A stretch of DNA of 64,000 nt from a virus (Duplodnaviria > Heunggongvirae > Uroviricota > Caudoviricetes): the IMG/VR virus record IMGVR_UViG_3300012352_000310, positions 1 through 64,000 of that record. One strand, written 5' to 3'. The notes beneath the pieces are model-generated. The model was not told where the DNA came from. It did no database searches and saw only the letters and a list, made by a program, of their open reading frames with translations. Below, one piece after another: positions 1 to 64,000 of the stretch. Both the position numbers and the translations under genes were made by a program. Positions within the stretch are counted from its first letter, which is position 1; every line of letters starts with the position of its first letter.

Positions 1-52
1 CCGGAACTGGCAGATTAAAAGTCTGCTGTGATAACCATTTCACTATACTCCC
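1..52 (-). tRNA. tRNA 5' portion truncated by window edge (anticodon UUU, Lys-like)
   Basis: reverse complement gives acceptor, D-arm GTGA/TCAC, anticodon loop CUUUUAA; T-arm lies outside window. Confidence 0.35.
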
Positions 53-56
53 GTAG

Positions 57-133
57 TGGTCCCTCACCTCGGATTCGAACCGAGACCTCGATGATTAAGA
101 GTCATGTACGCTAACCGTTAACGCCAATGAGGG
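57..133 (-). tRNA. tRNA-Lys(CUU)-like
   Basis: rc cloverleaf: acceptor CCCTCAT/GTGAGGG, T-loop TTCGAAT, anticodon loop CUCUUAA, encoded CCA. Confidence 0.55.
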
Positions 134-597
134 AAGTTGTTCGTAATTACTTTTGTCTTTTACGTGCCAACCGGGACCAATACGGGATCCAAGTTGACAC
201 TAACGTTTACCACGTTTCATGTCAATCTCCATTTGAGTAAAATTAAAATAACAGGATAGCTTTTTTGCGTTTTTCAATTACAAGTTGAGTGCTTTTTAGT
301 TGCTGCAACTATCCTAGATGAGAACAGGATCCGCTTTCTTTTCAAGATATAGGTTGAAATTTTTAATTTGCGGTAAGGATCCTAAGAATTTAATTTGTAA
401 GTAGTTGCACCATCATTATAGCAACCATTCACCCGTGTAACAAGCTCGAGCGGGACTCGGTACGTCACTTGGGATTCATCCAGTCATGCAACCATTTTGC
501 CTTTAGTGGGATTCGAACCCATGACCTTCTACTGACCAGCACCTTCGAAGAATGCTGACCAGCGTGATTTCACTTGCTGACACTTACAAAACTTGAT

Positions 598-677
598 TGT
601 GTGTTGCAGGATTCGAACCTACATCCGGAGGTTTTACCCTCATGTAATGATGCCCTAAACATTTATACTAAACACAC
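598..677 (-). tRNA. aberrant tRNA-like element (perfect 7-bp acceptor + canonical T-arm, non-canonical central domain)
   Basis: acceptor GTGTGTT/AACACAC and GTAGG-TTCGAAT-CCTGC T-arm; no standard D/anticodon arms; no encoded CCA. Confidence 0.3.
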
Positions 678-683
678 AAAACT

Positions 684-759
684 TGGTGCGGGCTACAGGG
701 TTCGAACCTGCGACCTGAACGTTGGCAACGTTCCGCTCTACCAGCTGAGCTAAGCACGC
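684..759 (-). tRNA. tRNA-Gly(GCC)
   Basis: rc: D-arm GCTCAGCTGGTAGAGC, anticodon stem GAACG/CGTTC loop UUGCCAA, T-loop TTCGAAC, CCA encoded. Confidence 0.8.
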
Positions 760-766
760 ATTAAAT

Positions 767-841
767 TGGCGGCCTCAAGGGGTAACGATCCCCTTCTTTA
801 GCAGTGACAGTGCTACGTGCGTCCATGAACACTTTGAGGCC
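767..841 (-). tRNA. tRNA-Asp(GUC)
   Basis: rc: anticodon stem TAGCA/TGCTA loop CUGUCAC; acceptor GGCCTCA/TGAGGCC; CCA encoded. Confidence 0.75.
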
Positions 842-941
842 AAAATTTCTGAGTCGTACTTAATTACACGGCATATACGCCCGTCCGTGATGTTACGGTT
901 GCAAACTTACCTGCAGGACGCGATTGCAACTATCTTACATT

Positions 942-1016
942 TGGCGACTCGTGGGAGAATCGAACTCCCATCTACGGATAGACAATCCGCGATAATAGCC
1001 ATTATATGAACGAGCC
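942..1016 (-). tRNA. tRNA with GUC anticodon (second Asp-like copy, U37 unusual)
   Basis: rc: acceptor GGCTCGT/ACGAGTC, T-arm GGGAG..CTCCC, anticodon loop UUGUCUA. Confidence 0.5.
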
Positions 1017-1144
1017 ATGAATATGTGGCATTACGAACTTTAGCCGTACTTCTAACGCGAGTACCGAAAAGATCTACTGTGTGCAGACCCGAACAACACG
1101 CCTAGACCTTTTCTAGGATTGACAGCAACTGACGTTGCCGAACT

Positions 1145-1222
<78 letters not shown>

Positions 1223-1233
1223 AATAAGATAAA

Positions 1234-1319
1234 TGGTGGAGACGACTGGAGTCGAACCAGTAGTGCCATAAGGCGGCGGATTTACAGTCCACTGGGGTTA
1301 CCAATTTTCCTACATCTCC
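1234..1319 (-). tRNA. tRNA-Tyr(GUA), class II
   Basis: rc: anticodon stem GTGGA/TCCGC loop CUGUAAA, long variable arm, 86 nt, CCA encoded. Confidence 0.75.
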
Positions 1320-1327
1320 AAATTCTT

Positions 1328-1402
1328 TGGTAGCCAGTGGTGGTCTCGAACCACCGACCCACGCCTTATCAAGACGTTGCTCTACCCCTGAGCTAACTGG
1401 CC
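1328..1402 (-). tRNA. tRNA-Ile(GAU)
   Basis: rc: GCTCAGGGGTAGAGC D-arm, anticodon stem ACGTC/GGCGT loop UUGAUAA. Confidence 0.8.
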
Positions 1403-1408
1403 ATTTCT

Positions 1409-1501
1409 ACCATATTAAAACGCACTATCTACAGTTAAGACATGTGGGAAGTCTTCACTTGATAGTTCGTCACACCACCGACGCTTAAGCGTTTTAATAT
1501 G
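1409..1501 (-). ncRNA. structured spacer element (14-bp inverted repeat CCATATTAAAACGC/GCGTTTTAATATGG enclosing nested hairpins); possible small stable RNA
   Basis: perfect long-range inverted repeat with internal stems AAGAC/GTCTT and ACTATC/GATAGT, between two tRNAs. Confidence 0.3.
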
Positions 1502-1575
1502 GTACACCTAGAGGGAATCGAACCCTACGTTTCCGCCTTGAAAGGGCAGCGTCCTAACCGTTAGACGATAGGTGC
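1500..1575 (-). tRNA. tRNA-Glu(UUC)
   Basis: rc: D-arm GTCT..GGAC, anticodon stem CTGCC/GGCGG loop CUUUCAA, CCA encoded. Confidence 0.8.
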
Positions 1576-1576
1576 A

Positions 1577-1603
1577 AAGAAAAACTTTCGAATTTTTAAA
1601 GAG
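1577..1603. repeat. near-palindromic motif AAAGAAAAACTTTCGAATTTTTAAAGA (copy 1 of 2)
   Basis: same 27-nt element recurs at 5200-5226; each sits just upstream (minus-strand sense) of a tRNA sub-array and downstream of early promoters. Confidence 0.7.
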
Positions 1604-1629
1604 CTTTTGCTTTTCAGCAACTGAAGATG

Positions 1630-1661
1630 TATTATACACCATCAGCTAATTTATGTACAAC
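1630..1661 (-). promoter_or_regulatory. early sigma70-like promoter (consensus module) reading into tRNA sub-array 1
   Basis: plus ATTATAC..N..TGTACA = minus TTGTACA-N17-TGnTATAAT. Confidence 0.6.
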
Positions 1662-1666
1662 ACTTT

Positions 1667-1870
1667 TTACAGTGTATCGACTGTGCCCATCACGCCGCGA
1701 GTTCCACGACGAAAGTTGCTTACGCCTTGAGCCCAAGCAGTGTAGCGAGACTTATCAACTGAGAAAGTCTTTTCTAACTTCTTCGGCATGCGAGGAGCGC
1801 ACATCGTAACTTTGACACCATCAACGATGGTAACAACATCTGAGTACTTAGACTTACGTGCCATAATCAA
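1667..1870 (-). CDS. hypothetical small protein
   Basis: 67-aa ORF immediately downstream of consensus promoter 1897-1928 and conserved leader. Confidence 0.4.
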   Translation of the reverse strand: MIMARKSKYSDVVTIVDGVKVTMCAPRMPKKLEKTFSVDKSRYTAWAQGVSNFRRGTRGVMGTVDTL

Positions 1871-1896
1871 ACTCCTTGTTTATCAATCTATGGAGT

Positions 1897-1928
1897 AATT
1901 ATACAACACTTTTGATTATTTGTACACA
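1897..1928 (-). promoter_or_regulatory. early promoter module
   Basis: ATTATACAACACTTTTGATTATTTGTACA consensus. Confidence 0.6.
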
Positions 1929-1974
1929 GGTCTACGAAAAATTTTTCGTGTATCAGAAAGTGTACAGTTTTGAG

Positions 1975-2051
1975 TGGCGCGCCCGGAGGGATTCGAACCC
2001 CCGACATGCGGTGTAGAAGACCGCTGTTCTATCCAACTGAACTACAGGCGC
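1975..2051 (-). tRNA. tRNA-Arg(UCU)
   Basis: rc: GTTCAGTTGGATAGAAC D-arm, anticodon stem GCGGT/ACCGC loop CUUCUAC, CCA encoded. Confidence 0.8.
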
Positions 2052-2057
2052 ATATTC

Positions 2058-2297
2058 TTATCGTCTCTTAACCCAGCTATACTCTACACCATCTGGGCAC
2101 TTTCCATCTTTGATAGAATCAACTCCAGACTTTCCTATAGAGTTTGGATTTTCACTAACCATTGTCACAAAAGACATTCCTAACTTACGAAAGCCTTCTG
2201 CATAACGCAGCGCTTCGTCTAGAATTTCTAATTCATGACCATGAGAGACTCCAGTTACTGGATCAGTGTAGTACACTTTAAACATAAAAACTTTCAA
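2058..2297 (-). CDS. hypothetical protein embedded in tRNA array
   Basis: 79-aa minus ORF filling the gap between tRNA-Arg and tRNA-Leu. Confidence 0.3.
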   Translation of the reverse strand: MKVFMFKVYYTDPVTGVSHGHELEILDEALRYAEGFRKLGMSFVTMVSENPNSIGKSGVDSIKDGKCPDGVEYSWVKRR

Positions 2298-2299
2298 TT

Positions 2300-2384
2300 T
2301 GGTGCTCGAGGCCGGAATCGAACCGGCACGCCCGAAGGCGGCAGATTTTAAGTCTGCTGTGGCTACCGATTACACCACTCGAGC
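2300..2384 (-). tRNA. tRNA-Leu(UAA), class II
   Basis: rc: anticodon stem GCAGA/TCTGC loop CUUAAAA, variable arm GCCTTCGGGCGT, acceptor GCTCGAG, CCA. Confidence 0.8.
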
Positions 2385-2492
2385 ATAATAAATCAGGTTA
2401 CCGTGTTGCACCCTTTGTGCACGCTGCCGAGTTTTGGTGGCAATGTAAGGAATCGAACCTTAGAATTTGTTTGCTGAATGTAACCTATAACT

Positions 2493-2567
2493 TGGTGGTC
2501 GGTACTGGGATCGAACCAGTGACCTTCACAATGTCAATGTGATATTCTACCGCTGAAATAACCGACC
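2493..2567 (-). tRNA. tRNA-Val(GAC)
   Basis: rc: anticodon stem TCACA/TGTGA loop UUGACAU; acceptor GGTCGGT/ACCGACC. Confidence 0.65.
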
Positions 2568-2687
2568 ATATTGAAATACTCTCTCGACGTCAGGGGTCTT
2601 TTCATCGCGCTGGCTAAGCTGCTTCGTCATGTAGTCCCGGTTTGCCAACCGCTTAAGGCTAATGACCAATGATGAGAATACTTCAAT
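2567..2687 (-). ncRNA. structured spacer element (16-bp inverted repeat ATATTGAAATACTCTC/GAGAATACTTCAATAT); possible small stable RNA
   Basis: long-range perfect IR enclosing ~90 nt between two tRNAs; analogous to 1409-1501 element. Confidence 0.3.
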
Positions 2688-2688
2688 A

Positions 2689-2763
2689 TGGTACCTCGTG
2701 ACAGTTTCGAACTGCCGACCCTCTCCGTGTAAAGGAGACGCTCTACCACTGAGCTAACGAGGC
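2689..2763 (-). tRNA. tRNA-Val(UAC)
   Basis: rc: GCTCAGTGGTAGAGC D-arm, anticodon stem TCTCC/GGAGA loop UUUACAC. Confidence 0.8.
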
Positions 2764-2782
2764 ATAATGAAAACAGGATCGT

Positions 2783-2855
2783 TTTCTTGGACGGGATTTG
2801 AACCCGCTACAGTTTCCTTATGAGGGAAATGCTCTACCTATGAGCTACCATGATG
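2783..2855 (-). tRNA. tRNA-like with CAU anticodon, imperfect acceptor (possible pseudogene)
   Basis: rc: GCTCATAGGTAGAGC D-arm, TTTCC/GGAAA stem loop CUCAUAA, T-arm GCGGG..CCCGT; acceptor 5/7 pairs, no CCA. Confidence 0.4.
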
Positions 2856-2881
2856 GTTTTTGCTGAACCGATCCTAAAACT

Positions 2882-2956
2882 TGGGGAGTCGTACGAGAAT
2901 CGAACTCGTGATAGCGGAATCACAACCCGCGGTTTTGCCACTAAACTAACAACTCC
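2882..2956 (-). tRNA. tRNA-His(GUG)
   Basis: rc: anticodon loop UUGUGAU; extra G-1 pairing with C73 (His hallmark); CCA encoded. Confidence 0.85.
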
Positions 2957-2964
2957 ATAAAACT

Positions 2965-3048
2965 TGGTGCCCCAGGAGAGACTCGAACTCTCACGCCTTT
3001 CGGCACTGGCTTCTAAGACCAGCGTGTCTACCATTCCACCACCAGGGC
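2965..3048 (-). tRNA. tRNA-Leu(UAG), class II
   Basis: rc: anticodon stem CTGGT/GCCAG loop CUUAGAA, variable arm TGCCGAAAGGCGTG. Confidence 0.8.
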
Positions 3049-3091
3049 ATATGTGTTATTATACACAAATTCTTTATTTTTGTAAATCAAT

Positions 3092-3169
3092 TGGAAGCTA
3101 GGGTCGGATTTGAACCGACGGTTTTACGGATTTGCAATCCGTTGCATTGGGCCGCTCTGCCACCTAGCC
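3092..3169 (-). tRNA. tRNA-Cys(GCA)
   Basis: rc: anticodon stem ACGGA/TCCGT loop UUGCAAA; 3-bp D-stem. Confidence 0.75.
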
Positions 3170-3176
3170 ATAGAAT

Positions 3177-3253
3177 TGGTGCTCAGGGAGGGACTCGAAC
3201 CCTCAGGATCTTGATTTTGAGTCAAGCACGTCTACCAATTGCGTCACCTGAGC
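3177..3253 (-). tRNA. tRNA with CAA anticodon on a Trp-like class I body
   Basis: rc: D-loop CAATTGGTAGA and T-loop GTTCGAGTC as in bacterial tRNA-Trp; perfect anticodon stem CTTGA/TCAAG, loop CUCAAAA. Confidence 0.65.
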
Positions 3254-3255
3254 TT

Positions 3256-3346
3256 TGGCAGTGAGTGAGAGATTCGAACTCTCGTGCCGGCATAACCGAC
3301 CATCACCTTTCCAAGGTGCGCCAATAGGCCACTCTGGCAACTCACT
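3256..3346 (-). tRNA. tRNA-Ser(GGA), class II
   Basis: rc: anticodon loop UUGGAAA, long variable arm, 91 nt, CCA encoded. Confidence 0.75.
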
Positions 3347-3352
3347 ATATCT

Positions 3353-3428
3353 TGGTGCCGAAGACTGGATTTGAACCAGTGACACACGGATTTTCAATCC
3401 GCTGCTCTACCAACTGAGCTACATCGGC
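3353..3428 (-). tRNA. tRNA-Phe(GAA)
   Basis: rc: GCTCAGTTGGTAGAGC D-arm, anticodon stem GCGGA/TCCGT loop UUGAAAA. Confidence 0.8.
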
Positions 3429-3436
3429 ATAAATTC

Positions 3437-3526
3437 TGGCGGTGCGACTGAGACTCGAACTCAGAAACCGGCTTTCACCGATCGACGGATTAGCAATCCG
3501 CTCCAATACCATTATGGGACCGCACC
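3437..3526 (-). tRNA. tRNA-Ser(GCU), class II
   Basis: rc: anticodon stem GCGGA/TCCGT loop UUGCUAA, long variable arm. Confidence 0.8.
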
Positions 3527-3536
3527 ATTACTAAAC

Positions 3537-3628
3537 TGGTACCTCGGCCGAGAGTCGAACTCGGATGAACCAATTATCTGTTGCTTACGGGATATAAATC
3601 CGCCGTTTTACCATTAAACTACCGAGGT
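3537..3628 (-). tRNA. class II tRNA with ambiguous anticodon loop UUUAUAU (UAU?)
   Basis: perfect acceptor ACCTCGG/CCGAGGT and T-arm; anticodon stem GCGG/CCGT with A.C closing mismatch; 92 nt. Confidence 0.45.
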
Positions 3629-3649
3629 GTTAATGTAAACTAAAAATTT

Positions 3650-3724
3650 TGGTGGACCGACGGGGAATCGAACCCCGACCCGAGGCTTGCAAAGCCACTG
3701 TGCTCCCGTTATCACTATCAGCCC
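3650..3724 (-). tRNA. tRNA-Ala(UGC)
   Basis: rc: anticodon loop UUUGCAA; acceptor GGGCTGA/TCGGTCC with G3.U70 wobble (Ala identity). Confidence 0.75.
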
Positions 3725-3737
3725 AAAACTTAAAACT

Positions 3738-3815
3738 TGGTCTCCACGGTTGGACTCGAACCAACAGCCTCCTGACTCCAGATCAGGCCGTCTACCAGAT
3801 TGACATTACGCAGAG
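3738..3815 (-). tRNA. tRNA-Pro(UGG)
   Basis: rc: anticodon stem CCTGA/TCAGG loop UCUGGAG. Confidence 0.65.
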
Positions 3816-3823
3816 ATGAAACT

Positions 3824-3899
3824 TGGTGCCGCCCACTAGAATCGAACTAGTTCCTGTGGATTTTCAGTCCACCGTACACACCAGTTATACGAGAGCGGC
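3824..3899 (-). tRNA. tRNA with GAA anticodon (second Phe-like copy)
   Basis: rc: anticodon stem GTGGA/TCCAC loop CUGAAAA; acceptor GCCGCTC/GGGCGGC. Confidence 0.55.
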
Positions 3900-3907
3900 T
3901 ATAAAAT

Positions 3908-3986
3908 TGGCTCCGGATGTGGGGATCGAACCCACCTAACCATTGATTAACAGTCAAGCCCATGCACCTTGCTCGGGTTTTCCGGA
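3908..3986 (-). tRNA. tRNA-Asn(GUU)
   Basis: rc: anticodon loop CUGUUAA; D-stem CCCG/TGGG. Confidence 0.65.
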
Positions 3987-3996
3987 ATAGAAATTA

Positions 3997-4067
3997 GGCC
4001 CTCGTGGATGGATTTGAACCACCGACCACTGCGCGCTTGTTGCTCTCCCAGACTGAGCTACACGAGG
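3997..4067 (-). tRNA. tRNA-like with perfect acceptor and D-arm but collapsed anticodon arm (pseudogene?)
   Basis: acceptor CCTCGTG/CACGAGG, GCTC..GAGC D-arm, T-arm present; only 18 nt between D- and T-arms; CCA not encoded. Confidence 0.3.
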
Positions 4068-4074
4068 ATTGAAT

Positions 4075-4148
4075 TGGTGCCCCATGACAGAATCGAACTG
4101 CCGTAACCTGATTACAAAACAGGTGTAATACCATTATACTAATAGGGC
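4075..4148 (-). tRNA. tRNA-Thr(UGU)
   Basis: rc: anticodon loop UUUGUAA; acceptor GCCCTAT/ATGGGGC. Confidence 0.7.
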
Positions 4149-4153
4149 AAATT

Positions 4154-4227
4154 TGGTAGCCTGTAGAGGTTACGATCCTCTGTCGCTCGATTATCAGTCG
4201 AGTGCTCTACCATTGAGCTAACGGGCT
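4154..4227 (-). tRNA. tRNA-Ile(GAU), second copy
   Basis: rc: GCTCAATGGTAGAGC, anticodon stem CTCGA/TCGAG loop CUGAUAA. Confidence 0.7.
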
Positions 4228-4304
4228 ATTATAAAACAGGATGCTTTTTGTCGCTAGACAACCAAAAGTTTAGCTTTGAGTTTTGCTGTAGTCATCCTAA
4301 AACT

Positions 4305-4379
4305 TGGTATCGCATACGGGTAACGATCCCGTCTAGTCAGCTTGAAAGGCTGATGACCTCACCTGAAGTCGAATGCGAT
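4305..4379 (-). tRNA. tRNA-Glu(UUC), second copy
   Basis: rc: anticodon stem TCAGC/GCTGA loop CUUUCAA; acceptor ATCGCAT/ATGCGAT. Confidence 0.7.
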
Positions 4380-4673
4380 ATTGAAATTGGTGGAGATGGT
4401 GGGATTCGAACCGCACACAAGAACTTTTACAGAGTTAGAGCTATAGGGTTGCAGAACTTATCCTTGTCAGGATAATTTTTTTGCTATGCTATGCTACCAT
4501 TACATCACATCTCCAAAATCTTTCTAAAGCACATCTACCAGAATTGAACTGGTGACCGGAAGGCACTGCACATCCAGCTATGATCCACATAAGAGCCTAG
4601 CCTCAGCTCCGATATGCTTTAGAAAAATGACTGACAATTTATCTCATTGTACGCCATCAGTCAAGGCGATTCT

Positions 4674-4757
4674 TGGTGGAGTGAGTAGGGATCGAACCTA
4701 CCTGCCGTGAGGCCACCGGGTTACAGCCGGCTAGAACACCATTGTTCCATTCACTCC
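4674..4757 (-). tRNA. tRNA-Tyr(GUA), class II, second copy
   Basis: rc: anticodon stem GCCGG/CCGGT loop CUGUAAC, long variable arm. Confidence 0.65.
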
Positions 4758-4762
4758 ATGTT

Positions 4763-4854
4763 TGGCGGAGAGCAGAGGAGTCGAACCCCATCCCATTTCT
4801 GAGAACCTGGTTTTCAAGGCCAGTCGCAGGACCATCCCCGCTGCATTACTCTCC
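4763..4854 (-). tRNA. tRNA-Ser(UGA), class II
   Basis: rc: anticodon loop CUUGAAA, long variable arm, 92 nt. Confidence 0.7.
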
Positions 4855-4860
4855 ATGTCT

Positions 4861-4937
4861 TGGCGCGCCCCACAGGATTCGAACCTGCATACCCCAACTT
4901 CGTAGGATGGTACATTCTCCAGTTATGCTAAAGACGC
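4861..4937 (-). tRNA. tRNA-Arg(ACG)
   Basis: rc: anticodon stem CCATC/GTTGG loop CUACGAA; acceptor GCGTCTT/GGGGCGC with wobbles. Confidence 0.7.
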
Positions 4938-4947
4938 GTAAATTTGT

Positions 4948-5025
4948 TGGCAGAGGTAACTGGATTCGAACCAGTGATCACGATTTCAAAGACCGTTGCT
5001 TTAGGCCAGACTAAGCTATACCCCA
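4948..5025 (-). tRNA. tRNA-Gln(UUG)
   Basis: rc: D-arm GCTT..AAGC, anticodon stem ACGGT/ATCGT loop CUUUGAA. Confidence 0.65.
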
Positions 5026-5199
5026 ACAATATTAAAACAAACACCAGTCCCGAGGATTCGAACCTCTTTCTCTAGTAGTTTACCACGACGTTTACAGTCA
5101 GGCAAGTGTTTGCTTTAATATAGCCCCTAGCAAGCAGTGAACCAGTACAAAGACCAGCGCTTACTTGCTAGGTGCCATCAACTAGACTTTCGTCTAGTT

Positions 5200-5226
5200 A
5201 AGAAAAACTTTCGAATTTTTAAAGAT
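5200..5226. repeat. near-palindromic motif AAGAAAAACTTTCGAATTTTTAAAGAT (copy 2 of 2)
   Basis: matches 1577-1603; preceded by 8-bp hairpin AACTAGAC-TTTC-GTCTAGTT. Confidence 0.7.
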
Positions 5227-5252
5227 CAGTGGAAGTTTCCTTCCTAAGGAGC

Positions 5253-5284
5253 TATTATACAACAGCTACTAATTTTTGTACACA
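5253..5284 (-). promoter_or_regulatory. early promoter module (1 of 3 in tandem) reading into tRNA sub-array 2
   Basis: ATTATACAACAGCTACTAATTTTTGTACA. Confidence 0.6.
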
Positions 5285-5342
5285 GGTGGAGAAAAATAAA
5301 TTTCATCAACATCTGCGATCAGGTTGTTTCCTGATCAGAAGT

Positions 5343-5376
5343 TGTATTGTAACACAACTTCGATTTATTGTACATA
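5343..5376 (-). promoter_or_regulatory. early promoter module (2 of 3; -10 TACAAT variant)
   Basis: TGTATTGTAACACAACTTCGATTTATTGTACA. Confidence 0.5.
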
Positions 5377-5431
5377 GGCTTCGAAAAATTTTTTCTCTAC
5401 CTACTCAGCTTTGGTTTCCCTAACTGAAGAT

Positions 5432-5464
5432 GTATTGTACATCATCAGCGATTTATTGTACACA
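5432..5464 (-). promoter_or_regulatory. early promoter module (3 of 3; -10 TACAAT variant)
   Basis: GTATTGTACATCATCAGCGATTTATTGTACA. Confidence 0.5.
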
Positions 5465-5466
5465 CC

Positions 5467-5500
5467 TAAAGCAAAAGCCCCTAGATTTTCATCTTAGGGG
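5467..5500. terminator. bidirectional rho-independent terminator
   Basis: 8-bp GC-rich hairpin AGCCCCTA..TAGGGGCT flanked by T-runs on both strands. Confidence 0.6.
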
Positions 5501-5733
5501 CTTTTTGAATTCTTTTGGATTACTTACTTAAGCGTATCCACTTCCTTCTTCAAGCCCCTTACGATCCCACTCAGGTGAAAATACGCGGGCATATGCCTGG
5601 CAGCTAATATTGCCGTGCATTGTCGCTTTTCTCGAGGTGGATAAGAGTATTGAAGTCATGATAGTTTTCATTGTTGGTAAAGTATTTATATCACTCTACT
5701 GCTCTCGCAGCATCTTTTCGAACTTTTTTCGAA

Positions 5734-6066
5734 TTATTTTGTGTAGTCAATCTTGCGGATCAACTTGTCGCCCATCCAATAAGAAGTAGATTCATATCGA
5801 TCTGCTTTCAACGCAACGAGCATCTTATCGAACTCTTCTTTAGTGATCTCACGGCCGTCAAGGATCGTCTCACCAAGATAGCGTTGTGTCACTTCATCAA
5901 AGTAGTCTTCTCCTAGACCAGACTCGCGCATTGTTACTTCATCATATGCGTGATCAAGGCTCTCAGCTTCAATCACAAACTTATGACGAAACTGTACGAG
6001 TGTGTCAACAACAAATAGCGGCATATCAATATCCTTCCATGTCTTTATCCATTGTGCTAACACCAT
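5734..6066 (-). CDS. hypothetical protein
   Basis: 110-aa minus ORF. Confidence 0.5.
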   Translation of the reverse strand: MVLAQWIKTWKDIDMPLFVVDTLVQFRHKFVIEAESLDHAYDEVTMRESGLGEDYFDEVTQRYLGETILDGREITKEEFDKMLVALKADRYESTSYWMGDKLIRKIDYTK

Positions 6067-6126
6067 AGATCACTAAAGCGATTATGGTTAGCGCAACACC
6101 AATTAGAATTCCAGTTAGAGTACACA

Positions 6127-6519
6127 TTATCTTTTCACCAATCTTAAAATTTGAACATCACCACTTGGCACCATAAAACATCTTGCACGAATAGTTGTAA
6201 TACCACTCACAACATCTTTTTGTTGTGTGAACTCGATAGAACTAGACTTTAGAAGACCTTCAGCCAGATCTTGTGCTAGAAGCTTTTTAACTTCATCTTT
6301 TGGAAGAGTGCACAGGTACGGATCATCCATCTTAACTGAAGCCAAGAGCATCTGACCTTTGATGATATGGTCGTATGTAGGTGGAGCAGAAGCATCAGCT
6401 GCAAAGTCACTTGCGCTGAAACCATTGTAGCCCGCCGAGATAGGCATAATGCTAGCAAGCTTAGAATCATAAGCTTGCGCATAGATCTTCATTAAGTTGT
6501 CTAGTGAGTCTGGATCCAT
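6127..6519 (-). CDS. hypothetical protein
   Basis: 130-aa minus ORF ending where ligase gene starts. Confidence 0.5.
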   Translation of the reverse strand: MDPDSLDNLMKIYAQAYDSKLASIMPISAGYNGFSASDFAADASAPPTYDHIIKGQMLLASVKMDDPYLCTLPKDEVKKLLAQDLAEGLLKSSSIEFTQQKDVVSGITTIRARCFMVPSGDVQILRLVKR

Positions 6520-7823
6520 TACTTGATGTCCTCAATTGAGTCGGCTAAGTCTTTGTCTTCTCGTACTTCAATGAAGATAGGAAGGAACAGAGACTCTTCG
6601 CCTTGTTTGTTCTTTATTCTCATATTATACTTCACCGAGACAATCTTGTTCATCAAAAGTGCAGGGTCTTGTTTACGTTGCTCGTCATTGAAGCCAGAAC
6701 CAACATTCACTTTCAAGATACCTTCACGAGACTGAACGCTAATTCCGCCAATCATTCCTTCGTACTTGCTGCCCGGTTCACCTTCATAAACACCAACAAC
6801 CAGCAGATCAGCTTCTTCTTCACCCTTGAACTTCACTTGCTTCTTAGAACGTTTGTCTTCCCAGATCGCACTTGCATCTTTGAGAATGATGCCTTCAAAG
6901 CCGTCTTCAAGATAGCTTTGGAATTGCTTCTCAGCTGCTTCGATACTAGCCACAATGATAGTCTCAACATAGCCAATCTTACCATTGCTTGTATTAGAGC
7001 AAGCAAGAAGCTTATTCCAACGATCAATGTAAGGAGTGTTGTCCACTCCGGCAAGGAATTTGTCATAGTCAATCATATCCCAGATTTGTGCACGTACCAT
7101 CTTAGCCAGATCTGGAGTGATAGTACCTTTATTAGCTTTGTTTAGAATACCGTTGCCAGTCTGACGATCAGCAATAGTACCATCTTCATTAGCAACGAGC
7201 AACTCACCATCAAACACTATGTTGTTGCCTGCAGCCATAGTAAGAAACTCTTGCTCTAGATTACCAAGCAACTGAATCTCTTTACCGTTACGTGATCGAA
7301 ACTCAACAGCTCCATTCTTAACGATAGCGTTGAAGCGCATGCCATCTTCTTTCTTCTGAACGATAGCAGGAAACTTGATCTTCTTAACTAGCTTCTCATC
7401 GAACGCAGAACACAACATGCAAGGATACTCATGAACTAGTCCTGGCCACACTTTGTTGAAAGTAGACTCAGAAGCTCCAACCTTAAGATCTTTACCAATG
7501 ATGCGTTCAATGACTTGAGCATCTTCAGCGGAGACAGACATCAGCAGATTCTGTAGATGAGCAATCCCAGCGTTGCCGGTCTTTTCGCGTGAAGATAGGA
7601 TGTCAAGGAGAGGCAATGCTTCTTGTAGTGTAATAGACTTATTGCCTGCAGTTACAGGTTGATACGCTGGAATCTTACGAATGTAAAATTGAGTGAACGG
7701 ATCATATGCAAGGAATACTACTCGTTTGAACAGTTCATTGCTAGCATGAGATTCAGCAATTGCTAACTTAGCATTACGACTAGAGTCAGAAGCAATCTGG
7801 TTTAGAATATCAAGAATCATCAT
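6519..7823 (-). CDS. ATP-dependent DNA ligase (T4 gp30-like)
   Basis: 434 aa; adenylation motif I K-E-DGMR (QKKEDGMRF), nucleotidyltransferase layout; early promoter upstream. Confidence 0.85.
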   Translation of the reverse strand: MMILDILNQIASDSSRNAKLAIAESHASNELFKRVVFLAYDPFTQFYIRKIPAYQPVTAGNKSITLQEALPLLDILSSREKTGNAGIAHLQNLLMSVSAEDAQVIERIIGKDLKVGASESTFNKVWPGLVHEYPCMLCSAFDEKLVKKIKFPAIVQKKEDGMRFNAIVKNGAVEFRSRNGKEIQLLGNLEQEFLTMAAGNNIVFDGELLVANEDGTIADRQTGNGILNKANKGTITPDLAKMVRAQIWDMIDYDKFLAGVDNTPYIDRWNKLLACSNTSNGKIGYVETIIVASIEAAEKQFQSYLEDGFEGIILKDASAIWEDKRSKKQVKFKGEEEADLLVVGVYEGEPGSKYEGMIGGISVQSREGILKVNVGSGFNDEQRKQDPALLMNKIVSVKYNMRIKNKQGEESLFLPIFIEVREDKDLADSIEDIK

Positions 7824-7855
7824 AAAATCCTTTTAGTGTTTGTTTCCTAGAGATA

Positions 7856-7887
7856 CATTATACATCAGTTGGCTTTTATTGTACACA
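7856..7887 (-). promoter_or_regulatory. early promoter module (ligase)
   Basis: CATTATACATCAGTTGGCTTTTATTGTACA. Confidence 0.6.
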
Positions 7888-7899
7888 GCTAAATGCAAC

Positions 7900-7931
7900 A
7901 AAAGAGCAAAAAAAAGAGGCCGAAGCCTCTT
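7900..7931 (-). terminator. rho-independent terminator
   Basis: hairpin AAGAGGC-CGAA-GCCTCTT followed on minus strand by U8 run. Confidence 0.7.
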
Positions 7932-8137
7932 TACTTTTTCATAATCTTCTCTATCAAGTCTCTAGCTTCACGCAGGTCTGACTGTGTAAGCAAAATTTGA
8001 TCTATGGTAGATTCAGCTTTGCTTAGTAGCCATTCAACATACGTCAATTCCTCGTCAGAGAGGGCGACCACCCACTCTTTGAACGCTTGAGGACTCTTGC
8101 GAAGAATTGACTTAAGAGTTTTTTCGTGGTCGTCCAC
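7931..8137 (-). CDS. hypothetical protein
   Basis: 68-aa minus ORF. Confidence 0.5.
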   Translation of the reverse strand: MDDHEKTLKSILRKSPQAFKEWVVALSDEELTYVEWLLSKAESTIDQILLTQSDLREARDLIEKIMKK

Positions 8138-8597
8138 GGCCGCGCTTTACGTGTTCAGCTAACTCTGCGTCAGCTGACAAAAATCCACCTGCGACTAATA
8201 GATCTGGAGTGATGTTCGGATACAACGTACCAAGAACCTGGTCTTTCACTGCACACATTAGTTTTGCTTCAGTTGGATGTAGACCTTCTAACATTTGAAT
8301 GAATAGAGACTCTCTACGCACTCGAGGAAGATCTCGTTCTTTTGTGAAGATGTATAGACGACGTAGCTCCATCATCAAGTTGCCTGGTGACATACCCATA
8401 GGCGCTGCGTCTTGTTTGAAAGGTGGTTCACCTTCTGGTAGATCAAACTTCTTTGACACAAGAAACGAATACTCAAAAATCATTTTAAGAGCAGCGTTGT
8501 CTTTGTATGTGACAAGCTTAGTTGGATCACTGTTGATATCTTCCAGAAGTTCTGGAATAAATTTACGGTTTGGCATTCCCATATTAAAAGTCCTCAA
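8112..8597 (-). CDS. hypothetical protein
   Basis: 161-aa minus ORF, overlaps neighbours by a few codons (operon). Confidence 0.55.
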   Translation of the reverse strand: MRTFNMGMPNRKFIPELLEDINSDPTKLVTYKDNAALKMIFEYSFLVSKKFDLPEGEPPFKQDAAPMGMSPGNLMMELRRLYIFTKERDLPRVRRESLFIQMLEGLHPTEAKLMCAVKDQVLGTLYPNITPDLLVAGGFLSADAELAEHVKRGRGRPRKNS

Positions 8598-9477
8598 GAT
8601 TATTTAGTAACTCACGGCAACGATGTTTGATCAGATAATTCATAATCTGCGTCTTATCACGCACCACTTTTGTATTTAGGTAAGTTTCGGTGCACTTGTC
8701 GTAGATGTCTTTAGGGATATGCTTGAAGTCGATTAGACGTTCATTACGATGCCAGTTACGACGCTCGTCATCATTGCGGCAAGCATCGAAGCCTTTTTCT
8801 TTGAATTCAGCGAGACGCTTTGCAGAGACAGGCTTTTGACGAACACCTTCTTGTAGGAAAATATCGTCAGGACTCAAGATAGAAGGAATACCATCATCAC
8901 CAGCTTTCACAATGTGCTCGATATGTCCATCAGTCATGTAGTTCTTTTCGAATGGAATCAGCTTCTTAGTCTTAGGAGACCATTGGCGAACGTTATCGAA
9001 ACGGTGAAGCTGCTTAAAGTCGTGGTCAGAAGAGATAATCAGAATTGGTTGCTTATCTTCAATGATGCCAACTTGTTGGAAGATGTTCTCTTGTGAAAAG
9101 TCACACAACACAGCGATGATGTCATCAGCTTCAGCTTTTTCTACACTCAGAACCTTATATGGAAAGTTCTGAGCGATGTCATCTTTGAGTTGAGTGATAG
9201 TATCGAAAATGAGTTTCCAAGGAAGATCAGATTCGTCACGAGCCTTTTTACGACCAGCTTTGTAGTACGGAAAGACGTCACGGCGCCAGTATTGACGCCC
9301 ATCACATGCGATAACAATGTCACCATACTCTTTGCCATACTTTTTCTTGTATGACTGCAACATGTTGAGAACTACGTGGCGAATCAGATTCACAACTTGT
9401 TCGTCACCACCACGCAGCTCGCGTTGAAAAGAAAGAATTGAGGCAAGAGCTGCCTGCGAATAGTCTACTAGAATCAA
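8584..9477 (-). CDS. rnh: RNase H / 5'-3' flap exonuclease (T4 rnh-like)
   Basis: 297 aa; N-terminus and acidic-residue pattern (FEN-1/T4 RnhA family). Confidence 0.75.
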   Translation of the reverse strand: MILVDYSQAALASILSFQRELRGGDEQVVNLIRHVVLNMLQSYKKKYGKEYGDIVIACDGRQYWRRDVFPYYKAGRKKARDESDLPWKLIFDTITQLKDDIAQNFPYKVLSVEKAEADDIIAVLCDFSQENIFQQVGIIEDKQPILIISSDHDFKQLHRFDNVRQWSPKTKKLIPFEKNYMTDGHIEHIVKAGDDGIPSILSPDDIFLQEGVRQKPVSAKRLAEFKEKGFDACRNDDERRNWHRNERLIDFKHIPKDIYDKCTETYLNTKVVRDKTQIMNYLIKHRCRELLNNLEDF

Positions 9478-9719
9478 ACTGTTTCTCCAAAATAGTGCAG
9501 CACTGCAGAAATGTGCTTAAGCATTTTTATATTATACACCAAGTCTTCAGATTTATGTTCAGGAATATCATCAAGTGCTTCAATCTCTTTGTTTTCTTGA
9601 GTCAAAGTCTTGTAGCAATCTTTCAGATTCAGAATAGTGATTCTATCTGCTGTATCGAAGTCAAGTTGTAAGCCGCGAGAATTAAACATAATCTTCTCCA
9701 TATAGATCAGAGACGTCAA
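9474..9719 (-). CDS. hypothetical protein
   Basis: 81-aa minus ORF. Confidence 0.45.
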   Translation of the reverse strand: MTSLIYMEKIMFNSRGLQLDFDTADRITILNLKDCYKTLTQENKEIEALDDIPEHKSEDLVYNIKMLKHISAVLHYFGETV

Positions 9720-10095
9720 ACTGAAAGCGATTCTTCATGCGCTCAAGAGTTTCTTCTGGCACACCATGAATGCTACCCCATTGACCTTGGCACAAAACGA
9801 TTTGTGGTACGATACCGAATTCTGCAGCCATGTAGAAGTACGGAAACAATTCGCGTCTAGTAGTGAAAGTGTTTGACACTATAACAGAAGTTCCAGAATC
9901 TAGAGACTTGCGAGTAGAATCTTGGCACCATTCATGAGCTTCGACAATATAGTTGATGTCGAATTTGTACACTCCGTCAGTGATGAAGTATTGATCAGCT
10001 TCATAATGATTGGAATTCATTACTGCTGCCAGTTTTTTAGAGAGTGTGCTCTTACCTGAGCCGGGAAGACCACGAACTAGAATCAGTTCAGACAT
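9682..10095 (-). CDS. P-loop NTPase, kinase-like
   Basis: 137 aa; Walker A GLPGSGKST. Confidence 0.6.
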   Translation of the reverse strand: MSELILVRGLPGSGKSTLSKKLAAVMNSNHYEADQYFITDGVYKFDINYIVEAHEWCQDSTRKSLDSGTSVIVSNTFTTRRELFPYFYMAAEFGIVPQIVLCQGQWGSIHGVPEETLERMKNRFQFDVSDLYGEDYV

Positions 10096-10103
10096 TTTAT
10101 TCC

Positions 10104-10844
10104 TTAAGCAACTTTTACGATGATACAGTTAGCGTTGATTCGACCATTCACTGCGCGAGGCTTGTTCTTGATACTGTTCATCGCTTGTTCGAAAGTCTTC
10201 TTGGTCATACCAACAAATTCTTTCACAGCTTCAGCGTGACGAACAGGCTTACTGAAAGAATCAGCAACCGAGTAACCGATGATAGTGGTACCTTTTACAG
10301 TAAGCTTAGAATCTTTCTCAGCTCGGTAGACTTGCATCAGATTGTACTTAGCGTTGAAGATACGAACTTCAGAAGCACCGACGATTTTTTCAGGACGCTC
10401 AGAAGTCAGCTGCAACTCAGGAATGTTCTTGAGATACTTAACTGCTTTAGCGACAACAGTAGCAGACTTTTGCTTAACAGTGCGAGTCTTGCTAATCTTT
10501 TTTGCAGAGACAGACTGTTGCATACAAGCATCGACAATAGCTTCGTATTGCTTCAACAGTTTTCGAATCTGGGGCTTAGTGAAGTTAGAGTAGCCTTCAA
10601 CCAGCTGCTCGTCTTCACCCTTCAGAACTTCTTTAAGTTCAGCAATCGTGGTTTCGTAGAAAGCAGGAATGAGCTTAGCTGCAGCAGCAGGAATCTCGTG
10701 GGCTTTGAGGTACACGTCAAACTTAGGCTGCTTTGCCTTGGTCACGAAGTCGTCGATCATGCCATTGAATTCGCCAGCAGTTTTACGAGCCAGAGCCAGA
10801 GTCTTGTCAGTCATTTCAGTTCCTTTTTCCATTTGATAGATCAA
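10104..10844 (-). CDS. hypothetical protein
   Basis: 246-aa minus ORF with early promoter and conserved leader upstream. Confidence 0.6.
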   Translation of the reverse strand: MIYQMEKGTEMTDKTLALARKTAGEFNGMIDDFVTKAKQPKFDVYLKAHEIPAAAAKLIPAFYETTIAELKEVLKGEDEQLVEGYSNFTKPQIRKLLKQYEAIVDACMQQSVSAKKISKTRTVKQKSATVVAKAVKYLKNIPELQLTSERPEKIVGASEVRIFNAKYNLMQVYRAEKDSKLTVKGTTIIGYSVADSFSKPVRHAEAVKEFVGMTKKTFEQAMNSIKNKPRAVNGRINANCIIVKVA

Positions 10845-10874
10845 TTATACAACACTTTTGATTTTCTGTACACA
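10843..10874 (-). promoter_or_regulatory. early promoter module
   Basis: AATTATACAACACTTTTGATTTTCTGTACA. Confidence 0.6.
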
Positions 10875-11003
10875 ACTTTGTGCATGAAAAGTGTATACTT
10901 TTTGATACAGTATGGAAAAATGGCTGAGAGACCCTAAGTCTTCAGCCATAGTTCTACCCATCTTGTCGGCTCGAGGGTCTCTGAGCCTCATCTGGTGCCT
11001 CGG

Positions 11004-11273
11004 TTACGCTGGATTTTGATTATCCACGATCGTAATATACAGAGATTCAAGTTCTTCAGTTTCTTGCTGAGTAACTTGGAAATTTTGTTTGTGATAAATG
11101 CGTGCCATTTTGTTAATATACTTCTTTGGCAATTGGAAGTTATCAGAAACGTCTTTAACAATATCTTTAATCAAATCACGTTCTGCTGCGACACGAGTCA
11201 TAGAATCAGAGATTTCTTGAAGAGCATCTTTGATTTTCTTACGATCTGCTGGAGAGCTAATAGTTTGAGTCAT
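11004..11273 (-). CDS. hypothetical protein
   Basis: 89-aa minus ORF. Confidence 0.5.
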   Translation of the reverse strand: MTQTISSPADRKKIKDALQEISDSMTRVAAERDLIKDIVKDVSDNFQLPKKYINKMARIYHKQNFQVTQQETEELESLYITIVDNQNPA

Positions 11274-11446
11274 TACTTATTCACCTTAACATTAGATTTG
11301 AAAACGCCCGACAGAATCAATACTGCGATCCAAGTTTCAATTGCATAGGGAATTGCAAGAACTGGAAACAAAGTATTGAGAGACCAAATCAGAAGAAGTG
11401 GGCCGATAACGATAATCGCAATAACAAGTGCGATCAAAAGAAATGC
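11274..11446 (-). CDS. small hydrophobic membrane protein
   Basis: my translation MQAFLLIALVIAIIVIGPLLLIWSL... (~57 aa, below ORF-track cutoff). Confidence 0.35.
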
Positions 11447-11454
11447 TTGCATGA

Positions 11455-11691
11455 TTATACCTTCAAAGTCGAGAAATTAAAAGAGCGCCAACCATTGGCT
11501 TCAACATCAAACACTCGAATATTATCAGTTGATTCAGTAACTACTTGAGTTTCGCCTTTTGGCTGATGCTCAGTAGGAATTATATTAGATGACCGTGTGC
11601 ATTTCATTACTCGATCAGTACCGTCCTTTTTGCTAAAAGTAACAGTAACTACGCCTGAAGCCAATTGGCTCATCAATTCAGTTTTATTCAT
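11455..11691 (-). CDS. hypothetical protein
   Basis: 78-aa minus ORF. Confidence 0.5.
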   Translation of the reverse strand: MNKTELMSQLASGVVTVTFSKKDGTDRVMKCTRSSNIIPTEHQPKGETQVVTESTDNIRVFDVEANGWRSFNFSTLKV

Positions 11692-11701
11692 TATAACTCC
11701 A

Positions 11702-11905
11702 TTATGTTTTAGTGATATTCACTTTGACTACTTTAATGCCTTCACCAGCGCATTCTTTTGCAGTGTCTTCATCTTCGAATACTGGACCAGAACCACGTTC
11801 AAAATCTTCTTCAAACATATACGCAACTTTTGGTCGAATTAGTTGAATGCTAATAGTATCAGATGCTGTTGTTTTAGATCGTAGCAATGCAGGCACTTGG
11901 CTCAT
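11702..11905 (-). CDS. hypothetical protein
   Basis: 67-aa minus ORF. Confidence 0.45.
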   Translation of the reverse strand: MSQVPALLRSKTTASDTISIQLIRPKVAYMFEEDFERGSGPVFEDEDTAKECAGEGIKVVKVNITKT

Positions 11906-12156
11906 CTCACTTCCTTAAATGTTGTTTCATTATAGCGCGTACTAGCGCTCCATTGTTTTCCGCAAACACTGCAAGATATTGCAGTAGTCGTAGTGTTTCC
12001 ATCAGGATTTAGATTATTACCATGCTTATCATAAACCGGAGCATAATACATAGCGGTGGTCATAGATCCATGATCTTGAAACCTACAATCTTGTTTACAG
12101 TCCGGATTCGGGTTCAACATTATCAGGTCTTTCTGGTCGTTCATGGCAATACTCAC
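11902..12156 (-). CDS. hypothetical Cys-rich protein
   Basis: 84-aa ORF with CxxC-type cysteines. Confidence 0.45.
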   Translation of the reverse strand: MSIAMNDQKDLIMLNPNPDCKQDCRFQDHGSMTTAMYYAPVYDKHGNNLNPDGNTTTTAISCSVCGKQWSASTRYNETTFKEVR

Positions 12157-12286
12157 ATTCAGTGTCGCTGCATTTTGGTTCTAACCAAATATTGCAATGT
12201 GCGCATAGATAAGCGTCATAGACATTATCGTACTGTCTTATGTTCCCACAAGACACACATTGAGTATTGCCGTGTGTTTCTCTCAT
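12095..12286 (-). CDS. hypothetical zinc-ribbon protein
   Basis: 63 aa with CVSC..CAHC..CEYC. Confidence 0.4.
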   Translation of the reverse strand: MRETHGNTQCVSCGNIRQYDNVYDAYLCAHCNIWLEPKCSDTECEYCHERPERPDNVEPESGL

Positions 12287-12669
12287 TACAGTGATTTGTA
12301 ACTAGATGCCATAGCAGTAAACTGCTGCTTCCAACCCCACTCATCGAGAACCAATTGATTGAAGATATGTTCTTCAACGTCAATCACGTCTTCTACAGAG
12401 AGTTCAAGCATACGGATTGCTCGAGTGTAGTTGTCTTCATAAGAAACTGGCTTTTGAGGCAAAGCTCGAATCTGACTGAGTTTAGCCAAATCACCAGACT
12501 TAGCGAGTTTTAGATTCTGCTGAGAAAGCTTGATTGCCGCAGCCTTATAATCTTCAACTGCATCAAGATATTCAATGACATGCTTCTTCTGGTTTTCTGT
12601 TACGATAGCAAGCAATTGCTTACGATCAATCTTTATCGAATTCATCACGTTCCTTTTAATGTTTAGCAT
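12286..12669 (-). CDS. hypothetical protein
   Basis: 127-aa minus ORF. Confidence 0.5.
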   Translation of the reverse strand: MLNIKRNVMNSIKIDRKQLLAIVTENQKKHVIEYLDAVEDYKAAAIKLSQQNLKLAKSGDLAKLSQIRALPQKPVSYEDNYTRAIRMLELSVEDVIDVEEHIFNQLVLDEWGWKQQFTAMASSYKSL

Positions 12670-12860
12670 TTATTGTTTCCGCATTTGCAATTGCGACCTT
12701 GATTACAGTCTTGTGTGCATCCACTTTCGAATTTATTCTCGGCCCAGCGTTTCATCTTTCGGCTAATAACACCGCCTAGGACTAAATTGTCAAAAGCAAA
12801 GAAGCAAATTGAGAACAACAGAAATATGAATAGACTGATCACGATAGTGAATGCAATCAT
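12663..12860 (-). CDS. small membrane protein with Cys-rich tail
   Basis: 65 aa; TM helix then CTQDCNQGRNCKCGNNKC. Confidence 0.4.
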   Translation of the reverse strand: MIAFTIVISLFIFLLFSICFFAFDNLVLGGVISRKMKRWAENKFESGCTQDCNQGRNCKCGNNKC

Positions 12861-12861
12861 A

Positions 12862-13662
12862 TTACTTACCTACGTTAACCATGCCTTTGAAGTCCATCGG
12901 CACAACAATAGTTTGAACTTTACCTGCAGCAATACCTTCAGCAATCTTCATTTGAGCTTGAGCATTCATGTATGCAATAGACTGTGTAGAGTTAGAAGAC
13001 AGTGCAGCCATACGTTCAGATTCTTTCTTAGCGATATCGACTTCAGTTTGCTTGATCTTCAGTTCGTTTTGAGCACGAACGTAGTCAGTAGCAGACTTCA
13101 AGATTTCAGCATTAGGGAGAATATTACGAACTTGCACAACAGTAAGTTGCAGAGCAGTTTCAAGCTTCTCAGACTTCAGTTGGCTTTCAACAGAGTCTTG
13201 AATTTCTTTCTCGATCTTTGCACGGTTATCAGCAACTTCAAGCGACTTATACTGACGAATGACTTTGTAGGAAGCGTTGTTTACAAGAGTCATCATGTAG
13301 TTATACATGAGAACCATGTCTCCGTCTTTCTCAAAACCGTGGAAAGACTTAGACTTCGTGGAATACAGTTCAGCAACAGAAGTTGGATTGATACTATAGA
13401 CGATAGTGATATCGAAGTCTGCCAGCGGAGTGTTATCGCTAGTCATAGGAGTTTTGTTTTCCAACGAGACACTGATGTCTTTAGTTGGGAAGGTCATCAC
13501 AGAACCAATCAGAGTTTGTGGAGTAGAACCCGGCATCAGTTCAGAACCTTGAACTTGCTTGAATGCGTCTACACGCACACCAACTTCACCGGTGCCGATT
13601 CGAGTACAGCCAGTTGCCAGAACAGCAGCGGCGAGAATAGAGAGAGTCAGAATACGCTTCAT
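12862..13662 (-). CDS. SPFH/band-7 (stomatin/prohibitin-like) lipoprotein
   Basis: 266 aa; lipobox LATGC signal; band-7 core followed by coiled coil. Confidence 0.7.
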   Translation of the reverse strand: MKRILTLSILAAAVLATGCTRIGTGEVGVRVDAFKQVQGSELMPGSTPQTLIGSVMTFPTKDISVSLENKTPMTSDNTPLADFDITIVYSINPTSVAELYSTKSKSFHGFEKDGDMVLMYNYMMTLVNNASYKVIRQYKSLEVADNRAKIEKEIQDSVESQLKSEKLETALQLTVVQVRNILPNAEILKSATDYVRAQNELKIKQTEVDIAKKESERMAALSSNSTQSIAYMNAQAQMKIAEGIAAGKVQTIVVPMDFKGMVNVGK

Positions 13663-13674
13663 GATGTAATTTCC

Positions 13675-13842
13675 TTAGAACAAAGTTACGATAACAAACA
13701 AAATACCAGTTGCGATGCTTGCATAGAATGCACCCTTCGCGAGGGCTTTCAGCACGAAAGTTTTTTCATCTCGGCCTGCTGAAGACCAAGCGCCGCTGAC
13801 TAGTGCAATCACAAGAGTCAGCATCACAAATACCATAATCAT
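13675..13842 (-). CDS. small two-TM membrane protein (partner of SPFH protein?)
   Basis: internal start MIMVFVMLTLVIALVSG... of the 101-aa ORF; ATGA overlap with upstream gene. Confidence 0.4.
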   Translation of the reverse strand: MIMVFVMLTLVIALVSGAWSSAGRDEKTFVLKALAKGAFYASIATGILFVIVTLF

Positions 13843-13843
13843 T

Positions 13844-14182
13844 TTAGCCACGGCGCATCCTTGAAATTTCGACAGCATCATCTTGCGAGAAGATGGGTAC
13901 TGCATTAGATTTATGAAGAGTTCCGATACCAAGCATAGCAGTGCCAGTGTACTTTGGCGTAGCTTTCTTAGAGCAGTCACTATAACCGCTATTCAGACTT
14001 GGAATCTTTGGGGTTTCACGAACGTAAGCTTTTGGCTGAGCAATAGCTTTGGCTGTAGTAGGTACAGCTTTCTTTGGTTCGTACTTTTTCATAAGCTGTT
14101 CCCATTCAGAAGCAAGAGCTCGTTGCTTTGCATCAGGCTTTCTGGGCTTTCGCTTAGGGGTGTGAGTATAAATTAGTGCCAT
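13844..14182 (-). CDS. hypothetical basic protein
   Basis: minus ORF; start chosen at ATG adjacent to early promoter 14188-14219. Confidence 0.4.
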   Translation of the reverse strand: MALIYTHTPKRKPRKPDAKQRALASEWEQLMKKYEPKKAVPTTAKAIAQPKAYVRETPKIPSLNSGYSDCSKKATPKYTGTAMLGIGTLHKSNAVPIFSQDDAVEISRMRRG

Positions 14183-14187
14183 GATGT

Positions 14188-14219
14188 AATTATACAACAA
14201 TTGCGATTTATTGTACACA
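14188..14219 (-). promoter_or_regulatory. early promoter module
   Basis: AATTATACAACAATTGCGATTTATTGTACA. Confidence 0.6.
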
Positions 14220-14414
14220 GTCTTTGTCAATGTACGCATCAAATGCGTTCTTAAGATTCTTGATCTCTTCAAGAGTCAAGAACATCTGGGTAATGCTGCG
14301 TTCGTCATTTCCACGACCGGTGTCTCGCTCAACACGAACTTCATGAAGGTCTGGTGGAACTGGACACTTACGAATAACGATTCGTGTGACGTCATTAAGA
14401 TTAAGCGTAGTCAT
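14208..14414 (-). CDS. hypothetical protein
   Basis: 68-aa minus ORF. Confidence 0.5.
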   Translation of the reverse strand: MTTLNLNDVTRIVIRKCPVPPDLHEVRVERDTGRGNDERSITQMFLTLEEIKNLKNAFDAYIDKDCVQ

Positions 14415-14550
14415 TCTTCGTCTTATGTTTAGGGTTACGTTGATAAGCTTTCTTCGACTTTACAACTTTTGCTCGATAAAGTCCAGAAGTAAACATGTCT
14501 TTTGCAACTAAGTTGCGCGGTTTCATTTTAGATCTCCTAGTTTGTAGATG

Positions 14551-14582
14551 AATTATACATCATTTAGGAATTATTGTACATA
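14551..14582 (-). promoter_or_regulatory. early promoter module
   Basis: AATTATACATCATTTAGGAATTATTGTACA. Confidence 0.55.
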
Positions 14583-14782
14583 TGTCCAGAGAAAAAGTTT
14601 TGGTGCTTGTCTTTACGAACTACAATCTGATTAGAACCAAGCCACTCTAACTTTCCAGTCTCGTACTCAACTCTAACAGAACCATCTTCTAGAAGATACA
14701 CTTGAGAAACTTGGCAACCTTCTTGATAAACAGAAGTCACTATAGTGTCTCCTGGTGAAATATTTGAAGCTTGAATCAACAT
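14564..14782 (-). CDS. hypothetical protein
   Basis: 72-aa minus ORF. Confidence 0.45.
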   Translation of the reverse strand: MLIQASNISPGDTIVTSVYQEGCQVSQVYLLEDGSVRVEYETGKLEWLGSNQIVVRKDKHQNFFSGHMYNNS

Positions 14783-15333
14783 TGTTTGTATCCTCTCTGA
14801 ATAAACTTTTCTTTACGGTAGACTTTCAAAACTGATGAGTTGTTAACAATCAACTTTTTATTTACACAAGCGTCGTACTGTTTTGGCGAAATATACAACT
14901 TATCTTCTGAAAGATCGTAGTGACACATAGTATGAACATAGTCAAATGTAGACTTAACTTGTTCTGGAGTACCATATTGCATAGTGATGAAAGAGCAGCC
15001 ATCTTTCATAGTGATAGCTTTGTTCGTAATCATCTTTCCATCAAGACCGTAGACTTCTCGATACTTCTCATCGATATCGGCAATCTTATCGTTGTATGAA
15101 TTTAGATTAACTGCTAGATCAGCCATAGGTTCTGGAAGCTTGAAATACAGATCCCAGTCTTTTGGTTCTTCATTCTGAAGTAAACTCGTGATAGCGCCAC
15201 CGGCTAAAAACATATAGTTGCAAACACGAGTGTTACAAGTTTTAATGTAATCTTCTCTTCGAAGCTTTATCATCTTTTCAGCAATGACTAACTTTACTCT
15301 ACGGATTCGTGATATCTGATGATCAGTAAACAT
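14776..15333 (-). CDS. hypothetical protein
   Basis: 185-aa minus ORF. Confidence 0.55.
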   Translation of the reverse strand: MFTDHQISRIRRVKLVIAEKMIKLRREDYIKTCNTRVCNYMFLAGGAITSLLQNEEPKDWDLYFKLPEPMADLAVNLNSYNDKIADIDEKYREVYGLDGKMITNKAITMKDGCSFITMQYGTPEQVKSTFDYVHTMCHYDLSEDKLYISPKQYDACVNKKLIVNNSSVLKVYRKEKFIQRGYKQC

Positions 15334-15381
15334 AATATATCCAGAAAGTTGAAAAGAGCGAGATTTCTCTCGCTCTGTACT

Positions 15382-16779
15382 TCACTTGTTACTGTTTGCT
15401 CGAACTTCTTCGAAGGTGTATTCGCTGATGATTTGACCATCGCGGTATACAGTTTGCAAGGCATCAACCCAACCACCATATCCCTTATCAGTCCAACCAG
15501 CTGGCGGCTTAATACCAGAAGCAAACTCACCACCAGACTGCCACAGAGTAACACGACCAGCTTTTGATTTCTTGCCGGCGTCAGTGATAGGATCTTTCTG
15601 AACATCAACCCATTCACCGTTGATCTGAGCAGAAGAACACTTCATTGCGAACTTTTGGGTATCGCGGTCAACTTGTTGTAGCAAAGCGCCACCCATACCG
15701 AAAGCAATGTTATCAGCAGACCAGCCGTAAGCAGCAAATCCACCAAGGATACAACGAATGGTGTGTTCATTAACACCATCACCTTGAATCAGACGAACGT
15801 TATTCAGAACTTTGTAGCCCTTAGCATTGGTAGTGTAACCGAACTTTTGACCAAGAATGTCTACAAGTTTACGACATACAACGTCAGGATCCCCAGAGTC
15901 TGGACGGATGACAACAGTAGCGCCACTATCAATAACTTTCTGGCGAAGTTCTTCTCCCCAAAGCTTTGATGCAGCGTTGTAGATATCATAGCTATCGCTA
16001 ACCACTGCAAGAATAGCACCAGGCTTAGCAAATTGAGTAAGCATGTTTTCATATGCTTTTACTTCTCCGTCACGACCCCAGCTAGTAATTGTGCTATGCT
16101 CTGCGGCAGGGATTGAGAAGCCAGATATTCCAGCATTGTAGTATTCCCTAGCATACAAAACACCGGTAATAGTGTCAGTGCCCATGAAGTTAACGAGGTG
16201 AGCGGCACCCCCGATTCCTGCAGACTCCATCGAGCTGACACCACGAGCACCAAAATCGTGCAACTTAAAATCAATGCTAGAGGGGTCACCTGTTTTCTCC
16301 AAATAGTCAAGAATCACTTTCTTGATCGTGTAAGATTGTGTAGCTACGGTGACTGGATACCAAACTGCACGAAGCAGGGCAGTCTCTAGCCAAGTAGTCA
16401 GCCAGAAGCACTCGGGGTCTGTGTTCTCAATAGTTGCCAGAACGTTTTTAACAGGTACCACTGTGCCTTCAGGTACAGCACGAATAACGACAGGTAGCTT
16501 ACCTGAGTGTACGCGTAGAATGTACTCCCATCCGCTGCGGTTGAAAGGTTCCCCGTGAGCAGTGAGAATTGCATCCGCAATATCAATGTCGGCTTGTGTG
16601 ATTGGTTCAAGGAGATATTCCTTAATGAATGCCTGCAGTCCGAAGAAGACGGTGCGATCGTAGCGACCACCGCGAGACTCAATGTATGAGTACACACCAG
16701 TCGTACCGGCAGGATATTGTTTGAACATCGAGACTTTGTAGCTGTCAGTGTTCAGGATGAGGTTTTTAGCGAGTTTCAT
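15382..16779 (-). CDS. nadV: nicotinamide phosphoribosyltransferase (NAMPT)
   Basis: 465 aa; N-terminal TDSYKVSMFKQYP..VYSY motif characteristic of NAMPT/NadV. Confidence 0.9.
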   Translation of the reverse strand: MKLAKNLILNTDSYKVSMFKQYPAGTTGVYSYIESRGGRYDRTVFFGLQAFIKEYLLEPITQADIDIADAILTAHGEPFNRSGWEYILRVHSGKLPVVIRAVPEGTVVPVKNVLATIENTDPECFWLTTWLETALLRAVWYPVTVATQSYTIKKVILDYLEKTGDPSSIDFKLHDFGARGVSSMESAGIGGAAHLVNFMGTDTITGVLYAREYYNAGISGFSIPAAEHSTITSWGRDGEVKAYENMLTQFAKPGAILAVVSDSYDIYNAASKLWGEELRQKVIDSGATVVIRPDSGDPDVVCRKLVDILGQKFGYTTNAKGYKVLNNVRLIQGDGVNEHTIRCILGGFAAYGWSADNIAFGMGGALLQQVDRDTQKFAMKCSSAQINGEWVDVQKDPITDAGKKSKAGRVTLWQSGGEFASGIKPPAGWTDKGYGGWVDALQTVYRDGQIISEYTFEEVRANSNK

Positions 16780-16807
16780 AGTAAGCTCCTTACTGTTGTT
16801 GATGGTT

Positions 16808-16839
16808 AATTATACACAATGTACGATTATTAGTACACT
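16808..16839 (-). promoter_or_regulatory. early promoter module (nadV)
   Basis: AATTATACACAATGTACGATTATTAGTACA. Confidence 0.55.
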
Positions 16840-17814
16840 TTACACTTTTACAAATGCTGGCATCGGCATGACACCAGTTACTTTTGAAATGATAGCTCCA
16901 TGATCGTCATAAAGTTCATAACGATTGAGAGCATCAGTCAATGGCACCCACTTACATTCAGCAGCATCGTCTGCGCCATTTGCTCGTGGAAGACTTCCGT
17001 CTGGATTAGGGTTGATTCGCATGTAGACTGCGAGAGTGTTTCGTGGAATTCCAAATGAGCGCTTTGGAGAGTCGAACAATTCAGTCTTGACGATCGATCC
17101 ACGTAGAACTTTTTCTGGAACTCGAACATTGGTTTCTTCCATGAGTTCGCGAACTGCGCAGTCAAGGAATGTCTCATCACGATTCTTGAATCCACCAGGA
17201 AGTGCCCAAGCTCCAGCGCCAGGAGCACGAAGACGACGAATCAGAAGAACGTGACCTTGGCATTCTAGAACTGCGTCGCCACAGTTGAAGTTCAGAGTCT
17301 CAGGGAAAGGATAGTTGCTGAAAAGCTTCTTCTCATTCTCATAATAAGCGAAGTCATCACGAACAGTCTTTGGCATTTCTGGACTATCAGTCTCGTACAT
17401 CTGCTGACGAATAGAAGTAGCATTGACGGTGTACTGAGCTTCGATGTCTCGGAACTTCCAGTCAGGAAACCAACGTAGATAGTTGTTGCCTTCCTTCATG
17501 TGACCGAAGAGAATAGGAGACCCCATGTTGTAGTGCTCAGCAGTAGCACGCACATCATTGATCCATTGAGTGTCGTTGTAGGGATGATCGTTAACCGGGA
17601 CAAACTCAATGTTGGTCACGTGATTTGACCAGAGTTTAGAACGTAGTGTGTTTACACGTTCGCTATAAGTCCAAGGGTTTTTGATCGATCGGCAGGCATT
17701 TGCTGAACCGATGAGAATGTAGAGCTTGTCTACTTGTGTGGCGGCGATACTCAGTGCGTGAATATGACCTTGATGCGCTGGCTGGAAACGCCCAATGAAG
17801 ATACCTGTTTTCAT
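16840..17814 (-). CDS. natV: bifunctional NMN adenylyltransferase / Nudix ADP-ribose pyrophosphatase
   Basis: 324 aa; GRFQPAHQGH nucleotidyltransferase motif N-terminal, Nudix box GGFKNRDETFLDCAVRELMEETNV C-terminal. Confidence 0.85.
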   Translation of the reverse strand: MKTGIFIGRFQPAHQGHIHALSIAATQVDKLYILIGSANACRSIKNPWTYSERVNTLRSKLWSNHVTNIEFVPVNDHPYNDTQWINDVRATAEHYNMGSPILFGHMKEGNNYLRWFPDWKFRDIEAQYTVNATSIRQQMYETDSPEMPKTVRDDFAYYENEKKLFSNYPFPETLNFNCGDAVLECQGHVLLIRRLRAPGAGAWALPGGFKNRDETFLDCAVRELMEETNVRVPEKVLRGSIVKTELFDSPKRSFGIPRNTLAVYMRINPNPDGSLPRANGADDAAECKWVPLTDALNRYELYDDHGAIISKVTGVMPMPAFVKV

Positions 17815-17868
17815 TTCTAGCTCCTAGAATGTACAGCAAGACTACCTTGCCGTTGGTTAATTATATAT

Positions 17869-17890
17869 CGAACTCTATTTAATGTACAAC
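17869..17890 (-). promoter_or_regulatory. early promoter module (natV)
   Basis: AATTATATATCGAACTCTATTTAATGTACA. Confidence 0.5.
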
Positions 17891-18044
17891 ACTTTTTAGC
17901 CTTCAAATGAAAATATTTCTTCAAATAAGTCAAGTAGGTCTACATTAGAGAGATTCTGGAGCTCTTCTGGACTGATGTCTAACTCGAGTTGAAGTTGTGG
18001 GTTATCGATCAGCACTTCAGAGATTCGTTCAATTACTAGATTTC

Positions 18045-18073
18045 GCATAAAATAAAGCCGCCTTGCGGCGGCT
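18045..18073 (-). terminator. rho-independent terminator
   Basis: hairpin GCCGCC-TTGC-GGCGGC followed by U-run on minus strand. Confidence 0.7.
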
Positions 18074-18081
18074 CCAATTAG

Positions 18082-19128
18082 TTAAACATTTTCGATGCCG
18101 TTGAGCTTCCAAACACTTTCATGTTTTTCGTAATGCCACACTTGGTTAATGGTTTCTCCACCATCTACAAATGTGTAATGCACACTAAATTCACGAGGAT
18201 TGTTCAGAACAACTTCATGACTCACATTACGAAGAGTTAGTTCAGTGACAACTAGATCGCGAGTAGCTTCATCCACAAGATCAGGACCAAGAACTCCAGT
18301 CAGTGCTGTAAGATCAGCTGCTGCAAATGCCTTTTGAATTTCCCAGAACTTTGCAGTAGGACTGAAAGGTTGAGAAGGACCAACACCACGTTCACGATTT
18401 ACATAGCTGCGAATCATTTTGTAGCCTTTATAGAAGAGCCATGCAATACCAACAAGCAAAGCAACAAGAATTACGAATGAGATTAGATCGCCAATAAAGT
18501 TCCACATAGTATACGATTTAGTTACAGGAGCGACAGGTTGAGTAGAATACACTCCGCCAGAATCAGTGATCGCGGATGCTCCAGATACTCCGCCACCACC
18601 AGAAGAACCACCAGAGGGAGTTCCATTGTTAATTACAGTCGTTCCACCACCATGACTTCCATGACCACCGAACAGCATATTACCGAAAGCACTACCAACG
18701 AATGAGCCGCCTAGTGAACTCATAAACATGCTGCCATTAGTGACTTGTGGTGCAGGTACTGCGGGTGCAGAGTATGAAGGTGTTGTAGTAGTTGGAACAC
18801 TGAAGCTTCCCGCTTTGCCCGGATCTGGATTGACTGCAGAAGGACGAGATTGTTCAACTTTTTTAGCAACAGGTGCAGTCACTTCATTCTTACGAACTCC
18901 CATCGAAGCGCTGTTACCGCCGATACCACCAGGATTAGAAGGTGCAGGTGCTACAGATGGTTTACTCGGAGAAGGAGTAGATGGTCGAGAAAAAGATGAA
19001 GAGGAAGAAGAAGATCGTGACATAGACGATCCGCTAGAAGAACGACCAATGCTGCCCGCTTCAGCAGGAACACTAGCCAGAAAAGCGCTAGCTAACATCA
19101 GCGTAGCAACAAACTTATTGGATTGCAT
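18082..19128 (-). CDS. membrane protein with Ser/Gly-rich exodomain and Tim44/SnoaL-like C-terminal domain
   Basis: 348 aa; signal peptide, low-complexity S/G region, one TM, structured C-terminus. Confidence 0.55.
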   Translation of the reverse strand: MQSNKFVATLMLASAFLASVPAEAGSIGRSSSGSSMSRSSSSSSSFSRPSTPSPSKPSVAPAPSNPGGIGGNSASMGVRKNEVTAPVAKKVEQSRPSAVNPDPGKAGSFSVPTTTTPSYSAPAVPAPQVTNGSMFMSSLGGSFVGSAFGNMLFGGHGSHGGGTTVINNGTPSGGSSGGGGVSGASAITDSGGVYSTQPVAPVTKSYTMWNFIGDLISFVILVALLVGIAWLFYKGYKMIRSYVNRERGVGPSQPFSPTAKFWEIQKAFAAADLTALTGVLGPDLVDEATRDLVVTELTLRNVSHEVVLNNPREFSVHYTFVDGGETINQVWHYEKHESVWKLNGIENV

Positions 19129-19156
19129 TACAAAACTCCTTTTGATTTAGTGAAGC

Positions 19157-19188
19157 AATTATACACAAATCAAGATTTATTGTACATA
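19157..19188 (-). promoter_or_regulatory. early promoter module
   Basis: AATTATACACAAATCAAGATTTATTGTACA. Confidence 0.6.
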
Positions 19189-19190
19189 AC

Positions 19191-19604
19191 TCAGTACAAA
19201 TTTTCTGAGAACAATTTGTGGTCGTCTCCACCACATCTACGCACGATCTGATTCTTACGAGTAGCGATAACATGAGCTTCTTGTCGAGTCATGAATACTC
19301 CATATTGATCGATGAATCCTTGAGTCTCGTCATCGATTGTGGGAGTATCTTTCAGTCTATCTACAATACTATGAGCTGTTTTGTCCCAATGCCTTGGGCT
19401 AGCGACAATCAAAGAAGTATTGTCTGAGAATATGAGTTGTGTAGCAGCACAGACAACTACACGAGATTCTTCATGACAAACTTTACAGACCCTGCGATAC
19501 TTATTACCAATGAAGTGAGTTGTGCATGTAACGCATGTGTTCTGATACATGCCATTGTCATGCGGCCAATCTTCAATCCAATCGTTTGGGCAAGGTTTTT
19601 GCAT
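19191..19604 (-). CDS. hypothetical Cys-rich protein
   Basis: 137-aa minus ORF with several CxxC pairs. Confidence 0.5.
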   Translation of the reverse strand: MQKPCPNDWIEDWPHDNGMYQNTCVTCTTHFIGNKYRRVCKVCHEESRVVVCAATQLIFSDNTSLIVASPRHWDKTAHSIVDRLKDTPTIDDETQGFIDQYGVFMTRQEAHVIATRKNQIVRRCGGDDHKLFSENLY

Positions 19605-19807
19605 TATCGTCCAAGCGTCTTTACACGAACCAACATTGCTTGTTCAGCAGCAACTACTCGACTAAGCTCGTCAATAGCTTTTGAGTAGTGACCATTCATA
19701 TGTTTATCGTGGCTCAGTTTACGATCAGCGTTTGCAGCCAGTTGAACAAACTCCAAAGCTTCTTTAGCGTTAGTTAGACGTTGTTGTACTTTTTCCAGAT
19801 CAGTCAT
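19604..19807 (-). CDS. hypothetical protein
   Basis: start placed at MTDLEK ATG overlapping upstream stop (ATGA). Confidence 0.35.
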   Translation of the reverse strand: MTDLEKVQQRLTNAKEALEFVQLAANADRKLSHDKHMNGHYSKAIDELSRVVAAEQAMLVRVKTLGR

Positions 19808-20048
19808 TTTGTTCTCCATGTCCAAGTGTTGACGGTGCATGATCCAATTGATGAGCGTCGTCGATTTCATAGTGATAGAAGAAAGCATCTTCATCATCGA
19901 TCGTTACATGCAGATCGCAATGCATTAGATCGTAATCGATAAAGGTGTCATCTTCTTTGTTGTAAACTCGAAAAGCGTATTTACCACCGTAGATATGAAT
20001 CAGATGACCAGATACGCCGTTCGCAGATTTAGTGTTAACTTTACTCAT
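19800..20048 (-). CDS. hypothetical protein
   Basis: start placed at MSKVNTK ATG overlapping upstream stop. Confidence 0.35.
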   Translation of the reverse strand: MSKVNTKSANGVSGHLIHIYGGKYAFRVYNKEDDTFIDYDLMHCDLHVTIDDEDAFFYHYEIDDAHQLDHAPSTLGHGEQND

Positions 20049-20292
20049 GATAGGTATATTCGCGGGTGTGTGAATCCGAAGTACATTTATCGCCTTGCAT
20101 ATTGCGAATGAATTCATGCTTAACTGAACGCCAAAGAACAGAAGAATCATTCAGTTCTTTACTTTGCTTGGCGATGTACTTAACAGCTTCTTGTTCGGTG
20201 CTAAACCGAAGTGGATTCATAAGAGAACCACCAGACTCAAACCAAGAAATTCCACCAGACCAGCCAGTGTTTTCAACGCTATAGTAGATCAT
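20041..20292 (-). CDS. hypothetical protein
   Basis: 83-aa minus ORF. Confidence 0.45.
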   Translation of the reverse strand: MIYYSVENTGWSGGISWFESGGSLMNPLRFSTEQEAVKYIAKQSKELNDSSVLWRSVKHEFIRNMQGDKCTSDSHTREYTYHE

Positions 20293-20458
20293 GGTGTGCC
20301 CATAATGTTAAAGAGACGAGCAGTTCCACAAGAGTAAGCAACTTTATGTTCTACGCCTTTATGGCCACATTCTTTAAGAGGCACATACGGGCATTCACTC
20401 TTGAATGGACAGACAGTATTAGCTGGAATTTTGCCATTGACAAGTTTATTCGGTTTCA

Positions 20459-20695
20459 TCAGAACAAATCCAAGATGTCATCTACTACAGAACCCACGTC
20501 AGAAACAATTCCAGTGTGTTCATCTAAAACGTCAAGAGCTTTTCCAGCAACATAACCAGCGCCAACACCACCAGCTACTGCTAGTACACTCGACATAATT
20601 CCGTCACCGTAGCGTTCACGAATCGCATCAGCACTAATTCCACCTGCAGCAAACTCAGCTGCCAACTTAACAATATCTTTACCTTGCATAATCAT
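20459..20695 (-). CDS. hypothetical small membrane/glycine-zipper protein
   Basis: 78 aa; GxxxG-rich hydrophobic stretch. Confidence 0.45.
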   Translation of the reverse strand: MIMQGKDIVKLAAEFAAGGISADAIRERYGDGIMSSVLAVAGGVGAGYVAGKALDVLDEHTGIVSDVGSVVDDILDLF

Positions 20696-20711
20696 CTTTC
20701 ATGAGTTTAGT

Positions 20712-20744
20712 GTATTGTACATCAATCTAGATTATTTGTACACT
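20712..20744 (-). promoter_or_regulatory. early promoter module
   Basis: GTATTGTACATCAATCTAGATTATTTGTACA. Confidence 0.5.
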
Positions 20745-20961
20745 TTTCAGTTTCTATCTGTTGTAGGATCTTGATCAGTTGAGGAATCGCTCTACGATCC
20801 ATATAGAAAGCAGTGTTATGTGGCATGCCAAGCACAGACATCTTCAGCATTACATCCGACGCCCACACTTCAGCGTACCAAGAAGGCTCAAACTTTCCTT
20901 GACCGGTGGTGTCATACTGATAAATCGTATGCTTCATTCTTTGACCTTTAAGTCTTTCCAA
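20722..20961 (-). CDS. hypothetical protein
   Basis: 79-aa minus ORF. Confidence 0.45.
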   Translation of the reverse strand: MERLKGQRMKHTIYQYDTTGQGKFEPSWYAEVWASDVMLKMSVLGMPHNTAFYMDRRAIPQLIKILQQIETEKCTNNLD

Positions 20962-21212
20962 GCGTATGTATAGCCTTTACCAAAAGAGACTCCAAGAATC
21001 GTGATGGTATTAGCTTTGTGTCCGTCATAGTAGAATTCATCTCTATGAAACCAATATGGATTGAGTTGAATGACAATAAAGTCGTTACCTTCGTACTCAT
21101 TCACAGAGTCAGTATGCTTGTTATAGTAACGATCATACTGAATGTTGTAGTTGAAGAATATACCTTTTCTGTAATACTGAAGAATTGGAGTTTTCTCAAG
21201 AACTCGAGTCAT
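20934..21212 (-). CDS. hypothetical protein
   Basis: 92-aa minus ORF. Confidence 0.5.
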   Translation of the reverse strand: MTRVLEKTPILQYYRKGIFFNYNIQYDRYYNKHTDSVNEYEGNDFIVIQLNPYWFHRDEFYYDGHKANTITILGVSFGKGYTYAWKDLKVKE

Positions 21213-21718
21213 GACATGTACCTAATCCATTCCAAGAGAATATTCTTAGCTTCAACATAAGAAACGCAGAACTCTCTTTCAATGTATGGAGCAGCACCCC
21301 ACATATTTGTTTCGCCAGAATCTCGCAGAGAAATGAGATAATCGTGATGCTCTTGAGTGAGCACCTTTCCATAGATAGTTTCAGTCATTTTAGACCACAG
21401 TCCTTTTCATTACAAAGAGAATTCACACCACAGTAGATAATCCTGCCACACTTTTCGCACTTTGGCTCTGGCATATCTTCGAAGATTTTGAAGAGCTTGT
21501 CCGTGTATTCTTTTGAAGGTAAAGAAGCTCTAGCTCTTTCAAGTGCTTTTGGATCGATTGTCATTTACTTTCCGTCGTGATACTCAATCAGGTCGTTAAT
21601 GAAAACAACCAACACCCACATGAAAGCGCTCCAAGCAGAAATTTGTGTTCCTGCAATACCCATGACTGCGTACATTAGAGCGCACGATGCGGTAAGAAAT
21701 AAACTAATACGTTTCCAG

Positions 21719-22129
21719 TTAATCATCTTCAAACTCCACGTTAAAACAAATTTTCTGTTTGTACTTCTTGTACACCTGAGAAGAAAAGCTATGATTGCTT
21801 TCTTTCAAAAGAGACGGCGCCATTTTTTCTTTCCAGAAAGAATTAGCCGTGACATATAGTACGAGTGTACTAATAAGCCCTAAGACAACTGCCATAGCAA
21901 CTGCTGGAGAATTCCATTCTGAAATACCAAGCATCGCTATAACAATCGAGTATAGTCCCACAACGATAAATGCAGCCAAGCCAGCAAGAACTGAAAGTAT
22001 AAATCCGGCGATGCCTGCGCCATAAATCACTTTGCGAATATATGCACAAACTGTGACATTAGCTTCGTTGTACAGTTTATGGTCAGAAGCAATGTCAGCT
22101 AACTTATAATGCCAAGAACTAGTTTTCAT
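21719..22129 (-). CDS. hypothetical membrane protein
   Basis: 136 aa, two hydrophobic helices. Confidence 0.5.
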   Translation of the reverse strand: MKTSSWHYKLADIASDHKLYNEANVTVCAYIRKVIYGAGIAGFILSVLAGLAAFIVVGLYSIVIAMLGISEWNSPAVAMAVVLGLISTLVLYVTANSFWKEKMAPSLLKESNHSFSSQVYKKYKQKICFNVEFEDD

Positions 22130-22143
22130 AATATCCTTTGTTG

Positions 22144-22452
22144 TTAAGACCAGAGTCTAAGAGTTTTCATAATTGGTGGCCATTCATCTTTTGGTCTTGG
22201 TGCTAATACAATAGCGACTTCATAGTGATCTAGCCGTGATTCAGTAATTACTTTAGAGTGTTCAACCTTTTTCAGTTCTTCGAATTCTTCTTCAGAAACT
22301 ACACATGTGACTTTCTTAAAAGAATTCTTAAGCCAATCTTTAGTGTAGTCTTGATCTTGAAAAGCTAGCCAACCAATTAGCCCAGCATGAGCAGCGCAAT
22401 TCAAAGCGTGACCTGTCGGCACCCAGTCTTTGATCGCTATGTACATCTTCAT
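22144..22452 (-). CDS. hypothetical protein
   Basis: 102-aa minus ORF. Confidence 0.5.
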   Translation of the reverse strand: MKMYIAIKDWVPTGHALNCAAHAGLIGWLAFQDQDYTKDWLKNSFKKVTCVVSEEEFEELKKVEHSKVITESRLDHYEVAIVLAPRPKDEWPPIMKTLRLWS

Positions 22453-22760
22453 TGTGTTTGATCGGTGATACCAAAGTTACGCATGATAGCGCCAATGGAA
22501 TTCTTTGCACCGCCCCACATACCTTCGTGTAGCATACGACCAGAATCAGTAACGTAAACGCTCTTGGTCATCGCACGAGCATCAGTAGCGACAGTTTCAC
22601 ACTGTGCAATACACTCAGCGATAAGCAAGAGCCCGAACTTTTCGGCTTGAGGCATAACGCCCATTCGTTCAATCGCTTCCGGATCAAACCCGGCTTCAGT
22701 CATAATTTCTTTTAGTCGACCATTCATATACTTTACTCCACAATCAAACAGTACCGGCAT
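22449..22760 (-). CDS. hypothetical protein
   Basis: 103-aa minus ORF, 4-nt overlap with neighbour. Confidence 0.5.
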   Translation of the reverse strand: MPVLFDCGVKYMNGRLKEIMTEAGFDPEAIERMGVMPQAEKFGLLLIAECIAQCETVATDARAMTKSVYVTDSGRMLHEGMWGGAKNSIGAIMRNFGITDQTQ

Positions 22761-23005
22761 TGAAAGCTAAACGAATCTTTTTCGTAAGAGCGATCATTGC
22801 CATGTTCACCATAGATGACGCTAACGTCGCCATCCGCATATTTTTCGAGAGAACGAATCTCAACGACTCGATCAGCACCATCAGCTTGCGCCCAGCGTTG
22901 ACCGACTTTCAGTTCGTTCTTCGGATAAATGTGACCACAAACGATGTTGTGGCCATTCACAGTTTCGATTCTCATTGTCCCATCCTTTCGGGATTCAGAG
23001 CCCAA
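22733..23005 (-). CDS. hypothetical protein
   Basis: 90-aa minus ORF. Confidence 0.45.
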   Translation of the reverse strand: MGSESRKDGTMRIETVNGHNIVCGHIYPKNELKVGQRWAQADGADRVVEIRSLEKYADGDVSVIYGEHGNDRSYEKDSFSFQCRYCLIVE

Positions 23006-23235
23006 CTCATTTCATTGTGCTCGATACAACATTCTTCAACATCGACAAGAATACGCTTGAGTTCGTCGATGTTGATTTCAAGGAACTGAATTGTAGCAAC
23101 ACATGCCATTTCAGCACCTACTGGAGGAGTAGGTCCAAGATACGACAAAGCAAGAGCACTTCGTTGTTGAGCCAGCATCTTTTCCTTGCCGGCGATTGTG
23201 TTCTTCAGATTGTCGCGTACAGCGTAGATACTCAT
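22972..23235 (-). CDS. hypothetical protein
   Basis: 87-aa minus ORF. Confidence 0.45.
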   Translation of the reverse strand: MSIYAVRDNLKNTIAGKEKMLAQQRSALALSYLGPTPPVGAEMACVATIQFLEINIDELKRILVDVEECCIEHNEMSWALNPERMGQ

Positions 23236-23432
23236 ATTCCGAACTCCTTCATGATGTCTTCAGCGATGTCTTCGTAGTCGTCTTCAGGCGCACCATACGC
23301 AGAACCAAAGTACGAATAGCCTTCCATGTCCCTAGTGTACTTAGAGATGATGGCAACGATACGATCTCGCTTAGCTTTTTCTTCTACGCTGATCTGCGTA
23401 AATTCTGGATCTTCACTAAACCAACGTGCCAT
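23232..23432 (-). CDS. hypothetical protein
   Basis: 66-aa ORF with promoter module and leader upstream. Confidence 0.5.
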   Translation of the reverse strand: MARWFSEDPEFTQISVEEKAKRDRIVAIISKYTRDMEGYSYFGSAYGAPEDDYEDIAEDIMKEFGI

Positions 23433-23456
23433 GTTTCACTCCTTCAATCTATGGTA

Positions 23457-23488
23457 GATTATACATCACTTTTGATTTTATGTAAACA
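23457..23488 (-). promoter_or_regulatory. early promoter module (-35 TTTACA variant)
   Basis: GATTATACATCACTTTTGATTTTATGTAAA. Confidence 0.5.
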
Positions 23489-23518
23489 GTTCTGGCGAAA
23501 AAAGAGCCTAAAGGCCCT

Positions 23519-23543
23519 TCGTAGAAAACGGGTGGTAGGGGGG
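23519..23543. repeat. G-rich motif TCGTAGAAAACGGGTGGTAGGGGG (copy 1 of 3)
   Basis: 24-nt exact match at 26544-26567 and close variant at 26628-26650; all intergenic. Confidence 0.7.
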
Positions 23544-23557
23544 TATCACTTAAGTAT

Positions 23558-23785
23558 TCAAGAAAACAATCCCTTACGATCAACTCCAGTCTCGTAGTAT
23601 TCACGAGCTGCTCCAGAGTAGTACATCACTTTTCCGCATTGAGTGCATTTATATCGATGAAGGTCAATGTCTACAGTAGTAAAAACTTCTTCAGTCTCCC
23701 ATCGACCAGTTACGATGCCAGTGTACCAGCACTCATCTTCGAAATATCGCTCTTTCGTCGTAGTATGGCTGCAGTTGCTTAGCAT
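23558..23785 (-). CDS. hypothetical zinc-ribbon protein
   Basis: 75 aa; CTQCGKVMYYSG. Confidence 0.45.
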   Translation of the reverse strand: MLSNCSHTTTKERYFEDECWYTGIVTGRWETEEVFTTVDIDLHRYKCTQCGKVMYYSGAAREYYETGVDRKGLFS

Positions 23786-24015
23786 GCTTTCACCTTATTG
23801 ATAACCTTCAGTGCGTCTTTATACACCGGCATATGATTCATCTCATTCTCAATCACGCTCTCATGAATCACGTCAGCGACTATGTTCAAAGCGTTCATCA
23901 GCAGTTCATCAGCGTATTCTTGGTCGTCGGTACTTGCTTGCTCATACCATTTCATAAGACCTTCTTCAGAAAGAGAAAGCAGAAACATTAGATTGTTTTT
24001 ATCACGATCATTCAT
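23779..24015 (-). CDS. hypothetical protein
   Basis: 78-aa minus ORF. Confidence 0.45.
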   Translation of the reverse strand: MNDRDKNNLMFLLSLSEEGLMKWYEQASTDDQEYADELLMNALNIVADVIHESVIENEMNHMPVYKDALKVINKVKAC

Positions 24016-24308
24016 TAGTGTTCACCAAGTTCTTCATTATACATCATCCAACGGCCAGCTTCAGTATTCCAATGACGATTGTCATAGAAGTTAAAGTGAA
24101 CGTTATATCCAAACATACCAAACTCTAGATCGAGTCCAGCATGACTCTGTCTAATAGTCCAATTGAACATAAAAGATACCAGAGTAAAATCTTTAGTAAG
24201 CTCAAGCTCAATGAACTTATGCTTGAATGGAGTGACATAGAAGCGAGACCACAAGTTCTTAAACTCGTTACTCCAAGGATTGCGCAGATTAAAATTTAAA
24301 GAGATCAC
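24015..24308 (-). CDS. hypothetical protein
   Basis: 97-aa minus ORF (alt start). Confidence 0.4.
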   Translation of the reverse strand: MISLNFNLRNPWSNEFKNLWSRFYVTPFKHKFIELELTKDFTLVSFMFNWTIRQSHAGLDLEFGMFGYNVHFNFYDNRHWNTEAGRWMMYNEELGEH

Positions 24309-24610
24309 ACAACACCTTTTGAACTAAGAGATAGGTAAGCCTCAATCTCATCAGAATAGTAATTCACAGCATCTTCTCTAGAGACTGAATAGAATTGCAT
24401 AACGAATTCTATCGCTCGCTCCATCACTGACTTTGGAAAGTCGATTGGATTATCAGTATTAGTATAATGACTCATCAAATTCCTTTAGTGCATGAGATCT
24501 TATCAGGACTATACATTAGCACAAAGTTGCCGATACCAAATGTTCCAAGTGTCGCAAGCAGAACTACAAAAGCACCGATCAAAGCAAGTATTGTTTTCAT
24601 TCTTAATTCC

Positions 24611-24940
24611 TTAAAATGGAATGTCATCATCCATATCAGCAAAAACTACTGGCTCGCGCTTTGGTGCGACATAAGTTTCGTCATGGAAGTTATTGAACAC
24701 TTCTTGATAACCGCCTGACCAATCACTTGATCGCAGCCTGTCTTGATTGTCACAAAGTATTTCAACCTTATCTAAGCTAGAGTGCGGATTCCAAGGATGA
24801 TGCACAGTGACATATCCATTGTAGAACGTACCATCCCAGCAGCCGTTGACAACCCAGAAGTCAAAGTGTGTAGCACTGTATTCTTGCTTGACATTGACCA
24901 GCAATTCAGGACGTTCTTTAGTACCTAACATCAGTCTCAT
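24611..24940 (-). CDS. hypothetical protein
   Basis: start at MRLMLG ATG; 109 aa. Confidence 0.45.
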   Translation of the reverse strand: MRLMLGTKERPELLVNVKQEYSATHFDFWVVNGCWDGTFYNGYVTVHHPWNPHSSLDKVEILCDNQDRLRSSDWSGGYQEVFNNFHDETYVAPKREPVVFADMDDDIPF

Positions 24941-25097
24941 TCTCAGCTCCAAGCAATTCTAAGTTTCCAGATGATGATTTCATAGATGGTCATCCCTTGG
25001 TAATTTGTAGAGCCAAGTCTAAACAGATGATTAACTTGTTCGTCTTTATGAGACTTGGTATACCACAGTCCATCACTCGACCATTCAAACTTAATCA

Positions 25098-25313
25098 TCA
25101 TTCAACTCCAAAATCTTCTTTCATCTGCTCAACAGCATCAGAACCTAGACCATAACGCTCAGCTTTGTCTATACATTCCAGAACAATCAACTCGGCGAAC
25201 TTTTCATTATATGCGTAAAGCCACATACCGTCTCGGGTATAGGAACCACGAGGTTGGGTTTCATCAGCATACTTACCAGCCTCTAAGGCAAGTTCTCGAA
25301 TTCGTTCGTTCAT
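25098..25313 (-). CDS. small protein, FAELIVxECI paralog family member 1
   Basis: 71 aa MNERIRELALEAG...FAELIVLECIDKAERYG...DFGVE. Confidence 0.5.
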   Translation of the reverse strand: MNERIRELALEAGKYADETQPRGSYTRDGMWLYAYNEKFAELIVLECIDKAERYGLGSDAVEQMKEDFGVE

Positions 25314-25452
25314 TCTTGTTCCATCTTACTAAAGTCAGGATCCTTGCTGTACCCAATATTAAAATTACCAAGTTTCCACCAAATGTAGCGTCCACCATAA
25401 TCACAGGTTTGTACTATAAATCCAAGAAACTTAAAATGTGTAGTCCATTCAA

Positions 25453-25698
25453 TCATTCTTCAACTCCGAAATGTTCTTTGATATCTTTGATGTGTGTCAT
25501 ACTGCGTATAAACTTTTCTGTTTTAGTACCATCACGGGTAATACCCATTTGAATAGTTAGAATACATTCCCTAACAATCAACTCGGCGAACTTTTCCGGG
25601 TCAAACCTAATACCCAGTGTCGCACCGTCTGGTCCGACATTCACATATGTATCTGTAACAAATGACTGTTCATAAAGTTTCTGTAACTGTTCGTTCAT
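25453..25698 (-). CDS. small protein, FAELIVxECI paralog family member 2
   Basis: 81 aa MNEQLQKLYEQS...FAELIVRECILT...HFGVEE. Confidence 0.5.
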   Translation of the reverse strand: MNEQLQKLYEQSFVTDTYVNVGPDGATLGIRFDPEKFAELIVRECILTIQMGITRDGTKTEKFIRSMTHIKDIKEHFGVEE

Positions 25699-25913
25699 TC
25701 TTCAACTCCGAAATGATATTTGATTCGGTCGTGATAGATTTCACCATCAACTGTTCCGTCTCCTACAATAAGCATACATTCCTTGACAATCAACTCGGCG
25801 TGTTTGGCGGAGGCAATTGCATAGTAAATGTCGTTGTATCGACGTTCAGCAGGCACTACGCTATCTGCATAGTGGATAGCCTGCATATATAGTTCTTGAA
25901 TACGTTCGTTCAT
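25695..25913 (-). CDS. small protein, paralog family member 3
   Basis: start at MNERIQELYMQA; HAELIVKECMLIV...HFGVEE. Confidence 0.45.
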   Translation of the reverse strand: MNERIQELYMQAIHYADSVVPAERRYNDIYYAIASAKHAELIVKECMLIVGDGTVDGEIYHDRIKYHFGVEE

Positions 25914-26103
25914 TCTCAATTCCTTAAAACAACGAAACCGGTGGGATCTTTGATCCACAATCTCTCTTGAGAATATGCTGATACTTCTCTGGATGATCCT
26001 TCATATCCTGAAGTCTTTTATAGAATCGTTCTTCAATCTCTTGATCACGGCAAGGAGCATTGAAGAAGTTACGAATCTTTTCAAAAATGTTCATCAAAAC
26101 CGC

Positions 26104-26388
26104 TTAGTTCTTGTCAGGCAGCGCCGGACTTTTTAGCTTACTCAGAGCATTCATAGCTTGAATCAGACCACTCTTAATGCCAACATGGATACCCACAGAG
26201 CGAGCATCCATTCCCTCGGTACTCTTGTTATTCTCAGAATACCACAGCTTACGGCATTCATCGATACACTCTTGTACAACCGTATCAACCAGAGCTTCAG
26301 CTTCTTCGTAGCCAATCTGAGCCTCATAAGCATTTGAATCAGGATCTAGTCTAAAGTTTATCACTTCATCAATCATGTTTTTACTCAT
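26104..26388 (-). CDS. small protein, divergent paralog (VVQECIDE motif)
   Basis: start at MSKNMIDEV; ...EALVDTVVQECIDECRKLWYS. Confidence 0.4.
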   Translation of the reverse strand: MSKNMIDEVINFRLDPDSNAYEAQIGYEEAEALVDTVVQECIDECRKLWYSENNKSTEGMDARSVGIHVGIKSGLIQAMNALSKLKSPALPDKN

Positions 26389-26543
26389 AACAAACTCCAA
26401 ATCAGAAATGCAACGAAGCAAATCTCTAAAACTCCAAAGAGAACTACTATAGCAAGATTAGTAAGTCCCAGATCTTGTATTTTCCACAGTAGTTCTCTCA
26501 ACATATCAAAATATCTCTCTCGATTTTTGGCCTTAGTACCATC

Positions 26544-26567
26544 TCGTAGAAAACGGGTGGTAGGGGG
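26544..26567. repeat. G-rich motif copy 2
   Basis: TCGTAGAAAACGGGTGGTAGGGGG. Confidence 0.7.
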
Positions 26568-26627
26568 TAGACATCAGTAGGTCATAGAGGAAAATCAGTT
26601 GATTCACTTTTTGCCATAAAGGCCACT

Positions 26628-26650
26628 CGCCAGAAACGGGTGGATGGGGG
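26628..26650. repeat. G-rich motif copy 3 (variant)
   Basis: CGCCAGAAACGGGTGGATGGGGG. Confidence 0.6.
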
Positions 26651-26774
26651 CTAGCTTCTAGAAGCACCTAGCTAAACACCCACATGATAAACAGAAGCAG
26701 CACGGCAAGGCCAGGGTTACCAGTGAACACTAGCATCAGAGCTACTATAGCTGAGAAGAAGCCAAGGTCTGAGT

Positions 26775-27056
26775 TCATTTGCGGTACACAGCGAAGCTAG
26801 TGGCATCAGACTTCAAGCAGGTGGATTGAGCCGAGTAGGCAGAGCGCTTGTAGTTAGAGTAGCCATTCACGCCCTTCATGATGCGACCAATGGAAGCTTT
26901 ACGAGGACCACGATAGCATACGCGTACTGCGATACCAGCAGCTTTGTAGCTACGGCGTACCAGATCCAGCATCTCCATAGGAATACCTTTAGCGAGGGCA
27001 GCCTCACCGATGGCGGGGAACATAGCTTGGATGATGGTGGTGTTCAGAGTAGTCAT
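26775..27056 (-). CDS. hypothetical protein
   Basis: 93-aa ORF with promoter module upstream. Confidence 0.45.
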   Translation of the reverse strand: MTTLNTTIIQAMFPAIGEAALAKGIPMEMLDLVRRSYKAAGIAVRVCYRGPRKASIGRIMKGVNGYSNYKRSAYSAQSTCLKSDATSFAVYRK

Positions 27057-27079
27057 TTGATTTCCTTAGTCTATGGATA

Positions 27080-27111
27080 GATTATACAACAGATTTGATT
27101 TATTGTACAAC
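27080..27111 (-). promoter_or_regulatory. early promoter module
   Basis: GATTATACAACAGATTTGATTTATTGTACA. Confidence 0.6.
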
Positions 27112-27116
27112 TATTC

Positions 27117-27314
27117 TTACAGCGTTGCATTAAGCTTAGCTGCAGTACCATAGTCACGGATCCATTGACGCAGGCCACGAGAAGCACTCTCGATCATAGC
27201 TTGACTGTGGAACATACAACGGAAGAAGCCATACGCGTAGCCCAGCTTACTATAGGGCTTCCAGAACTGCTCACGGAGAGCGATGTGTTCTTTGATGGCT
27301 TCAATCTTGGTCAT
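27117..27314 (-). CDS. hypothetical protein (tandem duplicate copy A)
   Basis: 65 aa; identical to 27375-27572 product. Confidence 0.55.
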   Translation of the reverse strand: MTKIEAIKEHIALREQFWKPYSKLGYAYGFFRCMFHSQAMIESASRGLRQWIRDYGTAAKLNATL

Positions 27315-27337
27315 TTGGTTTCCTTAGTCTATGGATA

Positions 27338-27369
27338 GATTATACAACAGATTTGATTTATTGTACAAC
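27338..27369 (-). promoter_or_regulatory. early promoter module (duplicated copy)
   Basis: identical to 27080-27111. Confidence 0.6.
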
Positions 27370-27374
27370 TATTC

Positions 27375-27572
27375 TTACAGCGTTGCATTAAGCTTAGCTG
27401 CAGTACCATAGTCACGGATCCATTGACGCAGGCCACGAGAAGCACTCTCGATCATAGCTTGACTGTGGAACATACAACGGAAGAAGCCATACGCGTAGCC
27501 CAGCTTACTATAGGGCTTCCAGAACTGCTCACGGAGAGCGATGTGTTCTTTGATGGCTTCAATCTTGGTCAT
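27375..27572 (-). CDS. hypothetical protein (tandem duplicate copy B)
   Basis: 65 aa identical to copy A. Confidence 0.55.
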   Translation of the reverse strand: MTKIEAIKEHIALREQFWKPYSKLGYAYGFFRCMFHSQAMIESASRGLRQWIRDYGTAAKLNATL

Positions 27573-27595
27573 TTGGTTTCCTTAGTCTATGGATA

Positions 27596-27627
27596 GATTA
27601 TACAACAGATTTGATTTATTGTACAAC
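27596..27627 (-). promoter_or_regulatory. early promoter module
   Basis: GATTATACAACAGATTTGATTTATTGTACA. Confidence 0.6.
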
Positions 27628-27633
27628 TATTCT

Positions 27634-27906
27634 TTACATAGACCAGTAGGTCTCAGAGGCAGGATTGCAGCACCAAGGAGTGTCAGCAGGAATTGTAACA
27701 GGCTCACCAGTCATCAGGTTCTTGACGGTGATGGTCTCAGAAGCCTTGTCTTCAGCGATGGCTTCCAGCATGGCAGCTTTGGCATCGGTCTTGTAGCGGA
27801 AGCGTTGGCACCAGTTGTCGTTACAGAAGAGGTCCCAACCGTCCTTATAGTCACGGCCCTTAGAGTTCATGCTATAGGCTTGGGAGATGGTGTAAACTTT
27901 AGTCAT
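27634..27906 (-). CDS. hypothetical protein
   Basis: start at MTKVYTIS directly after conserved leader. Confidence 0.45.
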   Translation of the reverse strand: MTKVYTISQAYSMNSKGRDYKDGWDLFCNDNWCQRFRYKTDAKAAMLEAIAEDKASETITVKNLMTGEPVTIPADTPWCCNPASETYWSM

Positions 27907-27930
27907 TTGGTTTCCTTGATTTGATGGATC

Positions 27931-27962
27931 AATTATACCATGAATTTGATTATTTGTACACC
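27931..27962 (-). promoter_or_regulatory. early promoter module
   Basis: AATTATACCATGAATTTGATTATTTGTACA. Confidence 0.6.
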
Positions 27963-28273
27963 GGTTCGGCAAATAATTGTAACAGAGCTCGAGTGCACTC
28001 AGATGGATGACTATGGGTAGACATCAAATCAAGGAACTAGAAACCATCTGAGTCCACCGAGGCTGCAGAACTGTACACTTTAGTATTCAGTACGACCGAT
28101 CAAACGAGAAACCAAGGTATTCATTCTTCGAGGCCAAGCTCCTTTAGAGTGAGCCTGAGATCTTGTAGTTGCTTGGGTGTAAGCTTACAGACCGGCACCA
28201 TCTTGCCTTCCATCTTGATGTTCAACCAACCGGTGCCAGAGATCATGTAGAGTACAGTCATTGTAGTACCTCC

Positions 28274-29185
28274 TTAAGCGCAGAGAACGTATTCAGCCAT
28301 CTGCTTCCAGCTAGAACCAGCCGATGCCTTGATCTTGGTGACTTGGATCAGAGTACGCAGGGAGATTTCCTTGGCAACATCCTTCAGTTCGCGGATCAGT
28401 TCCAGAGCATCCAGCTTGTCAGCCATCTCAAACTCTTCCATGAACTCAGGAGACTGAACGATGAAGGACATACGATCGATCTTCTGGTCTTCGTTCATGC
28501 TCAGGTCGATCATCATAGAACGGCTACGGATAGCTTGGTCGATGTCGTCTTGAGACATGTTGGAGATGAAGACAACCTTACCAGTGAAGTTGAAGCTACG
28601 TGGCAGGTCTTCGTCACGCATATCAGCGTTCCAAGAGATGATACGCTTGCCGTAGGAGTCCAGAGCACCCTTCAACAGGTTGAGGGCAACAGCATCTTTC
28701 AGAACAGCGTCGCAGTCGTCGAACACGATCACACCACCGTTGTTCTCAAACAGAGTACGATAGAGACCCTTAGCGGTAGAGTAACCCTTCACTTGAACGA
28801 AGACCTTCTCACGACGTACAACATCACCAACTTGGAACTCACCCAGTTCAGACATGTCCTTGTAGCCAGCTTCAGCGAGAGTCTTCAGCACAGTGTAAGA
28901 CTTACCCAGACCACCTTGACCAGTGATCACTGCAGATGCTTGAACACCAGAAGCAACCATGTTCACGAGCTTCTCAACGAAGTCAAAACGAGTGTTGATG
29001 TCAAACTTGTCCGAAGACTTAGGAGCTTGAGTGTTCGCGATCTGATCGTAGGTGGCTTTGATGCCAGTGATCTTCTTGTACATGAACTCGATGTAGTCCT
29101 TCTTCGAGGTCTTGAACTTGTTGCCGTCGATGTTGCAGCTGTACTTGTTGGAAGATTTGTCGAAGGAGATGGTCACTGTAGTCAT
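28274..29185 (-). CDS. P-loop ATPase (AAA-like), function unknown
   Basis: 303 aa; Walker A TGQGGLGKSYT, Walker B VVFDDCD. Confidence 0.6.
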   Translation of the reverse strand: MTTVTISFDKSSNKYSCNIDGNKFKTSKKDYIEFMYKKITGIKATYDQIANTQAPKSSDKFDINTRFDFVEKLVNMVASGVQASAVITGQGGLGKSYTVLKTLAEAGYKDMSELGEFQVGDVVRREKVFVQVKGYSTAKGLYRTLFENNGGVIVFDDCDAVLKDAVALNLLKGALDSYGKRIISWNADMRDEDLPRSFNFTGKVVFISNMSQDDIDQAIRSRSMMIDLSMNEDQKIDRMSFIVQSPEFMEEFEMADKLDALELIRELKDVAKEISLRTLIQVTKIKASAGSSWKQMAEYVLCA

Positions 29186-29221
29186 GATGTATTTCGTTGC
29201 CTTGTTTGATTTGATGGATCT

Positions 29222-29252
29222 ATTATACTACGAATTTGATTATTTGTACACA
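29222..29252 (-). promoter_or_regulatory. early promoter module
   Basis: TATTATACTACGAATTTGATTATTTGTACA. Confidence 0.6.
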
Positions 29253-29269
29253 GGTTTGTGCAAATAAAT

Positions 29270-29461
29270 TCAGAAGCCACCGTAGACGGCAATAGTCTCC
29301 AGACGGTCAAGCTCGGCGTTCAGCTCAGCATCGTTCATGCCAGATAGACGATCCATGTAGTTCTGAGAGTAAGCTCCTTGCTCGATGGCATGGGTGAGGA
29401 TCAGTTCGATGGTGTCGTTTCGGTTCATGTTCATGATGTATTCCTTGATTTGATGGATCAA
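29270..29461 (-). CDS. hypothetical protein
   Basis: 63-aa ORF. Confidence 0.4.
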   Translation of the reverse strand: MIHQIKEYIMNMNRNDTIELILTHAIEQGAYSQNYMDRLSGMNDAELNAELDRLETIAVYGGF

Positions 29462-29491
29462 TTATACATCAAATTTGATTTATTGTACACA
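29460..29491 (-). promoter_or_regulatory. early promoter module
   Basis: AATTATACATCAAATTTGATTTATTGTACA. Confidence 0.6.
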
Positions 29492-29494
29492 ACT

Positions 29495-29719
29495 TTATGC
29501 AAACAGATCACCGTACATCTCTTCGTACGCAGCATCGAAGTCTTCACGAATCCACTCGATCTTGTACCCGTTCAGAGCGTACTCGTCGGCCATGACTTGC
29601 AATTTACGTACCGCCTGTTTAGCAGTCAGACCCTCATTCGCCATCAGGCTCAGGTTGCTACAGTAGGCAAAGTTGTTGCTGTCTTTGTGAGCGCTAACTT
29701 GTACGAATTGCTTAGTCAT
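29495..29719 (-). CDS. hypothetical protein
   Basis: 74-aa ORF. Confidence 0.45.
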   Translation of the reverse strand: MTKQFVQVSAHKDSNNFAYCSNLSLMANEGLTAKQAVRKLQVMADEYALNGYKIEWIREDFDAAYEEMYGDLFA

Positions 29720-29723
29720 GTGA

Positions 29724-29957
29724 TTACTTACCCATCTTGTTGTAGACTTGAGACTTACCAGACCACTTGGGGATGATCACGTTGGCAAGGAAAGCCGAGA
29801 AGTCAAACTTAGCACCGGACTCGCCAGCATCCTTACGAGGACGACCACGACCACGCTTCACAGCGGTGACAGGAATAACACCAGTCTCGGCAACTTCGCC
29901 AGAGTAGAAGCCACGATCAGCGGTGTGACGGATGCCGGTAGAAGTCTTGATGATTGC
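29724..29957 (-). CDS. small basic protein with AT-hook-like RGRGRPRK motif
   Basis: start at MAIIKTSTG after leader; GRGRPRKD. Confidence 0.45.
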   Translation of the reverse strand, partial: AIIKTSTGIRHTADRGFYSGEVAETGVIPVTAVKRGRGRPRKDAGESGAKFDFSAFLANVIIPKWSGKSQVYNKMGK

Positions 29958-29980
29958 CATGTTCTTAGTCCTTTGTTTGA

Positions 29981-30012
29981 TTTGATAGATCAATTATACC
30001 ACGAATTTGATT
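29981..30012 (-). promoter_or_regulatory. early promoter module
   Basis: AATTATACCACGAATTTGATTTTCTGTACA. Confidence 0.6.
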
Positions 30013-30027
30013 TTCTGTACACAGGTC

Positions 30028-30252
30028 TCAAAATTTATTTTTGAGGGCCATAGCACCAGAAGCCATGATCGCGAGACCAACCAGAGCGATCCCAGTCTGG
30101 ACCAGAACAGAAGCAGCAGGATCTGCGTCCAGAGTGCCAACAGCACCGAAGGTGATCAGGAAGCCGAGGAAGAAACGAATGGTGCCTTGCATGATGTAGT
30201 CCTTTGTTTGATTTGATGGATCAATTATACCACAGGTTTTGAGGTCTGGCAC
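30028..30252 (-). CDS. small two-TM membrane protein
   Basis: 74-aa ORF (possibly starting at internal MQGTIRFF). Confidence 0.4.
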   Translation of the reverse strand: MPDLKTCGIIDPSNQTKDYIMQGTIRFFLGFLITFGAVGTLDADPAASVLVQTGIALVGLAIMASGAMALKNKF

Positions 30253-30318
30253 ACTGTCTTCAAAAATATTTGCATAGTGTATCTTTTATGATACACTGTA
30301 CACTTTGGTTAACAATCT

Positions 30319-30538
30319 TCAATACTTCTTGCCACCGTACTTCTCGTTCCAGTCGTACCCAGCGTGATATGCTTCGATCTCCTCAGGAGACATCATGCTC
30401 ATCGAGATCTTTGGAGACATTGCAGTGCCACCTTCATAGAAGTGTGGATCACGTGGACGGTCGTACCAGCTGTCGGCAGATCCACGATCGAAAGGACCAC
30501 CGTGGCGGGTGTCATACTTGTCTCGAGATTCAACCATC
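30319..30538 (-). CDS. hypothetical protein
   Basis: start trimmed to internal ATG to avoid 100-nt overlap. Confidence 0.35.
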
Positions 30539-30547
30539 GCTGTCTCC

Positions 30548-30751
30548 TTAGCCGAGGAAGTCGTAAGAAGTTTCGCTCTGACCACACTTGCCGAAAGACA
30601 TCGCAGCAGTGACACGGTCGCACAGTGCAAAGAACACATCAGTAGCAATCTTGGAGTCTACAGTCTCCAGGAACAGAGTGCCATTGAAGAAGTAAGCATG
30701 CACATCAGTAACTTCTTCAACAACCGCCAAAACTTTTTTCTCGAAACCCAT
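30548..30751 (-). CDS. hypothetical protein
   Basis: start at MGFEKKV after leader. Confidence 0.4.
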   Translation of the reverse strand: MGFEKKVLAVVEEVTDVHAYFFNGTLFLETVDSKIATDVFFALCDRVTAAMSFGKCGQSETSYDFLG

Positions 30752-30782
30752 AACAAACTCCTTGTTTATCAATCTATGGAAT

Positions 30783-30814
30783 AATTATACAACATAATTT
30801 GATTTTTGTACACA
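30783..30814 (-). promoter_or_regulatory. early promoter module
   Basis: AATTATACAACATAATTTGATTTTTGTACA. Confidence 0.6.
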
Positions 30815-30959
30815 GGTCTCCAAAATATTTTTATCGATGATCTGGCCACCATAGATGGTCTGATAGCACTCAGCAGTTTTCAGGATGTAGAATTGCATGA
30901 TACGGCCAGTGGAGGTGATCAGAGTGTAACGCATTAGTCTTCCTATCAATCTATGGGTA

Positions 30960-30991
30960 GATTATACATCGAATTTGATTTTCTGTACACA
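30960..30991 (-). promoter_or_regulatory. early promoter module
   Basis: GATTATACATCGAATTTGATTTTCTGTACA. Confidence 0.6.
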
Positions 30992-31002
30992 TTTTTATGC
31001 CA

Positions 31003-31147
31003 GAAAAAACCCTTTAGAATCAATAACTTAGAGCACTATCTCCAAAACCGCACAAAAGTGACAAAAATCCGTGTATAAACCATCACAGTGCACAAAACCG
31101 CACTTTTGTGGTAGAAAAAACCCTTTAGAATCAATAACTTAGAGCAC
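31003..31147. repeat. 35-bp direct repeats (31003-31037 and 31113-31147) flanking an inverted repeat
   Basis: AGAAAAAACCCTTTAGAATCAATAACTTAGAGCAC twice; between them CACAAAAGTG/CACTTTTGTG inverted repeat and AAAACCGCAC direct repeats. Confidence 0.7.
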
Positions 31148-31181
31148 CCTAAAAGTGTACTTTGTGCATTTTCGAACAATT

Positions 31182-31703
31182 CTACGCGTAGTGGAGCAAG
31201 AGTGACTTTACGTAGTCCTCAGTGGAGTCTCCAAGGTCATGAGCGTGACAGAAAACCGCCTCATCACCGAACTTTGCTAGCTTCCGACCGGCATCATCGT
31301 TGTCACAGACCGCTACTACTCGTCTATTGAGACAACTCAACCAGTTCTGCAGGTCCCACCCAGTGTTGTTACTCAAGACGGCCAGAGCAGAGTAGCCTCG
31401 TTGTGTCAATCTGCATGCATCGAACACACCCTCACATAGGAATACAGTACCACCAAATGCCAGTGACTCTACACCCCATACGGCGAGTGTTGGTAGCTTC
31501 CTATGCGTGAAGTACTTACCTTCCTTGGGGTTGTTCTGAGGCTTCTTCTCACCTTCTGGCCTGTACTGCTGGTAGCCAACTAACTGACCACTCAAGTTCC
31601 AGAGATAGAATGTAGCTATCCGCTCGACGTCATCAACCATCGGTCGGTGTAGCTCCAGATCTAAGTGTCTGGACTTGAGGTGATCAGTCATTGAAGGAAG
31701 CAT
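31182..31703 (-). CDS. Toprim-domain protein
   Basis: 173 aa; conserved Glu in CEGVFDA and DxD in VCDNDDAGRKLA (Toprim signature). Confidence 0.55.
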   Translation of the reverse strand: MLPSMTDHLKSRHLDLELHRPMVDDVERIATFYLWNLSGQLVGYQQYRPEGEKKPQNNPKEGKYFTHRKLPTLAVWGVESLAFGGTVFLCEGVFDACRLTQRGYSALAVLSNNTGWDLQNWLSCLNRRVVAVCDNDDAGRKLAKFGDEAVFCHAHDLGDSTEDYVKSLLLHYA

Positions 31704-31852
31704 TAGTCTTTCGTCTTAGTCGTTACAAAGAATAGAGCTGTGAGTGCAAAGGTCCACATCGACCAGTCATGCACCTGTACCAAGTAAGCAGTACCACCAA
31801 TCAGTGCTGCGTCGTAGGTCAGTACCAGAGCTGCGATCAGTATGTCTTTCAT
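31703..31852 (-). CDS. small membrane protein
   Basis: internal start MKDILIAALVL; longer ORF would run through promoter 32007-32038. Confidence 0.35.
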   Translation of the reverse strand: MKDILIAALVLTYDAALIGGTAYLVQVHDWSMWTFALTALFFVTTKTKD

Positions 31853-32006
31853 TCGTTGTCCACTTGAATCTTGTCGCCACGCAGGACCCATACAAAAGCC
31901 ATAAACACCGAGCTGAGCCAGTCTGCCTCGACTTGACGCATCATACGGTAGCCTTCCATGAAACCAATCTCTCTGTCCATGTCTTGATCCTTTCAATCTA
32001 TGGATC

Positions 32007-32038
32007 AATTATACACCGAATTTGATTTTCTGTACATA
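32007..32038 (-). promoter_or_regulatory. early promoter module
   Basis: AATTATACACCGAATTTGATTTTCTGTACA. Confidence 0.6.
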
Positions 32039-32121
32039 GGAACTTTAGTATTCAGAAACTACAAAGGAGCCCTTTCGAGCTCCTTCTTAGTCTAGATCCA
32101 TTAGTGGAATTCCTAGAGATA

Positions 32122-32153
32122 CATTATACCAATCTCTCTAGATTCTGTACAGG
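32122..32153 (-). promoter_or_regulatory. early promoter module
   Basis: CATTATACCAATCTCTCTAGATTCTGTACA. Confidence 0.5.
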
Positions 32154-32164
32154 CCAATTTGATG

Positions 32165-33139
32165 TCAGTCCTTGTCGTCGGTTGGTATCAAGACGCGATC
32201 CTCTTCACGTTCAGGTACTTTCTTAACACGCTGCTTCCTTACCTTTGGTACAGGAGGTATTCTATCTTCCGGTATCTCAGGCAGTCCGAACTGATCGGTT
32301 TTCAGCGTGTCTGGAGTAGTGTCCTTCTCAGAAGTATCAATTGGTGCAATAGTGTCCTTCTCACGAGACACAGTCTGATTATAAGCAATGAACATCAGTA
32401 CTGCCAATGGATCGAACACCAACACGATGAGAATGATTACCCAACGGACGGCTGCTTCGAGCGTGTCTTGGCTGGTGGCTTCTTGACCGTAGATGAGCTG
32501 CGCGATGTACTTGATTGGTCCGACTTCGGCTTCGACTTTACGGACTTCGGCTGCGATTGGGGCTTTGTCTGTGTTGAGCTTGTTGATTTTTGCTTGGGCG
32601 GATAGTATCGCTTCTTGCGAGGCTTTTCGCTCTCCTGCTTGACTTCTACGGATGGCAATGGATCTTGAGATACCGGCATCGCCATTACTTGCTGTAGATG
32701 AGTTTGAGGTGCCTGCACTGGTTCTGGAGATGGTTTCATTAACCTGCGTATCCAGTTGAGCAATGATTTTACGATTTGCATCGATGATTTCCTTTTCTGT
32801 TTTGAGTTGCTCTTCTATGAGAGCTAGTTGTGATAGCGCCGTACCAGATACGAGATTCTGGTCACTGTGCGCCTTTGAGAGATATCCGAAGATACCCATG
32901 CTCGTGAGCAGCATCAGCACGAGTATAGCCGTAACGAAGTAGCTACGTACGAGAACTGGAGTCTGCTTCCAGTTACGATAGAGCCAGCTGGTCACGACGA
33001 GCTTCGAGATACCTAGTGCTACGCCCATCACTGTGATCGAGATAGGTGCAGCCGCGAAGATAGCTACGAGACCCATGATCGAGTAGTACTCGGCGACGCC
33101 TGAGAGCGTGATTGCGGAGAGCAGTAAGAGATGTGTCAT
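32165..33139 (-). CDS. multi-TM membrane protein with coiled-coil and Ser-rich region
   Basis: 324 aa; 3 N-terminal TM helices, central coiled coil, further TM, basic C-terminus. Confidence 0.55.
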   Translation of the reverse strand: MTHLLLLSAITLSGVAEYYSIMGLVAIFAAAPISITVMGVALGISKLVVTSWLYRNWKQTPVLVRSYFVTAILVLMLLTSMGIFGYLSKAHSDQNLVSGTALSQLALIEEQLKTEKEIIDANRKIIAQLDTQVNETISRTSAGTSNSSTASNGDAGISRSIAIRRSQAGERKASQEAILSAQAKINKLNTDKAPIAAEVRKVEAEVGPIKYIAQLIYGQEATSQDTLEAAVRWVIILIVLVFDPLAVLMFIAYNQTVSREKDTIAPIDTSEKDTTPDTLKTDQFGLPEIPEDRIPPVPKVRKQRVKKVPEREEDRVLIPTDDKD

Positions 33140-33181
33140 AAATAACGGTTTTTTCCGGTCATATGCTACCCATATTACTTT

Positions 33182-33619
33182 TTAGTCTTTAAGTTCTTCT
33201 ATATGATACTGGTCAAATACTAGATCAAAGTTTGGTACTGGTATGCTTGTATCTGTATGATTAGATGCTAGTGTGATATGTGGTTTATACTCTGGATAGT
33301 CGTAGCTTGCTCCAAGTGCTCTTGTTTCCTTATGGAATTGTTGTAGAGTATCGGATTCAAGTTTAAGTACGAATGCATTTGAGTCAAAAGATTCGTATCC
33401 AGTCGCTTTTGCTGTAATGGGTAGCTTTGGTTGATGGGATTCTACGTTTGGACATGGAGTTTTTGAGTATACAACCGTACAGTGAAGATCTTCTTTACTG
33501 GTTGGCTGATCAATATACTGGGATATGAACTCGTGAAGCTGATCTTGTGATTCTTTGGATAGCTTTAGGGATGCATACGTACCATATTGGTGATCTACGT
33601 ATTCTTTAAATGTAATCAT
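33182..33619 (-). CDS. hypothetical protein
   Basis: 145-aa minus ORF. Confidence 0.5.
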   Translation of the reverse strand: MITFKEYVDHQYGTYASLKLSKESQDQLHEFISQYIDQPTSKEDLHCTVVYSKTPCPNVESHQPKLPITAKATGYESFDSNAFVLKLESDTLQQFHKETRALGASYDYPEYKPHITLASNHTDTSIPVPNFDLVFDQYHIEELKD

Positions 33620-34056
33620 AACTTACCTTTGATGTGATTTCCATGCACGCGAATGGATATGTTGCCATTGTACCAGTCGTCGGATTCAAGTACTCTATGG
33701 CTGAATTGTTCTCTTGCTTCAATATACGAGCACAGTGCCTTGGAGTTGCAGAGGAATAGTATCTCGCGCTTGAAGTTTTCTTTACCAAGGAGCTCGATGT
33801 CCTTGTTTAGATGTTCACTGGAGCCATAATATTCTTTCCAGTCGGAGTCGATCTTGAATCGAACCTTCTTTTTCTTTTTGGTACCGTTCTTGAGTGTAAC
33901 GGTCTGCTGCTTGGTACGTGAGAACTTAGCTAGCTTCTTACCAATATACTTACGACCTGTGAGCAGATTGCTTATCAGATACACGAAGCCGACGGTATCA
34001 TCAGGCAACTCATCGATCGGTTCATTATTATACAGCCACATAAAGAAAAAGTCCAT
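33616..34056 (-). CDS. GIY-YIG homing endonuclease (Seg-like)
   Basis: 146 aa; GFVYLISNLLTGRKYIGKK = GIY-(10)-YIG motif, downstream catalytic Arg/Glu. Confidence 0.75.
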   Translation of the reverse strand: MDFFFMWLYNNEPIDELPDDTVGFVYLISNLLTGRKYIGKKLAKFSRTKQQTVTLKNGTKKKKKVRFKIDSDWKEYYGSSEHLNKDIELLGKENFKREILFLCNSKALCSYIEAREQFSHRVLESDDWYNGNISIRVHGNHIKGKL

Positions 34057-34072
34057 TGGTTAGATGGACTAT

Positions 34073-34318
34073 TTATCTGGTGTTCGCGAGCCGTATATTT
34101 AAGTTGATCTCTTCTAGGTCCTTACGATCATAATACGTACCAATATAGAAGCCATGACACTCTCGAAGACCTCGAAGCATATCAGGATTGGATACGTACA
34201 CGAAGTGATTCGATTTAATCTCGACGCCTGACTCTATCAGTGCTTTGATCTTATTATTTTTGTAGTGCTGGAACTGTTGATAGTTACCAGCGACCACATA
34301 AATTCTTTCACTCATCAT
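34073..34318 (-). CDS. hypothetical protein
   Basis: 81-aa minus ORF. Confidence 0.45.
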   Translation of the reverse strand: MMSERIYVVAGNYQQFQHYKNNKIKALIESGVEIKSNHFVYVSNPDMLRGLRECHGFYIGTYYDRKDLEEINLNIRLANTR

Positions 34319-34335
34319 TAGAGCTCTTGCTTAAC

Positions 34336-34641
34336 TTAATTTATCATTTCATCTGGTAAAACTGGCTCATAAGTAGCGTGAAAAATGTCTGGCTTGCAAG
34401 CATAGAATTCTCCCTGCACGCCTTTAATAATGTAGTCACCTTCGGTTGCGATATGCTTGACGGTTAAATTGATTCCATCTTCAAGTGTACCGATCTCAGC
34501 CTCACCAATTGCAGTTAGATGTCTCTCTTTATAAGTGTTTCCAAGTGCTGAACCACAGAATTCTTTTAGTCTCTTGATTCCATTTTCAGAATATTCAAAC
34601 TTAATTGCTTCAATCACTACAGGCTTCTTACGAAATTTCAT
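34336..34641 (-). CDS. hypothetical protein (CGSALG-motif paralog 1)
   Basis: 101 aa; EFCGSALGNTYKERH. Confidence 0.5.
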   Translation of the reverse strand: MKFRKKPVVIEAIKFEYSENGIKRLKEFCGSALGNTYKERHLTAIGEAEIGTLEDGINLTVKHIATEGDYIIKGVQGEFYACKPDIFHATYEPVLPDEMIN

Positions 34642-34658
34642 AATATTCTCCGGTTCTA

Positions 34659-34988
34659 TTACTCGATGGGTGTATAGTTAGCTGTAAATTCAGCTTCAGA
34701 TACAGTATACAGCTCGCCTTCGGCTGATTTTACTGCATAGTCGTTCTCCAATAGGATACGAACTGTGTTAAATATGTTCTCATCGATACGTTCTCCAAGG
34801 TCTGCCTCACCTCGGCCATAAGGATGACGGTGCTTGGTTACGGTACCAAGCGCTGAGCCACAGAGTGCTTCAAGCTCTGCGATGCCTTCAGTCGTAAATT
34901 TGAATTGTACTGCGTCGACTATCTGATTATTGAATGAATATTTCATTTCTCTACCAATCCGTGTTATCTGGCATCCAAAGATCTCCAT
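34659..34988 (-). CDS. hypothetical protein (CGSALG-motif paralog 2)
   Basis: 109 aa; ALCGSALGTVTKHRH. Confidence 0.5.
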   Translation of the reverse strand: MEIFGCQITRIGREMKYSFNNQIVDAVQFKFTTEGIAELEALCGSALGTVTKHRHPYGRGEADLGERIDENIFNTVRILLENDYAVKSAEGELYTVSEAEFTANYTPIE

Positions 34989-35235
34989 CGGAGATGAATG
35001 AATTGGATGGCCTTGCTGTTAAATTAGAAAATTGAGGTAGCTCATCTATCTCTTGATTCTTTAAGTTGCCCGTGAGTTCCTGGCCTTTGTCGGTGTATTT
35101 CATAAATTCAGAAACTTTTTCATATACTTCTGGCTTACGATCTAAATTAGCATGAGATTTAGAGCAGTATACTCCACGCTTGCGATGCTCAACACCACAA
35201 TATGGACAGTTCTTTTTACGATAGACACCAGCCAT
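34951..35235 (-). CDS. hypothetical zinc-ribbon protein
   Basis: 94 aa; CPYCGVEHRKRGVYCSKSH. Confidence 0.45.
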   Translation of the reverse strand: MAGVYRKKNCPYCGVEHRKRGVYCSKSHANLDRKPEVYEKVSEFMKYTDKGQELTGNLKNQEIDELPQFSNLTARPSNSFISDGDLWMPDNTDW

Positions 35236-35469
35236 TATTCCACCATCTGAAGAAGACGCTTAAGCAACTCAAACTGAATGAGCAGTTGATTTATTCTTCT
35301 CTCACGAGGTATTTTATTCCTCGGAGTCCTCATCATATTCCTCGTCTTCGTAGATATCGCCTCCACAGAAGGGGCAATACGCTATATCAGACGATTGAAG
35401 ATCTCCTTCTTTGAAACTAATCTTGCCATGAGCTCCACACTCATCACAGTCGAAATGTTTAACTGCCAT

Positions 35470-36129
35470 TTATTGTTCCTCTTGTTTGTGCCATACTTTT
35501 CCTGATGCTAAAACTATCTGGCAGATATGCTCTAAACGCTCGATGTGTTCAAAAGCTCTCCAAGGAGAAGTGTCGATTGATACTACACCGTGACCTTTAA
35601 TGCCGACAATATCGTAACTGATATTTCCTTCAGAATCCAAGCCTAGATTTTCATGACATCTGTCTGCCAGTTCTTGACTAATTGGAGGGACATCTGGTAC
35701 GTTTTTAGCGACTTTAGTATATCTGCCAAGTTCTGGGAATTCTTTTACTAATTCGCTTAACTCGATTCCAGCATGCATCGCTGCTACACAATATGTAGGG
35801 TGAAAATGCATTACCACTCGCACATCCTCTGCGTGCTGACCCATACTCTTTTGTAGACCAAAATGTAGAGGCAATTCGCCACTTGGCCTTAAATTTGCGC
35901 TGATATCAGTGTAAGGTAACTCAATTGGAATAGGCGTGACATGATTGCCTCTACTAATTCCAATCTTCTTAAACTGATCTGGTTGCATGGTCTGTTTACG
36001 AACACCAGACGGTGTCACGTAGAAGTGATCTCGATCATGATGTCTGATAGAAACGTTACCATCACGACTGGTAATCCAGTTGCGACGATAAGCTTCTACC
36101 ATAGTTTCGCAGATTGTTTCTAACATCAC
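35470..36129 (-). CDS. class II aldolase/adducin-family protein (fuculose-P aldolase / ribulose-5-P 4-epimerase fold)
   Basis: 219 aa; NVSIR and zinc-ligand HFHPTY motifs. Confidence 0.7.
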   Translation of the reverse strand: MMLETICETMVEAYRRNWITSRDGNVSIRHHDRDHFYVTPSGVRKQTMQPDQFKKIGISRGNHVTPIPIELPYTDISANLRPSGELPLHFGLQKSMGQHAEDVRVVMHFHPTYCVAAMHAGIELSELVKEFPELGRYTKVAKNVPDVPPISQELADRCHENLGLDSEGNISYDIVGIKGHGVVSIDTSPWRAFEHIERLEHICQIVLASGKVWHKQEEQ

Positions 36130-37274
36130 GTATTCCTTAAGATATCTATCATCACTTTTGCAAGCTGCTTAAACCATGCTTCGTCATGACCACGAGTTGT
36201 TTCTGCTGCAACACCAATACGTACTCCACTAGTTTCTGCAAAGCTACGAGTCTCTCCAGGTACACCATTCTTATTCACAGTAATACCATGCTCTTCTAGA
36301 ACATCAGCATACTCGCGGCCGCTCATCTTTTCATTGGTGAGATCGATCGTAAACATATGACATGCAGTACCACCACTCACGATTTTGACACCCGATTGAA
36401 TAAATGCTTCAGCCATTGCATTAGCGTTTGCTCTCACTCTATATGCGTATTCAGTGAATTCAGGCTGTAGAGCTTCATAAAAACATTGAGCTTTACCAGC
36501 AATGATATGCATCAATGGACCACCTTGAGTTCCGGGAAACACAGCTGAATTCAGACGTCTTGTGTAATCTGGGTTATTCCACAAGATCAATCCACCACGA
36601 GGACCACGCAAACCTTTATGAGTTGTAGTAGTTACAACGTCTGCATAAGGGAATGGGCTTGGATACTGACCACCTGCAATAAGACCAGAATAATGAGCAA
36701 CGTCTGCTAGGAGTAGAGCGTCAACTGAGTCAGCAATTTCACGGAATCTAGCCCAATCAATTACTTGGCTATAAGCACTAGCTCCAGCGATGACCATCTT
36801 TGGTTTTACAAACTGAACTAATTCTTGAACAGCATCATAATCAATAAAGCCATTCTTATCTACACCATAACTATGAGCGACGAACCATGAGCCACTGATA
36901 TTCACTTGAGCTCCATGACTCAAATGACCGCCACTAGCTAGATCCATACTTACTACAGTATCATTTGGCTTTAAGAAAGCTTTGAATACTGCTAGGTTAG
37001 CGTTAGCGCCTGAATGTGGCTGAACGTTTGCATACTCACAACCAAACAACTTAGTAGCATATTCGATTGCAATATTTTCAATCTCATCTACGTTAGAGCA
37101 TCCGTTGTAATATCTTTTTCCAGGTAAGCCTTCAGCATACTTGTTAGTAAGAATACTACCACATAAGTCCATCACTGCTTGGCTTGTATAATTTTCACTA
37201 GCGATCAACTCGATAGTGCTTTTCTGTCTGATGCCTTCATTTAATAAGGCTGTGTGAATTCTTTGATCAATCAT
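36126..37274 (-). CDS. glyA: serine hydroxymethyltransferase
   Basis: 382 aa; ELIASENYTS signature, PLP-lysine region TTTTHKGLRGPRGG. Confidence 0.9.
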   Translation of the reverse strand: MIDQRIHTALLNEGIRQKSTIELIASENYTSQAVMDLCGSILTNKYAEGLPGKRYYNGCSNVDEIENIAIEYATKLFGCEYANVQPHSGANANLAVFKAFLKPNDTVVSMDLASGGHLSHGAQVNISGSWFVAHSYGVDKNGFIDYDAVQELVQFVKPKMVIAGASAYSQVIDWARFREIADSVDALLLADVAHYSGLIAGGQYPSPFPYADVVTTTTHKGLRGPRGGLILWNNPDYTRRLNSAVFPGTQGGPLMHIIAGKAQCFYEALQPEFTEYAYRVRANANAMAEAFIQSGVKIVSGGTACHMFTIDLTNEKMSGREYADVLEEHGITVNKNGVPGETRSFAETSGVRIGVAAETTRGHDEAWFKQLAKVMIDILRNT

Positions 37275-37297
37275 TATAAAATCTCATTCTTGTAAAG

Positions 37298-37543
37298 TTA
37301 ACTGTCACGTCGTATCTTCTGCAACTGTAAATTCAGCACAAAATTCTCTAATACTAACTTAGTTATAGTCGAAAGCATGATCAGTTCTCGATCAGGTCCA
37401 TCTTGTTTATTGAACATTTCAATAACATCCAAAGCTATAAGCTTTACAGCTTCATCTTCAGATATGTTTAGCATTCCCCAGTCTATAGGGTCTTGAGTTT
37501 CTATAACTCCAACTAGCTCAATAATCTGATTTATGTCGATCAT
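37298..37543 (-). CDS. hypothetical protein
   Basis: 81-aa minus ORF. Confidence 0.45.
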   Translation of the reverse strand: MIDINQIIELVGVIETQDPIDWGMLNISEDEAVKLIALDVIEMFNKQDGPDRELIMLSTITKLVLENFVLNLQLQKIRRDS

Positions 37544-38718
37544 TCTTTCTCCAGTATATCAGCAATCATCTCAGCGGTACATGGAGATAGTGTCCAACCT
37601 AAGTGTCCATGTCCTGTGTTTAGATATACTTTCTCTCGCTTGCCTTTGCGAACGATTGGAAGCATTGAAGGAGTCATTGGTCTTAGACCAGCCCAAGGTT
37701 TATAGTCTCGAGTATCGATCTTTGGAAAGTTAGTGTGTACCCAATTCAACAGCGGATCAATGCGATCTTTGCGAATATCTAGATTCCAACCATCCAACTC
37801 TGCCGTGCCTGCAACTCTGAATCTATCTCCAAGAGTCGATGTAACGATCTTAGCTTGATCGTCAAGCATAGATGTAGTTGGAAAGTTCTCTGGATTATCT
37901 CGGATAGTAATTGAATAACCCTTCACAGGGTATACATTGATTGACTCACCAAACATTCTAGCAACACGAGCTGAATCAGATCCAGCACAGATAATGATCT
38001 TGTCGTAGCTATATTCTAGATGTTCTGAGTACGCAGAATCGATTTCAAAACTATAATTAAACACAACACCACGTTCTTCAAGCCAATCTGCTAGTTGGTT
38101 ACAGAACTTATGTATATCACCCATCGCATCTGATTCTGTCCAGATACCGCCGATGATATCTGAAGAGACTTCAAGCTTTGGTTCTAGCTTTTTAATCTCT
38201 TCTGGGGTCACAACCTTACGTTCTAAGTCAGTGTATCGGTATATGCTTTCCATTGCATATAACGCATCTGAATAATAACCTGAATCTTTATAAAAATGTA
38301 GAATACCATTCTTACTTAGATCGAATTGAATTCCGGTTTCGTCTGCAATCTGGTAGTATAACTCGCGAGCAGTCATACCCATAGCGATAGTTTCCCAAGT
38401 GTTGCTACGCTTGTTAAACTCACCTTTATATACTTGATGCATGAAACCAGCAATCCATTTGAGCTTTGCTGGTGATAGGCTTGGTCTGATTAAGAAAGGA
38501 GCATCTGGAGTAAACATCCATTTGATTCCTTTCTTAACATTAGACCAGCTGGTCCATGTTTCAGAATTAGAAACACTTAGTTGGCCGCCATTGGCATAAG
38601 ATGTTTTCATCCCAGCGTATGGCTCTTTATCAAATACTGATACTTGATGGCCTCGTTTTACTAATGAATATGCTGTAGTGATGCCAGTGATGCCAGCACC
38701 TATCACCGCGACTCTCAT
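37540..38718 (-). CDS. FAD-dependent oxidoreductase (DAO family: glycine/D-amino-acid oxidase or MnmC-like)
   Basis: 392 aa; N-terminal Rossmann MRVAVIGAGITGITTAYSL..VFDKE. Confidence 0.7.
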   Translation of the reverse strand: MRVAVIGAGITGITTAYSLVKRGHQVSVFDKEPYAGMKTSYANGGQLSVSNSETWTSWSNVKKGIKWMFTPDAPFLIRPSLSPAKLKWIAGFMHQVYKGEFNKRSNTWETIAMGMTARELYYQIADETGIQFDLSKNGILHFYKDSGYYSDALYAMESIYRYTDLERKVVTPEEIKKLEPKLEVSSDIIGGIWTESDAMGDIHKFCNQLADWLEERGVVFNYSFEIDSAYSEHLEYSYDKIIICAGSDSARVARMFGESINVYPVKGYSITIRDNPENFPTTSMLDDQAKIVTSTLGDRFRVAGTAELDGWNLDIRKDRIDPLLNWVHTNFPKIDTRDYKPWAGLRPMTPSMLPIVRKGKREKVYLNTGHGHLGWTLSPCTAEMIADILEKE

Positions 38719-39707
38719 GCAGCTTTACCCCATACGTCGTTCCATGAACCAGCAGTGGCACCTTTGGCATAGTCTGTAACTCTATTCTCGAAAAAGTTTC
38801 CGTGGATAGGAGCGTTAATCATAGATTCTACCCACGGCAGAGGATTGCGCTTGACTTTGAAGATGCCCTTCATGCCAAGCCCGATCAATCGACGATCAGC
38901 AATGTAACGAATGTACTGTTTTACTTCTTCTTTGGTAAGACCTTGCATCTCGTTGATACCGAACGACAAATCGATGAACTTGTCTTCCAATTCAACCATT
39001 TTCTCAGCGATACTGTAGATGCTTCCTTTAAGTTCGTCGTTCCAGATCTCTGGATTTTCTTTGATGTATGTCTTAAACAAACGCATCATGTTTTCAGCGT
39101 GCTGTGTTTCATCGACGATAGACCAAGTAACGATCTGACCCATGCCTTTCATCTTGCCGTGGCGAGGGAAGTTTAACAGCATAATGAATGAACTGAACAG
39201 TTGCATACCTTCAGTAAAGGCAGAGAATACGGCGATGTGACGAGCTGTATTTTCTTTAGTAGAGTTCTGGTTTGCAATGCCTAAAACATATTCGTGCTTG
39301 TCCTTCATCTCTTGGTATTCCAAGAACTGATTGTACGTAGTCTCTGGCAGACCAAGAGTTTCAATCAGGTGAGAATACGCAGCGATGTGCAATGCTTCAC
39401 GTGCGGCGAAACCAAGCAACATCATACGAATTTCAGGTTGAGGGAAGTATGGCAGATAGTTGTTAACGTAGCCACCAGCAACGTCGATGTCGCCTTGAGT
39501 AAAGAATCTAAAGATGTTAGTCAGGAATTCTTTCTCTTGTGCTGTAAGAGTACGCTTCCATTGCTTTTCATCTTCAAGCATAGGAACTTCGGTATGCAAC
39601 CAATGAGACTGTTCGTGTTTAAGCCACGCATCATATGCCCAAGGATAGTTGAAAGGCTTGAACGACGTGCGTTCATCAGTCATTTTTTGTTCTAGTTTTT
39701 TAATCAT
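38715..39707 (-). CDS. nrdB: ribonucleotide reductase class Ia small subunit
   Basis: 330 aa; ferritin-like di-iron ExxH motifs, radical Tyr region. Confidence 0.85.
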   Translation of the reverse strand: MIKKLEQKMTDERTSFKPFNYPWAYDAWLKHEQSHWLHTEVPMLEDEKQWKRTLTAQEKEFLTNIFRFFTQGDIDVAGGYVNNYLPYFPQPEIRMMLLGFAAREALHIAAYSHLIETLGLPETTYNQFLEYQEMKDKHEYVLGIANQNSTKENTARHIAVFSAFTEGMQLFSSFIMLLNFPRHGKMKGMGQIVTWSIVDETQHAENMMRLFKTYIKENPEIWNDELKGSIYSIAEKMVELEDKFIDLSFGINEMQGLTKEEVKQYIRYIADRRLIGLGMKGIFKVKRNPLPWVESMINAPIHGNFFENRVTDYAKGATAGSWNDVWGKAA

Positions 39708-39904
39708 TTGTCTTCTTCCAATATTAGTTCGATAAAGCCGTCGAAGACTCTCACTCCGACGACATCTTTAAATCCTTCTGCTGGATCATACACGCATACT
39801 CTAATTTTAGCTTTTGATTTTGGTAGTTCTCCACTGTTTTTAGGATAGAGATCTGCCCAATATTTTTTAATCTTTTCAGCAATATCGTATGCGTCCATGA
39901 TCAA
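39704..39904 (-). CDS. hypothetical protein between nrdA and nrdB
   Basis: 66-aa ORF with 4-nt overlaps on both sides. Confidence 0.45.
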   Translation of the reverse strand: MIMDAYDIAEKIKKYWADLYPKNSGELPKSKAKIRVCVYDPAEGFKDVVGVRVFDGFIELILEEDK

Positions 39905-41712
39905 CCTTCACAAGCTAGGCACGCGCCATCATCTGTAGTAAGTGCATTCAAATCGATTTCTTTAATAACTTCACGTTCGATACGCTTAGAAACTTTATCA
40001 GCTTTAGCGATCTTATCTGAACGGCAGTAATACATAGTCTTCAACTTTAACTTCCAAGCCATAAAGTGCACAGCATGGATATACTTAATGTGACTGTCTG
40101 GTCGGAAGAATACATTCAATGATTGAGCTTGATCGATGTACTCTTGACGATCAGCTGCATGTTGAACAACCCAGCGCTGATCAATTTCCATTGAAGTCTT
40201 GAACACATCACGTTGCCAATCATCAAGGAATTCCAAGTGTTGTGCCGAACCATCATTAGCGATAACTGAAGACCAAGTGTCTTCATACCAACCTTCTTTA
40301 TGATTAACAGCTTCAGCTCTGATCAGTGCATCAAGAAATTTATTCTTGTTTAAGTGAGAACCCGATAGAGTGTCTTGGCGATAAGCATTGGCGCGATAAG
40401 GTTCAATGCTAGGGCTAGTATTGCCCATGAGAATGGAAGAAGAAGCATTGGGAGCAATAGCCATGAGATGACTAAAGCGATTGCCAGTGCCTTTAGCATC
40501 TGGTGCTTCACCACGTTCATATCCCAATTCCTTATTAGCGACATCTAGTTTACCTCGAATGTTCTTGAAGATTGATTTATTAAGACCAACAGCCATTGAA
40601 GATTCCCAAGGGATGTTCTTCTTTTGTAGCAGAGCATGGAAGCCAAGGGCACCAATGCCAATTGATCGTTCACGTATTGCGCTGAACTTTGCGCGTTCAA
40701 TGCTGTCTGGGGCATTGTCAATAAAGTATTGAAGAACGTTATCCAACATTTCAGCTACGTCGCGTAAGAACTGTGGATGATCTTTCCATTCATCATAATA
40801 CTCTAGATTCAAAGAACTCAAGCAGCAGACAGCAGTGCGTTGTTCGTTAGTTGGTAGAATGATTTCAGAGCACAGATTAGATTGATGAACCTTCAATCCT
40901 TGGTCTTTTAACCACTGAGGAAGCTTACGATTGGATTCATCGATAAAGTGAATGTATGGCTCGCCTGTTTGCATACGCAGATCAAGAATCTTTTGCCATA
41001 GTTCACGAGCAGATACTACTTCACGAACTTCACCACTGTGCGGATCTTTTAGTTCCCAGCTGTCGTCAGCATGAGCATCGAGCATTGATCGCTCGATGAT
41101 TTCCATAAAGCTATCTGGAATATTGATACCATGATGCAGGTTGAGAGTACGCATATTTTGATCGCCTGTTGGCTTACGCATCTCAAGGAAAATTAGAATA
41201 TCAGGATGACTAATGTCAAGATAAGCAGCATAGCTACCGCGGCGAGTACGGCCTTGGCGGTAAGCAAGAGAAGATGCATCATACATCTTAAGATGTGGCA
41301 TAACGCCGGTAGACTTATCATCAGCAGCACGAATACCAAAACCAATTCCAACACCGCCTCCTAACATTGATAGCCAATTAGTCTCACTTAGGTTCTGCAC
41401 TAGACCTTCTGCAGTATCTTCAATGTAATTGAGGAAACATGAAATAGGCAGACCACGCTTACTGCGGCCAAAAGAAAGAATGGGAGTGCTATAAGAGAGC
41501 CAATGAGTTGAACTGTACTCATATAATCGTTGCGCATGTGCTGGGTTACTCCCGAATTTTGACGACACGAAAGCGAATCGCTCTTGAGGACTAACCTCGT
41601 CATCTTTCATGTAACTTTCTTTTAATCGAATCTTACCCAGTTCGTCGAACAACTCGTCTCTGGCAAGGTTCACTTGGATTCCGTGAACTACATCAGTCAT
41701 ATTATACTCCAT
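39901..41712 (-). CDS. nrdA: ribonucleotide reductase class I large subunit (short form, no ATP cone)
   Basis: 603 aa; active-site NLCSEI, C-terminal Cys pair CLACEG. Confidence 0.85.
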   Translation of the reverse strand: MEYNMTDVVHGIQVNLARDELFDELGKIRLKESYMKDDEVSPQERFAFVSSKFGSNPAHAQRLYEYSSTHWLSYSTPILSFGRSKRGLPISCFLNYIEDTAEGLVQNLSETNWLSMLGGGVGIGFGIRAADDKSTGVMPHLKMYDASSLAYRQGRTRRGSYAAYLDISHPDILIFLEMRKPTGDQNMRTLNLHHGINIPDSFMEIIERSMLDAHADDSWELKDPHSGEVREVVSARELWQKILDLRMQTGEPYIHFIDESNRKLPQWLKDQGLKVHQSNLCSEIILPTNEQRTAVCCLSSLNLEYYDEWKDHPQFLRDVAEMLDNVLQYFIDNAPDSIERAKFSAIRERSIGIGALGFHALLQKKNIPWESSMAVGLNKSIFKNIRGKLDVANKELGYERGEAPDAKGTGNRFSHLMAIAPNASSSILMGNTSPSIEPYRANAYRQDTLSGSHLNKNKFLDALIRAEAVNHKEGWYEDTWSSVIANDGSAQHLEFLDDWQRDVFKTSMEIDQRWVVQHAADRQEYIDQAQSLNVFFRPDSHIKYIHAVHFMAWKLKLKTMYYCRSDKIAKADKVSKRIEREVIKEIDLNALTTDDGACLACEG

Positions 41713-42589
41713 TTGTTTTGTAAATTTCTCGCTCCCACAATTTACGATACTGGATCCAACCTTTCAAGTTACCATGCAACGATTCATCTTGCCAGCTGGA
41801 CATCTGTCCCCTTGGAGCTGCGACAAGAATGTCTGGTGTTGCTTGGTGTTCAAGTGGACTCGCATGTAGTGGTACAGCGCCCGCTAGTCTCTGGAACAGG
41901 AACAAGTCTTCATCTTTGTTCGCTTTCGTTCCGTCGTGTTTTAAGTAACTTACACGACAGCATCGTGCAGCACTAATTTTTGCCAACATATTACTATTCG
42001 CGTTGGCTTCGATCTTGTAGAATGGATCTTCCAATTCCTCGTCTGTTATATATGGCAGATGCCATTGGCCCGGTTCGAGCAATCGAGGAGTAGAAGCATT
42101 TCTAGCTTCGATCATACGTAAAGCTAATTCATGTATTTCTGGTTGAGCGTCTTCATGTGCACGAAGCTCATCCCAGTTATCAAATTCAGTTGCCGTAACG
42201 ACACCATGAGCCCAAAGATACGGCTCAATAGTTCTGTTTACGATTTGTTTGTGTGTACCAAGCAGTGACATTGACTCAGCATAGAATGCAGCATGAATAG
42301 CTGCTTGACGCCATTGCTCTTTTACACCGCTTCGTGTCAGTGCATCAAGCTCTTCTTTGGCTTGCATACCTGCTTGATTCTTTCCCCAATGAACAGGCAA
42401 AGCAGGATCTGTGCGAACCTGCTCTAGTAATTTTGCTGTGGGGATTGCTCGACTTGAGCTGAAATTCCGAGAGAACACTCGGTGTGTATTGAATTCCGGT
42501 AGAATGAATCTATGGAACTTCACCTGCATCGTGGTGATGCGTTTGCCTGCCGCAGAAATGCTATCGGCAATAATTTTTGCTTCTATCAT
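41702..42589 (-). CDS. thyX: flavin-dependent thymidylate synthase
   Basis: 295 aa; THRVFSRNFSSSR matches ThyX RHRx7SxR motif; AHEDAQPEIHE resembles H-AQWE motif; occupies T4 td position next to nrdA. Confidence 0.7.
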   Translation of the reverse strand: MIEAKIIADSISAAGKRITTMQVKFHRFILPEFNTHRVFSRNFSSSRAIPTAKLLEQVRTDPALPVHWGKNQAGMQAKEELDALTRSGVKEQWRQAAIHAAFYAESMSLLGTHKQIVNRTIEPYLWAHGVVTATEFDNWDELRAHEDAQPEIHELALRMIEARNASTPRLLEPGQWHLPYITDEELEDPFYKIEANANSNMLAKISAARCCRVSYLKHDGTKANKDEDLFLFQRLAGAVPLHASPLEHQATPDILVAAPRGQMSSWQDESLHGNLKGWIQYRKLWEREIYKTNGV

Positions 42590-42652
42590 AAGACCTCAAT
42601 TGTTAGTACAGTTCACCTGTTCATTATATATCAACGGCTAATTGAGGTACAA

Positions 42653-43090
42653 TTACTTTAGAAATTTAAGTAGGTCTGCATGTCCAGATAGATAACCGAC
42701 GGCCGCTGCTCCGCCCATCAGATACCAACGCCAACGCTCTAGAATACCAAGTCTGTCTTCTAATTTCGTGATATCTGTTTGAATTTCTTTTTGGATTTCT
42801 TGATGTTGTTCTTTGGCAGATTTTGCGCTTTCACGCATACGTTCTTCTATGTTCTTTTCAAGACCTGCAATCTTATCTACGATCTCGCGAGTCTGCGTAG
42901 TGATACGCGAATGTAGTTCTTTGATGTCGTCATCGCGAGCATCTGCAACCTTTTCTAGTTGCCCAATTCTTTCGTCGTGCACAGCTAAAAGTCTTCCAAT
43001 GCTATTACTTACCTCTGAGATTTTCTCGAGGGAGGAATCAAGCTTGTTAACGACGCTTTTCAGGACTTCTAATTCAGTTTCGAGTGCCAT
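42653..43090 (-). CDS. coiled-coil protein with C-terminal TM segment
   Basis: start at MALETELE; heptad-rich, WRWYLMGGAAAVGYL hydrophobic tail. Confidence 0.45.
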   Translation of the reverse strand: MALETELEVLKSVVNKLDSSLEKISEVSNSIGRLLAVHDERIGQLEKVADARDDDIKELHSRITTQTREIVDKIAGLEKNIEERMRESAKSAKEQHQEIQKEIQTDITKLEDRLGILERWRWYLMGGAAAVGYLSGHADLLKFLK

Positions 43091-43353
43091 TACTTCATTT
43101 CCTCGTATATTTTCCTTTGAATTTGATACCATTCGATGAAGGCATCGTGTTTTACTGCACACTCATAGTATGTAGAATAGTTTGAGTTAACAGTTTTGGC
43201 GACGTCACTTAGCTTTGCATCTTCTTGTAGCTTTTGTAATTGAGGGCAATTGCTCAATAATCTTTCTGGAACTTCTGGGAATTTTGCTACAACAGGTACA
43301 GTTGTAGAGCAGCCTGTCAATAGGAGAACTGCTAAGACTAGTGTGTATTTCAT
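43090..43353 (-). CDS. small lipoprotein (o-spanin candidate)
   Basis: 87 aa; lipobox LLTGC. Confidence 0.5.
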   Translation of the reverse strand: MKYTLVLAVLLLTGCSTTVPVVAKFPEVPERLLSNCPQLQKLQEDAKLSDVAKTVNSNYSTYYECAVKHDAFIEWYQIQRKIYEEMK

Positions 43354-43778
43354 TCTAGTTTCTCCGCTGCTTTATTATGAGCATCAATGAATTCCTTAGG
43401 AATCTTGCACTGATCATCATACTTTACAATCTCACGATCAATATATTTTACAATAGCGTCAGCACGCTCAGTAATAACTTTTTCTTTAGTTACAATCTTC
43501 TCTACGATCTTAACATTTTCTTTTGCAGACTTTACTTCTGCCTGAGCTACTTTGGCTTCCATCTCTTTTACACGAGCTTGCCATACAGCTTCATTAGACA
43601 TGGCACCCTCAAAGTATAAACCAAATACTAAAGCAGCGATAGCACCAAATTGAATTGGTAGCTTGTACTGACTTACGAATGGAATGAAGCCAAGTACAAA
43701 AGACGCTACTAAACCTAGAACACCAGCAATGGTGATCAGGTGAAATACAAAGTCTGGCAGAAAGTTAATGATCCACAT
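43350..43778 (-). CDS. N-terminal TM + coiled-coil protein (i-spanin candidate)
   Basis: 142 aa; hydrophobic N-terminus then charged coiled coil; immediately upstream of lipoprotein gene. Confidence 0.45.
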   Translation of the reverse strand: MWIINFLPDFVFHLITIAGVLGLVASFVLGFIPFVSQYKLPIQFGAIAALVFGLYFEGAMSNEAVWQARVKEMEAKVAQAEVKSAKENVKIVEKIVTKEKVITERADAIVKYIDREIVKYDDQCKIPKEFIDAHNKAAEKLE

Positions 43779-44524
43779 TATAGCTCCAACACCGTCATTT
43801 CTTGAACTTGTTGAACCTTAGTACCACGCTTAAGTTTATGCCACTTTCCGCCACCATTGCGGTTATAACGAATAGCCTTTGTGCTTTCGCCATTCTTAAG
43901 AATCAAGATACCCTTTGGATTCTTCTTAGCGTATTGATAGATCTTATTCTGTTCTTCGTCTTTTACGTCAAGATAGTTAGACCATTTGTCGAACTTCTTT
44001 TTGCCTTTAGCGAATCTACGGAACACGTGATCCGGAACATCGAATGCTCCAAACTTGCGCTTCTTCTTTAGATTTACAACAGGCTGATCAGTAGATGTAG
44101 CTGCACCAGTTGTATTGGCAATAGCTCCCATCTCTTCCATTAGATCTAGGAACTGTTCGACAGTGATTTGCTCTTCAACAAGCACAACACCTTCATTCAC
44201 AATTCCAATGATATTCTTTACACGTTGTTCGTTAAGTGGAATTCCACTTTCATACGATTCTTTTACGAGATAATAAGCTGCAGCAAGAGATGCAATCTGA
44301 GACTTGCCTCCAGGCAGCTTACCAAGTAATCGCTTCAAAGAAAACACCAAACGGTCGAGCATGTCATAAGCGTCTTTCTGTTCAGAAGACTGATCTTTGA
44401 CTTTTACTAGAACGTTGCCGTCTTTATCGATGACACCACGCTTGAAAGCCTCTGTCTTCTCGAATGGTGTTACGAGAGCGTACAGAATCCTAAAAGCAAT
44501 GAGATTGTCAACATAGTTGGCCAT
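43778..44524 (-). CDS. hypothetical protein
   Basis: 248-aa minus ORF, basic C-terminus. Confidence 0.55.
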   Translation of the reverse strand: MANYVDNLIAFRILYALVTPFEKTEAFKRGVIDKDGNVLVKVKDQSSEQKDAYDMLDRLVFSLKRLLGKLPGGKSQIASLAAAYYLVKESYESGIPLNEQRVKNIIGIVNEGVVLVEEQITVEQFLDLMEEMGAIANTTGAATSTDQPVVNLKKKRKFGAFDVPDHVFRRFAKGKKKFDKWSNYLDVKDEEQNKIYQYAKKNPKGILILKNGESTKAIRYNRNGGGKWHKLKRGTKVQQVQEMTVLEL

Positions 44525-44877
44525 CAGATTTTCCTTAAAATATCTACTACATGTTGATCCATAGGGACATATGATTGCTTGTCCTCTGGAATTCTATTTA
44601 GGTATACTAAAAATGTCATTAACGCTGGCCAATGCTCTTCAGTTATCTTAAAGAAAAGCATGTTAGTGGTAGCGTTACCAAACAAATTATAAAGCACAAT
44701 GATATGGTTGAGGATCAAGCGTTCTTTTAGTTCGCCGTTCCTCTTGTACCTATTTAACAGCTTCTGCAAATGCAGAAACCTTTTCAGATCTTCCTCAAAC
44801 TCTTTAACACTCATACACTGATGATTAGTGTAATTGTGCATAGCGTGCAAAAGGAAATTGTCTTCACTTAATACCAT
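44524..44877 (-). CDS. hypothetical protein
   Basis: 117-aa minus ORF. Confidence 0.5.
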   Translation of the reverse strand: MVLSEDNFLLHAMHNYTNHQCMSVKEFEEDLKRFLHLQKLLNRYKRNGELKERLILNHIIVLYNLFGNATTNMLFFKITEEHWPALMTFLVYLNRIPEDKQSYVPMDQHVVDILRKI

Positions 44878-44917
44878 AGGCTAAGCGGGGGCACAAGGCC
44901 CCCTATCATGTAGTTAA

Positions 44918-45475
44918 TTAAGAAGCAGTGACTGTCAATGTAGCTGAACGAGAGTTAACTGTACGTGTGTCAGCAGCGCCAACCTTTACACGGAACTTGT
45001 CGCCGTTGTCTGCTAGAACAGCTAGAGTACCAGTTGTGTAGCTAGCTGATGTTGCGCCAGAAATGTCAGACCATGTTGTAGCGCCAGCTTCTTGCTTTTG
45101 CCACTGGTATGTCAATGTAGCTGTTGGTGTAACTGTTGCTACGACAGTGAATGTAGCTGTTGCACCAGCGACTGCGCTTGTTGCAGCTGGTTGTGTAGTG
45201 ATAGCAATTGTACGATCGCCTACGACTGCGTCGTCTGCTGCATCGCCAGTAATATTGCCACCGAATGCAACAAGAACTTCTGCTTTGCTGCGAGTGTTAC
45301 CTTGAGCATCGACATAACTAGAAACTTTTGTCCAACCTGGTGTCTTAATACCAGCTGCACGGTTGTTTGCAAGTTGTGCTTCTGCAACAGAGACACCGAC
45401 AGTTGCTGTCTTTTCGTCTGCTGTTAGATATTTTGGCTTGTTGTCAGCCTGATCAGTTGTGCCCCATAGTGCCAT
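44918..45475 (-). CDS. Ig-like (Big-type) domain protein, Hoc-like decoration candidate
   Basis: 185 aa; Thr/Ala-rich beta-strand repeats (TATLTYQWQKQEAG..). Confidence 0.5.
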   Translation of the reverse strand: MALWGTTDQADNKPKYLTADEKTATVGVSVAEAQLANNRAAGIKTPGWTKVSSYVDAQGNTRSKAEVLVAFGGNITGDAADDAVVGDRTIAITTQPAATSAVAGATATFTVVATVTPTATLTYQWQKQEAGATTWSDISGATSASYTTGTLAVLADNGDKFRVKVGAADTRTVNSRSATLTVTAS

Positions 45476-45526
45476 TTGATTTCTCCTTAGATTTGGAAGG
45501 GAGAGATTTACTCTCCCGAATTCTTT

Positions 45527-46954
45527 TTACTTAGATATTCTATTTAGTAGATCGTGGAAAGTGTACTTCTTAACGTTGCCGCTATTGTCACTACCCTTCT
45601 TAGGGCGACCACGTCCGCGCTTTTCAGCTGGCGCAGCTACCTTTTTCTTTTCGTTGCCTTCACGATCAGTTTCATATTCTGATCCATATGTACCTTTGTG
45701 ACGAACACCAGTTGCAGTCTTAATCACTTCGCCTTCGTCAAGTTCTTCTTCCTCTTTAAGCTTTGGTTTTTGCTTAGCTTTTTCAGCATCGCGTGCTTGT
45801 TTTTCTGCACGCTCTTTAGCAATCATCGCAGCCATAAGGCCAAGTTTATTCTTATCAGATGCTGTCAATTGACGGCCGTGATCATCTGGTACTCTGCCTT
45901 CATCTATTTCGATTACGTCTAGATCTTCATTAAAGCTCTTTTTGCCATCGTCTTCACCATTGTTGAAGTGAATGTCTTTAGAACGCTTGCGACCTAGTTT
46001 ATCTGCTTTCTTATCAGCAGTCTTTTCTAGTTTTTCTTCGCCTTGTTCTTCTTCGTCATCTTCAACTGTAGCTTCAGCAATGTAGCTCATGAAGTTTTTA
46101 TAAGATAACTTAGTATCTTGTGGTACAAAAGATTCTTTGATTGCATCAGGATGATTTTTAGCATGCGCATGGGCAGCACGAGAAGCAGCGTTATCGCCAA
46201 TCTTTTCGTAAGCATCTAGATATGCTTTAGCGCCTTCTGCAGCTGCCGACTTAGTCTTGTAACCATGCTGACCTAAGTACATTGTTGTGCCTTTTGTCTT
46301 ATGCACAACTTTAGGACGATGACCGCCGAATTGGCTTGGTTCAGAAGTAGCACGGTAGTGATCAGCGTTGATAGCTTCTTCTAGTTCAACTTCTTCTTTA
46401 GTAAGATCAGCCTTTACTTTATCGATTCCAGCTTGACGTTTTTCAGCTTTATTAGTCCAGTGATCTTTACGCTTAGTCCAAGCTGGATTGCTTGGATCTT
46501 CAGTTTCGCGCTTTGCATCAAGACTAGCTTGTTTCTTATAATCTTCTGGCTTACGCTTGCCAGTTGTAGCTTTTACAAAATAGCTAAGCTTAGTCTGCTT
46601 TGAGATTTCATCAATCTGTTCTTCGCACAGGTCTTCATATTCAAACTCCACACCTTCTTGATACACGCGATGAACTTCATGGTCACCAGCAGCGTCAGAA
46701 TCAGCCCACTTTTCATAGTGTTGTTGAGATTTGAACTTCTTAACGAAAGGCTTGGACTTCATACCTTTGACGCCTTGCGCAAACACTGGCTTCTTTTCAT
46801 CCATATCTTTTTGATACGCGCCAGCTTCGTCTAGTTCTTCTTCTTTACGAAGTTTCTTGAAGTCGTCAGCGTCTAGTTTACCATTCTTGTTTTTATCAAG
46901 CTTGTGCTGGTTGCCGACTAAGGCTTCGCTAAATTGTTTAAAGTTTATTGACAT
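45527..46954 (-). CDS. highly charged Lys/Glu/Asp-rich repeat protein (paralog of 46970-47896 product)
   Basis: 475 aa; recurring EEVELxE and HKxKGxxxY...AxAY units. Confidence 0.6.
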   Translation of the reverse strand: MSINFKQFSEALVGNQHKLDKNKNGKLDADDFKKLRKEEELDEAGAYQKDMDEKKPVFAQGVKGMKSKPFVKKFKSQQHYEKWADSDAAGDHEVHRVYQEGVEFEYEDLCEEQIDEISKQTKLSYFVKATTGKRKPEDYKKQASLDAKRETEDPSNPAWTKRKDHWTNKAEKRQAGIDKVKADLTKEEVELEEAINADHYRATSEPSQFGGHRPKVVHKTKGTTMYLGQHGYKTKSAAAEGAKAYLDAYEKIGDNAASRAAHAHAKNHPDAIKESFVPQDTKLSYKNFMSYIAEATVEDDEEEQGEEKLEKTADKKADKLGRKRSKDIHFNNGEDDGKKSFNEDLDVIEIDEGRVPDDHGRQLTASDKNKLGLMAAMIAKERAEKQARDAEKAKQKPKLKEEEELDEGEVIKTATGVRHKGTYGSEYETDREGNEKKKVAAPAEKRGRGRPKKGSDNSGNVKKYTFHDLLNRISK

Positions 46955-46969
46955 AGTGGTTTCCTTAGC

Positions 46970-47896
46970 TTAGTTATTTGGCTTATGCTTCATTGCAAGT
47001 TCGTGATGCTCTTCACCCTTTTCAGCATGTCTATCAGCTGTACTATGACGACCCTTTTCGCCGTGCCACTGAGCTAAATTATCGTGGTAGTCGGCCATGT
47101 GTAGGTGGTGAGCAAACATATCACCTTGTTTCTTAGCAGCATCTGCTGAACGCTTGTTCTCTTCAGACTTTGCATAAGCATCGCTTTCTTCAGCCATAAG
47201 TTCTTCAGTCTTCATAGAAGATGCTGGCTGTGGTGAGTGATACTCTGTCTCATGCACTTTGTAACCCTTCTTTTTATAGAAGGCTGATGCCTTGGCATGA
47301 GCTTCGTCTTTGTCTTTAGCCTTGACGATCACACGCTTCATGATCTTTTCTTTGCGTTGTGAAACTGCAGGATGATTAGGATCAGAAACTGTTACAATAA
47401 CTTTGTGTTGATCAGCGCCTTCATTCAGTTCAACTTCTTCACGCATTTGTGAATATTTGTCTAGAAGGTCTTTATGCTTAGCAATATCAGTCGATTTCAA
47501 TGTGTAGCGAGCAGTTTTAGCGTTATCAAGATGCATCTGCTTTTTCTTTTCGTCGCCACGATCATGAGCAGCAATTGCTTTATTCATATGATAGACGAAA
47601 GTACTTTCGTCTAGTTCAACTTCTTCTGAGACGTATGAACGATGCACAGATACTTGTTTGTCTGGATATTTCTTTGAGACTGCAGCATGAGCTTTTGATG
47701 CTTCGCCATGTGAACCAAAAGTCTTCCAAGGGCGTCCGTTAATATAGACTTTGTGAACTTCACGAGACTTAGACTTGCCATAACCTTCGTCATTAGCGCC
47801 ACCGTCTGCATGCCATGCTGCAGAACGATTCTTACCCATATAGAAAGCTTCTTTAACGCTTTCGTCCATTCCTTCGAATTCTAGAAAACTCTTCAT
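46970..47896 (-). CDS. highly charged repeat protein (paralog)
   Basis: 308 aa; shares EVHKVY, EEVELDE/EEVELNE, KKKGYKVHE units with neighbour. Confidence 0.6.
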   Translation of the reverse strand: MKSFLEFEGMDESVKEAFYMGKNRSAAWHADGGANDEGYGKSKSREVHKVYINGRPWKTFGSHGEASKAHAAVSKKYPDKQVSVHRSYVSEEVELDESTFVYHMNKAIAAHDRGDEKKKQMHLDNAKTARYTLKSTDIAKHKDLLDKYSQMREEVELNEGADQHKVIVTVSDPNHPAVSQRKEKIMKRVIVKAKDKDEAHAKASAFYKKKGYKVHETEYHSPQPASSMKTEELMAEESDAYAKSEENKRSADAAKKQGDMFAHHLHMADYHDNLAQWHGEKGRHSTADRHAEKGEEHHELAMKHKPNN

Positions 47897-47897
47897 A

Positions 47898-48344
47898 TCA
47901 TTCTCCAGATTTCAAGTGCGATCTTAGCATCCATGCTTGCTTAGCAAATTCATCTAGTAAGCCGGCAGCAAAATCTGCAAGACCTTGATTGTTTGCAGCG
48001 TCTGCATCTGCAAAGAGTTTATTTAGGTTGGCAGTGATCTGAGCATTGCAATCTAATAGATTCATAACCATTGCTTGGAAAGACTCTGGCTTGACAGTAT
48101 CTTCTTGAATAGTCTTGGATGGATATAGATCTTCTAGACTGATTGGAGCATAAGATCCAAGTGCACGCATTTGTTCTGCGATTGCGTCAATCTTTCCGTA
48201 GAATTGTTCGTATACGTCACCAAAGTACGCGTGGTCTTGAGCAAAGTTACGGCCTTCAATGTTCCAATGGTATGACTGCGCCTTAAAGTAAGACACAAAC
48301 ATATTAGCAAGAAGCTGCTTAAGTGTTGCTGATAGTGGGTTCAT
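47898..48344 (-). CDS. Dps-family ferritin-like protein
   Basis: 148 aa; SYHWNIEGRNFAQDHAYFGDVYEQFYGKIDAIAEQMRALG matches Dps ferroxidase-site pattern. Confidence 0.75.
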   Translation of the reverse strand: MNPLSATLKQLLANMFVSYFKAQSYHWNIEGRNFAQDHAYFGDVYEQFYGKIDAIAEQMRALGSYAPISLEDLYPSKTIQEDTVKPESFQAMVMNLLDCNAQITANLNKLFADADAANNQGLADFAAGLLDEFAKQAWMLRSHLKSGE

Positions 48345-48353
48345 GGGGTTTCC

Positions 48354-51077
48354 TTATTTTGTATAGCTCTTGTGTGCTAGACGATCGTTTTCAATCTTAC
48401 GCACTCTTGGAGCCATCTTCATAGCTAATCTATTTATGACAGCTTTACGACGCTGAATGATTCGTTCAATACGTTCTTTTTCTGCAACAGATAGTTTGTC
48501 TAATGGTTTCTTAGCTATGCGCTGCTTCATAGATTGAATAGCTAAGCGACGGGCGCGTTTATTTATGGTAGCTGTGCTGGAACGTGATTTCAATGCGATC
48601 TTAATCTTACGTTCACGCTTAGATTGAGTACGAGCAAATCTAACTTTAGCTCTCATACGTTCCATACGAGATAGAACTTCGTTCAATACTTCTTCAGCTA
48701 TATCTTCGATGTGTTCGCCTGTCTCGTCATCAACAAGAGCTAGTTCATCATCTTCATAAGCATCTAGAATATCGTCTTCATCTTCTAGATCACTAACGAT
48801 CTTATCCATCTCGTCGTCAGTTAGATCTAATTCGTCGCCAAGATCTTCTACTTCTTCTGAAGTCTTAGTTAATCCAAGTGTTAGATCGTCTTCGTCATCA
48901 GGAATATCTTCTTCAGTTCCTTCTTTTAGACGTTCTTTTTCTGACTGTTGCTTTGTTGCTAATGATGCTTTTTCTTGAGCATGCTTAACTTGAAGTTGAG
49001 CTGCTTCATGTTTTTTCTTAGCTGCTTCAACAGGATCGGCTTCTTCAGTTCTATATGCAACCTTCATTCTACGAAGGTGATGGTTATCTTCTGGAGATAC
49101 CATTGCATGACCAACTTGGTTTGGTTCTTGAACGATAGTGTCACTATCAGATTCATCGTCTTTTACGCTACGAACTTTAGACAACTGCTTCTGCAATACA
49201 GAAGTATCTTTACCAAGTGTTTTAGCTGTAGCGATTTCTTCTAGAATCTTAGAGATTTCTTCTTTAACATGCTTCTTAAGGTCGTTAGCAAACTGCTTAT
49301 TAGTTGCTTTCATAATACCAGAAAAACGCTTGTTGCCTTTCTTGAAGTCACCGGCTTTGTCTGCAGCAGATGCATCATCAGAAGCAGCTTTCTTGTAACG
49401 ACTTAACAGATCGGTAGAAAGTTCGTTAACAACTTCTTCATGAGCTAGTTTTCTCATTCCAGGATCAATGCTGCCATTATTATCGTAGCGATGCTGTACA
49501 CCTTTTTTACCAGATTTTTGTAAATCTTTCATAGCCTTGTCGGCGTCTGCATAGTTTTTGTGGGTGCTTGTCTTAATCCAATCGCCACGTGAATTACGAT
49601 AACCTACGTGAATGGTTTCTTCAGATACTTTCTGTGGTACTAACTTATCATCGTACTTAATTTCTGCTTCTTTAGCAGTCTGTAGCATCTTATGAAGCAC
49701 TTCAACATACTCAGGACGCATAGGTTTGCTGCGTACTTTACGTAGAGCATTGTTGATTAGTTGTTCTGGATTGGAAGACTTTTCTACGTCTTCAAGGCCT
49801 AGTGCCGAAGCAATGACACGCGCGACTTTGATCTTATCTGTAGCGTTGAATTTCATTTCTATTAGTTGTCCTTCTAGTTCTACTGAATCTGCAAATTCCG
49901 CGCCCTGAGTCTCAGGAGTGAAATTGTTCTCCATGTCTTGGATTTCGTGTTCATGAGTATGCCAATAGTCAAAGTGGTGCATGAACTCTCCAATACGATT
50001 TAGAGAATCTCTAGCCTTATCATGTGCGTCATGCCATGCCGCCAATTCGGCAGCTTCAGGTACCTTGTCCTGTTGCAAATGCGAATCGTTGATTTTCATG
50101 TAAGTGTCGGTCGACTTAAGTGCGTTTAGGATCGCGACAGCGTCCTTAATTTGTCCAGCGTTATAACGTTGGATTGTAGTTTGAAAGGCTTTAGTGGCAT
50201 CAGCTGAATGATGAAGATTCTTTGTCTTGTAACCCTTAAACGATATTTCTTCTGGCGCTTGACCAGTTGGGATGTCTTCCGCGATGAACGTCGGCTGAAC
50301 TGAATCTAACCACTTTTTACTGATGTCGCCAGATTCATTGACTACAGTTACGTAGTTAGCACCTCTATCGACAACCTCATACACTGACTCACCATCGGTG
50401 ACTTTGTCACCAACATTAAAAATCTCTCCTGCATGATACTTCTCACGAAGTTCGTTGCGCTCAAACTTAACTTGCTCTTTGATAACATCCATTCCCAAGC
50501 CTTGACGAATTTCATTCATCAAGCGCTTACCATCGATGTCTGTTAGGGTATGTGGAAGACCCTTCTTGAATAACTGATAGTCACCCTTCTTTGCGGCTTC
50601 ACGCATCTTAGTGCCAGACATACCGGCTGCGTTGTCAGCATCTGGATCGCGTTCACCAGCAGAAACAACTTCAATAGTTTCGAAGTTGAATGCATCAGTG
50701 CCGTTATACTTCTCTAAAATTCTCTTATACTCAGGAACACGATCGGAACCAGCGAGCATGACAAGATGCTTGTACTTCTTTGACAAAGCACCAGCAGCTT
50801 CAATGAATGTTCTGATTTGTTCGTTTGCCGCGACGAAGTTCGTCTTCGGAAACATTTTCTTAAGATAGTAGACTTTACGATCTACTTGGAGAGGATTAGA
50901 CTTTTTGTCTTGAGTGCGCGAAGCAAAGATGATATGGTCGGCTTTTTGTTTGCCGGCAATCTTTTTGACTGCGTTGACCAATAGCTCGTGACCATTTGTA
51001 GGCGGTTGGAATCTACCAAACGCCATGACGACCTTCTTAGAAGGCAGTTCTTGTACTAACTGTCTGTATGCTTTCAT
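48354..51077 (-). CDS. large late protein: N-terminal NMNAT/cytidylyltransferase-like domain fused to ~730-aa charged coiled-coil region
   Basis: 907 aa; MAFGRFQPPTNGH (HxGH-type) and MSGTKMREA (ISST-like) motifs in first 170 aa; late promoter 30 nt upstream. Confidence 0.7.
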   Translation of the reverse strand: MKAYRQLVQELPSKKVVMAFGRFQPPTNGHELLVNAVKKIAGKQKADHIIFASRTQDKKSNPLQVDRKVYYLKKMFPKTNFVAANEQIRTFIEAAGALSKKYKHLVMLAGSDRVPEYKRILEKYNGTDAFNFETIEVVSAGERDPDADNAAGMSGTKMREAAKKGDYQLFKKGLPHTLTDIDGKRLMNEIRQGLGMDVIKEQVKFERNELREKYHAGEIFNVGDKVTDGESVYEVVDRGANYVTVVNESGDISKKWLDSVQPTFIAEDIPTGQAPEEISFKGYKTKNLHHSADATKAFQTTIQRYNAGQIKDAVAILNALKSTDTYMKINDSHLQQDKVPEAAELAAWHDAHDKARDSLNRIGEFMHHFDYWHTHEHEIQDMENNFTPETQGAEFADSVELEGQLIEMKFNATDKIKVARVIASALGLEDVEKSSNPEQLINNALRKVRSKPMRPEYVEVLHKMLQTAKEAEIKYDDKLVPQKVSEETIHVGYRNSRGDWIKTSTHKNYADADKAMKDLQKSGKKGVQHRYDNNGSIDPGMRKLAHEEVVNELSTDLLSRYKKAASDDASAADKAGDFKKGNKRFSGIMKATNKQFANDLKKHVKEEISKILEEIATAKTLGKDTSVLQKQLSKVRSVKDDESDSDTIVQEPNQVGHAMVSPEDNHHLRRMKVAYRTEEADPVEAAKKKHEAAQLQVKHAQEKASLATKQQSEKERLKEGTEEDIPDDEDDLTLGLTKTSEEVEDLGDELDLTDDEMDKIVSDLEDEDDILDAYEDDELALVDDETGEHIEDIAEEVLNEVLSRMERMRAKVRFARTQSKRERKIKIALKSRSSTATINKRARRLAIQSMKQRIAKKPLDKLSVAEKERIERIIQRRKAVINRLAMKMAPRVRKIENDRLAHKSYTK

Positions 51078-51107
51078 TTAATCCATCTATGTTAAAGTAT
51101 ATCAATT

Positions 51108-51115
51108 ATTTATAT
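51108..51115 (-). promoter_or_regulatory. T4-type late promoter TATAAATA
   Basis: plus TATTTATA = minus TATAAATA, 30 nt upstream of 907-aa gene ATG. Confidence 0.6.
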
Positions 51116-52383
51116 CAGTATATTTCTCTCCACTGCATAGCAACGCCAACAGTGGTAGTTGATGCGCCTAAATTTGTGACTACAACAGCGAAAATCTCCG
51201 AGTCTGTGCAATCAAAGTTCTGTACAATATAGTTTTTCTTAGCCGAAGAAGGTTGCTGTCCTGCTGGAGCACCACCAGTTTTCTGGCTTCCCTGCGTTGC
51301 TGCAGTAGCCCAACCAGCATCAATCACATCACCACTTGTATACGCAGTGGCGTCGACATTATACTGAACGCCACTATCTGCGTGCACATCAGTCCAAGTT
51401 GTTTCTGTTAGCTGGGCTGATCCAGGCAACTTGACTAGCTGCCATCTTATATTTTCACCACTACTAAACATACTCAAATTACCCATACGAACAATAGATC
51501 TATTTGGGATACCTCTTAGCGTAGCCTTTAAACGAATAGCCATAACTGGCAGTGTCTGGCCCGCAGTGAGTGTTCTTGGTGTGTTTGCATGAGCCCAATC
51601 TTGACCAGCTTCAACATAACCACCCTCAGACATAACAGTAGAACAAATCTGATCCATATATGTAAGAGTTGATTGACTACTGCCAACAGAGACCGTGTTA
51701 ATCATCTCGCAACGAATCGGTAAGTTTGGAGTAGACATATAAACTCTATCCAACACATTGCTGTTATAAAACTCGTGCGCTATAACATACTTACCGTCAT
51801 GCACAAAACCACAACGAACTCTACCAACACCTAGCCACTGAAAGTCAAAGAACACAAGTTGTGTTTTATCGATATCAAAGTTGAAACCACTAGCGCCAGT
51901 TCCATCGCACTTGTCTTTGTTCCAATCTTCTTGACTAACAATGCGTTCAGCAACAACTCCTCCACTTGCCTTTGATCTTATCACAAACTGTAATACACCT
52001 GGTTGTACATCTACTGCGTTCGATTGAAAGTATATACCATTATCATCATCGTAGTAACCAGTGCGCTTATATACACCATCAACGTGTTCGTACATATTAA
52101 AACTAGAAAGAATCAGTTGACTCTTTCCTGGCATATAATGATGATAGAATTTTGATTGATGAACAATTCTACTATTTTCTGCCCGTGAAACAGACAACTG
52201 CGCACATGCTCTTGCGTTTTGGTAAATTATTCCCGCGCCATTTGTTGTCACTTCTAAAAAGTTTGGATCGATGCCGTAAATGTGTTTGTAATCGCCTAGT
52301 GTAAATGGTGTACTAGTACGATTGCGACCAAAAGCATCACCCAGATCTGGGTCTTGAAACAAAAACGTCATACTATTCTCCAA
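51115..52383 (-). CDS. hypothetical beta-rich protein (possible structural, jelly-roll-like)
   Basis: 422 aa; no recognisable T4 homolog; overlaps upstream gene by 16 nt. Confidence 0.55.
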   Translation of the reverse strand: MENSMTFLFQDPDLGDAFGRNRTSTPFTLGDYKHIYGIDPNFLEVTTNGAGIIYQNARACAQLSVSRAENSRIVHQSKFYHHYMPGKSQLILSSFNMYEHVDGVYKRTGYYDDDNGIYFQSNAVDVQPGVLQFVIRSKASGGVVAERIVSQEDWNKDKCDGTGASGFNFDIDKTQLVFFDFQWLGVGRVRCGFVHDGKYVIAHEFYNSNVLDRVYMSTPNLPIRCEMINTVSVGSSQSTLTYMDQICSTVMSEGGYVEAGQDWAHANTPRTLTAGQTLPVMAIRLKATLRGIPNRSIVRMGNLSMFSSGENIRWQLVKLPGSAQLTETTWTDVHADSGVQYNVDATAYTSGDVIDAGWATAATQGSQKTGGAPAGQQPSSAKKNYIVQNFDCTDSEIFAVVVTNLGASTTTVGVAMQWREIY

Positions 52384-53195
52384 CCATTTCTATAAATCAT
52401 TTGAATTGCTCCGTTATTCATCGCTAGAACAAATCCATTTGGATCGTTGTCTACGGTGCCTTGTACTGTTATCGGATAGACTGAAGCTCTTCCAGACTCG
52501 TCTTTGATAATTATGTATCTTCCGTCTTTAGCAAGTGATGGTAGTGTCAATGTTACTCTACCTTCATAATTAACACCAATATAGTAATCTTTTCTTCCTA
52601 TTGTATATGAAGCAGAGTTTACTAGTCTAGTCTGATGATCGAGACTTATTACATCGCCTGCGCCACCGCCTGGTCCAGCGGCAGATATTTTTCCAAGCCA
52701 CTGTTCCATAAACTTAAGTTTATCTAAGATTGCTTTCATCTCAGCATTTGTTTGCTGTTCAATTGGTTGTTGAAATGAGTGCGAATCTTTTGGAAGTGCA
52801 CGAAGATATTTTTCAACACCAATTGCAGCTTCAACTGGAGTCTTAGTCAGCTCTTCGACTTTAGCTTCTTCAATAGGCTCTACAGGAGCAACTTCATCTA
52901 AAAACTGAACTTCTTCCACTAAACTTTCTTCGACTACAAGATCTTCTTTTTTAGTAGCGCCTTCTAATTGAGTAAACAGAGCTCCTAAGTCTTCTTGTAT
53001 AGACTCGCGAACGTGTTTAACGAGTTGCTGTTTTGGATCTTTTGCAGCAACTTGGCTCAATTGCGAAAAAAGCGAAGAGAGGTCACCAGCGGCAGCCTCT
53101 TTTGCTTCTTTTACTATTTTATGTTTTGGATCTTCAACTTTGGCTTTTGCCATAGCTTTGAAGAAGTCGTTTAATTCACTCATTTTTCTGGCCAA
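52368..53195 (-). CDS. hypothetical protein, acidic coiled-coil N-term, beta-rich C-term
   Basis: 275-aa ORF. Confidence 0.55.
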   Translation of the reverse strand: MARKMSELNDFFKAMAKAKVEDPKHKIVKEAKEAAAGDLSSLFSQLSQVAAKDPKQQLVKHVRESIQEDLGALFTQLEGATKKEDLVVEESLVEEVQFLDEVAPVEPIEEAKVEELTKTPVEAAIGVEKYLRALPKDSHSFQQPIEQQTNAEMKAILDKLKFMEQWLGKISAAGPGGGAGDVISLDHQTRLVNSASYTIGRKDYYIGVNYEGRVTLTLPSLAKDGRYIIIKDESGRASVYPITVQGTVDNDPNGFVLAMNNGAIQMIYRNGWRIV

Positions 53196-53328
53196 GTTTC
53201 AAAGTCTTTTAGTGGCTCTGGTGTTACTGGTTTTTCGCCAGGCGTAGCTTTCTTGCGAGTCTGTGTTAGCTTATCTGTACCGATATCGCCTTGAGTATTC
53301 TCTTCGCAGAATTGCTTAAATGTTTGCA

Positions 53329-53775
53329 TTAGTTACACCAACTTGTTTTTGCTTCGCCGTAATATTCTCTAGCATATCCATTTGCAATAAGCATTTGACG
53401 TAAGCTTTGACCATCTAGAATAACGTCGCCAAGAACTCGGCCACCATACTTATCCCAGTCCATTAGAATAATCTGACGATTTGTAGAAGCGCTTATCGCT
53501 TTCTTGGTGAACTCTGTCGCAGCCAATCCACGTTGAGCTTCTGATTCGCACTTAGCGCGAAACCCTTTTTCTGGAGTGTCAACACCGAATACTCGAATGC
53601 TCAACTCTTTCTTTAGAGGATCAGGCAACCAAGTTGCTTGAAATGCTACAGTGTCGCCGTCAATAACACGGGTCAACGTTGCTTTATATATCACGCCTTC
53701 TTTTTGCTTTTGTGCAAAGGCAGGAGCTGCTAGTAATGCTCCTGCTATAAACGCTGTTAGTAGTTTCTTAATCAT
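53329..53775 (-). CDS. secreted staphylococcal-nuclease (SNase/thermonuclease) homolog
   Basis: 148 aa; signal peptide; VIDGDT and GVDTPE catalytic motifs. Confidence 0.75.
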   Translation of the reverse strand: MIKKLLTAFIAGALLAAPAFAQKQKEGVIYKATLTRVIDGDTVAFQATWLPDPLKKELSIRVFGVDTPEKGFRAKCESEAQRGLAATEFTKKAISASTNRQIILMDWDKYGGRVLGDVILDGQSLRQMLIANGYAREYYGEAKTSWCN

Positions 53776-53776
53776 A

Positions 53777-55150
53777 TTAGCAATTCCACTTTTTCAATGC
53801 CAATGCTTTACGTGTAGGACGACCTTTGTCGTCTTTCATAGGTCCTTTAACACCGCCCATGCGAGCACAGAAAGATTTTCTACGCTTAGCAGCTTTACTA
53901 TCTGGGTCTAGTTTAGACGGAGGTGTAGTTACTGGAGCTTGTAAGTTACCACCCTTAGCATTGTAAGCATCACGGCCCTTTTGTGTTAGACCACCAGTTG
54001 AACTCTTATGTCCTTTAGCGTCAATAGCATACTCCAACAATTCTTCGTCGGTAATAGCTTCTAACTTTTCCCACAACGATTCAGAATCTACGTTATTGCT
54101 AATTGCTAACTCTTCAACTACTTCTTCAATTAGATTAAACTGTTCTTCTAGTTCTTCTCTAGACTGTAGATAATCTCTAACTGAACTTATGTAGTCTTGT
54201 GCCAAAGTAATTTTAGATTGAACCCACTCAGGCATGTTTTCTTCATCGGAAAGCATGTCAACTAGATCTTTCGAATTACGCAGGATCGTTTGTAGTTGTG
54301 TTCTGGCCATTTGACCTTCGTAGTCGTATTCACCGCTGTCAATAGCTTTAACTGCTTCTGCGATAGGGTGAAGCATATAATCTACGTCTTCTGCTACGCA
54401 GTTAGGCACCATCTTGTTGCCTTTCTTTTTTACGCCGACTTGTTTATAGCCGACCCAGCATGCTTCTAGAATTTCTTCATCCATACTTTCGCCATACATC
54501 GCTTGATATTTCAACGTATGCTTGCTTGGCTTAGTTTTAGCAGTAGCATCTCCTGGTGCTGGCTCGTAAGCAGAAGGATCACTGTCGCTTTTCTTATCCA
54601 TCTTTTTCCAGTGAGCTACTCTAGCTTTAGCTGTAGAATCACTAAGGCCTTTGTGATAAGCCTTATTGTCTAATCTTGAGTCTTCAGCAACGAAGGATTC
54701 GCCAAACTCATGCCCAGCAACTCGTTTCATTTGTGTGTTGAATTCGCTTTGAGATGGTTTTTCTTTGTAAAGCTTGATAGAGATCTCAGGTCTTTCTTTT
54801 CCTTTGATTCTCCAGTTGTAGCCTTTTTCTTTATGCTCAGGCTTAGTAGTCTTTACAACTCTTCGCTTGTAGCCAGCTTCCCACGATTCCGATTCATCTA
54901 AGTCTTCACGAAGATCTTTGTCAGCACCGTGGTACGTACCTTTGCCTTTGGTAATGTACGAATTGACACGAGCCATTCCCCATTGCTGTGGAGTAGTTCC
55001 TGGACGATGACCAGAATTCCAAGCTGCAACGCCGCGCTTGTAAACTTTACGAAGTATGCTTATTGATACTCCAGATTTTTCTGCTTTTGCAGCCAAACCA
55101 GCTTCTGCGGTTTCGCAGATTGGCTCTACATAGTTCTTAAATGTGATCAT
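53777..55150 (-). CDS. hypothetical protein with conserved N-terminal domain (RGVAAWNSGHRPG..QWGMARVNS)
   Basis: 457-aa ORF, basic C-terminus. Confidence 0.55.
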   Translation of the reverse strand: MITFKNYVEPICETAEAGLAAKAEKSGVSISILRKVYKRGVAAWNSGHRPGTTPQQWGMARVNSYITKGKGTYHGADKDLREDLDESESWEAGYKRRVVKTTKPEHKEKGYNWRIKGKERPEISIKLYKEKPSQSEFNTQMKRVAGHEFGESFVAEDSRLDNKAYHKGLSDSTAKARVAHWKKMDKKSDSDPSAYEPAPGDATAKTKPSKHTLKYQAMYGESMDEEILEACWVGYKQVGVKKKGNKMVPNCVAEDVDYMLHPIAEAVKAIDSGEYDYEGQMARTQLQTILRNSKDLVDMLSDEENMPEWVQSKITLAQDYISSVRDYLQSREELEEQFNLIEEVVEELAISNNVDSESLWEKLEAITDEELLEYAIDAKGHKSSTGGLTQKGRDAYNAKGGNLQAPVTTPPSKLDPDSKAAKRRKSFCARMGGVKGPMKDDKGRPTRKALALKKWNC

Positions 55151-55176
55151 TTTGTTTTCCTATTCTAACGATAGTT

Positions 55177-56406
55177 TTATCGTTGCCATCCTTTTAAGAT
55201 GTCTGCTGAGAAGTTTGCTTTACTGAATTCCATACGGTCTACGATCTTCACAGCGCCACCCGATAGGTGATCAATAGCAACGAAACCTTCAACACCGGTT
55301 GTTCTAAAACCGGTCGTGGTTTTTAAGAAAGTCTTGATATGTCCTGCTTCGTTCATCTTTGCGATAATCATCTGCTTAGCATCTACAATCAAGTTTGATA
55401 GATCAAAGATCTTTGCGATTTCTTCCTTTGGATGCTCAGCAAAGAACTTCATCACGCTTTTGCGTTTTTCTTCCCACTGAGCTTTAGACTTATCAGTCTT
55501 TTTGGAATCAATCTCTTTTTGATACTTATCGTAGATATAATTGAACAAACCTTCTACGTGAGCTTTAGTATTGGTGATCTTTTCACCAGCACGAACTTTA
55601 GAGTTGTTGTAAGTCTTTACAGCCATCAACAGATCAGCGTCTTTACTGATATAGTCAATAGTACGGCCGTTCACTTGAGTGAATAGCTTTCCGGCTTCAG
55701 ATAAGATAGCAGTGATCTTTTCTGTTTCTGATGCAGTGAATGTTGCAGTACCAGAATAGTCTTTATAGTTTGCATCGTCCATCCAAATAGTGGAGACGTC
55801 TTTGAATTTGTCAGTAATTGTCTTACCGAAAGATGCTTTCATCGTTTCGAAAGAATCACCAGTGTATGTTGTGTGCCATACAACACCAATCTTTGCAGAG
55901 CGAATCTTTTTGCCTAAGTCAGAATCGTAAGGCACAGCATAAAGAATAGTGTTTGGATGGAAGGTGATAAATTTTTCACCGTCAATCGTCTCAGTCTTCT
56001 TATCGTCAGTGAACATAAGGTCACCTTGATAAACTCCAGACTTAATACCAAGCTTAGAGAATTCTGATAGAGCGATCTTTAACTTTGCTGCTAGATCACC
56101 AGAAGTATCTGCATCAACTTCGGCTGCAGTCTTATATACTTTAGGCTCTTTATTGAAGACACCTTTTTTCGCAACGAAAAACTTACCGTCTCGTGGATCA
56201 ACACCAGCAAAAATGGCTGGAGCTCCGTCCCATTTGACCGTTGCAGTCAGTTTGCCTTTGCTGTTACCGGCAAGCATGTCACGAAGATCGCGCAAAAAGT
56301 TTATGGCTTTGCGCATTCCATCGACACCCTCGTTGAAGACAAGATCCTCAACGTGCTCCATGTGTGTGTTCTTATCTTCAGTGATAAAGTCTTTTAGTCT
56401 AAGCAT
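55177..56406 (-). CDS. ATP-dependent ligase-superfamily nucleotidyltransferase (RNA ligase-like)
   Basis: 409 aa; motif I KWDG, III IDGEKF, IV EGFVAI, V VKIVD in correct order. Confidence 0.55.
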   Translation of the reverse strand: MLRLKDFITEDKNTHMEHVEDLVFNEGVDGMRKAINFLRDLRDMLAGNSKGKLTATVKWDGAPAIFAGVDPRDGKFFVAKKGVFNKEPKVYKTAAEVDADTSGDLAAKLKIALSEFSKLGIKSGVYQGDLMFTDDKKTETIDGEKFITFHPNTILYAVPYDSDLGKKIRSAKIGVVWHTTYTGDSFETMKASFGKTITDKFKDVSTIWMDDANYKDYSGTATFTASETEKITAILSEAGKLFTQVNGRTIDYISKDADLLMAVKTYNNSKVRAGEKITNTKAHVEGLFNYIYDKYQKEIDSKKTDKSKAQWEEKRKSVMKFFAEHPKEEIAKIFDLSNLIVDAKQMIIAKMNEAGHIKTFLKTTTGFRTTGVEGFVAIDHLSGGAVKIVDRMEFSKANFSADILKGWQR

Positions 56407-56413
56407 TTTGTTC

Positions 56414-56446
56414 TATTATACCATAAATTTGATTTTTTGTACACCG
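56414..56446 (-). promoter_or_regulatory. early promoter module
   Basis: TATTATACCATAAATTTGATTTTTTGTACA. Confidence 0.6.
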
Positions 56447-57349
56447 TTACTTATTCTTGACTTCTGTCTTGAAAGTTCGGCCACCCATTGGATATATTGA
56501 AGCACGAGCGCCTTTAAGGCCCAATTGTGTTCTATCGCCTTTGTAGATAACAGCCAACACTGGCTCAAATCCACCGATGATTTTATCTGGCAAATAGTGT
56601 ATGTGACCCGTTGCAGTTAACTGAAAATCGCCAGTCGACATCTGCTTAAGTCCTGGATCACCTTGAATGAGAACGTCAACACGGTTTACGTCTAAACTTG
56701 CTTTATCGAAATTCACGCCGTATACTGACATCATCTTAAGCTTGTTGTCTTTGATCTTCATGTAAGCAGATTGACTGCTTGGCATAACACCGCCAGGATA
56801 CAACAGATTGACTTGTTGTTCAAAGTACTTTACTTCTGGATGATTTGCAATCTCTTTTTCAGTGATACCACCCCACTGTTGAAAGTCTTTTGGTGTGGAT
56901 CCCTTCTTATGAGAGATATGACAAACAGCTTTTCCACTTTCATCTACTAGGTGAAAGTCAGATTTTGGAGTGCCAGCAGTCTTTTCAACACCAACTATAT
57001 TCTTAACAGTGCGGCTCTTAAGCTTAACATTTATTGGACCGCCGTTAAGAATAACTGCTTGAATAACAGCTTCTTCCAACATAGCAATAGCTGCTGATTC
57101 TACATCAAGACCACCAGTACGCCCTGATGCTTTGATAGTGATCTTAACATTGCCAACTACGATACCACCGATAGAAGAACCTTTTAGATTTCTGTCTACA
57201 ACAGCGCCAAGATTAGATAACATCTCTGCGAGCTCGAGCATCTTCTTTACTCGATCACCATCGACTAATACTACTATGCTTGTGCGGGTCTTACTCTTTA
57301 GAGTATAGCCTTTAGTGGCTAAGTAATCCGCTAATTGCATTCCATCCAT
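56447..57349 (-). CDS. hypothetical protein (late)
   Basis: 300 aa; ATGA overlap with upstream late gene. Confidence 0.55.
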   Translation of the reverse strand: MDGMQLADYLATKGYTLKSKTRTSIVVLVDGDRVKKMLELAEMLSNLGAVVDRNLKGSSIGGIVVGNVKITIKASGRTGGLDVESAAIAMLEEAVIQAVILNGGPINVKLKSRTVKNIVGVEKTAGTPKSDFHLVDESGKAVCHISHKKGSTPKDFQQWGGITEKEIANHPEVKYFEQQVNLLYPGGVMPSSQSAYMKIKDNKLKMMSVYGVNFDKASLDVNRVDVLIQGDPGLKQMSTGDFQLTATGHIHYLPDKIIGGFEPVLAVIYKGDRTQLGLKGARASIYPMGGRTFKTEVKNK

Positions 57350-58269
57350 TACTCAGCAGAGCCTTTTAGAGATGTTGCAATTGGAGTGCTTTCTGGCTTT
57401 AGACGGTGTCTTAAGAAAGTCTTGCCGTTATGCTTAAATTCAATTGAGTTGTTGCCAGACTTATGAACTGTGATATTCTTTGGATCATTTAAGATATGAT
57501 CGTGAGATGTTGCCGAATGTTCAGTGTCTACACTGTGGTCGTCTCCGCTTCCACCAGTTGTAGTCTTGTACAATGGAAGCTTAGTTTCATGAGCATGCAA
57601 TAGATTGTTTCTGATATGATCGCTTAATGCTTTTGGATGCATTTGAGAAAGTGAGTGGTGCCACTCATCGCGAATCTTACCTATAGCAGCATTGGATAGT
57701 TTTTCAGCAGTTTCACGGAACTTAGGATTGTCTTTAATGGCTTGCTTCATTTCAACCTTAGACATTCCTTGAAGCTCTTTATGCTTCTTGATCATCTCTT
57801 CGCGTGCATCATCATAGTGCTTAACTGCATTAGTTCCAAGTTGTTGGTCTGTTTGCTTTGCACCAGGATTTCCGACAGGAACTTTACCATTCTTTTTCTT
57901 GGTGACTTTTAAAGAGATACCAACGTGAGCTCCATTCTTGTGTCGCAAGATAATGTCAGCAGAGTTCTGTTGCTGTGTCTCTTCTACACCAGTAATTCTA
58001 CCTATGTCTCCTGGCTTAGAAGACCAGTGAGCAGAAGCAATACCGTCACCAAACTTTTGGCGTAGATGGTCTGCTGTGCCTTTTGCCATTTTAACGTGGT
58101 CTTTGTACTCTTCTGGAGTCATGCGCTTTTTTATCTCATCGTGAGTGCGCTCTGCCTCTGGAGACATATGCTTACCGTGGTTTAGTTCTTTACCGGTAAG
58201 AATTTCGTGGATAACACCTTTATCGTTAGACGATACGGCTTCCGTTAAAAATGAGATAAAAGTTTTCAT
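57349..58269 (-). CDS. hypothetical His-rich protein (late)
   Basis: 306 aa; late promoter 30 nt upstream. Confidence 0.55.
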   Translation of the reverse strand: MKTFISFLTEAVSSNDKGVIHEILTGKELNHGKHMSPEAERTHDEIKKRMTPEEYKDHVKMAKGTADHLRQKFGDGIASAHWSSKPGDIGRITGVEETQQQNSADIILRHKNGAHVGISLKVTKKKNGKVPVGNPGAKQTDQQLGTNAVKHYDDAREEMIKKHKELQGMSKVEMKQAIKDNPKFRETAEKLSNAAIGKIRDEWHHSLSQMHPKALSDHIRNNLLHAHETKLPLYKTTTGGSGDDHSVDTEHSATSHDHILNDPKNITVHKSGNNSIEFKHNGKTFLRHRLKPESTPIATSLKGSAE

Positions 58270-58298
58270 ATCACTATCTAGAATTAGGTTGACTTTTA

Positions 58299-58306
58299 TA
58301 TTTATA
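58299..58306 (-). promoter_or_regulatory. T4-type late promoter TATAAATA
   Basis: plus TATTTATA; sits between terminator hairpin and gene start. Confidence 0.6.
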
Positions 58307-58332
58307 AAAAGAAAAGCCCCTTGCGGGGCTTT
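58304..58332 (-). terminator. rho-independent terminator ending the upstream early operon
   Basis: hairpin AAGCCCC-TTGC-GGGGCTT followed by U-rich run on minus strand. Confidence 0.7.
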
Positions 58333-58334
58333 GA

Positions 58335-59561
58335 TTAGATGAACTCTTCTAGTGAAGTTCTGGGAGCTGTATCCCTTATTTCGTAAGTCTTGTTTCCATT
58401 ATATTGGTAGATAAGATCTCCATTTAGCCAATCTCTCTTACCATCCAAGGCGTCTTTGATCTCGTTTGCCATATCGCTAGCAGTGGTAACTGGAACGTTT
58501 TGACACACATGATTCAAGTTACGGCTAGGATTGAGCAACTCGAAGTCATATGGAAGTCCCATTAAACTCATTGCTTCTCGATACGTTATATAACGATCTT
58601 CATCGGGGTGCGTGAGGTTGGTTGGTAAGTGTCCGACGAAGGCTCCAATGTAATTAGCTGGAATAACAGAAGACCTACGCATAATATTACCACCAGCAGC
58701 CAACTTTGTAGCAATAGCTTCACACTTTGTAGCAACTTTTGGATAATCATTCGCTTCCATCCACTTCTTTACTTGCCAGTAATCAGTTTTAGATTCAATC
58801 CAGTCCATAGCGTCTACGGACTTGGTCAATTTTTTCACAAACTCTTGATGAGTGATTCCACCTTCTAATTCTTCTAGAACATATCGATAGTAAGGATCAT
58901 CTTTAGACGGGATCTTCTTATTCGTGACTTCATGCTGTGTTAGATCTTTTGGTATCTCACGGATAGCATCTTCGATTCGTTTGTTCGCACGATCAAAGTA
59001 GTTGAACAAAGGCACTTGGTTGCCTTTCCAAAAGAAGTAGAATGAACGTTCACGAACTTGGCTCAATCCATGCAGAAGAGACTTTGTACGATAGATCGAC
59101 ATAGTGTAACCCTGTGCTGAAGCAATTACACGAAGTTTATCTACAATAGGCTTACCCATTTCGCCTGCGAATCGAGGAGCATTCTCTCCCCAAAAGACTT
59201 TCGGTTTCATCTCTTCTAAAACATACTTCGCCGTAGTTGTCATCCAATCGTTCACAGCTGCTTCAGAATTTGCAGAAGTAGAAAGAGAAGAAAGACCAGC
59301 ACATGGGCAAGTTGCACCAACAACATCGACATAATGAGGATGGCGTCCACCTTGGTCTAGAAGAATGTATGGAACGTCTTTATAGTAGTTGACTAAGTGT
59401 GAGTCGTTACTAGAGAATGGCGAATACGACAAAAGGTAGTCTGGACGACTACCAAATGCTTTTTCTTGACCGAGTGGAAGTCCCCCAATTAGAGGGACAA
59501 TTGCTGCATGTTTAAACAAAGAAAGACTCCAAAGTATCAGTTGGCTTTTGAGATGATTCAT
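58335..59561 (-). CDS. DNA C5-cytosine methyltransferase-family protein (divergent)
   Basis: 408 aa; GATCPCAGLS (motif IV PC), GENAPRF (motif VI ENV-like), QVRER (VIII), REAMSLMGLPYDF (motif X). Confidence 0.6.
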   Translation of the reverse strand: MNHLKSQLILWSLSLFKHAAIVPLIGGLPLGQEKAFGSRPDYLLSYSPFSSNDSHLVNYYKDVPYILLDQGGRHPHYVDVVGATCPCAGLSSLSTSANSEAAVNDWMTTTAKYVLEEMKPKVFWGENAPRFAGEMGKPIVDKLRVIASAQGYTMSIYRTKSLLHGLSQVRERSFYFFWKGNQVPLFNYFDRANKRIEDAIREIPKDLTQHEVTNKKIPSKDDPYYRYVLEELEGGITHQEFVKKLTKSVDAMDWIESKTDYWQVKKWMEANDYPKVATKCEAIATKLAAGGNIMRRSSVIPANYIGAFVGHLPTNLTHPDEDRYITYREAMSLMGLPYDFELLNPSRNLNHVCQNVPVTTASDMANEIKDALDGKRDWLNGDLIYQYNGNKTYEIRDTAPRTSLEEFI

Positions 59562-60333
59562 ATGCTTTCTTATGCTGAATCACCGTTCCATATTTAGTCA
59601 ACCCTTTCCAAGGGCCGCTTGGTACTTTCTTCTCAGTTAGCTTGATAAAGTTAGGCCACAGATCAGCCAACTTCTTTTGAGCTTCGTTATGCACTTCAAT
59701 AGTGCGCCAAGTAGAACATCCACCAGCAGCGTTAGTCTCAGAACAGGTTACCATGTATTTAGCGCTGATACGATTCTTAAATCCACGAGTCAGCAATTGT
59801 AGATTCACATCAAAGTCTTCTGCTGCAGCAACACGATTCCATTCGATGTCCGTTGGAATACGAGGGCCATCATAGAAAACGTTTGTCATGATACGTTGGC
59901 ATTCACGTACTGGCCATTGCTTAACATCTGGAATAACCCAAGCAGGCAGCAATCCACCGTAAGCAATACCTTCGTCCATCCAAGTATCGCACAGACCAAA
60001 TGCATCGTCAAAGTCTTGATCACTGAACTTTCGGCTCAACCACTTAGTGCCTTCACCGGGATTCGGTTCTTTTACTACGAAGTCAAGATCATCGTCAAAC
60101 ACAAAATGCCTAGAATCGCGAAACCGATTGAAGATCCATTCTCGAGTAGGCGCAATGCGATTGATTTCTGCAGGAAGTCGTAGTACTTTTCCTGGATAGC
60201 GTTTTTCCATTTCGTCATATTCATGCTCCTGTACGACAAAGGTTGTAATATTCTTGTACTTTTCTGGCAAGTTACCATACGTGACTTGTTTGTCCATACG
60301 TCCAAGAGTCGGGATTACGATGTGTTGAATCAT
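59512..60333 (-). CDS. GT-A-like glycosyltransferase candidate
   Basis: 273 aa; N-terminal VIPTLGR (GT2-like) and FDDDLDF DxD motif. Confidence 0.45.
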   Translation of the reverse strand: MIQHIVIPTLGRMDKQVTYGNLPEKYKNITTFVVQEHEYDEMEKRYPGKVLRLPAEINRIAPTREWIFNRFRDSRHFVFDDDLDFVVKEPNPGEGTKWLSRKFSDQDFDDAFGLCDTWMDEGIAYGGLLPAWVIPDVKQWPVRECQRIMTNVFYDGPRIPTDIEWNRVAAAEDFDVNLQLLTRGFKNRISAKYMVTCSETNAAGGCSTWRTIEVHNEAQKKLADLWPNFIKLTEKKVPSGPWKGLTKYGTVIQHKKAYESSQKPTDTLESFFV

Positions 60334-60710
60334 TTAAGATAGTCCTTACATTCTGAGATAATTTTTGCTTCGAACGCTTTATCATTCAAGAGCCTGTTCA
60401 AAGGAGAAGGATGAGGCAACTTGAAATGAGATACGTTGATTGTATTTAGTGCGCTCGAAACGAAGCCACCTAATGCTATTATTTTATCATAGTCTTTAGA
60501 TACAGTACATAGTCGTTTGAAGTCAATACGAACAGTTTTGACTTGACCTGGAGCATCAATTACATTCATGAAAGAAAAGTGCTTAACTCCGAAAGTATTC
60601 ATCCATGACTCAAGCTTAGTAAACGTTGGACCCTTTTTAGTTTTAAGATCACGACTGCTTGGATTCATTCCAATAACTAATAGCTTCATACTTTTTCTAC
60701 TTGCCAGCAA
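60330..60710 (-). CDS. uracil-DNA glycosylase superfamily protein (SMUG-like, short)
   Basis: 126 aa; motif A VIGMNPS and motif B HPSPLN. Confidence 0.5.
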   Translation of the reverse strand: MLASRKSMKLLVIGMNPSSRDLKTKKGPTFTKLESWMNTFGVKHFSFMNVIDAPGQVKTVRIDFKRLCTVSKDYDKIIALGGFVSSALNTINVSHFKLPHPSPLNRLLNDKAFEAKIISECKDYLK

Positions 60711-60883
60711 TGTGATGTGCCTTTAATTCCGTCGTCGTACTGCAACTCTAAATTTCCCCAGAATGATTCTGGGTAATCCCAATGTAGTGTCTGTTTAATA
60801 ACTGTAGCTTCTTGTCGCATTGGGTGAACATACACTCTATCGCCTGGAAGAAACTTTGGAGGATTTCCGTTTGAGTCTTTCAT
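60686..60883 (-). CDS. hypothetical protein
   Basis: 65-aa ORF. Confidence 0.4.
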   Translation of the reverse strand: MKDSNGNPPKFLPGDRVYVHPMRQEATVIKQTLHWDYPESFWGNLELQYDDGIKGTSHCWQVEKV

Positions 60884-61221
60884 ATTCTTTTCACATATAC
60901 TACTAAACCAAGCTTAGTAGCGGTTTCAATCATGTTCTTTGTTCCGCGGGACTTACCGTCCCATATTGCAATCAGTGCATCAGCGTTTTCAGCCATTTTT
61001 CTATTTCTTAATGGACCTGCAGCTCTGCCATGACGTTCCCAATCAGCTTCATAGATATGTAGTGTCAGATTCATGTTCATGGCGTACTGCTCACCTAAAG
61101 CATCTACACCTTTAGCTCCACCTGATACAACAGTAGTGATGTTTAGATTAGCTTCTTCGATAGCATCTAACACTAATTGGTAGTCGTGGATCTCTCTTCC
61201 ACCAGCGATAATAGTCTTCAT
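60880..61221 (-). CDS. SLOG/DprA-like Rossmann-fold protein (DUF2493-like)
   Basis: 113 aa; IIAGGRE...SGGAKGVD...GPLRNRKM pattern. Confidence 0.5.
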   Translation of the reverse strand: MKTIIAGGREIHDYQLVLDAIEEANLNITTVVSGGAKGVDALGEQYAMNMNLTLHIYEADWERHGRAAGPLRNRKMAENADALIAIWDGKSRGTKNMIETATKLGLVVYVKRI

Positions 61222-61670
61222 GGCGTAACGTAATCGTAAGTGACACTAGCTTCTTCAAACAAAGAACGAGTGCGTTCCCAGGATTCAACCCAGATCGGAG
61301 GAATAACGTCATCGACCAAAAACACTACGTGTCTAATACCAACTTGAATAATACCCTTTGCGCACTCACTACATACTGGAAGTCCATATACAAACATAGT
61401 TGAATCTGCAAGCGAGGTACCATTTAAGCAAGCGTTGAAGATAGCATTCATCTCGGCATGTACTACATACTTGTACTTAGTTTCGCGATCGCTCAATCTA
61501 TCTTGGTTATCTGCGATTCCTCGTGGAAAGCCATTGAATCCTTGGGCAAGGATTTGTCCTTTAGACCCAACAGCGACAGCACCAATCTTTCTACTTGGAT
61601 CTTTACTCCAAGTAGAAATATGTTTTGCCAGCTGCAGGTAGTTGTTACGCCACTTGATGGATTCTGTCAT
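61218..61670 (-). CDS. cd: dCMP deaminase
   Basis: HAEMNAI zinc motif and PCSECAKGI; start trimmed to internal ATG. Confidence 0.75.
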   Translation of the reverse strand: MTESIKWRNNYLQLAKHISTWSKDPSRKIGAVAVGSKGQILAQGFNGFPRGIADNQDRLSDRETKYKYVVHAEMNAIFNACLNGTSLADSTMFVYGLPVCSECAKGIIQVGIRHVVFLVDDVIPPIWVESWERTRSLFEEASVTYDYVTP

Positions 61671-62367
61671 ATTCTTCCTTAGTAATATGAACTTCACCGG
61701 TTGCAATGTAATGGTCAACGAGATAGAACTGTCGATCATAGATATGTAGAGATCCAACGTTCCAATGAATATCACCAATCTCTACGTTAAGATCGATTGC
61801 AAGAGCTGCTAACACATGGTATTGCCAAGCATAATCGTTGCGGTAACCAGCCCAAGCATCATTAGAACGCATTTGTACGATTGCATTCAATTTACCTTTT
61901 CTCAAGATGTATTGAACTGCATTAGTACACATGAAGTCAGATCGACCATTTTCGTTATAATCTGTCCACATGTTTGGACGAGTATAGATCATTGTTGCGC
62001 GACGAGAATCTGGATTCTTTTGTAGTTCTGCTAGAACGTTCTTGTACTGCGATCCATTAGCGCTGTTGTATACACACCAACCGTAGTTAGAATTGATTCG
62101 ACCATTCTTGCAAGCAACTTGTTGCCAGATCTTTGGTGCACCACCGGGAATGTCGTTCACATAAAGAGATTGAGACATATACCAGTCAAGTTCGCGTTGA
62201 ACATAATCTTCGTTCACTGCACCAAAGATCATTTCCTCGTCGGCAAGAAATGATGCCCCAACGATCTCAATGACTCTACCACCGAACTTATCAGTTACGA
62301 ATTCGCCATCATCATATAGTGCTGCAAACTGATTGCGAATATCTTCTACTGAGTTAATAAAAATCAT
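61645..62367 (-). CDS. deoxycytidylate (pyrimidine dNMP) hydroxymethylase, ThyA family (T4 gene 42-like)
   Basis: 240 aa; NPDSRRATMIYTRP and DFMCTNAVQY...MRSNDAWAGYRNDYAWQ; catalytic Cys, Asp in RNDY; lacks ThyA N-terminal domain. Confidence 0.7.
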   Translation of the reverse strand: MIFINSVEDIRNQFAALYDDGEFVTDKFGGRVIEIVGASFLADEEMIFGAVNEDYVQRELDWYMSQSLYVNDIPGGAPKIWQQVACKNGRINSNYGWCVYNSANGSQYKNVLAELQKNPDSRRATMIYTRPNMWTDYNENGRSDFMCTNAVQYILRKGKLNAIVQMRSNDAWAGYRNDYAWQYHVLAALAIDLNVEIGDIHWNVGSLHIYDRQFYLVDHYIATGEVHITKEEYDRIHQVA

Positions 62368-62882
62368 TTTGAGTCCTTCTTCATAGAGATGTCGTAGATG
62401 TCGTATTGGCTTACTTTGGTATCTTGGTTGAACACACTATAGCCGCTTAGCCATTCTGTACCCGAAGCGTTGATTGTAATAGTATTTTCTTGCTGGCGGA
62501 ATTTAGTTGGTACTAAACTAGTTTGAGTGCCATTAGTTACTGGTCGATTGAAAACATCGTGAGCTGGATTTTGGCCAGGAACGTCACCACGCATATAAGC
62601 TGCGATGAATGAAGCATAGTTGATAAGATCGATAGCAGAATCTTCGATAGATTCGAAGTTAGCTTTACCGCCTTGTTCCATAGTTTCCAGAACAGAAACC
62701 ATACGCAAGTATTTTGCATTCACTACATCGAGGATAGACCATACACCACGTGGATAATAGTCTGCTTGTTCAACAGATGTTTTGGCGCCATTGTAATCAG
62801 CACCTTTCTTTTCTTGCAGTTCTGCTGCTTCTAGCAGAATATTTGCTGAGGGGCGAGAGTATTGTTTAGTCATTCGAACCAT
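62364..62882 (-). CDS. DUF1599-like nucleotide-modification-associated protein
   Basis: 172 aa; KKGADYNG...YPRGVWSILDVVNAKYLRMVSVLE. Confidence 0.4.
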   Translation of the reverse strand: MVRMTKQYSRPSANILLEAAELQEKKGADYNGAKTSVEQADYYPRGVWSILDVVNAKYLRMVSVLETMEQGGKANFESIEDSAIDLINYASFIAAYMRGDVPGQNPAHDVFNRPVTNGTQTSLVPTKFRQQENTITINASGTEWLSGYSVFNQDTKVSQYDIYDISMKKDSK

Positions 62883-63310
62883 CCTAAAGTTTCAGATTTT
62901 GAGAAATTTCGCATTATTTCAGCGAGCTTTGGGTGTTTTACGCTTTTAAGTAAAACCATTTTGTCAATCGGCCAACATGCCATCACACGGCCGTCATCCA
63001 TAGTTGAACTGAATACACTTCTACGGTCAACACATTCCCATATTAGAATTGTATCACTAAGACTGTATTCTATGAAAATCAAACGATCGACGTATAGACA
63101 CTTCTTTAAGTTATTACCGTTGCCGTATGATCTGTTTACAGTAAAAGCGTTTGAGTGCCTGTATCGACTTTGAACTTTGATCTCTACTTGTTTTCCGTCG
63201 CTTTGCACGAGGTCTTTTTCGCCGTCATATTTGTATTCTGACAGAAGGCCACCAAATAAAGCTTGATAGTAGATTTCACCGATAGTGCCAAGGATTTCTT
63301 GATCAGTCAT
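62870..63310 (-). CDS. hypothetical protein
   Basis: 146-aa minus ORF. Confidence 0.45.
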   Translation of the reverse strand: MTDQEILGTIGEIYYQALFGGLLSEYKYDGEKDLVQSDGKQVEIKVQSRYRHSNAFTVNRSYGNGNNLKKCLYVDRLIFIEYSLSDTILIWECVDRRSVFSSTMDDGRVMACWPIDKMVLLKSVKHPKLAEIMRNFSKSETLGWFE

Positions 63311-63810
63311 CGCATAACTTCTCTACAAAATGGAAGATCTTCACCATGCATCATTGCCTCTTGAATAATAAGTTGTTCATTATCTTCAGCAGTTTCTATT
63401 TCAACAGTACATGTCAGACCTGTGATAAGTGAATTGATTTCCATTACTATGCGAGGAGACTGTATAGCATAAACATCTAAAGAAGAGTGCTTATTGTCAA
63501 TCATGTAATTGTAGATCTTACGAGTAGTGGGATCCCAAGTTTCTTTGCCGTTCTTGTTGTATCGCTTTTTAGTATATTCTTGAGAACGTTGGTACCAACC
63601 AGTGCCAGATTTTCCAGCAGCTTTTCCAATCTTCATCAGCTTTTTGCCGACGAAAAAGAAATAGACCACATCACCCAAAGTACGAAAATACTTTGTTTTA
63701 ATGCGGCCTGAAGAACTAGCTTGTGTTGTGACAAATTTTATTTGATCTTTAGCGAATGTTAGCTTTCCGATAAATTCAGCTTTAGATTTGATTTTTTTCG
63801 CATATGACAT
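63307..63810 (-). CDS. GIY-YIG-like nuclease candidate (T4 DenA/endonuclease II-like)
   Basis: 167 aa; VVYFFFVGKKLMKIGKA resembles GIY...YIG core as in T4 DenA. Confidence 0.4.
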   Translation of the reverse strand: MSYAKKIKSKAEFIGKLTFAKDQIKFVTTQASSSGRIKTKYFRTLGDVVYFFFVGKKLMKIGKAAGKSGTGWYQRSQEYTKKRYNKNGKETWDPTTRKIYNYMIDNKHSSLDVYAIQSPRIVMEINSLITGLTCTVEIETAEDNEQLIIQEAMMHGEDLPFCREVMR

Positions 63811-63832
63811 AATATACCTCGCACGTATGATA

Positions 63833-63864
63833 TATTATACAACATACTCGATTATTTGTACAAT
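63833..63864 (-). promoter_or_regulatory. early promoter module driving the 63810-58335 operon
   Basis: TATTATACAACATACTCGATTATTTGTACA. Confidence 0.6.
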
Positions 63865-64000
63865 TTAGATATTTTTGTATGCAAACTCTATAGCACGTGA
63901 AGCTTCAACATTCAATGGACGTTTGGCGTAGCGGTTTGAGGTTTCACGATCAAGTTGACGTACAATCTCTACGATCTCGTATTCAGTAATCGGATACTGT
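63864..64000 (-). CDS. C-terminal part of a gene continuing beyond the window
   Basis: open minus frame ...RQLDRETSNRYAKRPLNVEASRAIEFAYKNI* ending ~63864. Confidence 0.3.

Follow-up and report, generated by a model that had tools for sequence, protein, structure and literature searches.

The window analysed here is a stretch of 64,000 nucleotides (positions 1 to 64,000 of IMG/VR record IMGVR_UViG_3300012352_000310), and a run of six genes in it, for proteins of 475, 308, 148, 907, 422 and 275 aa, raises the question of what function highly charged repeat proteins serve beside a Dps and a nucleotidyltransferase fusion. The first-pass annotation had proposed a late accessory-virion or ejected-protein module, possibly DNA-mimic or nucleoid-binding. 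The six ORFs and their common orientation on the minus strand were borne out (Table 1), as was their tight coupling: the gaps within 907-Dps-308-475 are 9, 1 and 15 nt, and the 275- and 422-aa genes have an ATGA stop/start overlap, provided that the latter begins at Met5. We consider it somewhat probable, from the sequence, that an uncultured T4-like myovirus of marine type here encodes a late-transcribed, conserved module of capsid-internal (ejection) proteins, with polyprotein-style internal proteins. The late, ejected part of the proposal is supported by leaders resembling the T4 capsid-targeting sequence (CTS), protease-like linkers, a virion-borne homologue, a late promoter at a fixed 30 nt and a virion structural family.

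Table 1. Features of the block (positions in the window; a slash marks the predicted cut)
Feature	Position	Strand	Details
Ig-like "head protein" / Hoc-like, 185 aa	44918..45475	-	MALWG... family; phrog_613 6.1e-33
475-aa mosaic protein	45527..46954	-	leader MSINFKQFSE/A
475 aa: basic C-terminal AT-hook module	45593-45622	-	KRGRGRPKKG
475 aa: linker	45734-45757	-	KEEEELDE/G
475 aa: linker	45899-45916	-	VIEIDE/G
475 aa: linker	46376-46399	-	KEEVELEE/A
475 aa: linker	46607-46624	-	EEQIDE/I
475 aa: linker	46826-46846	-	KEEELDE/A
475 aa: EF-hand-like loop	46862-46897	-	DKNKNGKLDADD
308-aa mosaic protein	46970..47896	-	leader MKSFLEFEGMDE/S; four compact modules
308 aa: linker	47420-47443	-	REEVELNE/G
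308 aa: linker	47606-47629	-	SEEVELDE/S
Dps-family mini-ferritin, 148 aa	47898..48344	-	Pfam Ferritin 1.9e-21
907-aa fusion protein	48354..51077	-	leader MKAYRQLVQE/L
T4-type late-promoter motif	51107-51114	-	TATAAATA; 30 nt upstream of 907-aa ATG
422-aa protein	51115..52383	-	phrog_1645 "virion structural protein" 8.6e-104
275-aa protein	52368..53195	-	N-terminal half charged, repetitive; C-terminal ~100 aa beta-rich
Staphylococcal-nuclease-fold protein, 148 aa	53329..53775	-	N-terminal signal peptide; without CTS-like leader
DUF5824 + DUF6321 protein, 457 aa	53777..55150	-	leader-like N-terminus MITFKNYVE
DUF6267 protein, 409 aa	55177..56406	-	Pfam domain from residue 13; leader MLRLKDFITE/D ahead of domain
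306-aa protein, no assigned function	57349..58269	-	leader MKTFISFLTE/A
Terminator and late-promoter motif	58299..58332	-	strong hairpin 58313-58332, then directly TATAAATA 58299-58306; 30 nt upstream of 306-aa gene

The T4-like identity of the phage is indicated by UvsX, gp41 and SegE in synteny and by best matches in the Kyanoviridae. It is most closely related to marine T4-likes of the Kyanoviridae type (C48C1, Melnitz, HTVC008M, cyanophages) and to Stenotrophomonas phage DLP_6, and not to KVP40-type phages, so that the kinship with schizo-T4 phages assumed earlier was not upheld. Six or more long related contigs keep the block as a syntenic unit, and in every relative the Ig-like gene directly follows the mosaic genes on their downstream side. 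The genes for prohead protease, scaffold and capsid lie outside the window, and we infer their presence from the T4-like identity. The gp23, gp21 and gp22 homologues of S-RIM32 have L-x-E sites at the expected places.

The late-promoter motif previously placed at 51108 proved to be real. The motif TATAAATA occurs three times in the window, always intergenic and on the coding strand, of which only 15.6% is non-coding. In 6/6 related contigs (including L007, L009, L011, L015 and L016) the distance from its TAAATA core to the 907-type gene downstream is exactly 30 nt, and the motif is the probable promoter of the 907-Dps-308-475 operon. A late transcription unit probably starts at the terminator and motif before the 306-aa gene; in L007, L009 and L011 the block likewise has a terminator followed by (T)ATAAATA ahead of its first gene. 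An extended -10 sigma70-like promoter stands immediately before the DUF6267 gene, and part of the block may thus be expressed early as well.

The CTS of T4 is MKTYQEFIAE, in which positions 4 and 7 are needed for targeting, and 8 and 10 for processing (PMC8442874, PMC9026906). Six genes of the block (306, DUF6267, 457, 907, 308 and 475 aa) open with a decapeptide M-x-x-[FYL]-x-x-[FYL]-[ILV]-x-E resembling it at these functional positions, and the leader of the 306-aa protein, for which no PHROG or NCBIfam match was found, agrees at all four. The first-pass annotation had seen no resemblance to T4 internal proteins; the targeting and processing signals do resemble theirs. Orthologous genes of DLP_6, Melnitz, C48C1 and S-CAM7, and of five metagenomic contigs, have kept the leader. 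That of the DUF6267 protein, which also has a conserved KWDG motif at aa 58-61, is found in DLP_6, Melnitz, C48C1, L007, L009, L011, L015 and L016, and is absent from the S-PRM1 DUF6267 protein. Stand-alone DUF6321 proteins of relatives start with MINFKEYLDE or MITFKEFLEE, and the S-CAM7 homologue of the 907-aa protein begins MKSFLNFLFE/A. Among the N-termini of the mosaic family, 20 strict matches were counted against 0.085 expected, while a control family gave 0/120. The leader is carried by only ~8% (strict) to 19% (loose) of the mosaic-family members, and relatives have some mosaic genes in syntenic position that lack it at their start (e.g. MAEKEEEVLD...). It is uncertain whether the staphylococcal-nuclease-fold protein is part of the functional module.

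The 475- and 308-aa proteins are indeed highly charged (K/R/D/E content of 40% and 34%) and carry a repeated motif, as had been noted. Their supposed paralogy did not hold (BLASTP E=0.017, 23% identity): both are mosaics, rather than collinear homologues, assembled from modules of 55-150 aa that come from a common pool and are joined by a common linker grammar. The linker consensus is K-E-E-V-E-L-D/E/N-E/ followed by A, G or S, with a variant EEVEQIDE/LS. Across all six frames of the window, the form EE(V/E)EL(D/E/N)E occurs in five copies, exclusively in these two proteins (shuffle expectation ~1e-4 per protein; P<5e-5 by shuffling), in agreement with the repeat first described. In 150 metagenomic relatives the strict form is present in 93 copies, where 0.14 would be expected, and the commonest 6-mers of an unbiased count include EEVELD and VELDEA. 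With EE.E used as the only anchor, A/G/S occupies P1' in 128/168 sites with P3=L/I and P1=E, against a background of 22.7%. Leu codons differ between linker copies, which indicates selection on the peptide. The linker fits the T4 prohead-protease rule (L/I)-x-E, and this conserved peptide looks like a cutting site of a capsid-maturation protease. The (L/I)-x-E pattern as such is short, and is frequent in E/K-rich proteins.

Small and independently folding, the modules occur in shuffled combinations across hundreds of metagenomic relatives. Taken separately, segments of the 475-aa protein match proteins of 77-1437 aa at differing positions, matches to the 308-aa protein span only 20-50% of its length, and the shuffled order is explicit in P0129, P0131, P0133 and P0149. 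The AF2 model of the 308-aa protein (pLDDT 78.7, pTM 0.33) has high local confidence with dips at the linkers. No significant fold or sequence match of the modules to any protein of known function was obtained, and the mosaic proteins are absent from all 50,697 deposited phage genomes searched.

In the 907-aa protein, a (H/T)xGH nucleotidyltransferase domain (aa ~11-268; GRFQPPTNGH) is followed by a charged tail of ~640 aa built of modules common to the mosaic family; that of aa 549-607 recurs at the N-terminus of P0131. The earlier label of NMNAT fusion is over-specific, as the domain falls below threshold for every curated family and has only the GRFQPxxxGH motif in common with the true NMNAT-Nudix gene of the window (16840-17814). 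Purified S-SM1 virions were found to contain a homologue of this domain, the cyanophage cytidylyltransferase T4-GC190 (PMC3037559).

The Dps identification was confirmed by the Pfam match and by full-length matches to solved Dps structures (~1e-15) with conserved ferroxidase-centre residues. It has neither a Lys-rich N-terminal tail nor a leader, and is found at the same position in all related contigs. It is probably co-transcribed, protecting phage DNA or handling iron late in infection, and its encapsidation is not implied. The 422-aa protein, described before as beta-rich and unplaced, does have a beta-sandwich of the concanavalin-A-like lectin/GH16-like fold, in which the GH16 ExDxxE motif is not visible; it can be placed, since phrog_1645 is an abundant marine-phage virion structural family. 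Its gene likely starts at Met5 (ATG 52371), giving 418 aa, identical to P0001 (418 aa). The 275-aa gene, apparently translationally coupled to it through the ATGA, likely also starts at Met5 (ATG 53183), giving 271 aa, as judged by relatives of 271-273 aa. It showed a weak tail-fibre PHROG match and no tblastn match in phages, and in L015 and L016 a conserved partner of this type stands upstream of the gene for the 408-aa homologue of its neighbour. The pair may represent a virion-associated lectin-fold protein and its partner.

In the capsid-internal reading, the leader would tether each protein to a gp22-type scaffolding core during prohead assembly, and a gp21-type prohead protease, cutting after Glu in (L/I)-x-E, would take off the leader and cut every linker, so that one leader delivers several small cargo proteins. 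The predicted cargo consists of 6-18 kDa pieces, neutral to basic, one with an AT-hook, which would remain associated with the packaged DNA and pass into the host together with it, as T4 IPI-III and Alt do. Larger enzymatic cargo would be the 907-aa fusion, the DUF6267 protein and the DUF5824/DUF6321 protein.

The mosaic proteins could instead act intact as multidomain "polyvalent" proteins, packaged or not, with KEEVELDE/A serving as a spacer that is not cleaved, or as a motif on which a common partner docks. There are documented cases of shuffled multidomain proteins being packaged and injected in intact form (polyvalent proteins, N4 vRNAP; PMC5512222), and AF2 places one linker at the end of a long helix, not in an obvious loop. 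We regard this as rather unlikely, because a passive spacer needs no near-invariant K-E-E-V-E-L-D-E with a small P1' across unrelated modules and many lineages; the conserved P3 L/I, P1 E and P1' A/G/S are those expected of a T4-type prohead protease, and the same modules also occur as small stand-alone ORFs starting at predicted cut positions (e.g. P0192, P0266). Furthermore, the polyvalent-protein paper, which does not cover marine T4-likes, reports no conserved inter-domain linker (PMC5512222).

It is less probable still that these are cytoplasmic late or middle non-virion proteins (e.g. DNA-associated or anti-defence), the N-terminal peptide serving translation initiation, degradation or localisation. 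The block does lie among replication and nucleotide-metabolism genes (UvsX, gp41, NrdAB, ThyX), away from the head/tail cluster; the sigma70-like promoter, the incomplete distribution of the leader, and a Dps and a nucleotidyltransferase resembling metabolic functions point the same way. However, the T4 ip genes lie outside the head cluster likewise, the positions at which the leader agrees with the CTS are exactly the functional ones, relatives keep the late-promoter motif at a fixed spacing, the block also contains a virion structural protein and an Ig-like head protein, and the nucleotidyltransferase homologue is physically in virions. A role of the charged proteins in DNA mimicry or nucleoid binding, which their charge density might suggest, appears very improbable. 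Ocr, ArdA and other DNA mimics are strongly acidic, whereas the net charges here are -1 and +1, the pI of the predicted fragments is 5.7-10 (>= 8 for every 308-aa module), and acidic residues are gathered in short linkers rather than across surfaces. Mimicry is thus unlikely, and DNA binding is supported for the C-terminal module of the 475-aa protein alone, by its AT-hook, which is present in 48/149 relatives.

Compared with known systems, the extreme domain mosaicism recalls the polyvalent proteins of phages and conjugative elements, which have 2-15 domains per polypeptide and are predicted to be packaged and co-injected with DNA for host conflict (PMC5512222); those are defined by effector domains (MPTase, ART, methylases, ParB and others), none of which was detected here. 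In the giant phages phiKZ and SPN3US, a gp21-related protease cuts many ejection proteins after Glu, including some multi-site propeptides, but at S/A/G-x-E or A-x-E sites, a P3 preference different from that here, and a modular polyprotein with a repeated extended linker is not reported for them. The cyanophage pair of "cytitidyltransferase" T4-GC190 and DUF6267, conserved in Kyanoviridae, HTVC008M, Melnitz and DLP_6, comprises homologues of the 907-aa N-domain and the 409-aa protein (38-57% identity); here the nucleotidyltransferase bears the mosaic tail, and the 457-aa, SNase, 275-aa and 422-aa genes intervene. The T4 prohead core proteins gp22, gp67 and gp68, cut by gp21 into small peptides inside the prohead, also have multiple (L/I)-x-E sites per polypeptide (18 in the S-RIM32 gp22 homologue). 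Their fragments are scaffold debris mostly leaving the head, whereas the segments here are folded, conserved and independently mobile domains, which suggests functional products. The closest parallel is with the CTS-dependent, gp21-processed IPI, IPII, IPIII and Alt of T4: a leader of ~10 residues with aromatic/hydrophobic residues at 4 and 7 and [ILV]-x-E at 8-10, small and mostly neutral-to-basic mature products, genes behind late promoters away from the main head cluster, and highly polymorphic cargo with a conserved targeting signal. The mature parts of the T4 proteins have no sequence similarity to those here, and the enzymatic cargo is an ADP-ribosyltransferase in T4 and would be a nucleotidyltransferase and DUF6267 here. 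While the T4 IPs are single modules cut only once, several modules here stand behind one leader with a conserved extended linker between them, apparently in polyprotein style.

The six minus-strand ORFs (475, 308, 148, 907, 422 and 275 aa) that the first-pass annotation had described as co-oriented and tightly coupled were confirmed at their coordinates and lengths. The intergenic gaps in the 907-Dps-308-475 series were 9, 1 and 15 nt, and the 275- and 422-aa genes share an ATGA overlap if codon 5 is the start of the 422-aa gene, as it is in an identical metagenomic protein of 418 aa (P0001). No nucleotide-level relative of the region was found by megablast among 50,697 phage genomes, and a 16.8-kb contig, which also carries the protein at the right end of the window, extends only 2.4 kb further. 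The best matches of the DUF6267 protein and of the N-domain of the 907-aa protein were found in Kyanoviridae-type marine myoviruses (C48C1, Melnitz, HTVC008M and cyanophages) and in Stenotrophomonas phage DLP_6; a schizo-T4 affiliation, as implied in the first pass, is not supported. Related metagenomic contigs of 124-327 kb kept the same order: UvsX, gp41 helicase, a protein of ~270-350 aa, DUF6267, in some cases a pair of ~272- and 408-aa proteins, a nucleotidyltransferase fusion of 680-1077 aa, DUF6321/DUF5824, ferritin/Dps, one or two mosaic proteins, a MALWG Ig-like head protein, DUF7207, spanins, ThyX, NrdAB and SegE. Therefore, the genes described here are part of a block that an uncultured T4-like lineage has conserved. 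The 275/422 pair was considered as an insertion private to the window, and this was rejected, as the pair is conserved in a sub-lineage. An i-spanin/o-spanin pair, with the lipobox LLLTGC in the o-spanin, lies just downstream of the block and is syntenic in all related contigs.

The coordinates of the features are collected in the table. Outside the block, the NadV-type enzyme and the genuine NMNAT-Nudix gene are neighbours and make a complete NAD+ salvage pair, separate from the 907-aa protein. The glucosyltransferase, C5 DNA methyltransferase, dCMP deaminase and ThyA-family genes are likely to form a DNA-modification cluster. Because a ThyX-type enzyme is already encoded in the window, the ThyA-family enzyme is perhaps not another thymidylate synthase but a dCMP/dUMP hydroxymethylase. 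Two adjacent 65-aa ORFs are identical in their first 32 residues (MTKIEAIKEHIALREQFWKPYSKLGYAYGFFR), which suggests a recent tandem duplication.

Features of the window, with N-terminal leaders and database matches (arrow, predicted cut; positions in nt)
Feature	Position	Strand	Leader or match
30-tRNA array, most amino acids covered	57-5025	minus	
Intergenic TATAAATA preceding the tRNA array	5683-5690	minus	
NadV-type nicotinamide phosphoribosyltransferase	15382-16779	minus	
Bifunctional NMNAT-Nudix gene	16840-17814	minus	NF003786, 4e-69
65-aa ORF	27117-27314	minus	
65-aa ORF	27375-27572	minus	
145-aa protein	33182-33619	minus	MITFKEYVDH
ThyX-type enzyme	41702-42589		
i-spanin/o-spanin pair	43090-43778	minus	
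475-aa protein		minus	MSINFKQFSE↓A, variant
EF-hand-like loop of the 475-aa protein	46862-46897	minus	
308-aa protein		minus	MKSFLEFEGMDE↓S, variant
Part of the 308-aa protein with the non-significant T7 Gp2 match	47420-47896	minus	
907-aa protein		minus	MKAYRQLVQE↓L, strict
TATAAATA ahead of the 907-aa gene	51107-51114	minus	
SNase-fold protein	53329-53775	minus	
457-aa protein		minus	MITFKNYVE, variant
DUF6267 protein (409 aa)	55177-56406	minus	MLRLKDFITE↓D, strict
Sigma70-like element	56415-56443	minus	
306-aa protein		minus	MKTFISFLTE↓A, strict
C5 DNA methyltransferase	58335-59561		
Probable DNA-modification cluster	59512-62367	minus	
TAGT-type glucosyltransferase	within 59512-62367	minus	phrog_842, PF20691
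ThyA-family enzyme	61645-62367	minus	
T4-type DNA ligase and exonuclease	in window		
NrdAB, dCMP deaminase, methyltransferases	in window		

The 475- and 308-aa proteins consist of 40% and 34% K/R/D/E residues, with net charges of -1 and +1, respectively. They had been taken for paralogues, and simple paralogy was rejected, because BLASTP between the two gave only E=0.017; they are mosaics instead. An exhaustive HMMER search of 1.84 billion cluster representatives detected 692 relatives of the 475-aa protein, and its segments ~1-45, 45-105, 186-277 and 400-475 matched separate proteins (77 to 1437 aa) at differing positions. The matches of the 308-aa protein covered 20-50% of its length at 60-88% identity; some of them also bear DUF6321 or DUF5824, and four also match the 475-aa protein. 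The module boundaries coincide with an acidic linker motif. Long relatives contain up to eight copies of it at intervals of 54-90 aa, and their shared modules recur in changed order: the 'SWMSQRS' module is the second in the metagenomic protein P0149 and the fourth in P0133, and the 'AFKPGDKV' module is the fourth in P0129 and the ninth in P0149. BLAST with single-linkage clustering of the linker-delimited fragments over-merged them into one family of 86, and was set aside as uninformative. No match was obtained by tblastn of the 475-aa protein and P0149 (1251 aa) against phage genomes, and no cultured phage in the collection has these mosaic proteins.

An AlphaFold model of the 308-aa protein (mean pLDDT 78.7, 137 residues at 90 or above, pTM 0.33) showed four compact modules (45-89, 97-158, 162-223 and 239-303), and the confidence falls at both linkers, so that the protein is, in the model, beads-on-a-string. 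Foldseek of this model against the PDB returned nothing at E ≤0.001 for any module. The top match, non-significant, of one module was T7 Gp2, which inhibits the RNA polymerase of the host (E=0.28, probability 0.95, target TM 0.61), and this modelled likeness may serve as a weak lead. The predicted fragments of the two proteins are 6-18 kDa with pI 5.7 to 10, and none of the 308-aa protein's fragments has a pI below 8. In the 475-aa protein, the C-terminal module (pI ~10, net charge +8) contains KRGRGRPKKG at aa 445-454, with the R-G-R-P core and basic flanks of an AT-hook. RGRGRP is the commonest 6-mer of the mosaic family (48 of 149 relatives), and all four multi-module relatives that were analysed closely had the AT-hook module at the C-terminus. 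At aa 20-31 of the same protein, DKNKNGKLDADD is similar to the canonical calcium-binding loop of EF-hands (sub-threshold match to Pfam EF-hand_1, E=0.0073); its DKNKNG recurs in 31 relatives, mostly in the first module.

The repeated charged motif noted in the first pass proved to be exclusive to these two proteins: EE(V/E)EL(D/E/N)E followed by A/G/S occurs five times in them and nowhere else in the six frames of the 64-kb window, while ~1e-4 copies per protein are expected by shuffling. In 150 relatives, the strict linker was counted 93 times against 0.14 expected. The consensus is K-E-E-V-E-L-D-E, the next residue being A, G and S in order of frequency, and EEVELD, KEEVEL and VELDEA were among the most recurrent words in an unbiased 6-mer count. 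When only EE.E was used as the anchor, A/G/S occupied P1' at 128 of the 168 sites with L/I at P3 and E at P1, compared with a background of 22.7%. This analysis also revealed a second class, KEE(V/A)EQIDE↓LSK, of which the 475-aa protein has one example (EEQIDE↓IS). The Leu codons vary among the linker copies (CTT, CTA and CTG), and therefore the conservation acts on the peptide and not on the DNA; a DNA-level recombination site was rejected on the same ground. Proteins related to the nucleotidyltransferase fusion have the linker as well (in the contig L016, as GEEVELEE↓S and KEDVELEE↓S). Among cultured phages, a 251-aa protein of the Methylophilales phage Melnitz (11240-11995 of its genome) has a strict linker at residue 139; the linker occurs at low frequency in isolates, though the modules of the window do not. 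No prior description of EEVELDE in phages was found in the literature.

The T4 prohead protease gp21 cuts at (L/I)-x-E. This rule agrees with the T4 capsid-targeting sequence (CTS) itself and with the 'LIE-9' site (PMC9026906). CTS peptides of T4-type internal proteins are N-terminal and ~10-19 aa long. The T4 sequence is MKTYQEFIAE (PMC8442874), in which residues 4 and 7 are needed for targeting, and residues 8 and 10 for removal by gp21, which cuts after Glu (PMC8442874, PMC9026906, PMC5694885, PMC7411985). A leader of this pattern opens six genes clustered at 45.5-58.3 kb of the window, and thus the earlier statement that nothing here resembles T4 internal proteins does not hold at the N-termini. 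Three strict matches were present against ~0.05 expected, a rough estimate from residue frequencies. Putative Glu-cut sites, recognized by motif, lie at residues 8-10 (F-L-T-E↓A, L-V-Q-E↓L, F-I-T-E↓D and F-S-E↓A), and the leader stands ahead of the conserved domain in the DUF6267 and 907-aa proteins. Among the N-termini of the window, no leader was found in Dps, the 422-aa, SNase, 300-aa, Ig-like and spanin proteins or the products of metabolic genes. A 145-aa protein outside the block begins almost identically to the 457-aa protein, and has no Glu at position 9 or 10.

The leader is also kept in relatives. It was found in the DLP_6 orthologue (MMKFTQFLAE↓S), in Melnitz orthologues (MQGFKTFLSE↓A, xINFSKYITE↓D and MKKFSEIIE↓A), in the S-CAM7 cytidylyltransferase (MKSFLNFLFE↓A), in four genes of C48C1 and, at orthologous genes, in five metagenomic contigs. 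The mosaic family has 20 strict leaders at true N-termini compared with 0.085 expected by shuffling and 0 of 120 in a control family; the rate was 7.6% of N-termini versus 0.3% of internal Met positions. Coverage of the family is partial (8% strict, 19% loose), with many looser variants and some members having none. Single-module proteins of relatives, e.g., those of the 48-, 88- and 150-aa genes in the contigs L011 and L016, carry a leader of their own. Neither a gp21-type protease nor a gp22-type core gene was detected in the 64-kb window. The Kyanoviridae relative S-RIM32 encodes a late sigma factor together with homologues of gp21, gp22 and gp23, and its L-x-E sites are at the expected places (...GMLNE↓VAV near residue 53 of gp23, MKLITE↓N in gp21, and 18 in gp22). 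A literature search for a capsid targeting sequence in cyanophages returned a T4 review only.

Two members of the block are homologous to virion proteins. The N-domain of the 907-aa protein is homologous to T4-GC190, the core cyanophage 'citidylyltransferase', which was detected in purified S-SM1 virions (Sullivan et al. 2010; PMC3037559), and is marked as structural, with an entry for each of the 16 cyanophage genomes, in the supplementary table of that study (PMC3037559). The other is the 422-aa protein, which had been left unplaced: it matched phrog_1645 'virion structural protein' at 8.6e-104 over aa 16-422, with 50% identity to the S-RIM32 homologue and 33-37% to those of many cyanophages and HMO-2011. 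The GH16 catalytic motif E-x-D-x(x)-E was not found in it, and tblastn of the 275-aa protein against phages gave no match. The preferred reading of the 275/422 pair is that of a protein associated with the virion, which probably binds glycans, and its coupled partner.

The late promoter that had been placed at 51108 corresponds to the motif TATAAATA, 30 nt ahead of the 907-aa ATG. A second copy is located 30 nt upstream of the 306-aa gene, and both of these copies precede leader-bearing genes. The raw count of TATAAATA was not enriched (3 copies against 2.35 expected), and therefore the case for late promoters rests on position and comparative conservation. Only 15.6% of the window is non-coding on the coding strand, and all three copies fall there; one directly follows the strongest terminator of the region. 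In five related contigs, TATAAATA, AATAAATA or ACTAAATA, with a TAAATA core, ends exactly 30 nt ahead of the start codon of the 907-aa orthologue and is followed by a conserved 'tatagatgga' (in L016, the distance is taken from the internal Met aligned with the other orthologues). A terminator hairpin with (T)ATAAATA stands ahead of the first gene of the block in the contigs L007, L009 and L011. Late transcription of the leader-bearing genes is thus supported at the level of motifs. Immediately upstream of the DUF6267 start lies the best sigma70-like match of the region (10/12, extended -10 TGGTATAAT), a possible early promoter or translation-initiation element that weakens the late-module reading; a similar GGTATAAT-AG element is found directly before leader-bearing genes in the contigs L015 and L016. 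The leaders, the virion homologues and the position-conserved promoter motif support the first-pass reading of a late-expressed accessory virion or ejected-protein module.

The NMNAT label given previously to the 907-aa protein was not sustained. No curated NMNAT model reached its cut-off; the protein matched only the generic TIGR00125 (17.7 bits against a cut-off of 27.7) and PF01467 (18.5 bits against 21), and BLASTP with the true NMNAT-Nudix gene of the window gave E=0.011. PDB sequence searches with the N-domain of the 907-aa protein and with DUF6267 yielded nothing useful, and no literature on DUF6267 was found. The DUF6267 protein has a conserved K-W-D-G at aa 58-61 (TKWDGAPA in S-PRM1), reminiscent in sequence of motif I of ligase/capping nucleotidyltransferases. 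The SNase-fold protein has a clear N-terminal signal peptide, MIKKLLTAFIAGALLAAPAFA↓Q, and therefore its export is predicted; in a related Logan contig, the 133-nt gap after this gene is annotated with a 49-aa ORF. The 148-aa ferritin-like protein is a genuine Dps, as first annotated: it matched PF00210 (Ferritin) at 1.9e-21 and aligned over its full length to solved Dps dodecamers at ~1e-15 (43 chains at E <1e-5, residues 6-145), while the NCBIfam Dps models matched below their equivalog cut-offs. The ferroxidase His/His/Asp/Glu are conserved, HWNIEG, DHAYF and DAIAEQ aligning with HWNVKG, H and D..AER of 5lbh and 8ff9. The N-terminus, MNPLSATLKQLL, has a single Lys and not the Lys-rich tail of E. 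coli-type Dps, and thus DNA binding is not implied. From what is known of the family, it would be a co-transcribed mini-ferritin in the cell late in infection, for iron/peroxide control near the replicating and packaging DNA.

We tentatively propose polyproteins with one leader and many cargos as the strategy of a widespread, uncultured clade of marine T4-like phages. The leader would tether each protein to the scaffolding core, and the prohead protease would then remove the leader and cut each linker, so that several small cargo proteins could be imported by one leader, kept with the DNA and injected. On this view, the larger, enzymatic cargo would comprise the nucleotidyltransferase fusion, DUF6267 and the DUF5824/DUF6321 protein. 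Cleavage at KEEVELDE↓A linkers would produce a diverse, fast-evolving injected cocktail, the module pool being an uncharacterised first-strike reservoir of anti-host or anti-defence functions, and leader plus linker would be a portable predictive tag. We regard this proposal as a whole as quite possible, though somewhat short of probable. The single-module proteins with their own leader and the linkers in the nucleotidyltransferase-fusion relatives are consistent with it, and it is weakened by the shortness of (L/I)-x-E, by the partial coverage of the family by the leader and by the position of the head genes outside the window. The main rival is that the mosaic proteins act intact, like polyvalent proteins (Iyer et al. 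2017), whose mosaic architecture they share, with the linker as a spacer or docking peptide. We consider this rather unlikely, because a spacer role leaves the positional conservation of the linker unexplained.

Proteins injected with phage DNA act before phage gene expression and are prime candidates for action against host defences. To our knowledge, they are almost unknown outside T4, P1, P22/T7 and giant phages. If leader and linker are true signals, the injected proteins of abundant marine T4-like phages would be predictable directly from genomes, and the presence of the nucleotidyltransferase in cyanophage virions, known since 2010 with no account of how it is packaged, would be explained. 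The modules, hundreds of small domains without a known function, would be a recombining library of likely early-acting effectors. The octapeptide would represent the extended specificity of the Kyanoviridae-type prohead protease, and could be used for loading foreign proteins into capsids.

A concatenated, linker-delimited, shuffling polyprotein of this form has no description in the searchable literature. DNA mimics of the Ocr/ArdA type have a strong net negative surface charge, whereas the net charges here are -1 and +1 and the fragment pI 5.7-10, which argues against the DNA-mimic function considered in the first pass. Polyvalent proteins have recognisable conflict-effector domains, which were not detected here. 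The T4 IP/CTS/gp21 system is functionally the closest. Pfam, PHROG and NCBIfam gave no matches to T4 internal proteins or Alt, and the mature parts are without homology to IPI, IPII, IPIII and Alt; therefore, the likeness to T4 would be one of IP-like working, and not of membership in the IPI-III/Alt families.

Follow-up and report, generated by a model that had tools for sequence, protein, structure and literature searches.

The window, a stretch of 64,000 nucleotides of an IMG/VR virus record, belongs to an uncultured marine T4-like myophage. Nearly all of its genes are carried on the minus strand, and 30 tRNA genes occupy positions 57..5025. Encoded proteins include NrdA and NrdB, a ThyX-like protein, a DNA ligase, a primase and an exonuclease. 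No nucleotide match was obtained when 50,697 phage records were searched by megablast with the 40-60 kb part of the window, which indicates that the phage lacks a close relative in culture and left no annotation to be carried over. At the protein level, the genes around the locus described here have their best matches in cyanomyoviruses, in pelagimyophage HTVC008M and in the Methylophilales phage Melnitz. The locus itself is a minus-strand ORF at 47898..48344, which starts with ATG and encodes a protein of 148 amino acids followed by a TGA stop codon.

The ORF is embedded in a run of genes on the same strand. Upstream of it, at 48354..51077, lies the gene for a 907-residue protein that features a cytidylyltransferase-like N-terminal domain (phrog_3041, 2.5e-72), an acidic middle part and a basic C-terminus, and whose first residues, MKAYRQLVQE, are like the capsid-targeting sequence of T4. 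Immediately downstream is a gene for a charged 308-residue protein (46970..47896), which begins with MKSFLEFEGMDE, contains EEVELDE and EEVELNE linkers and gave no family match in Pfam, PHROGs or NCBIfam. The next gene (45527..46954) encodes a protein of 475 residues, in which an EF-hand-like loop (DKNKNGKLDADDF) in the N-terminal part is combined with EEVELEE and EEEELDE linkers and, in the C-terminal part, with RGRGRPKK, a motif that resembles an AT-hook. Many related loci have its N-terminal module directly past Dps, and in others this module is fused ahead of Dps. The same gene run also includes genes for a virion structural protein (phrog_1645) and an Ig-like head protein (phrog_613). Only 9 nt separate the stop codon of the 907-residue gene from the ATG of the 148-residue ORF, and a single nucleotide separates the TGA of the latter from the ATG of the 308-residue gene. 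A Shine-Dalgarno-like AAGGA (48351..48355, minus strand), 6 nt ahead of the ATG, overlaps the TAA stop codon of the 907-residue gene. This tight packing implies that the ORF is co-transcribed with its neighbors and that its translation is coupled to theirs.

The initial annotation described the ORF, with coordinates that are exact and include the stop codon, as a phage-encoded Dps, and proposed a Pfam search for PF00210. In this search the ORF scored 76.9 bits (E=1.9e-21; cut-off, 24.5 bits), and the PHROG match was phrog_3636 (E=5e-32). All 60 PDB sequence matches are Dps-type proteins or engineered chimeras on a Dps scaffold, and the top matches are Helicobacter cinaedi CAIP (5lbh, E=2.6e-15), P. 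aeruginosa Dps (8ff9) and B. subtilis MrgA (2chp). An AlphaFold2 model of the monomer, computed with an input of 49 homologues (mean pLDDT 95.9), predicts helices A (residues 3-28), B (34-61), BC (70-76), C (89-116) and D (120-142), which corresponds to a four-helix bundle with a short BC helix and without a fifth (E) helix. The best 50 Foldseek matches of this model in the PDB are all Dps proteins, with TM scores of 0.89-0.93. A maxi-ferritin or bacterioferritin identity was discarded on the basis of these structural neighbors and the missing fifth helix. Sequence, fold and ligands identify a genuine Dps, with a match far beyond chance, and the T4-like character of the window bears out that the gene is phage-encoded. 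Its scores lie below the cut-offs of the NCBIfam Dps equivalog models (NF006975, 42.9 against 114 bits; NF041388, 42.8 against 170; NF052461, 37.9 against 300), and the protein is therefore not an orthologue of any characterized Dps.

Alignment of the window protein and 23 homologues with the Dps proteins of E. coli and L. innocua, for which reference sequences identical to PDB entries 1f30/1dps and 1qgh were used, respectively, placed H26, W27, H38, D53 and E57 at the positions of H51, W52, H63, D78 and E82 in E. coli and of H31, W32, H43, D58 and E62 in L. innocua. On the minus strand, the codons of ferroxidase ligand His26 and the adjacent conserved Trp27 lie at 48264..48269, that of the ligand His38 at 48231..48233, and those of Asp53 to Glu57 (D-A-I-A-E), which contain the ligands contributed by the two-fold-related subunit, at 48174..48188. 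All five residues are unchanged in 92/92 viral homologues, and this invariance at an overall identity of 37-76% indicates purifying selection on the ferroxidase site. The initial annotation had singled out loss of ferroxidase-site ligands on careful alignment as the finding that would speak against it; all four ligands are kept, both in the alignment and in the 92 homologues. It had also considered the characteristic Dps residue pattern to be intact, and the residues that it named (H26, W27, N28, G31, F34, H38, F41, Y45, D53, A56, E57, R60 and G63) are indeed all present, but the pattern as typed does not match literally, as it places D53 two residues too far from H38. A corrected pattern, HWN..G..F...H..F...Y.......D..AE..R..G, fits residues 26-63.

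The conserved acidic residue four positions past the second histidine, which is Asp67 in E. coli and Asp47 in L. innocua, is absent from the window protein and replaced by Gly42 (codon at 48219..48221, minus strand); to this extent the Dps pattern is not intact. Among the 92 viral homologues this position is occupied by G (67), A (7), S (6), E (5), Q (4), D (2) and R (1), and thus only seven of them have Asp or Glu there. Sequence alignment places a glutamine at the same position in the solved structure of H. cinaedi CAIP, itself a tail-less Dps, which argues that a non-acidic residue is tolerated and that Gly42 is natural variation with no sign of decay. At the three positions that we take to be the acidic entry-pore positions of L. 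innocua Dps, the window protein has two acidic residues, D115 and D124, and a glutamine, Gln120. In E. coli Dps, the high-affinity iron site consists of His51, His63 and Glu82, a weaker second site of Lys48, Asp67 and Asp78, and nucleation involves Glu64 and Asp67 (PMC6150300). Judged by its sequence, the high-affinity catalytic site of the window protein is complete, while E. coli Lys48, Glu64 and Asp67 align with Gln23, Ala39 and Gly42. Since a glycine takes the place of E. coli Asp67 in the viral clade of the window protein, details of the second iron site and of nucleation are probably different; Gly42 and Ala39 together remove two carboxylates that have been implicated in the second site and in nucleation (PMC6150300), which could leave mineralization impaired or different.

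The termini and the charge of the protein bear on whether it could bind DNA. Its 11 Lys and Arg residues are outnumbered by 18 Asp and Glu residues (net charge -7, pI 4.83), and there is no Lys/Arg-rich tail at either end; in the AlphaFold2 model helix A begins after only two residues, at residue 3, and the chain extends for just six residues beyond helix D. An N-terminal extension is likewise absent in 88 of the 92 viral homologues. DNA binding by Dps proteins requires a positively charged mobile N-terminus or, as in HP-NAP, a positive surface, and such binding is absent in L. innocua Dps and B. anthracis Dlp-1/2, whose N-termini are short (PMC1874666). H. pylori HP-NAP binds DNA at acidic pH by virtue of that surface (PMC1874666), whereas the window protein is net negative. 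DNA condensation, listed among the possible roles in the initial annotation, is therefore unlikely for this acidic protein without a Lys-rich tail. Physical coating or condensation of phage or host DNA, as E. coli Dps achieves through an N-terminal Lys-rich tail of some 20 residues that is missing from the window protein, would agree with the public annotation of homologues as 'DNA-binding protein' and with the basic or AT-hook-bearing proteins encoded beside Dps. We nevertheless consider it highly improbable, given that a tail-less Dps binds DNA only with a positive surface (PMC1874666) and that the pI of the window protein is close to that of the non-binding L. innocua Dps (4.87).

The window protein resembles L. 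innocua Dps (Fri; 1qgh) in size (148 and 156 residues, respectively), in its short N-terminus and in its pI, and both have the His-His/Asp-Glu intersubunit ligands with an adjacent tryptophan. The fold is common to these two proteins and to other tail-less Dps proteins such as B. anthracis Dlp-1/2 and B. brevis Dps (1n1q), with TM scores of about 0.9. On the strength of this likeness, iron oxidation and storage without DNA binding would be expected (PMC1874666). Differences are the low identity to L. innocua-type Dps (only about 21-28%), the replacement of Asp47 by Gly42 and of one presumed acidic pore residue by glutamine, and the genetic setting, which is a phage late operon for the window protein and a stress regulon for the tail-less Dps proteins of the L. 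innocua type.

A mechanism is proposed in which twelve subunits form a hollow cage, as is typical of the family. We infer this dodecamer because the fold is that of a Dps and because ligands located at an interface are meaningful only in a dimer, and its catalytic activity from what is known of the family. At each two-fold interface, one subunit would contribute His26 and His38 and its partner Asp53 and Glu57, and Trp27 would lie next to these ligands. Fe2+ would be oxidized at these sites with H2O2 as the preferred oxidant and the ferric mineral would be stored, which would remove both Fenton reagents at once. Any protection of DNA would then be achieved by removal of iron and peroxide and not by coating or condensing the DNA. 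Iron sequestration and protection from peroxide, two further roles raised in the initial annotation, are compatible with the conservation of the ferroxidase site.

The peroxide had been suggested to come from an adjacent FAD oxidase. The genes that flank Dps are those of the 907-residue cytidylyltransferase-like fusion protein and the charged 308-residue protein, and searches with Pfam, PHROGs and NCBIfam found no FAD oxidase among the flanking genes. The only flavoenzyme in the window is a DAO-family FAD-dependent oxidoreductase (PF01266, E=1.7e-61) encoded at 37540..38718, between SHMT and NrdB, at a distance of approximately 9.2 kb and 13 ORFs from Dps. This enzyme would produce H2O2 if it is an oxidase, and Dps could in that case act as its dedicated scavenger; many DAO-family enzymes, however, are dehydrogenases rather than oxidases, and the gene belongs to another gene group (SHMT, NrdB). 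In addition, 88 related loci, some of which reach past NrdB, contain no homologue of DAO or SHMT at a distance of 10 kb or less from Dps. There is thus very little likelihood that Dps serves as a sink for this particular enzyme, and the proposed supply of substrate from a neighboring oxidase does not hold.

Inspection of the region upstream of the 907-residue gene revealed TATAAATA, a match to the T4-type late-promoter consensus, at 51107..51114 on the minus strand, 29 nt before the ATG. This is the probable promoter of the Dps operon. The window contains three matches to TATAAATA, a count that is no higher than chance, but all three are intergenic, on the gene strand and about 30 nt ahead of a start codon or a tRNA block; the other two precede a gene for a 306-residue protein at 58269 and the tRNA block, respectively. 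It is this placement and strand, and not the count, which suggest that they are real late promoters. TATAAATA also precedes genes in the homologous cluster of HTVC008M, and in two related loci it lies 28 nt before the ATG of Dps itself. Of 88 related loci, 55 lack the exact sequence ahead of Dps within the DNA fetched, and late expression is therefore claimed only for the window and its near relatives.

Co-transcription of Dps with head-associated genes from a late promoter would mean that Dps most likely acts late, when phage DNA is concentrated and packaged. From this setting and the ferroxidase site we infer the timing of its expression and its physiological role, which is most likely that of a late-expressed detoxifier of iron and peroxide. 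In our preferred reading, which we consider probable, the window protein is a tail-less acidic mini-ferritin that oxidizes Fe2+ at twelve intersubunit sites, stores the product and protects DNA chemically, probably late in infection together with head-associated proteins.

Genomic neighborhoods were compared across the best 80 IMG/VR loci. About 55 of these contain a co-oriented cluster of the window type, in the order DUF6267, cytidylyltransferase-like protein, DUF6321-ending protein, Dps, a protein that starts with the EF-hand-like module, Ig-like head protein, DUF7207 and, later, NrdA/NrdB. In 15 of the best 80 loci, Dps is located exactly between terS and terL, within a T4-like run of gp13, gp14, gp15, gp16, Dps, gp17 and gp18. 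The L-x-E at residues 4-6 of these terS/terL-type Dps proteins (METLIE...) was considered as a protease site and dropped, as it lies inside helix A. Phages 7-11 and LAh_8 represent a further arrangement, in which Dps is found inside a nucleotide-metabolism module, beside ThyX or anaerobic RNR genes; their Dps proteins keep an aspartate at the Gly42 position.

The recurrence of ribonucleotide reductase genes in these neighborhoods raises the question of whether Dps could act as an iron reservoir or chaperone, which would pass iron from degraded host proteins to iron enzymes of the phage, for example the di-iron class Ia NrdB, and which would matter in iron-poor seawater. In the window, NrdB (38715..39707; PF00268, E=2.7e-75) and NrdA (39901..41712) are on the same strand as Dps, with NrdB 9 kb downstream. 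NrdA is found in 21 and NrdB in 11 related loci, 6-9 kb downstream of Dps, and the nucleotide-metabolism setting of Dps in 7-11 and LAh_8 points in the same direction. This linkage, however, reflects regional synteny of a T4-like segment and is not specific to Dps, and the 15 terS-Dps-terL loci have no RNR nearby. Ribonucleotide reductase is required early or in the middle of infection, whereas the Dps operon has a late-type promoter, and no partner for iron release is evident. A supply of iron to phage enzymes is compatible with the detoxification of iron and peroxide that we favor, but we regard it as a possible and somewhat unlikely function.

The proteins encoded near Dps share a further feature that relates to the phage head. 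The capsid-targeting sequence of T4 internal proteins is MKTYQEFIAE (PMC8442874), and the T4 prohead protease gp21 cuts after the glutamate of ITE/LTE motifs (PMC5694885). In the window, a 306-residue protein encoded at 57349..58269 starts with MKTFISFLTE, and homologues of this protein and of the 907-residue protein elsewhere start with MKTLKSFIAEEK, MKSLKQFIAEEK and MKTLKDFIAEQK. Across the related loci, 31 of 1397 ORF N-termini carry the motif ^MK[TSA][FYL]..[FYL][ILVM].E, compared with 1 of 8525 internal methionine positions; 29 of the 31 belong to the DUF6267, cytidylyltransferase-like, DUF6321 and p306 families, which are found near Dps. The neighbors of Dps thus carry N-termini that resemble capsid-targeting sequences. 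They are similar to the T4 internal proteins (IPI-III and Alt) in having MK(T/S)(F/L)xx(F/Y)(I/L)xE N-termini and late promoters, but unlike the small IPs, the window neighbors are large enzymes or modular proteins. Dps itself does not have the motif: it starts with MNPLSATLKQ and has no glutamate before residue 30.

Independent fusions of Dps to other domains were found among its homologues. Searched with a profile, a set of 1.84 billion representatives yielded 10,184 matches to the Dps family, and long proteins are frequent among the top 150. Three of them (P0099, P0145 and P0190) have a head-maturation protease domain and, directly behind it, Dps (phrog_18402, ~1e-57; phrog_859, ~1e-97). 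Across 45 long Dps-containing proteins, Pfam detected no protease domain, and PHROGs identified such a domain in three of these proteins. Entries in BFVD that are named 'Prohead protease' likewise contain a Dps fold. A second group of fusions (P0062 to P0076, 257-801 aa) features charged modules with EE[VA]EQ[IM]DE linkers and an EF-hand-like module ahead of Dps. One of these, P0071, occupies the window-type slot of a T4-like genome in two independent contigs from two assemblies, with DNA polymerase, UvsX, gp41 helicase and DUF6267 as neighbors. A conserved L-x-E with a variable middle residue stands just ahead of the fused Dps domain; [LIM]xE is present at this place in 26 of 40 cases against a background of 32%, a count that includes several related sequences. 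All fusions relied on here are called proteins without internal stops. A 514-residue 'cytidylyltransferase-Dps fusion' in one related locus (L046) and other long ORFs contain an internal stop and were discarded as artefacts.

These fusions and N-termini could reflect a Dps that works in or at the prohead among capsid-targeted internal proteins, where it would keep iron off the packaged DNA or be carried with the virion. The protease fusions, the modular fusion P0071 with its L-x-E before Dps and the position between terS and terL would all fit such a location, as would the presence of virion structural and Ig-like head proteins in the gene run of the window. The window protein, however, has neither a targeting-like N-terminus nor an extension, and a 12-mer of approximately 200 kDa could not exit through the tail tube. 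The neighborhoods in the hyperplastic region of T4-like genomes may mirror insertion hot spots and not function, the capsid-targeting reading of the neighbors is one of sequence resemblance, and related sequences contribute to the [LIM]xE enrichment. A head-bound Dps appears improbable to us for the window protein.

In encapsulins, ferritin-like cargo is enclosed in an HK97-fold shell, and the classical cargos are not Dps dodecamers. If Dps is head-associated, prohead protease-Dps fusions would similarly put a ferritin-superfamily protein into an HK97-fold shell. It is conceivable on this analogy, and in our estimate rather doubtful, that the Dps of tailed phages is linked to head morphogenesis instead of being a generic stress gene and represents a phage counterpart of ferritin-loaded encapsulins, of which the window protein would be an unfused version. 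Encapsulin cargo differs from the window protein in that the latter has no targeting peptide or fusion. A literature search on the capsid-targeting sequence in cyanophages, on prohead protease together with Dps and on 'cytitidyltransferase' gave nothing useful.

That a phage carries Dps adds little in itself: the gene is annotated in cultured phages, has been described in at least two papers and occurs in hundreds of viral contigs. A pattern of possible importance is that aquatic T4-like phages keep the catalytic site in a tail-less protein encoded in late head or packaging contexts and, in some lineages, fused to the prohead protease. If this context reflects function, iron and peroxide chemistry would be a constraint on DNA packaging or on virion stability, and a natural ferritin-like protein would be associated with a viral capsid. 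What is new in this analysis is the genomic context, which comprises the late-promoter operon, the neighbors with capsid-targeting-like N-termini, the position between terS and terL and the fusions.

A tblastn search identified Dps genes in 27 phage records with 24-33% identity to the window protein, including 7-11, GAP52, SE131, the Aeromonas LAh phages, Synechococcus phages S-SRM01 and S-EIVl and a Bacteroides phage; in most of these records the gene is already annotated as a DNA-binding or Dps protein. Benler et al. 2021 (PMC8008677) discuss Dps in 'Gratiaviridae', report it from 36 further genomes of gut phages and cite Kyrkou et al. 2019 (PMC6669764) for its presence in Lactobacillus phages. 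Phage Dps is interpreted as protection from iron and oxygen radicals (PMC8008677, PMC6669764). Phage-encoded Dps is thus a known kind of protein, of which the window protein is an uncharacterized further member. The earlier examples (phiEco32-like phages, 7-11/GAP52, LAh, S-SRM01, S-EIVl, L. plantarum myophages and 'Gratiaviridae') are likewise from tailed phages, but they are only 24-33% identical to the window protein, and the replication/nucleotide module that houses Dps in 7-11 and LAh_8 differs from the late, head-associated cluster of marine T4-like phages to which the window clade belongs. A pattern scan of IMG/VR gave at least 596 viral Dps loci. The exact window protein is present in NCBI, JGI, ENA and Logan, under the name 'starvation-inducible DNA-binding protein' in JGI, and about 40 metagenomic clusters that are 50-76% identical to it occupy the same genomic slot. 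Its nearest cellular relatives are 32-36% identical and come from a Bacteroidota-like context.

Several of the genes that surround Dps, both in the window and in related loci (L013-L092), encode proteins whose N-termini resemble the T4 capsid-targeting sequence MKTYQEFIAE. In the window these are the genes at 45527..46954, 46970..47896, 53777..55150 and 55177..56406, the 907-aa gene upstream of Dps (48354..51077) and the 306-aa gene p306 (57349..58269), with MKTFISFLTE and MKAYRQLVQE as examples; relatives carry MKTLKSFIAEEK. The motif is enriched approximately 190-fold at ORF N-termini relative to internal Met positions, and 29 of the 31 matches fall within the DUF6267, cytidylyltransferase-like, DUF6321 and p306 families. 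Judged from sequence, the clustered genes with such N-termini may be ones through which marine T4-like phages supply internal proteins that are packaged into the capsid. The late gene run that contains Dps also includes a staphylococcal-nuclease homologue (53329..53775; PF00565, 1.9e-10) with a signal-peptide-like N-terminus.

Exact matches to the T4 late promoter TATAAATA occur at 51107..51114, 58299..58306 and 5683..5690, all on the minus strand; all three are intergenic and on the gene strand. Two of them lie about 30 nt 5′ of start codons, and the third precedes a block of tRNA genes. TATAAATA is also found upstream of homologous genes in the pelagimyophage HTVC008M. The tRNA block itself comprises 30 genes on the minus strand (57..5025), including duplicates for Asp, Ile-GAT, Phe, Glu, Tyr and Met.

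In 15 of the 80 best IMG/VR loci (L048, L053, L056, L057, L062, L066, L070, L072, L074, L080, L086, L087, L089, L091 and L092), Dps is part of a T4-like gp13-gp19 module, in which the gene for the small terminase subunit lies immediately on one side of it and that for the large subunit on the other, each separated from it by 0-35 nt. Some phages encode fusion proteins that place a Dps domain immediately after a head-maturation (prohead) protease domain and end with a C-terminal ‘ALPDGSFPI...’ segment; these comprise P0099, P0145 and P0190 (locus L099) from the profile search and the BFVD entries A0A6J7XDU5, A0A6J7WPK9 and A0A6J7WIS1. A literature search found no paper naming prohead protease and Dps together. 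Another Dps-family protein, P0050 (777 aa), consists of two tandem Dps domains and a long low-complexity tail.

The 475-aa (45527..46954) and 308-aa (46970..47896) proteins of the window, like P0062-P0076, are modular and highly charged, with repeated acidic linkers. The window's versions of the linker are EEVELDE, EEVELNE, EEVELEE and EEEELDE; relatives have EE[VA]EQ[IM]DE. The 475-aa protein carries an EF-hand-like loop (DKNKNGKLDADDF) and, close to its C-terminus, an AT-hook-like RGRGRPKK. The EF-hand module is either fused N-terminal to Dps or encoded directly after Dps.

The initial annotation described an FAD oxidase adjacent to Dps (47898..48344). The only such gene in the window, encoding a DAO-family flavoenzyme, lies at 37540..38718, adjoining an SHMT gene, and is more likely to be part of modified-base/SHMT metabolism than to be tied to Dps. 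The window also encodes a C5-cytosine methylase-like protein, a TET-associated glycosyltransferase (PF20691), a dCMP deaminase and, besides a ThyX-like gene, a ThyA-like enzyme, a combination that suggests DNA base modification in this phage; together with the SHMT-DAO pair, the set occupies 36126..37274, 37540..38718, 58335..59561, 59512..60333, 61218..61778 and 61645..62367. An NAD salvage pair encodes nicotinamide phosphoribosyltransferase (NAMPT; 15382..16779) and an NMN adenylyltransferase-Nudix fusion (16840..17814), and a second, divergent cytidylyltransferase-like domain is present in the 907-aa gene adjoining Dps. Elsewhere, two neighbouring 65-aa ORFs (27117..27314 and 27375..27572) share identical first 24 residues (MTKIEAIKEHIALREQFWKPYSKL), which from the sequences looks like a tandem duplication.

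Follow-up and report, generated by a model that had tools for sequence, protein, structure and literature searches.

Here we ask what a gene for a cytosine-C5 methyltransferase (C5-MTase) fold, which has no obvious job in a 5-hydroxymethylcytosine (hmC) pathway, is doing at the end of a phage operon that appears to encode such a pathway. If cytosine is fully replaced, the phage DNA would offer a C5-methyltransferase no substrate. An initial annotation of the 64,000-nt sequence analysed (hereafter the window) had already called this fold unusual in an hmC context, and it is indeed the odd element of the operon. We favour, with a probability of roughly 0.7, a cytosine-replacement operon of the T-even type, in which hmC would be made before replication and glycosylated afterwards, with the MTase-fold enzyme encoded last.

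Layout of the operon

The operon comes from an uncultivated myophage of the T4 superfamily and is a single, tightly packed early transcription unit, with ten minus-strand ORFs between a promoter and a terminator (Table 1), most of them joined by 4-nt overlaps of the ATGA type. ORFs were assigned by Pfam and PHROG profile matches. The eight ORFs of the initial annotation are all present, on the minus strand and in the order given; two others, of 146 and 65 aa, had been overlooked. The single promoter proposed at the operon head is supported by a motif count well above chance: TTGTACA-N16-17-TATAAT occurs in six exact copies in the window against 0.02 expected, all on the minus strand, and one of the six lies at this position. 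At the other end, 3 nt past the stop codon of the MTase-like gene, lies a strong terminator, a G+C-rich hairpin with a T-run behind it. RNase H, RNR and a tRNA array form the T4-superfamily background, with UvsX-type neighbours in relatives.

Table 1. Positions in the window of the operon's features and of a related gene outside it
Feature	Position	Strand	Evidence
Serine hydroxymethyltransferase, outside operon	36126..37274	-	PF00464 2.7e-144
Intrinsic terminator closing operon	58313..58332	-	8-bp stem, 5 G-C pairs, then TCTTTTT
Divergent C5-cytosine methyltransferase-fold enzyme, 394 aa, last operon gene	58335..59519	-	PF00145 (DNA_methylase) 1.6e-14
TAGT-family GT-A DNA glycosyltransferase, 273 aa, DDD motif	59512..60333	-	PF20691 6.7e-22
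Minimal UDG-superfamily protein, ~119-120 aa	60330..60689 (ORF from 60710)	-	Pfam UDG E=0.002
65-aa ORF	60686..60883	-	no significant family match
SLOG (YAcAr) Rossmann-like protein, accessory	60880..61221	-	PF10686 1.5e-14; phrog_289 3e-26
dCMP deaminase, zinc motifs HAE and PCxxC	61218..61670	-	PF00383 7.7e-19; phrog_174 1e-39
Predicted gp42-type dCMP hydroxymethylase (5hm-dCMP synthase), 240 aa	61645..62367	-	Pfam Thymidylat_synt
Divergent DUF1599 (Nmad1) helical protein, 172 aa	62364..62882	-	Pfam DUF1599, weak, E=0.063
146-aa ORF	62870..63310	-	weak DUF6998 match, E=6e-4, below threshold
Putative GIY-YIG nuclease, weakly DenA-like, 167 aa	63307..63810	-	phrog_1111 'endonuclease' 9.4e-7
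Early-type promoter, TTGTACA-N17-TATAAT	63834..63863	-	best sigma-70-like site within 55-64 kb

Predicted synthesis and glycosylation of hydroxymethylcytosine

Judged by its sequence, the ThyA homolog is a dCMP hydroxymethylase of the T4 gp42 type, as the initial annotation had proposed from a catalytic Cys and the Asp of an RNDY motif. It matches T4 dCMP hydroxymethylase (PDB 1B49) with E=1.2e-89, and is 60% identical to T4 gp42 over 228 residues and 60-63% identical to gp42 of T4-like phages. The catalytic Cys is present (DFMCTN), all three diagnostic residues are kept, and the cytosine-specifying Asp stands at the E. coli N177 position (YRNDYAW); the residue criteria for 5hm-dCMP synthesis are those of PMC13326640. 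RB69-like proteins annotated as dCMP hydroxymethylases recently proved to be flavin-dependent 5-hydroxy-dCMP synthases (PMC13326640), and deaminase-linked ThyA homologs in metaviromes often yield 5m-dCMP (bioRxiv 10.1101/2024.12.05.627091), so that another C5-modified dCMP, 5-hydroxy-dCMP as in RB69/DLP3 or 5-methyl-dCMP as in Xp12, might be the product, with the sugar attached differently or off the base. We consider this very improbable in view of the identity to T4 gp42 and of further residues: an Asp-to-Asn change at the D169 position marks 5-hydroxy-dCMP synthases and was found in all those tested (PMC13326640), whereas the protein here has Asp (RSND), is only 24% identical to RB69 gp48 (RSQN), and has, like hydroxymethylases, Asp in place of a bulky hydrophobic side chain at the L143 position. 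Genes for NDP-arabinose are also absent from the operon.

By strong homology, the gp42-type enzyme would convert dCMP and 5,10-methylene-THF to 5-hydroxymethyl-dCMP, and the dCMP deaminase, a call of the initial annotation borne out by its PF00383 match, would turn some of the dCMP into dUMP, from which dTMP is made. The deaminase gene likely starts at the ATG at 61670, not at the TTG at 61778; its homologs are 142-159 aa long, and 20 of the 24 dereplicated clusters carry the gene upstream of the MTase-like one. Methylene-THF would be recharged by a serine hydroxymethyltransferase encoded 22 kb from the operon, an enzyme rare in phages (just 50 of 50,697 phage records contain a homolog). Given the known gp42 reaction, it probably supplies the hydroxymethylase with 5,10-methylene-THF, and its presence fits the T-even-like hmC reading. 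A MazG-like pyrophosphatase may destroy dCTP; the gene for it lies just past the right window edge in the closest relatives. In 35 related loci a MazG-like PRA-PH gene (DR2231-like) is found on the upstream side of the cluster, and in L004, the closest of the long relatives, it comes immediately before the gene whose C-terminus extends beyond the edge of the window. Neither a dNMP kinase (T4 gp1) nor a dCTPase (gp56 or PRA-PH) was detectable in the 64-kb window, so complete replacement of cytosine remains a predicted outcome.

Once hm-dCTP is incorporated, the TAGT-family enzyme would glycosylate 5hmC in the DNA, again by strong homology. A GT-A-like glycosyltransferase decorating the hydroxymethyl group had been proposed; the DDD motif agrees with the DxD noted there, and the role is backed by the protein's placement in TAGT, to which the T2/T6 glucosyl-HMC glucosyltransferase also belongs. 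The protein matches phrog_842 ('beta-glucosyl-HMC-alpha-glucosyltransferase', 8e-40) and is 28-32% identical to annotated phage glucosyltransferases. The T2/T6 TAGT attaches the second glucose, to glucosyl-hmC, and not the first (PMC13216743); the TAGT here is solitary, no AGT or BGT having been found in the window. In relatives the same slot holds instead a T4-type AGT (PF11440) or an unannotated protein of ~360 aa. Every homology test run agrees with gp42-like synthesis followed by glycosylation in DNA, and thus with the hmC or further-modified base originally suggested.

The minimal UDG-like protein, likely starting at the ATG at 60689, which overlaps the preceding stop as ATGA, could remove uracil or 5-hmU arising from deaminated C or hmC. 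The SMUG-like call agrees with its motifs, G(M/I)NPS and HPSP(L/R)NR, which are SMUG/UNG-like, and with the match of 22 of 22 family members to nearly the full PF03167 profile; P17, N49, H100-P-S102, N105 and R106 are invariant (alignment A3), and a PDB sequence search gave no match. The DUF1599-like protein, itself divergent but of a family in which 26 of 30 members match PF07659, is a conserved upstream partner of the hydroxymethylase, perhaps an obligate one: it is 63% identical to the gene immediately 5' of the ThyA homolog in relatives, and one family member is naturally fused to a PRA-PH/MazG domain (P0379). Its AF2 core of three long helices (pLDDT >90) had no significant match in fold comparison. 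The ORF called a DenA-like GIY-YIG protein is present and matches phrog_1111, but the assignment is weak, with, besides the PHROG match, only a pairwise alignment to T4 DenA that covers the N-terminal GIY-YIG region (E=0.005) and no match in Pfam, NCBIfam or a tblastn search of 50,697 phage records. It may cut unmodified DNA, and is accessory, with no homolog in 85 related loci. The SLOG protein was correctly called (PF10686), and its gene was found in only one related locus. The 146-aa ORF has homologs in the same position in nine related loci, the 65-aa ORF in none.

The methyltransferase-fold protein and its linkage

All four C5-MTase motifs originally listed are present in the last gene product: IV (PC), VI (ENA), VIII (QxRxR) and X (QNVPV). 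Its AF2 model (pLDDT 94.7) matches M.HhaI in Foldseek with TM 0.71, 250-251 of 251 sequences share C73, E112, R156 and R158, and the residues needed to attack cytosine covalently at C6 are intact. The cofactor half is less conventional. In characterised C5-MTases the Glu of motif II binds the ribose of SAM; this acid is kept in 0 of 120 close relatives and in 24/49 to 24/70 distant ones. In PDB profile searches and in hhalign, alignments of the family begin only at motif IV, leaving the N-terminal cofactor half unrecognised.

These features would suit an enzyme that is no ordinary methyltransferase but an integral step of hypermodification, either attacking 5hmC or glycosyl-hmC of the DNA at C6, so that the group on C5 is exchanged or lost, or putting a C5 group on leftover cytosines with a non-SAM cofactor. 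C5-MTases reportedly add or remove aldehydes at C5 and derivatise 5hmC in vitro, in work from the Klimasauskas laboratory. Such a step would account for the co-inheritance of the gene with the hydroxymethylase and its translational coupling to the glycosyltransferase, and near-universal synteny with the hydroxymethylase, a swappable glycosyltransferase slot and the position of Bacillus phage G gp301 (26% identical) amid two alpha-glucosyltransferases and a sugar nucleotidyltransferase all speak for it. Nevertheless, the proposal is purely inferential and we regard it as quite unlikely. The residues that contact adenine in solved C5-MTases, F35 (the aromatic after motif II) and D55 (motif III), are conserved, and together with the invariant G-loop they argue for an adenosyl cofactor; F35, N38, D39, D55 and P-L-x-G-G are near-invariant. 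Asn occupies the HhaI N304 position, as it does in true methyltransferases, instead of the Arg of carboxymethyltransferases, and no accessory cofactor-synthesis gene (e.g. CmoA) was seen in the window. We tentatively prefer, at a little short of even odds, a SAM-dependent DNA cytosine-C5 transferase acting on cytosines that escape replacement or on non-phage DNA.

In many related environmental phages the MTase-like gene accompanies the hydroxymethylase pathway. Of 47 loci, 44 have a gp42 homolog upstream of it on the same strand, as do 22 of 24 related contig clusters after dereplication at 90%. In 46 of 71 loci the start of the MTase-like gene and the stop of the preceding gene share 4 nt; here the start is a TTG at 59519 within the end of the glycosyltransferase gene. 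We found no published account of a link between a C5-MTase-like gene and the hydroxymethylase pathway in the literature.

Orphan C5-MTases are common in phages, and the gene might be an ordinary anti-restriction orphan whose linkage reflects the genome synteny of one lineage and not function. Most related loci do belong to one T4-like lineage with a common gene order (DnaB, DUF6267, ferritin, a 907-aa gene), and a distant member, P0215, neighbours a second MTase, PIG-L, WbqC and ThyX with no ThyA homolog in view. We nonetheless hold this explanation to be unlikely, since the linkage persists at 31-32% identity and amid different flanking genes, namely in Pseudoalteromonas phage XG4 and a JGI contig that has UvsX downstream; in cyanophages of the S-TIM5 group a ThyA homolog carrying Asp at the N177 position is found 2 kb away from the gene. 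Furthermore, the gene directly upstream switches family while the 4-nt overlap is retained, and no conserved nuclease partner follows, the downstream genes varying between loci.

Comparison with known systems

The closest parallel is with the glucosyl-hydroxymethylcytosine system of T4, T2 and T6 (gp42, gp56, gp1, cd, alpha/beta-GT, T2/T6 beta-glucosyl-HMC-alpha-glucosyltransferase, EndoII/IV), through the gp42 ortholog with the same diagnostic residues, the dCMP deaminase, the TAGT glycosyltransferase of T2/T6, and the joining of hydroxymethylase and glycosyltransferase in one operon, like gene 42 and beta-gt of T4. The window differs in having no gp56, gp1, AGT or BGT homolog and in encoding a serine hydroxymethyltransferase; the DUF1599 protein, minimal UDG and C5-MTase-fold enzyme are conserved partners missing from T4, which has the Dam adenine methylase and no C5-MTase.

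Phage TET/JBP cassettes (Burke et al. 2021, PMC8256090) likewise combine a C5-MTase-family gene with a TAGT glycosyltransferase, and glycosylated 5hmC is expected in both cases. No TET/JBP dioxygenase was found among the window ORFs scanned with Pfam, and since the ThyA homolog is predicted to hydroxymethylate the free nucleotide, no MTase would be needed to provide a TET substrate. The 5-hydroxycytosine arabinosylation of RB69/DLP3 (PMC13326640) shares the pre-replicative start with a ThyA homolog, later glycosylation on DNA and a similar neighbourhood logic, but not the residues (no D169N signature here) or the arabinose genes. CmoX/CmoA/CmoY of cyanophage S-B43, a 5-carboxymethylcytosine system (PMC12783734; PDB 8YF3), also has a phage C5-MTase fold repurposed within a hypermodification cluster, and by both sequence and fold 8YF3 ranks with the best matches of the MTase-like protein (Foldseek identity 16%). 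The latter, however, has TCPC instead of SPPC and Asn instead of the carboxyl-binding Arg350, with no CmoA or amide ligase near its gene.

Finally, gene neighbourhood also supports the hmC reading: ThyA(Asp177), dCMP deaminase and PRA-PH within 3 kb form a signature, derived by experiment, of phages whose cytosine is fully modified (MetaGPA, bioRxiv 10.1101/2024.12.05.627091), some deaminases of which act on modified dC nucleotides. C5-MTase-fold, UDG-like and DUF1599 partners do not feature in that study. The full trio is present in related loci, and the ThyA(Asp) and deaminase pair in the window.

Architecture and affinity of the operon

The operon comprises ten minus-strand ORFs running from 63810 down to 58335, most of them joined by 4-nt ATGA-type overlaps. 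All eight ORFs listed in the initial annotation were recovered, and two further ones, of 146 and 65 amino acids, had been missed. The single promoter proposed upstream coincides with the top sigma-70-like site of the region, and an 8-bp G+C-rich hairpin followed by a T-run lies 3 nt past the last stop codon, so that the operon is well delimited. Family assignments made at that stage were borne out for the hydroxymethylase, dCMP deaminase, SLOG Rossmann protein, SMUG-like UDG, GT-A-like glycosyltransferase, DUF1599-like protein and C5-cytosine MTase-family protein, and had weak backing for a DenA-like GIY-YIG protein. The start codons of three genes probably need revision (see the table); homologs of the MTase-like protein are 394-396 aa long.

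The motif TTGTACA-N16-17-TATAAT occurs in six exact copies in the window, all on the minus (coding) strand, against 0.02 expected by chance, and on this count is a real, phage-specific promoter class. Three identical copies lie exactly 258 bp apart, each 5' of a small ORF (two of ~65 aa, one of 112 aa), in what looks like a tandemly triplicated small-gene cassette.

Nearly all window genes are encoded on the minus strand at a G+C content of 40-47%, and they include genes of T4 type for replication and nucleotide metabolism (RNase H, DNA ligase, RNR alpha and beta) as well as a SegE-type GIY-YIG protein, Acb1, NAMPT and an NMNAT-Nudix protein. The conserved DUF6267 protein has its nearest relatives in Phage C48C1 (57%), the Methylophilales phages Melnitz, Stenotrophomonas phage DLP6, Pelagibacter phage HTVC008M and cyanomyoviruses, and a megablast search of the operon against 50,697 phage records gave zero nucleotide-level matches. 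This gene set and these affinities place the source, an uncultivated phage, within the T4 superfamily. Many metagenome and IMG/VR viral contigs encode close relatives of the protein at the end of the operon.

Several features outside the operon deserve mention. The tRNA array includes two Met(CAT) genes, one Ile(TAT) and duplicated Asp, Glu, Phe, Tyr, Val and Ile(GAT) genes. An NAD+ salvage pair such as the one found here is known from KVP40-type T4-like phages. The N-terminal ~260 residues of a 907-aa protein resemble "cytidylyltransferase" genes of cyanomyoviruses and pelagiphages (40-45% identical), and no assignment could be given to the ~650 that follow. Palindrome statistics for the window revealed no strong avoidance of GATC, GGCC, CCGG or GCGC, which is compatible with global modification and not diagnostic of it.

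Coordinates of the operon, of other features of the window and of two related loci
Feature	Position	Strand	Remarks
Operon promoter	63863-63834	minus	
Putative GIY-YIG nuclease (167 aa)	63307-63810	minus	
146-aa ORF	63310-62870	minus	
DUF1599 protein (172 aa)	62364-62882	minus	
Hydroxymethylase (240 aa)	61645-62367	minus	
dCMP deaminase, start	61670	minus	ATG, probable revised start
65-aa ORF	60883-60686	minus	
UDG-like gene, start	60689	minus	ATG, probable revised start
Glycosyltransferase (273 aa)	59512-60333	minus	
MTase-like protein (394 aa)	58335-59519	minus	TTG at 59519, probable revised start
Terminator	58332-58313	minus	
Two genes beyond the terminator (306 aa and 300 aa)	56447-58269		Neither with a Pfam family; not paralogs
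907-aa protein	48354-51077		Kept at the same position in relatives, 61-64% identical
295-aa ORF	41702-42589		Sub-threshold ThyX (PF02511) match, E=5e-4; immediately upstream of RNR alpha
DAO-family FAD oxidoreductase	37540-38718		Auxiliary metabolic block, directly adjoining RNR beta and alpha
Serine hydroxymethyltransferase (SHMT)	36126-37274		PF00464, 2.7e-144
Class II aldolase	35470-36129		In auxiliary metabolic block, 35470-38718
Acb1-family anti-CBASS phosphodiesterase adjoining SegE-type GIY-YIG endonuclease	33182-34056		PF23474, 1.9e-28; PF19835, 4.5e-35
Small ORFs following the 258-bp-spaced promoters	27117-27314, 27375-27572, 27634-27972		
Further TTGTACA-N16-17-TATAAT sites	27081-27626, 17860-17889, 1631-1660	minus	
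NAD+ salvage pair	15382-17814		NAMPT (NAPRTase + NAMPT_N) and bifunctional cytidylyltransferase-like/NUDIX protein
tRNA array	57-5025	minus	30 genes in 5 kb
Annotated "ThyA", Cyanophage S-TIM54 (L001)	5156-5998		Asp at N177 and Cys at L143
Modification cluster, Logan SRR14039885 contig (L095)	1061-10025		

Predicted 5-hydroxymethylcytosine synthesis and glycosylation

The 240-aa ThyA homolog (PF00303, 3e-17) matches T4 dCMP hydroxymethylase (PDB 1B49) over residues 6-233 with E=1.2e-89 and shares 60-63% identity with the gp42 proteins of T4-like enterobacterial phages. It retains the catalytic Cys equivalent to E. coli C146 (DFMCTN, aligned with T4 Cys148), Asp at the position of E. coli N177 (YRNDYAW) and an acidic residue at that of L143 (SDFMC), the latter two both as in T4. 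A 2026 paper identified the "gp42-like" RB69 and DLP3 enzymes as flavin-dependent 5-hydroxy-dCMP synthases, and provided residue diagnostics: Asp at N177 marks dCMP as the substrate, an acidic residue at L143 a product other than methyl, with hydration rather than reduction, and Asn in place of D169 the formation of 5-hydroxy-dCMP (PMC13326640). A synthase of the RB69 gp48/DLP3 gp80 type was rejected, since the window enzyme keeps Asp at the D169 position. In the alignment, it and its relatives read RSND...RNDY, whereas RB69 gp48 reads RSQN and is only 24% identical. The combination of these motifs with SDFMC, as in T4, leads us to predict 5hm-dCMP as the product.

The dCMP deaminase is clear (PF00383, 8e-19), and the 295-aa ThyX-like ORF could provide a phage route from dUMP to dTMP fed by it. 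SHMT, with homologs in just 50 of 50,697 phage records, neighbours genes for the DAO-family FAD oxidoreductase, the class II aldolase, RNR and the weak ThyX-like protein; the oxidoreductase and aldolase may act in glycine or one-carbon metabolism. The gp42 reaction consumes methylene-THF and releases THF, and a phage SHMT would thus fit a high flux through hydroxymethylation.

Tblastn detected no homolog of T4 gp56 (dCTPase) or of PRA-PH in the 64-kb window, and no homolog of gp1, the T4 dNMP kinase, was seen in the window or in related loci. Running off the right window edge is an ORF that shares 89% identity with the C-terminal end of a 320-aa protein; in relatives, a MazG-like PRA-PH gene precedes the gene for that protein. 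In 35 related loci this PRA-PH gene is found upstream of the cluster, and synteny would place it just past the window edge here; its family profile matches the MazG-like NTP pyrophosphohydrolase DR2231. A neighbourhood of ThyA(Asp), deaminase and PRA-PH is an experimentally derived signature of modified-cytosine metavirome contigs (bioRxiv 10.1101/2024.12.05.627091).

The 172-aa protein, encoded directly upstream of the ThyA homolog in related loci as well, carries a divergent DUF1599 (Nmad1) domain; PF07659 is matched by 26 of 30 members of its family. No fold matched the predicted three-helix core significantly: Foldseek returned nothing at E<1, and the weak top matches include the MazG-like dCTPases RS21-C6 and DCTPP1 (TM 0.3-0.55). 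Comparison with the PRA-PH family of relatives by hhalign gave a probability of 0.3%, and a profile search against PDB sequences produced spurious CodY matches only. A dCTPase role for DUF1599 is unsupported by these Foldseek and hhalign values. As a separate observation, a 254-aa database protein from outside the window (P0379) is a natural fusion of a PRA-PH/MazG domain with a DUF1599-like domain.

The 273-aa protein belongs to the TAGT family of GT-A glycosyltransferases (PF20691, 6.7e-22; phrog_842, 8e-40) and is 28-32% identical to annotated phage glucosyltransferases; a PDB sequence search with it was empty. By family membership it qualifies as a putative DNA glycosyltransferase acting on hmC. 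In T2 and T6, TAGT enzymes put on the second glucose, and solitary TAGTs, with no alpha- or beta-GT, are reported to be common and uncharacterised (PMC13216743). Because homology and the published residue diagnostics agree, we regard as well supported, with a probability of about 70%, a T-even-like system in which hmC would be made before replication and glycosylated afterwards.

The ~119-aa protein is a member of the UDG superfamily: all 22 family members match PF03167 over the whole profile, sub-threshold (best E 2e-4), and the motifs G(M/I)NPS and HPSP(L/R)NR are invariant in the 22 aligned sequences, in keeping with the superfamily's motif 1 (G-x-N/D-P-x after strand 1) and motif 2 (H-P-S-P near the C-terminus). 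These resemble both the SMUG1 motifs GMNPG and HPSPRN and the UNG motif HPSPLS. At about half the usual length, the protein falls short of the typical size, and a PDB search with the family profile found no relative by sequence. The SLOG protein (PF10686, 1.5e-14) is accessory, being found in one related locus only. For the 167-aa protein, the initial DenA-like GIY-YIG assignment stands on a weak pairwise match to T4 DenA (E=0.005 over 55 residues) and on phrog_1111 (9e-7); no Pfam or NCBIfam family was matched, tblastn against phages was empty, and this nuclease candidate is absent from relatives.

The C5-MTase-fold protein and its genomic linkage

At E<=1e-5, a word-index protein search returned 2,143 MTase-like proteins, and identity is at least 68% for every one of the best 120 among them; when representatives of 50%-identity clusters, one for each, were searched exhaustively, 246 were found at E<1e-30. 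Among isolated phages, homologs occur only in S-TIM5-group cyanophages, Pseudoalteromonas phage XG4 and Bacillus phage G. A PDB search with the single sequence was empty. A confident AF2 model (pLDDT 94.7) superposes on M.HhaI (Foldseek TM 0.71, prob 1.0), DNMT1/MET1 and CmoX. The two-domain fold is accompanied by PF00145 motifs IV (PC), VI (ENV), VIII (QxRxR), IX and X. In the alignment, the PC Cys (C73) is present in 250 of 251 sequences, the ENx Glu (E112) and the QxRxR arginines (R156, R158) in 251/251, and motif X reads Q-N (Q340-N341), with Asn341, at the HhaI N304 position, in 244/251.

The N-terminal part departs from the canonical SAM pocket, which combines motif I FxGxG with a ribose-binding motif II acid. 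Motif I here is P-L-I-G-G, D or E at motif II (positions 32-34) is found in 0/120 relatives at least 60% identical and in 24/70 and 24/49 of more distant members, and in PDB profile searches and hhalign comparison with E. coli Dcm the family aligns from motif IV onward only. At the same time, F35, N38-D39 and D55 (motif III) are near-invariant; F35 is the aromatic equivalent to the adenine-stacking residue of CmoX, and both F35 and D55 correspond to adenine contacts of solved C5-MTases. This conservation argues for a retained adenosyl-cofactor pocket and against a cofactor-free reading.

Two more specific assignments were considered and rejected. A CmoX-type carboxymethyltransferase is contradicted by TCPC in place of SPPC, by Asn rather than Arg at the HhaI N304 position and by the lack of a CmoA-like match in the window; a TET/JBP-MTase-TAGT cassette, by the lack of a 2OG-Fe(II) dioxygenase domain in the 50 window ORFs scanned. 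A 598-aa database protein from outside the window (P0246) is a natural fusion of an MTase-like domain with a C-terminal zf-CXXC, in eukaryotes a reader of unmethylated CpG.

We examined 80 IMG/VR loci with 53-70% identical MTase-like homologs, 47 of them with at least 4 kb upstream, where a gp42 homolog lies upstream on the same strand in 44/47. Dereplicated at 90% identity, the loci form 24 clusters with 4 kb or more of upstream sequence; the hydroxymethylase is present in 22 of them, the deaminase in 20, the DUF1599-like gene in 16, a recognisable AGT or TAGT in 11 and the UDG-like gene in 10. The slot immediately upstream of the MTase-like gene is variable, holding a T4-type AGT, a TAGT or an unannotated ~360-aa protein, and despite this the upstream stop and MTase-like start overlap by 4 nt in 46 of 71 cases. 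The ~360-aa proteins, which take the place of the glycosyltransferase in many relatives, match only phrog_14998 ("unknown") and show no similarity to T4-type beta-GT, nor to one another across clades.

Linkage extends to distant homologs. It is kept with the hydroxymethylase in phage XG4 (MTase-like protein 31% identical), and a JGI contig (32% identical) has the order DUF1599-ThyA-deaminase-...-PFK-...-MTase-UvsX. S-TIM54 carries the gene at a distance of 2 kb from a ThyA homolog whose N177 position is occupied by Asp; this Asp, together with Cys at L143, suggests that the annotated "ThyA" of the S-TIM5 group may be a dCMP-modifying enzyme, not a thymidylate synthase. Bacillus phage G gp301 is found among two alpha-glucosyltransferases and a sugar nucleotidyltransferase. 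A 33% identical homolog on a Logan contig sits in a different putative modification cluster, with a second C5-MTase, nucleoside 2-deoxyribosyltransferase, PIG-L deacetylase, WbqC and ThyX, and no ThyA homolog in view.

No gene is conserved downstream of the MTase-like gene among loci, making a restriction-modification pairing unlikely. The candidate partners in the window, the 306- and 300-aa genes, were rejected: they lie beyond the terminator, lack a family assignment and are not kept downstream in relatives. The 300-aa protein matches phrog_13937 ("unknown function", 2e-52) and its PDB sequence search was empty. Both proteins contain D...(S/I)xK stretches, by eye reminiscent of PD-(D/E)xK nucleases.

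Possible roles and comparison with T4

The most conservative interpretation is that the MTase-fold enzyme would be a SAM-dependent C5 transferase acting on cytosines unreplaced by hmC. Its catalytic and adenine-binding residues are intact, in keeping with such an activity; however, this leaves unexplained the gene's conservation in a phage replacing C, its coupling to the glycosyltransferase and the loss of the ribose-binding Glu. Those features would be accommodated were the protein a new DNA base-modifying enzyme within the hmC pathway of this T4-like phage clade, which is widespread in the environment, with DUF1599 and the minimal UDG as further undescribed components, a proposal that we consider unlikely. 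The enzyme's covalent Cys-C6 mechanism would be directed at 5hmC or glycosyl-hmC or, by way of a non-canonical cofactor pocket, at leftover cytosines, giving a cytosine derivative other than 5mC or simple glucosyl-hmC. The searchable literature yielded no description of a C5-MTase/hmC-pathway association or of the DUF1599 link, and a term search of the MetaGPA paper (bioRxiv 10.1101/2024.12.05.627091) found neither.

Recent findings of 5-hydroxycytosine and carboxymethylcytosine show that "orthologs" within the T4 paradigm conceal new chemistry. That paradigm, now 70 years old, has hmC formed at the nucleotide stage and glucosylated afterwards. Here the predicted hmC pathway occurs in an abundant, uncultivated phage lineage, and the phage SHMT points to one-carbon supply as limiting for hmC synthesis in its hosts. 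Should the MTase-fold enzyme act within the pathway, it would open up a new way of hypermodifying cytosine and be a candidate tool for 5hmC-directed labelling or sequencing of DNA; should it be an ordinary methyltransferase, these phages would have mixed 5mC and glycosyl-hmC genomes, or would modify host DNA. Either outcome bears on evasion of restriction, type IV systems and glycosylase-based defences.

The system as a whole is best read as a T-even hmC/glycosyl-hmC system in combination with a phage SHMT, a solitary TAGT, a minimal UDG, a partner of the DUF1599 family and a conserved, atypical enzyme of C5-MTase fold. It differs from T4 in that the window lineage has three conserved pathway partners without a counterpart there.
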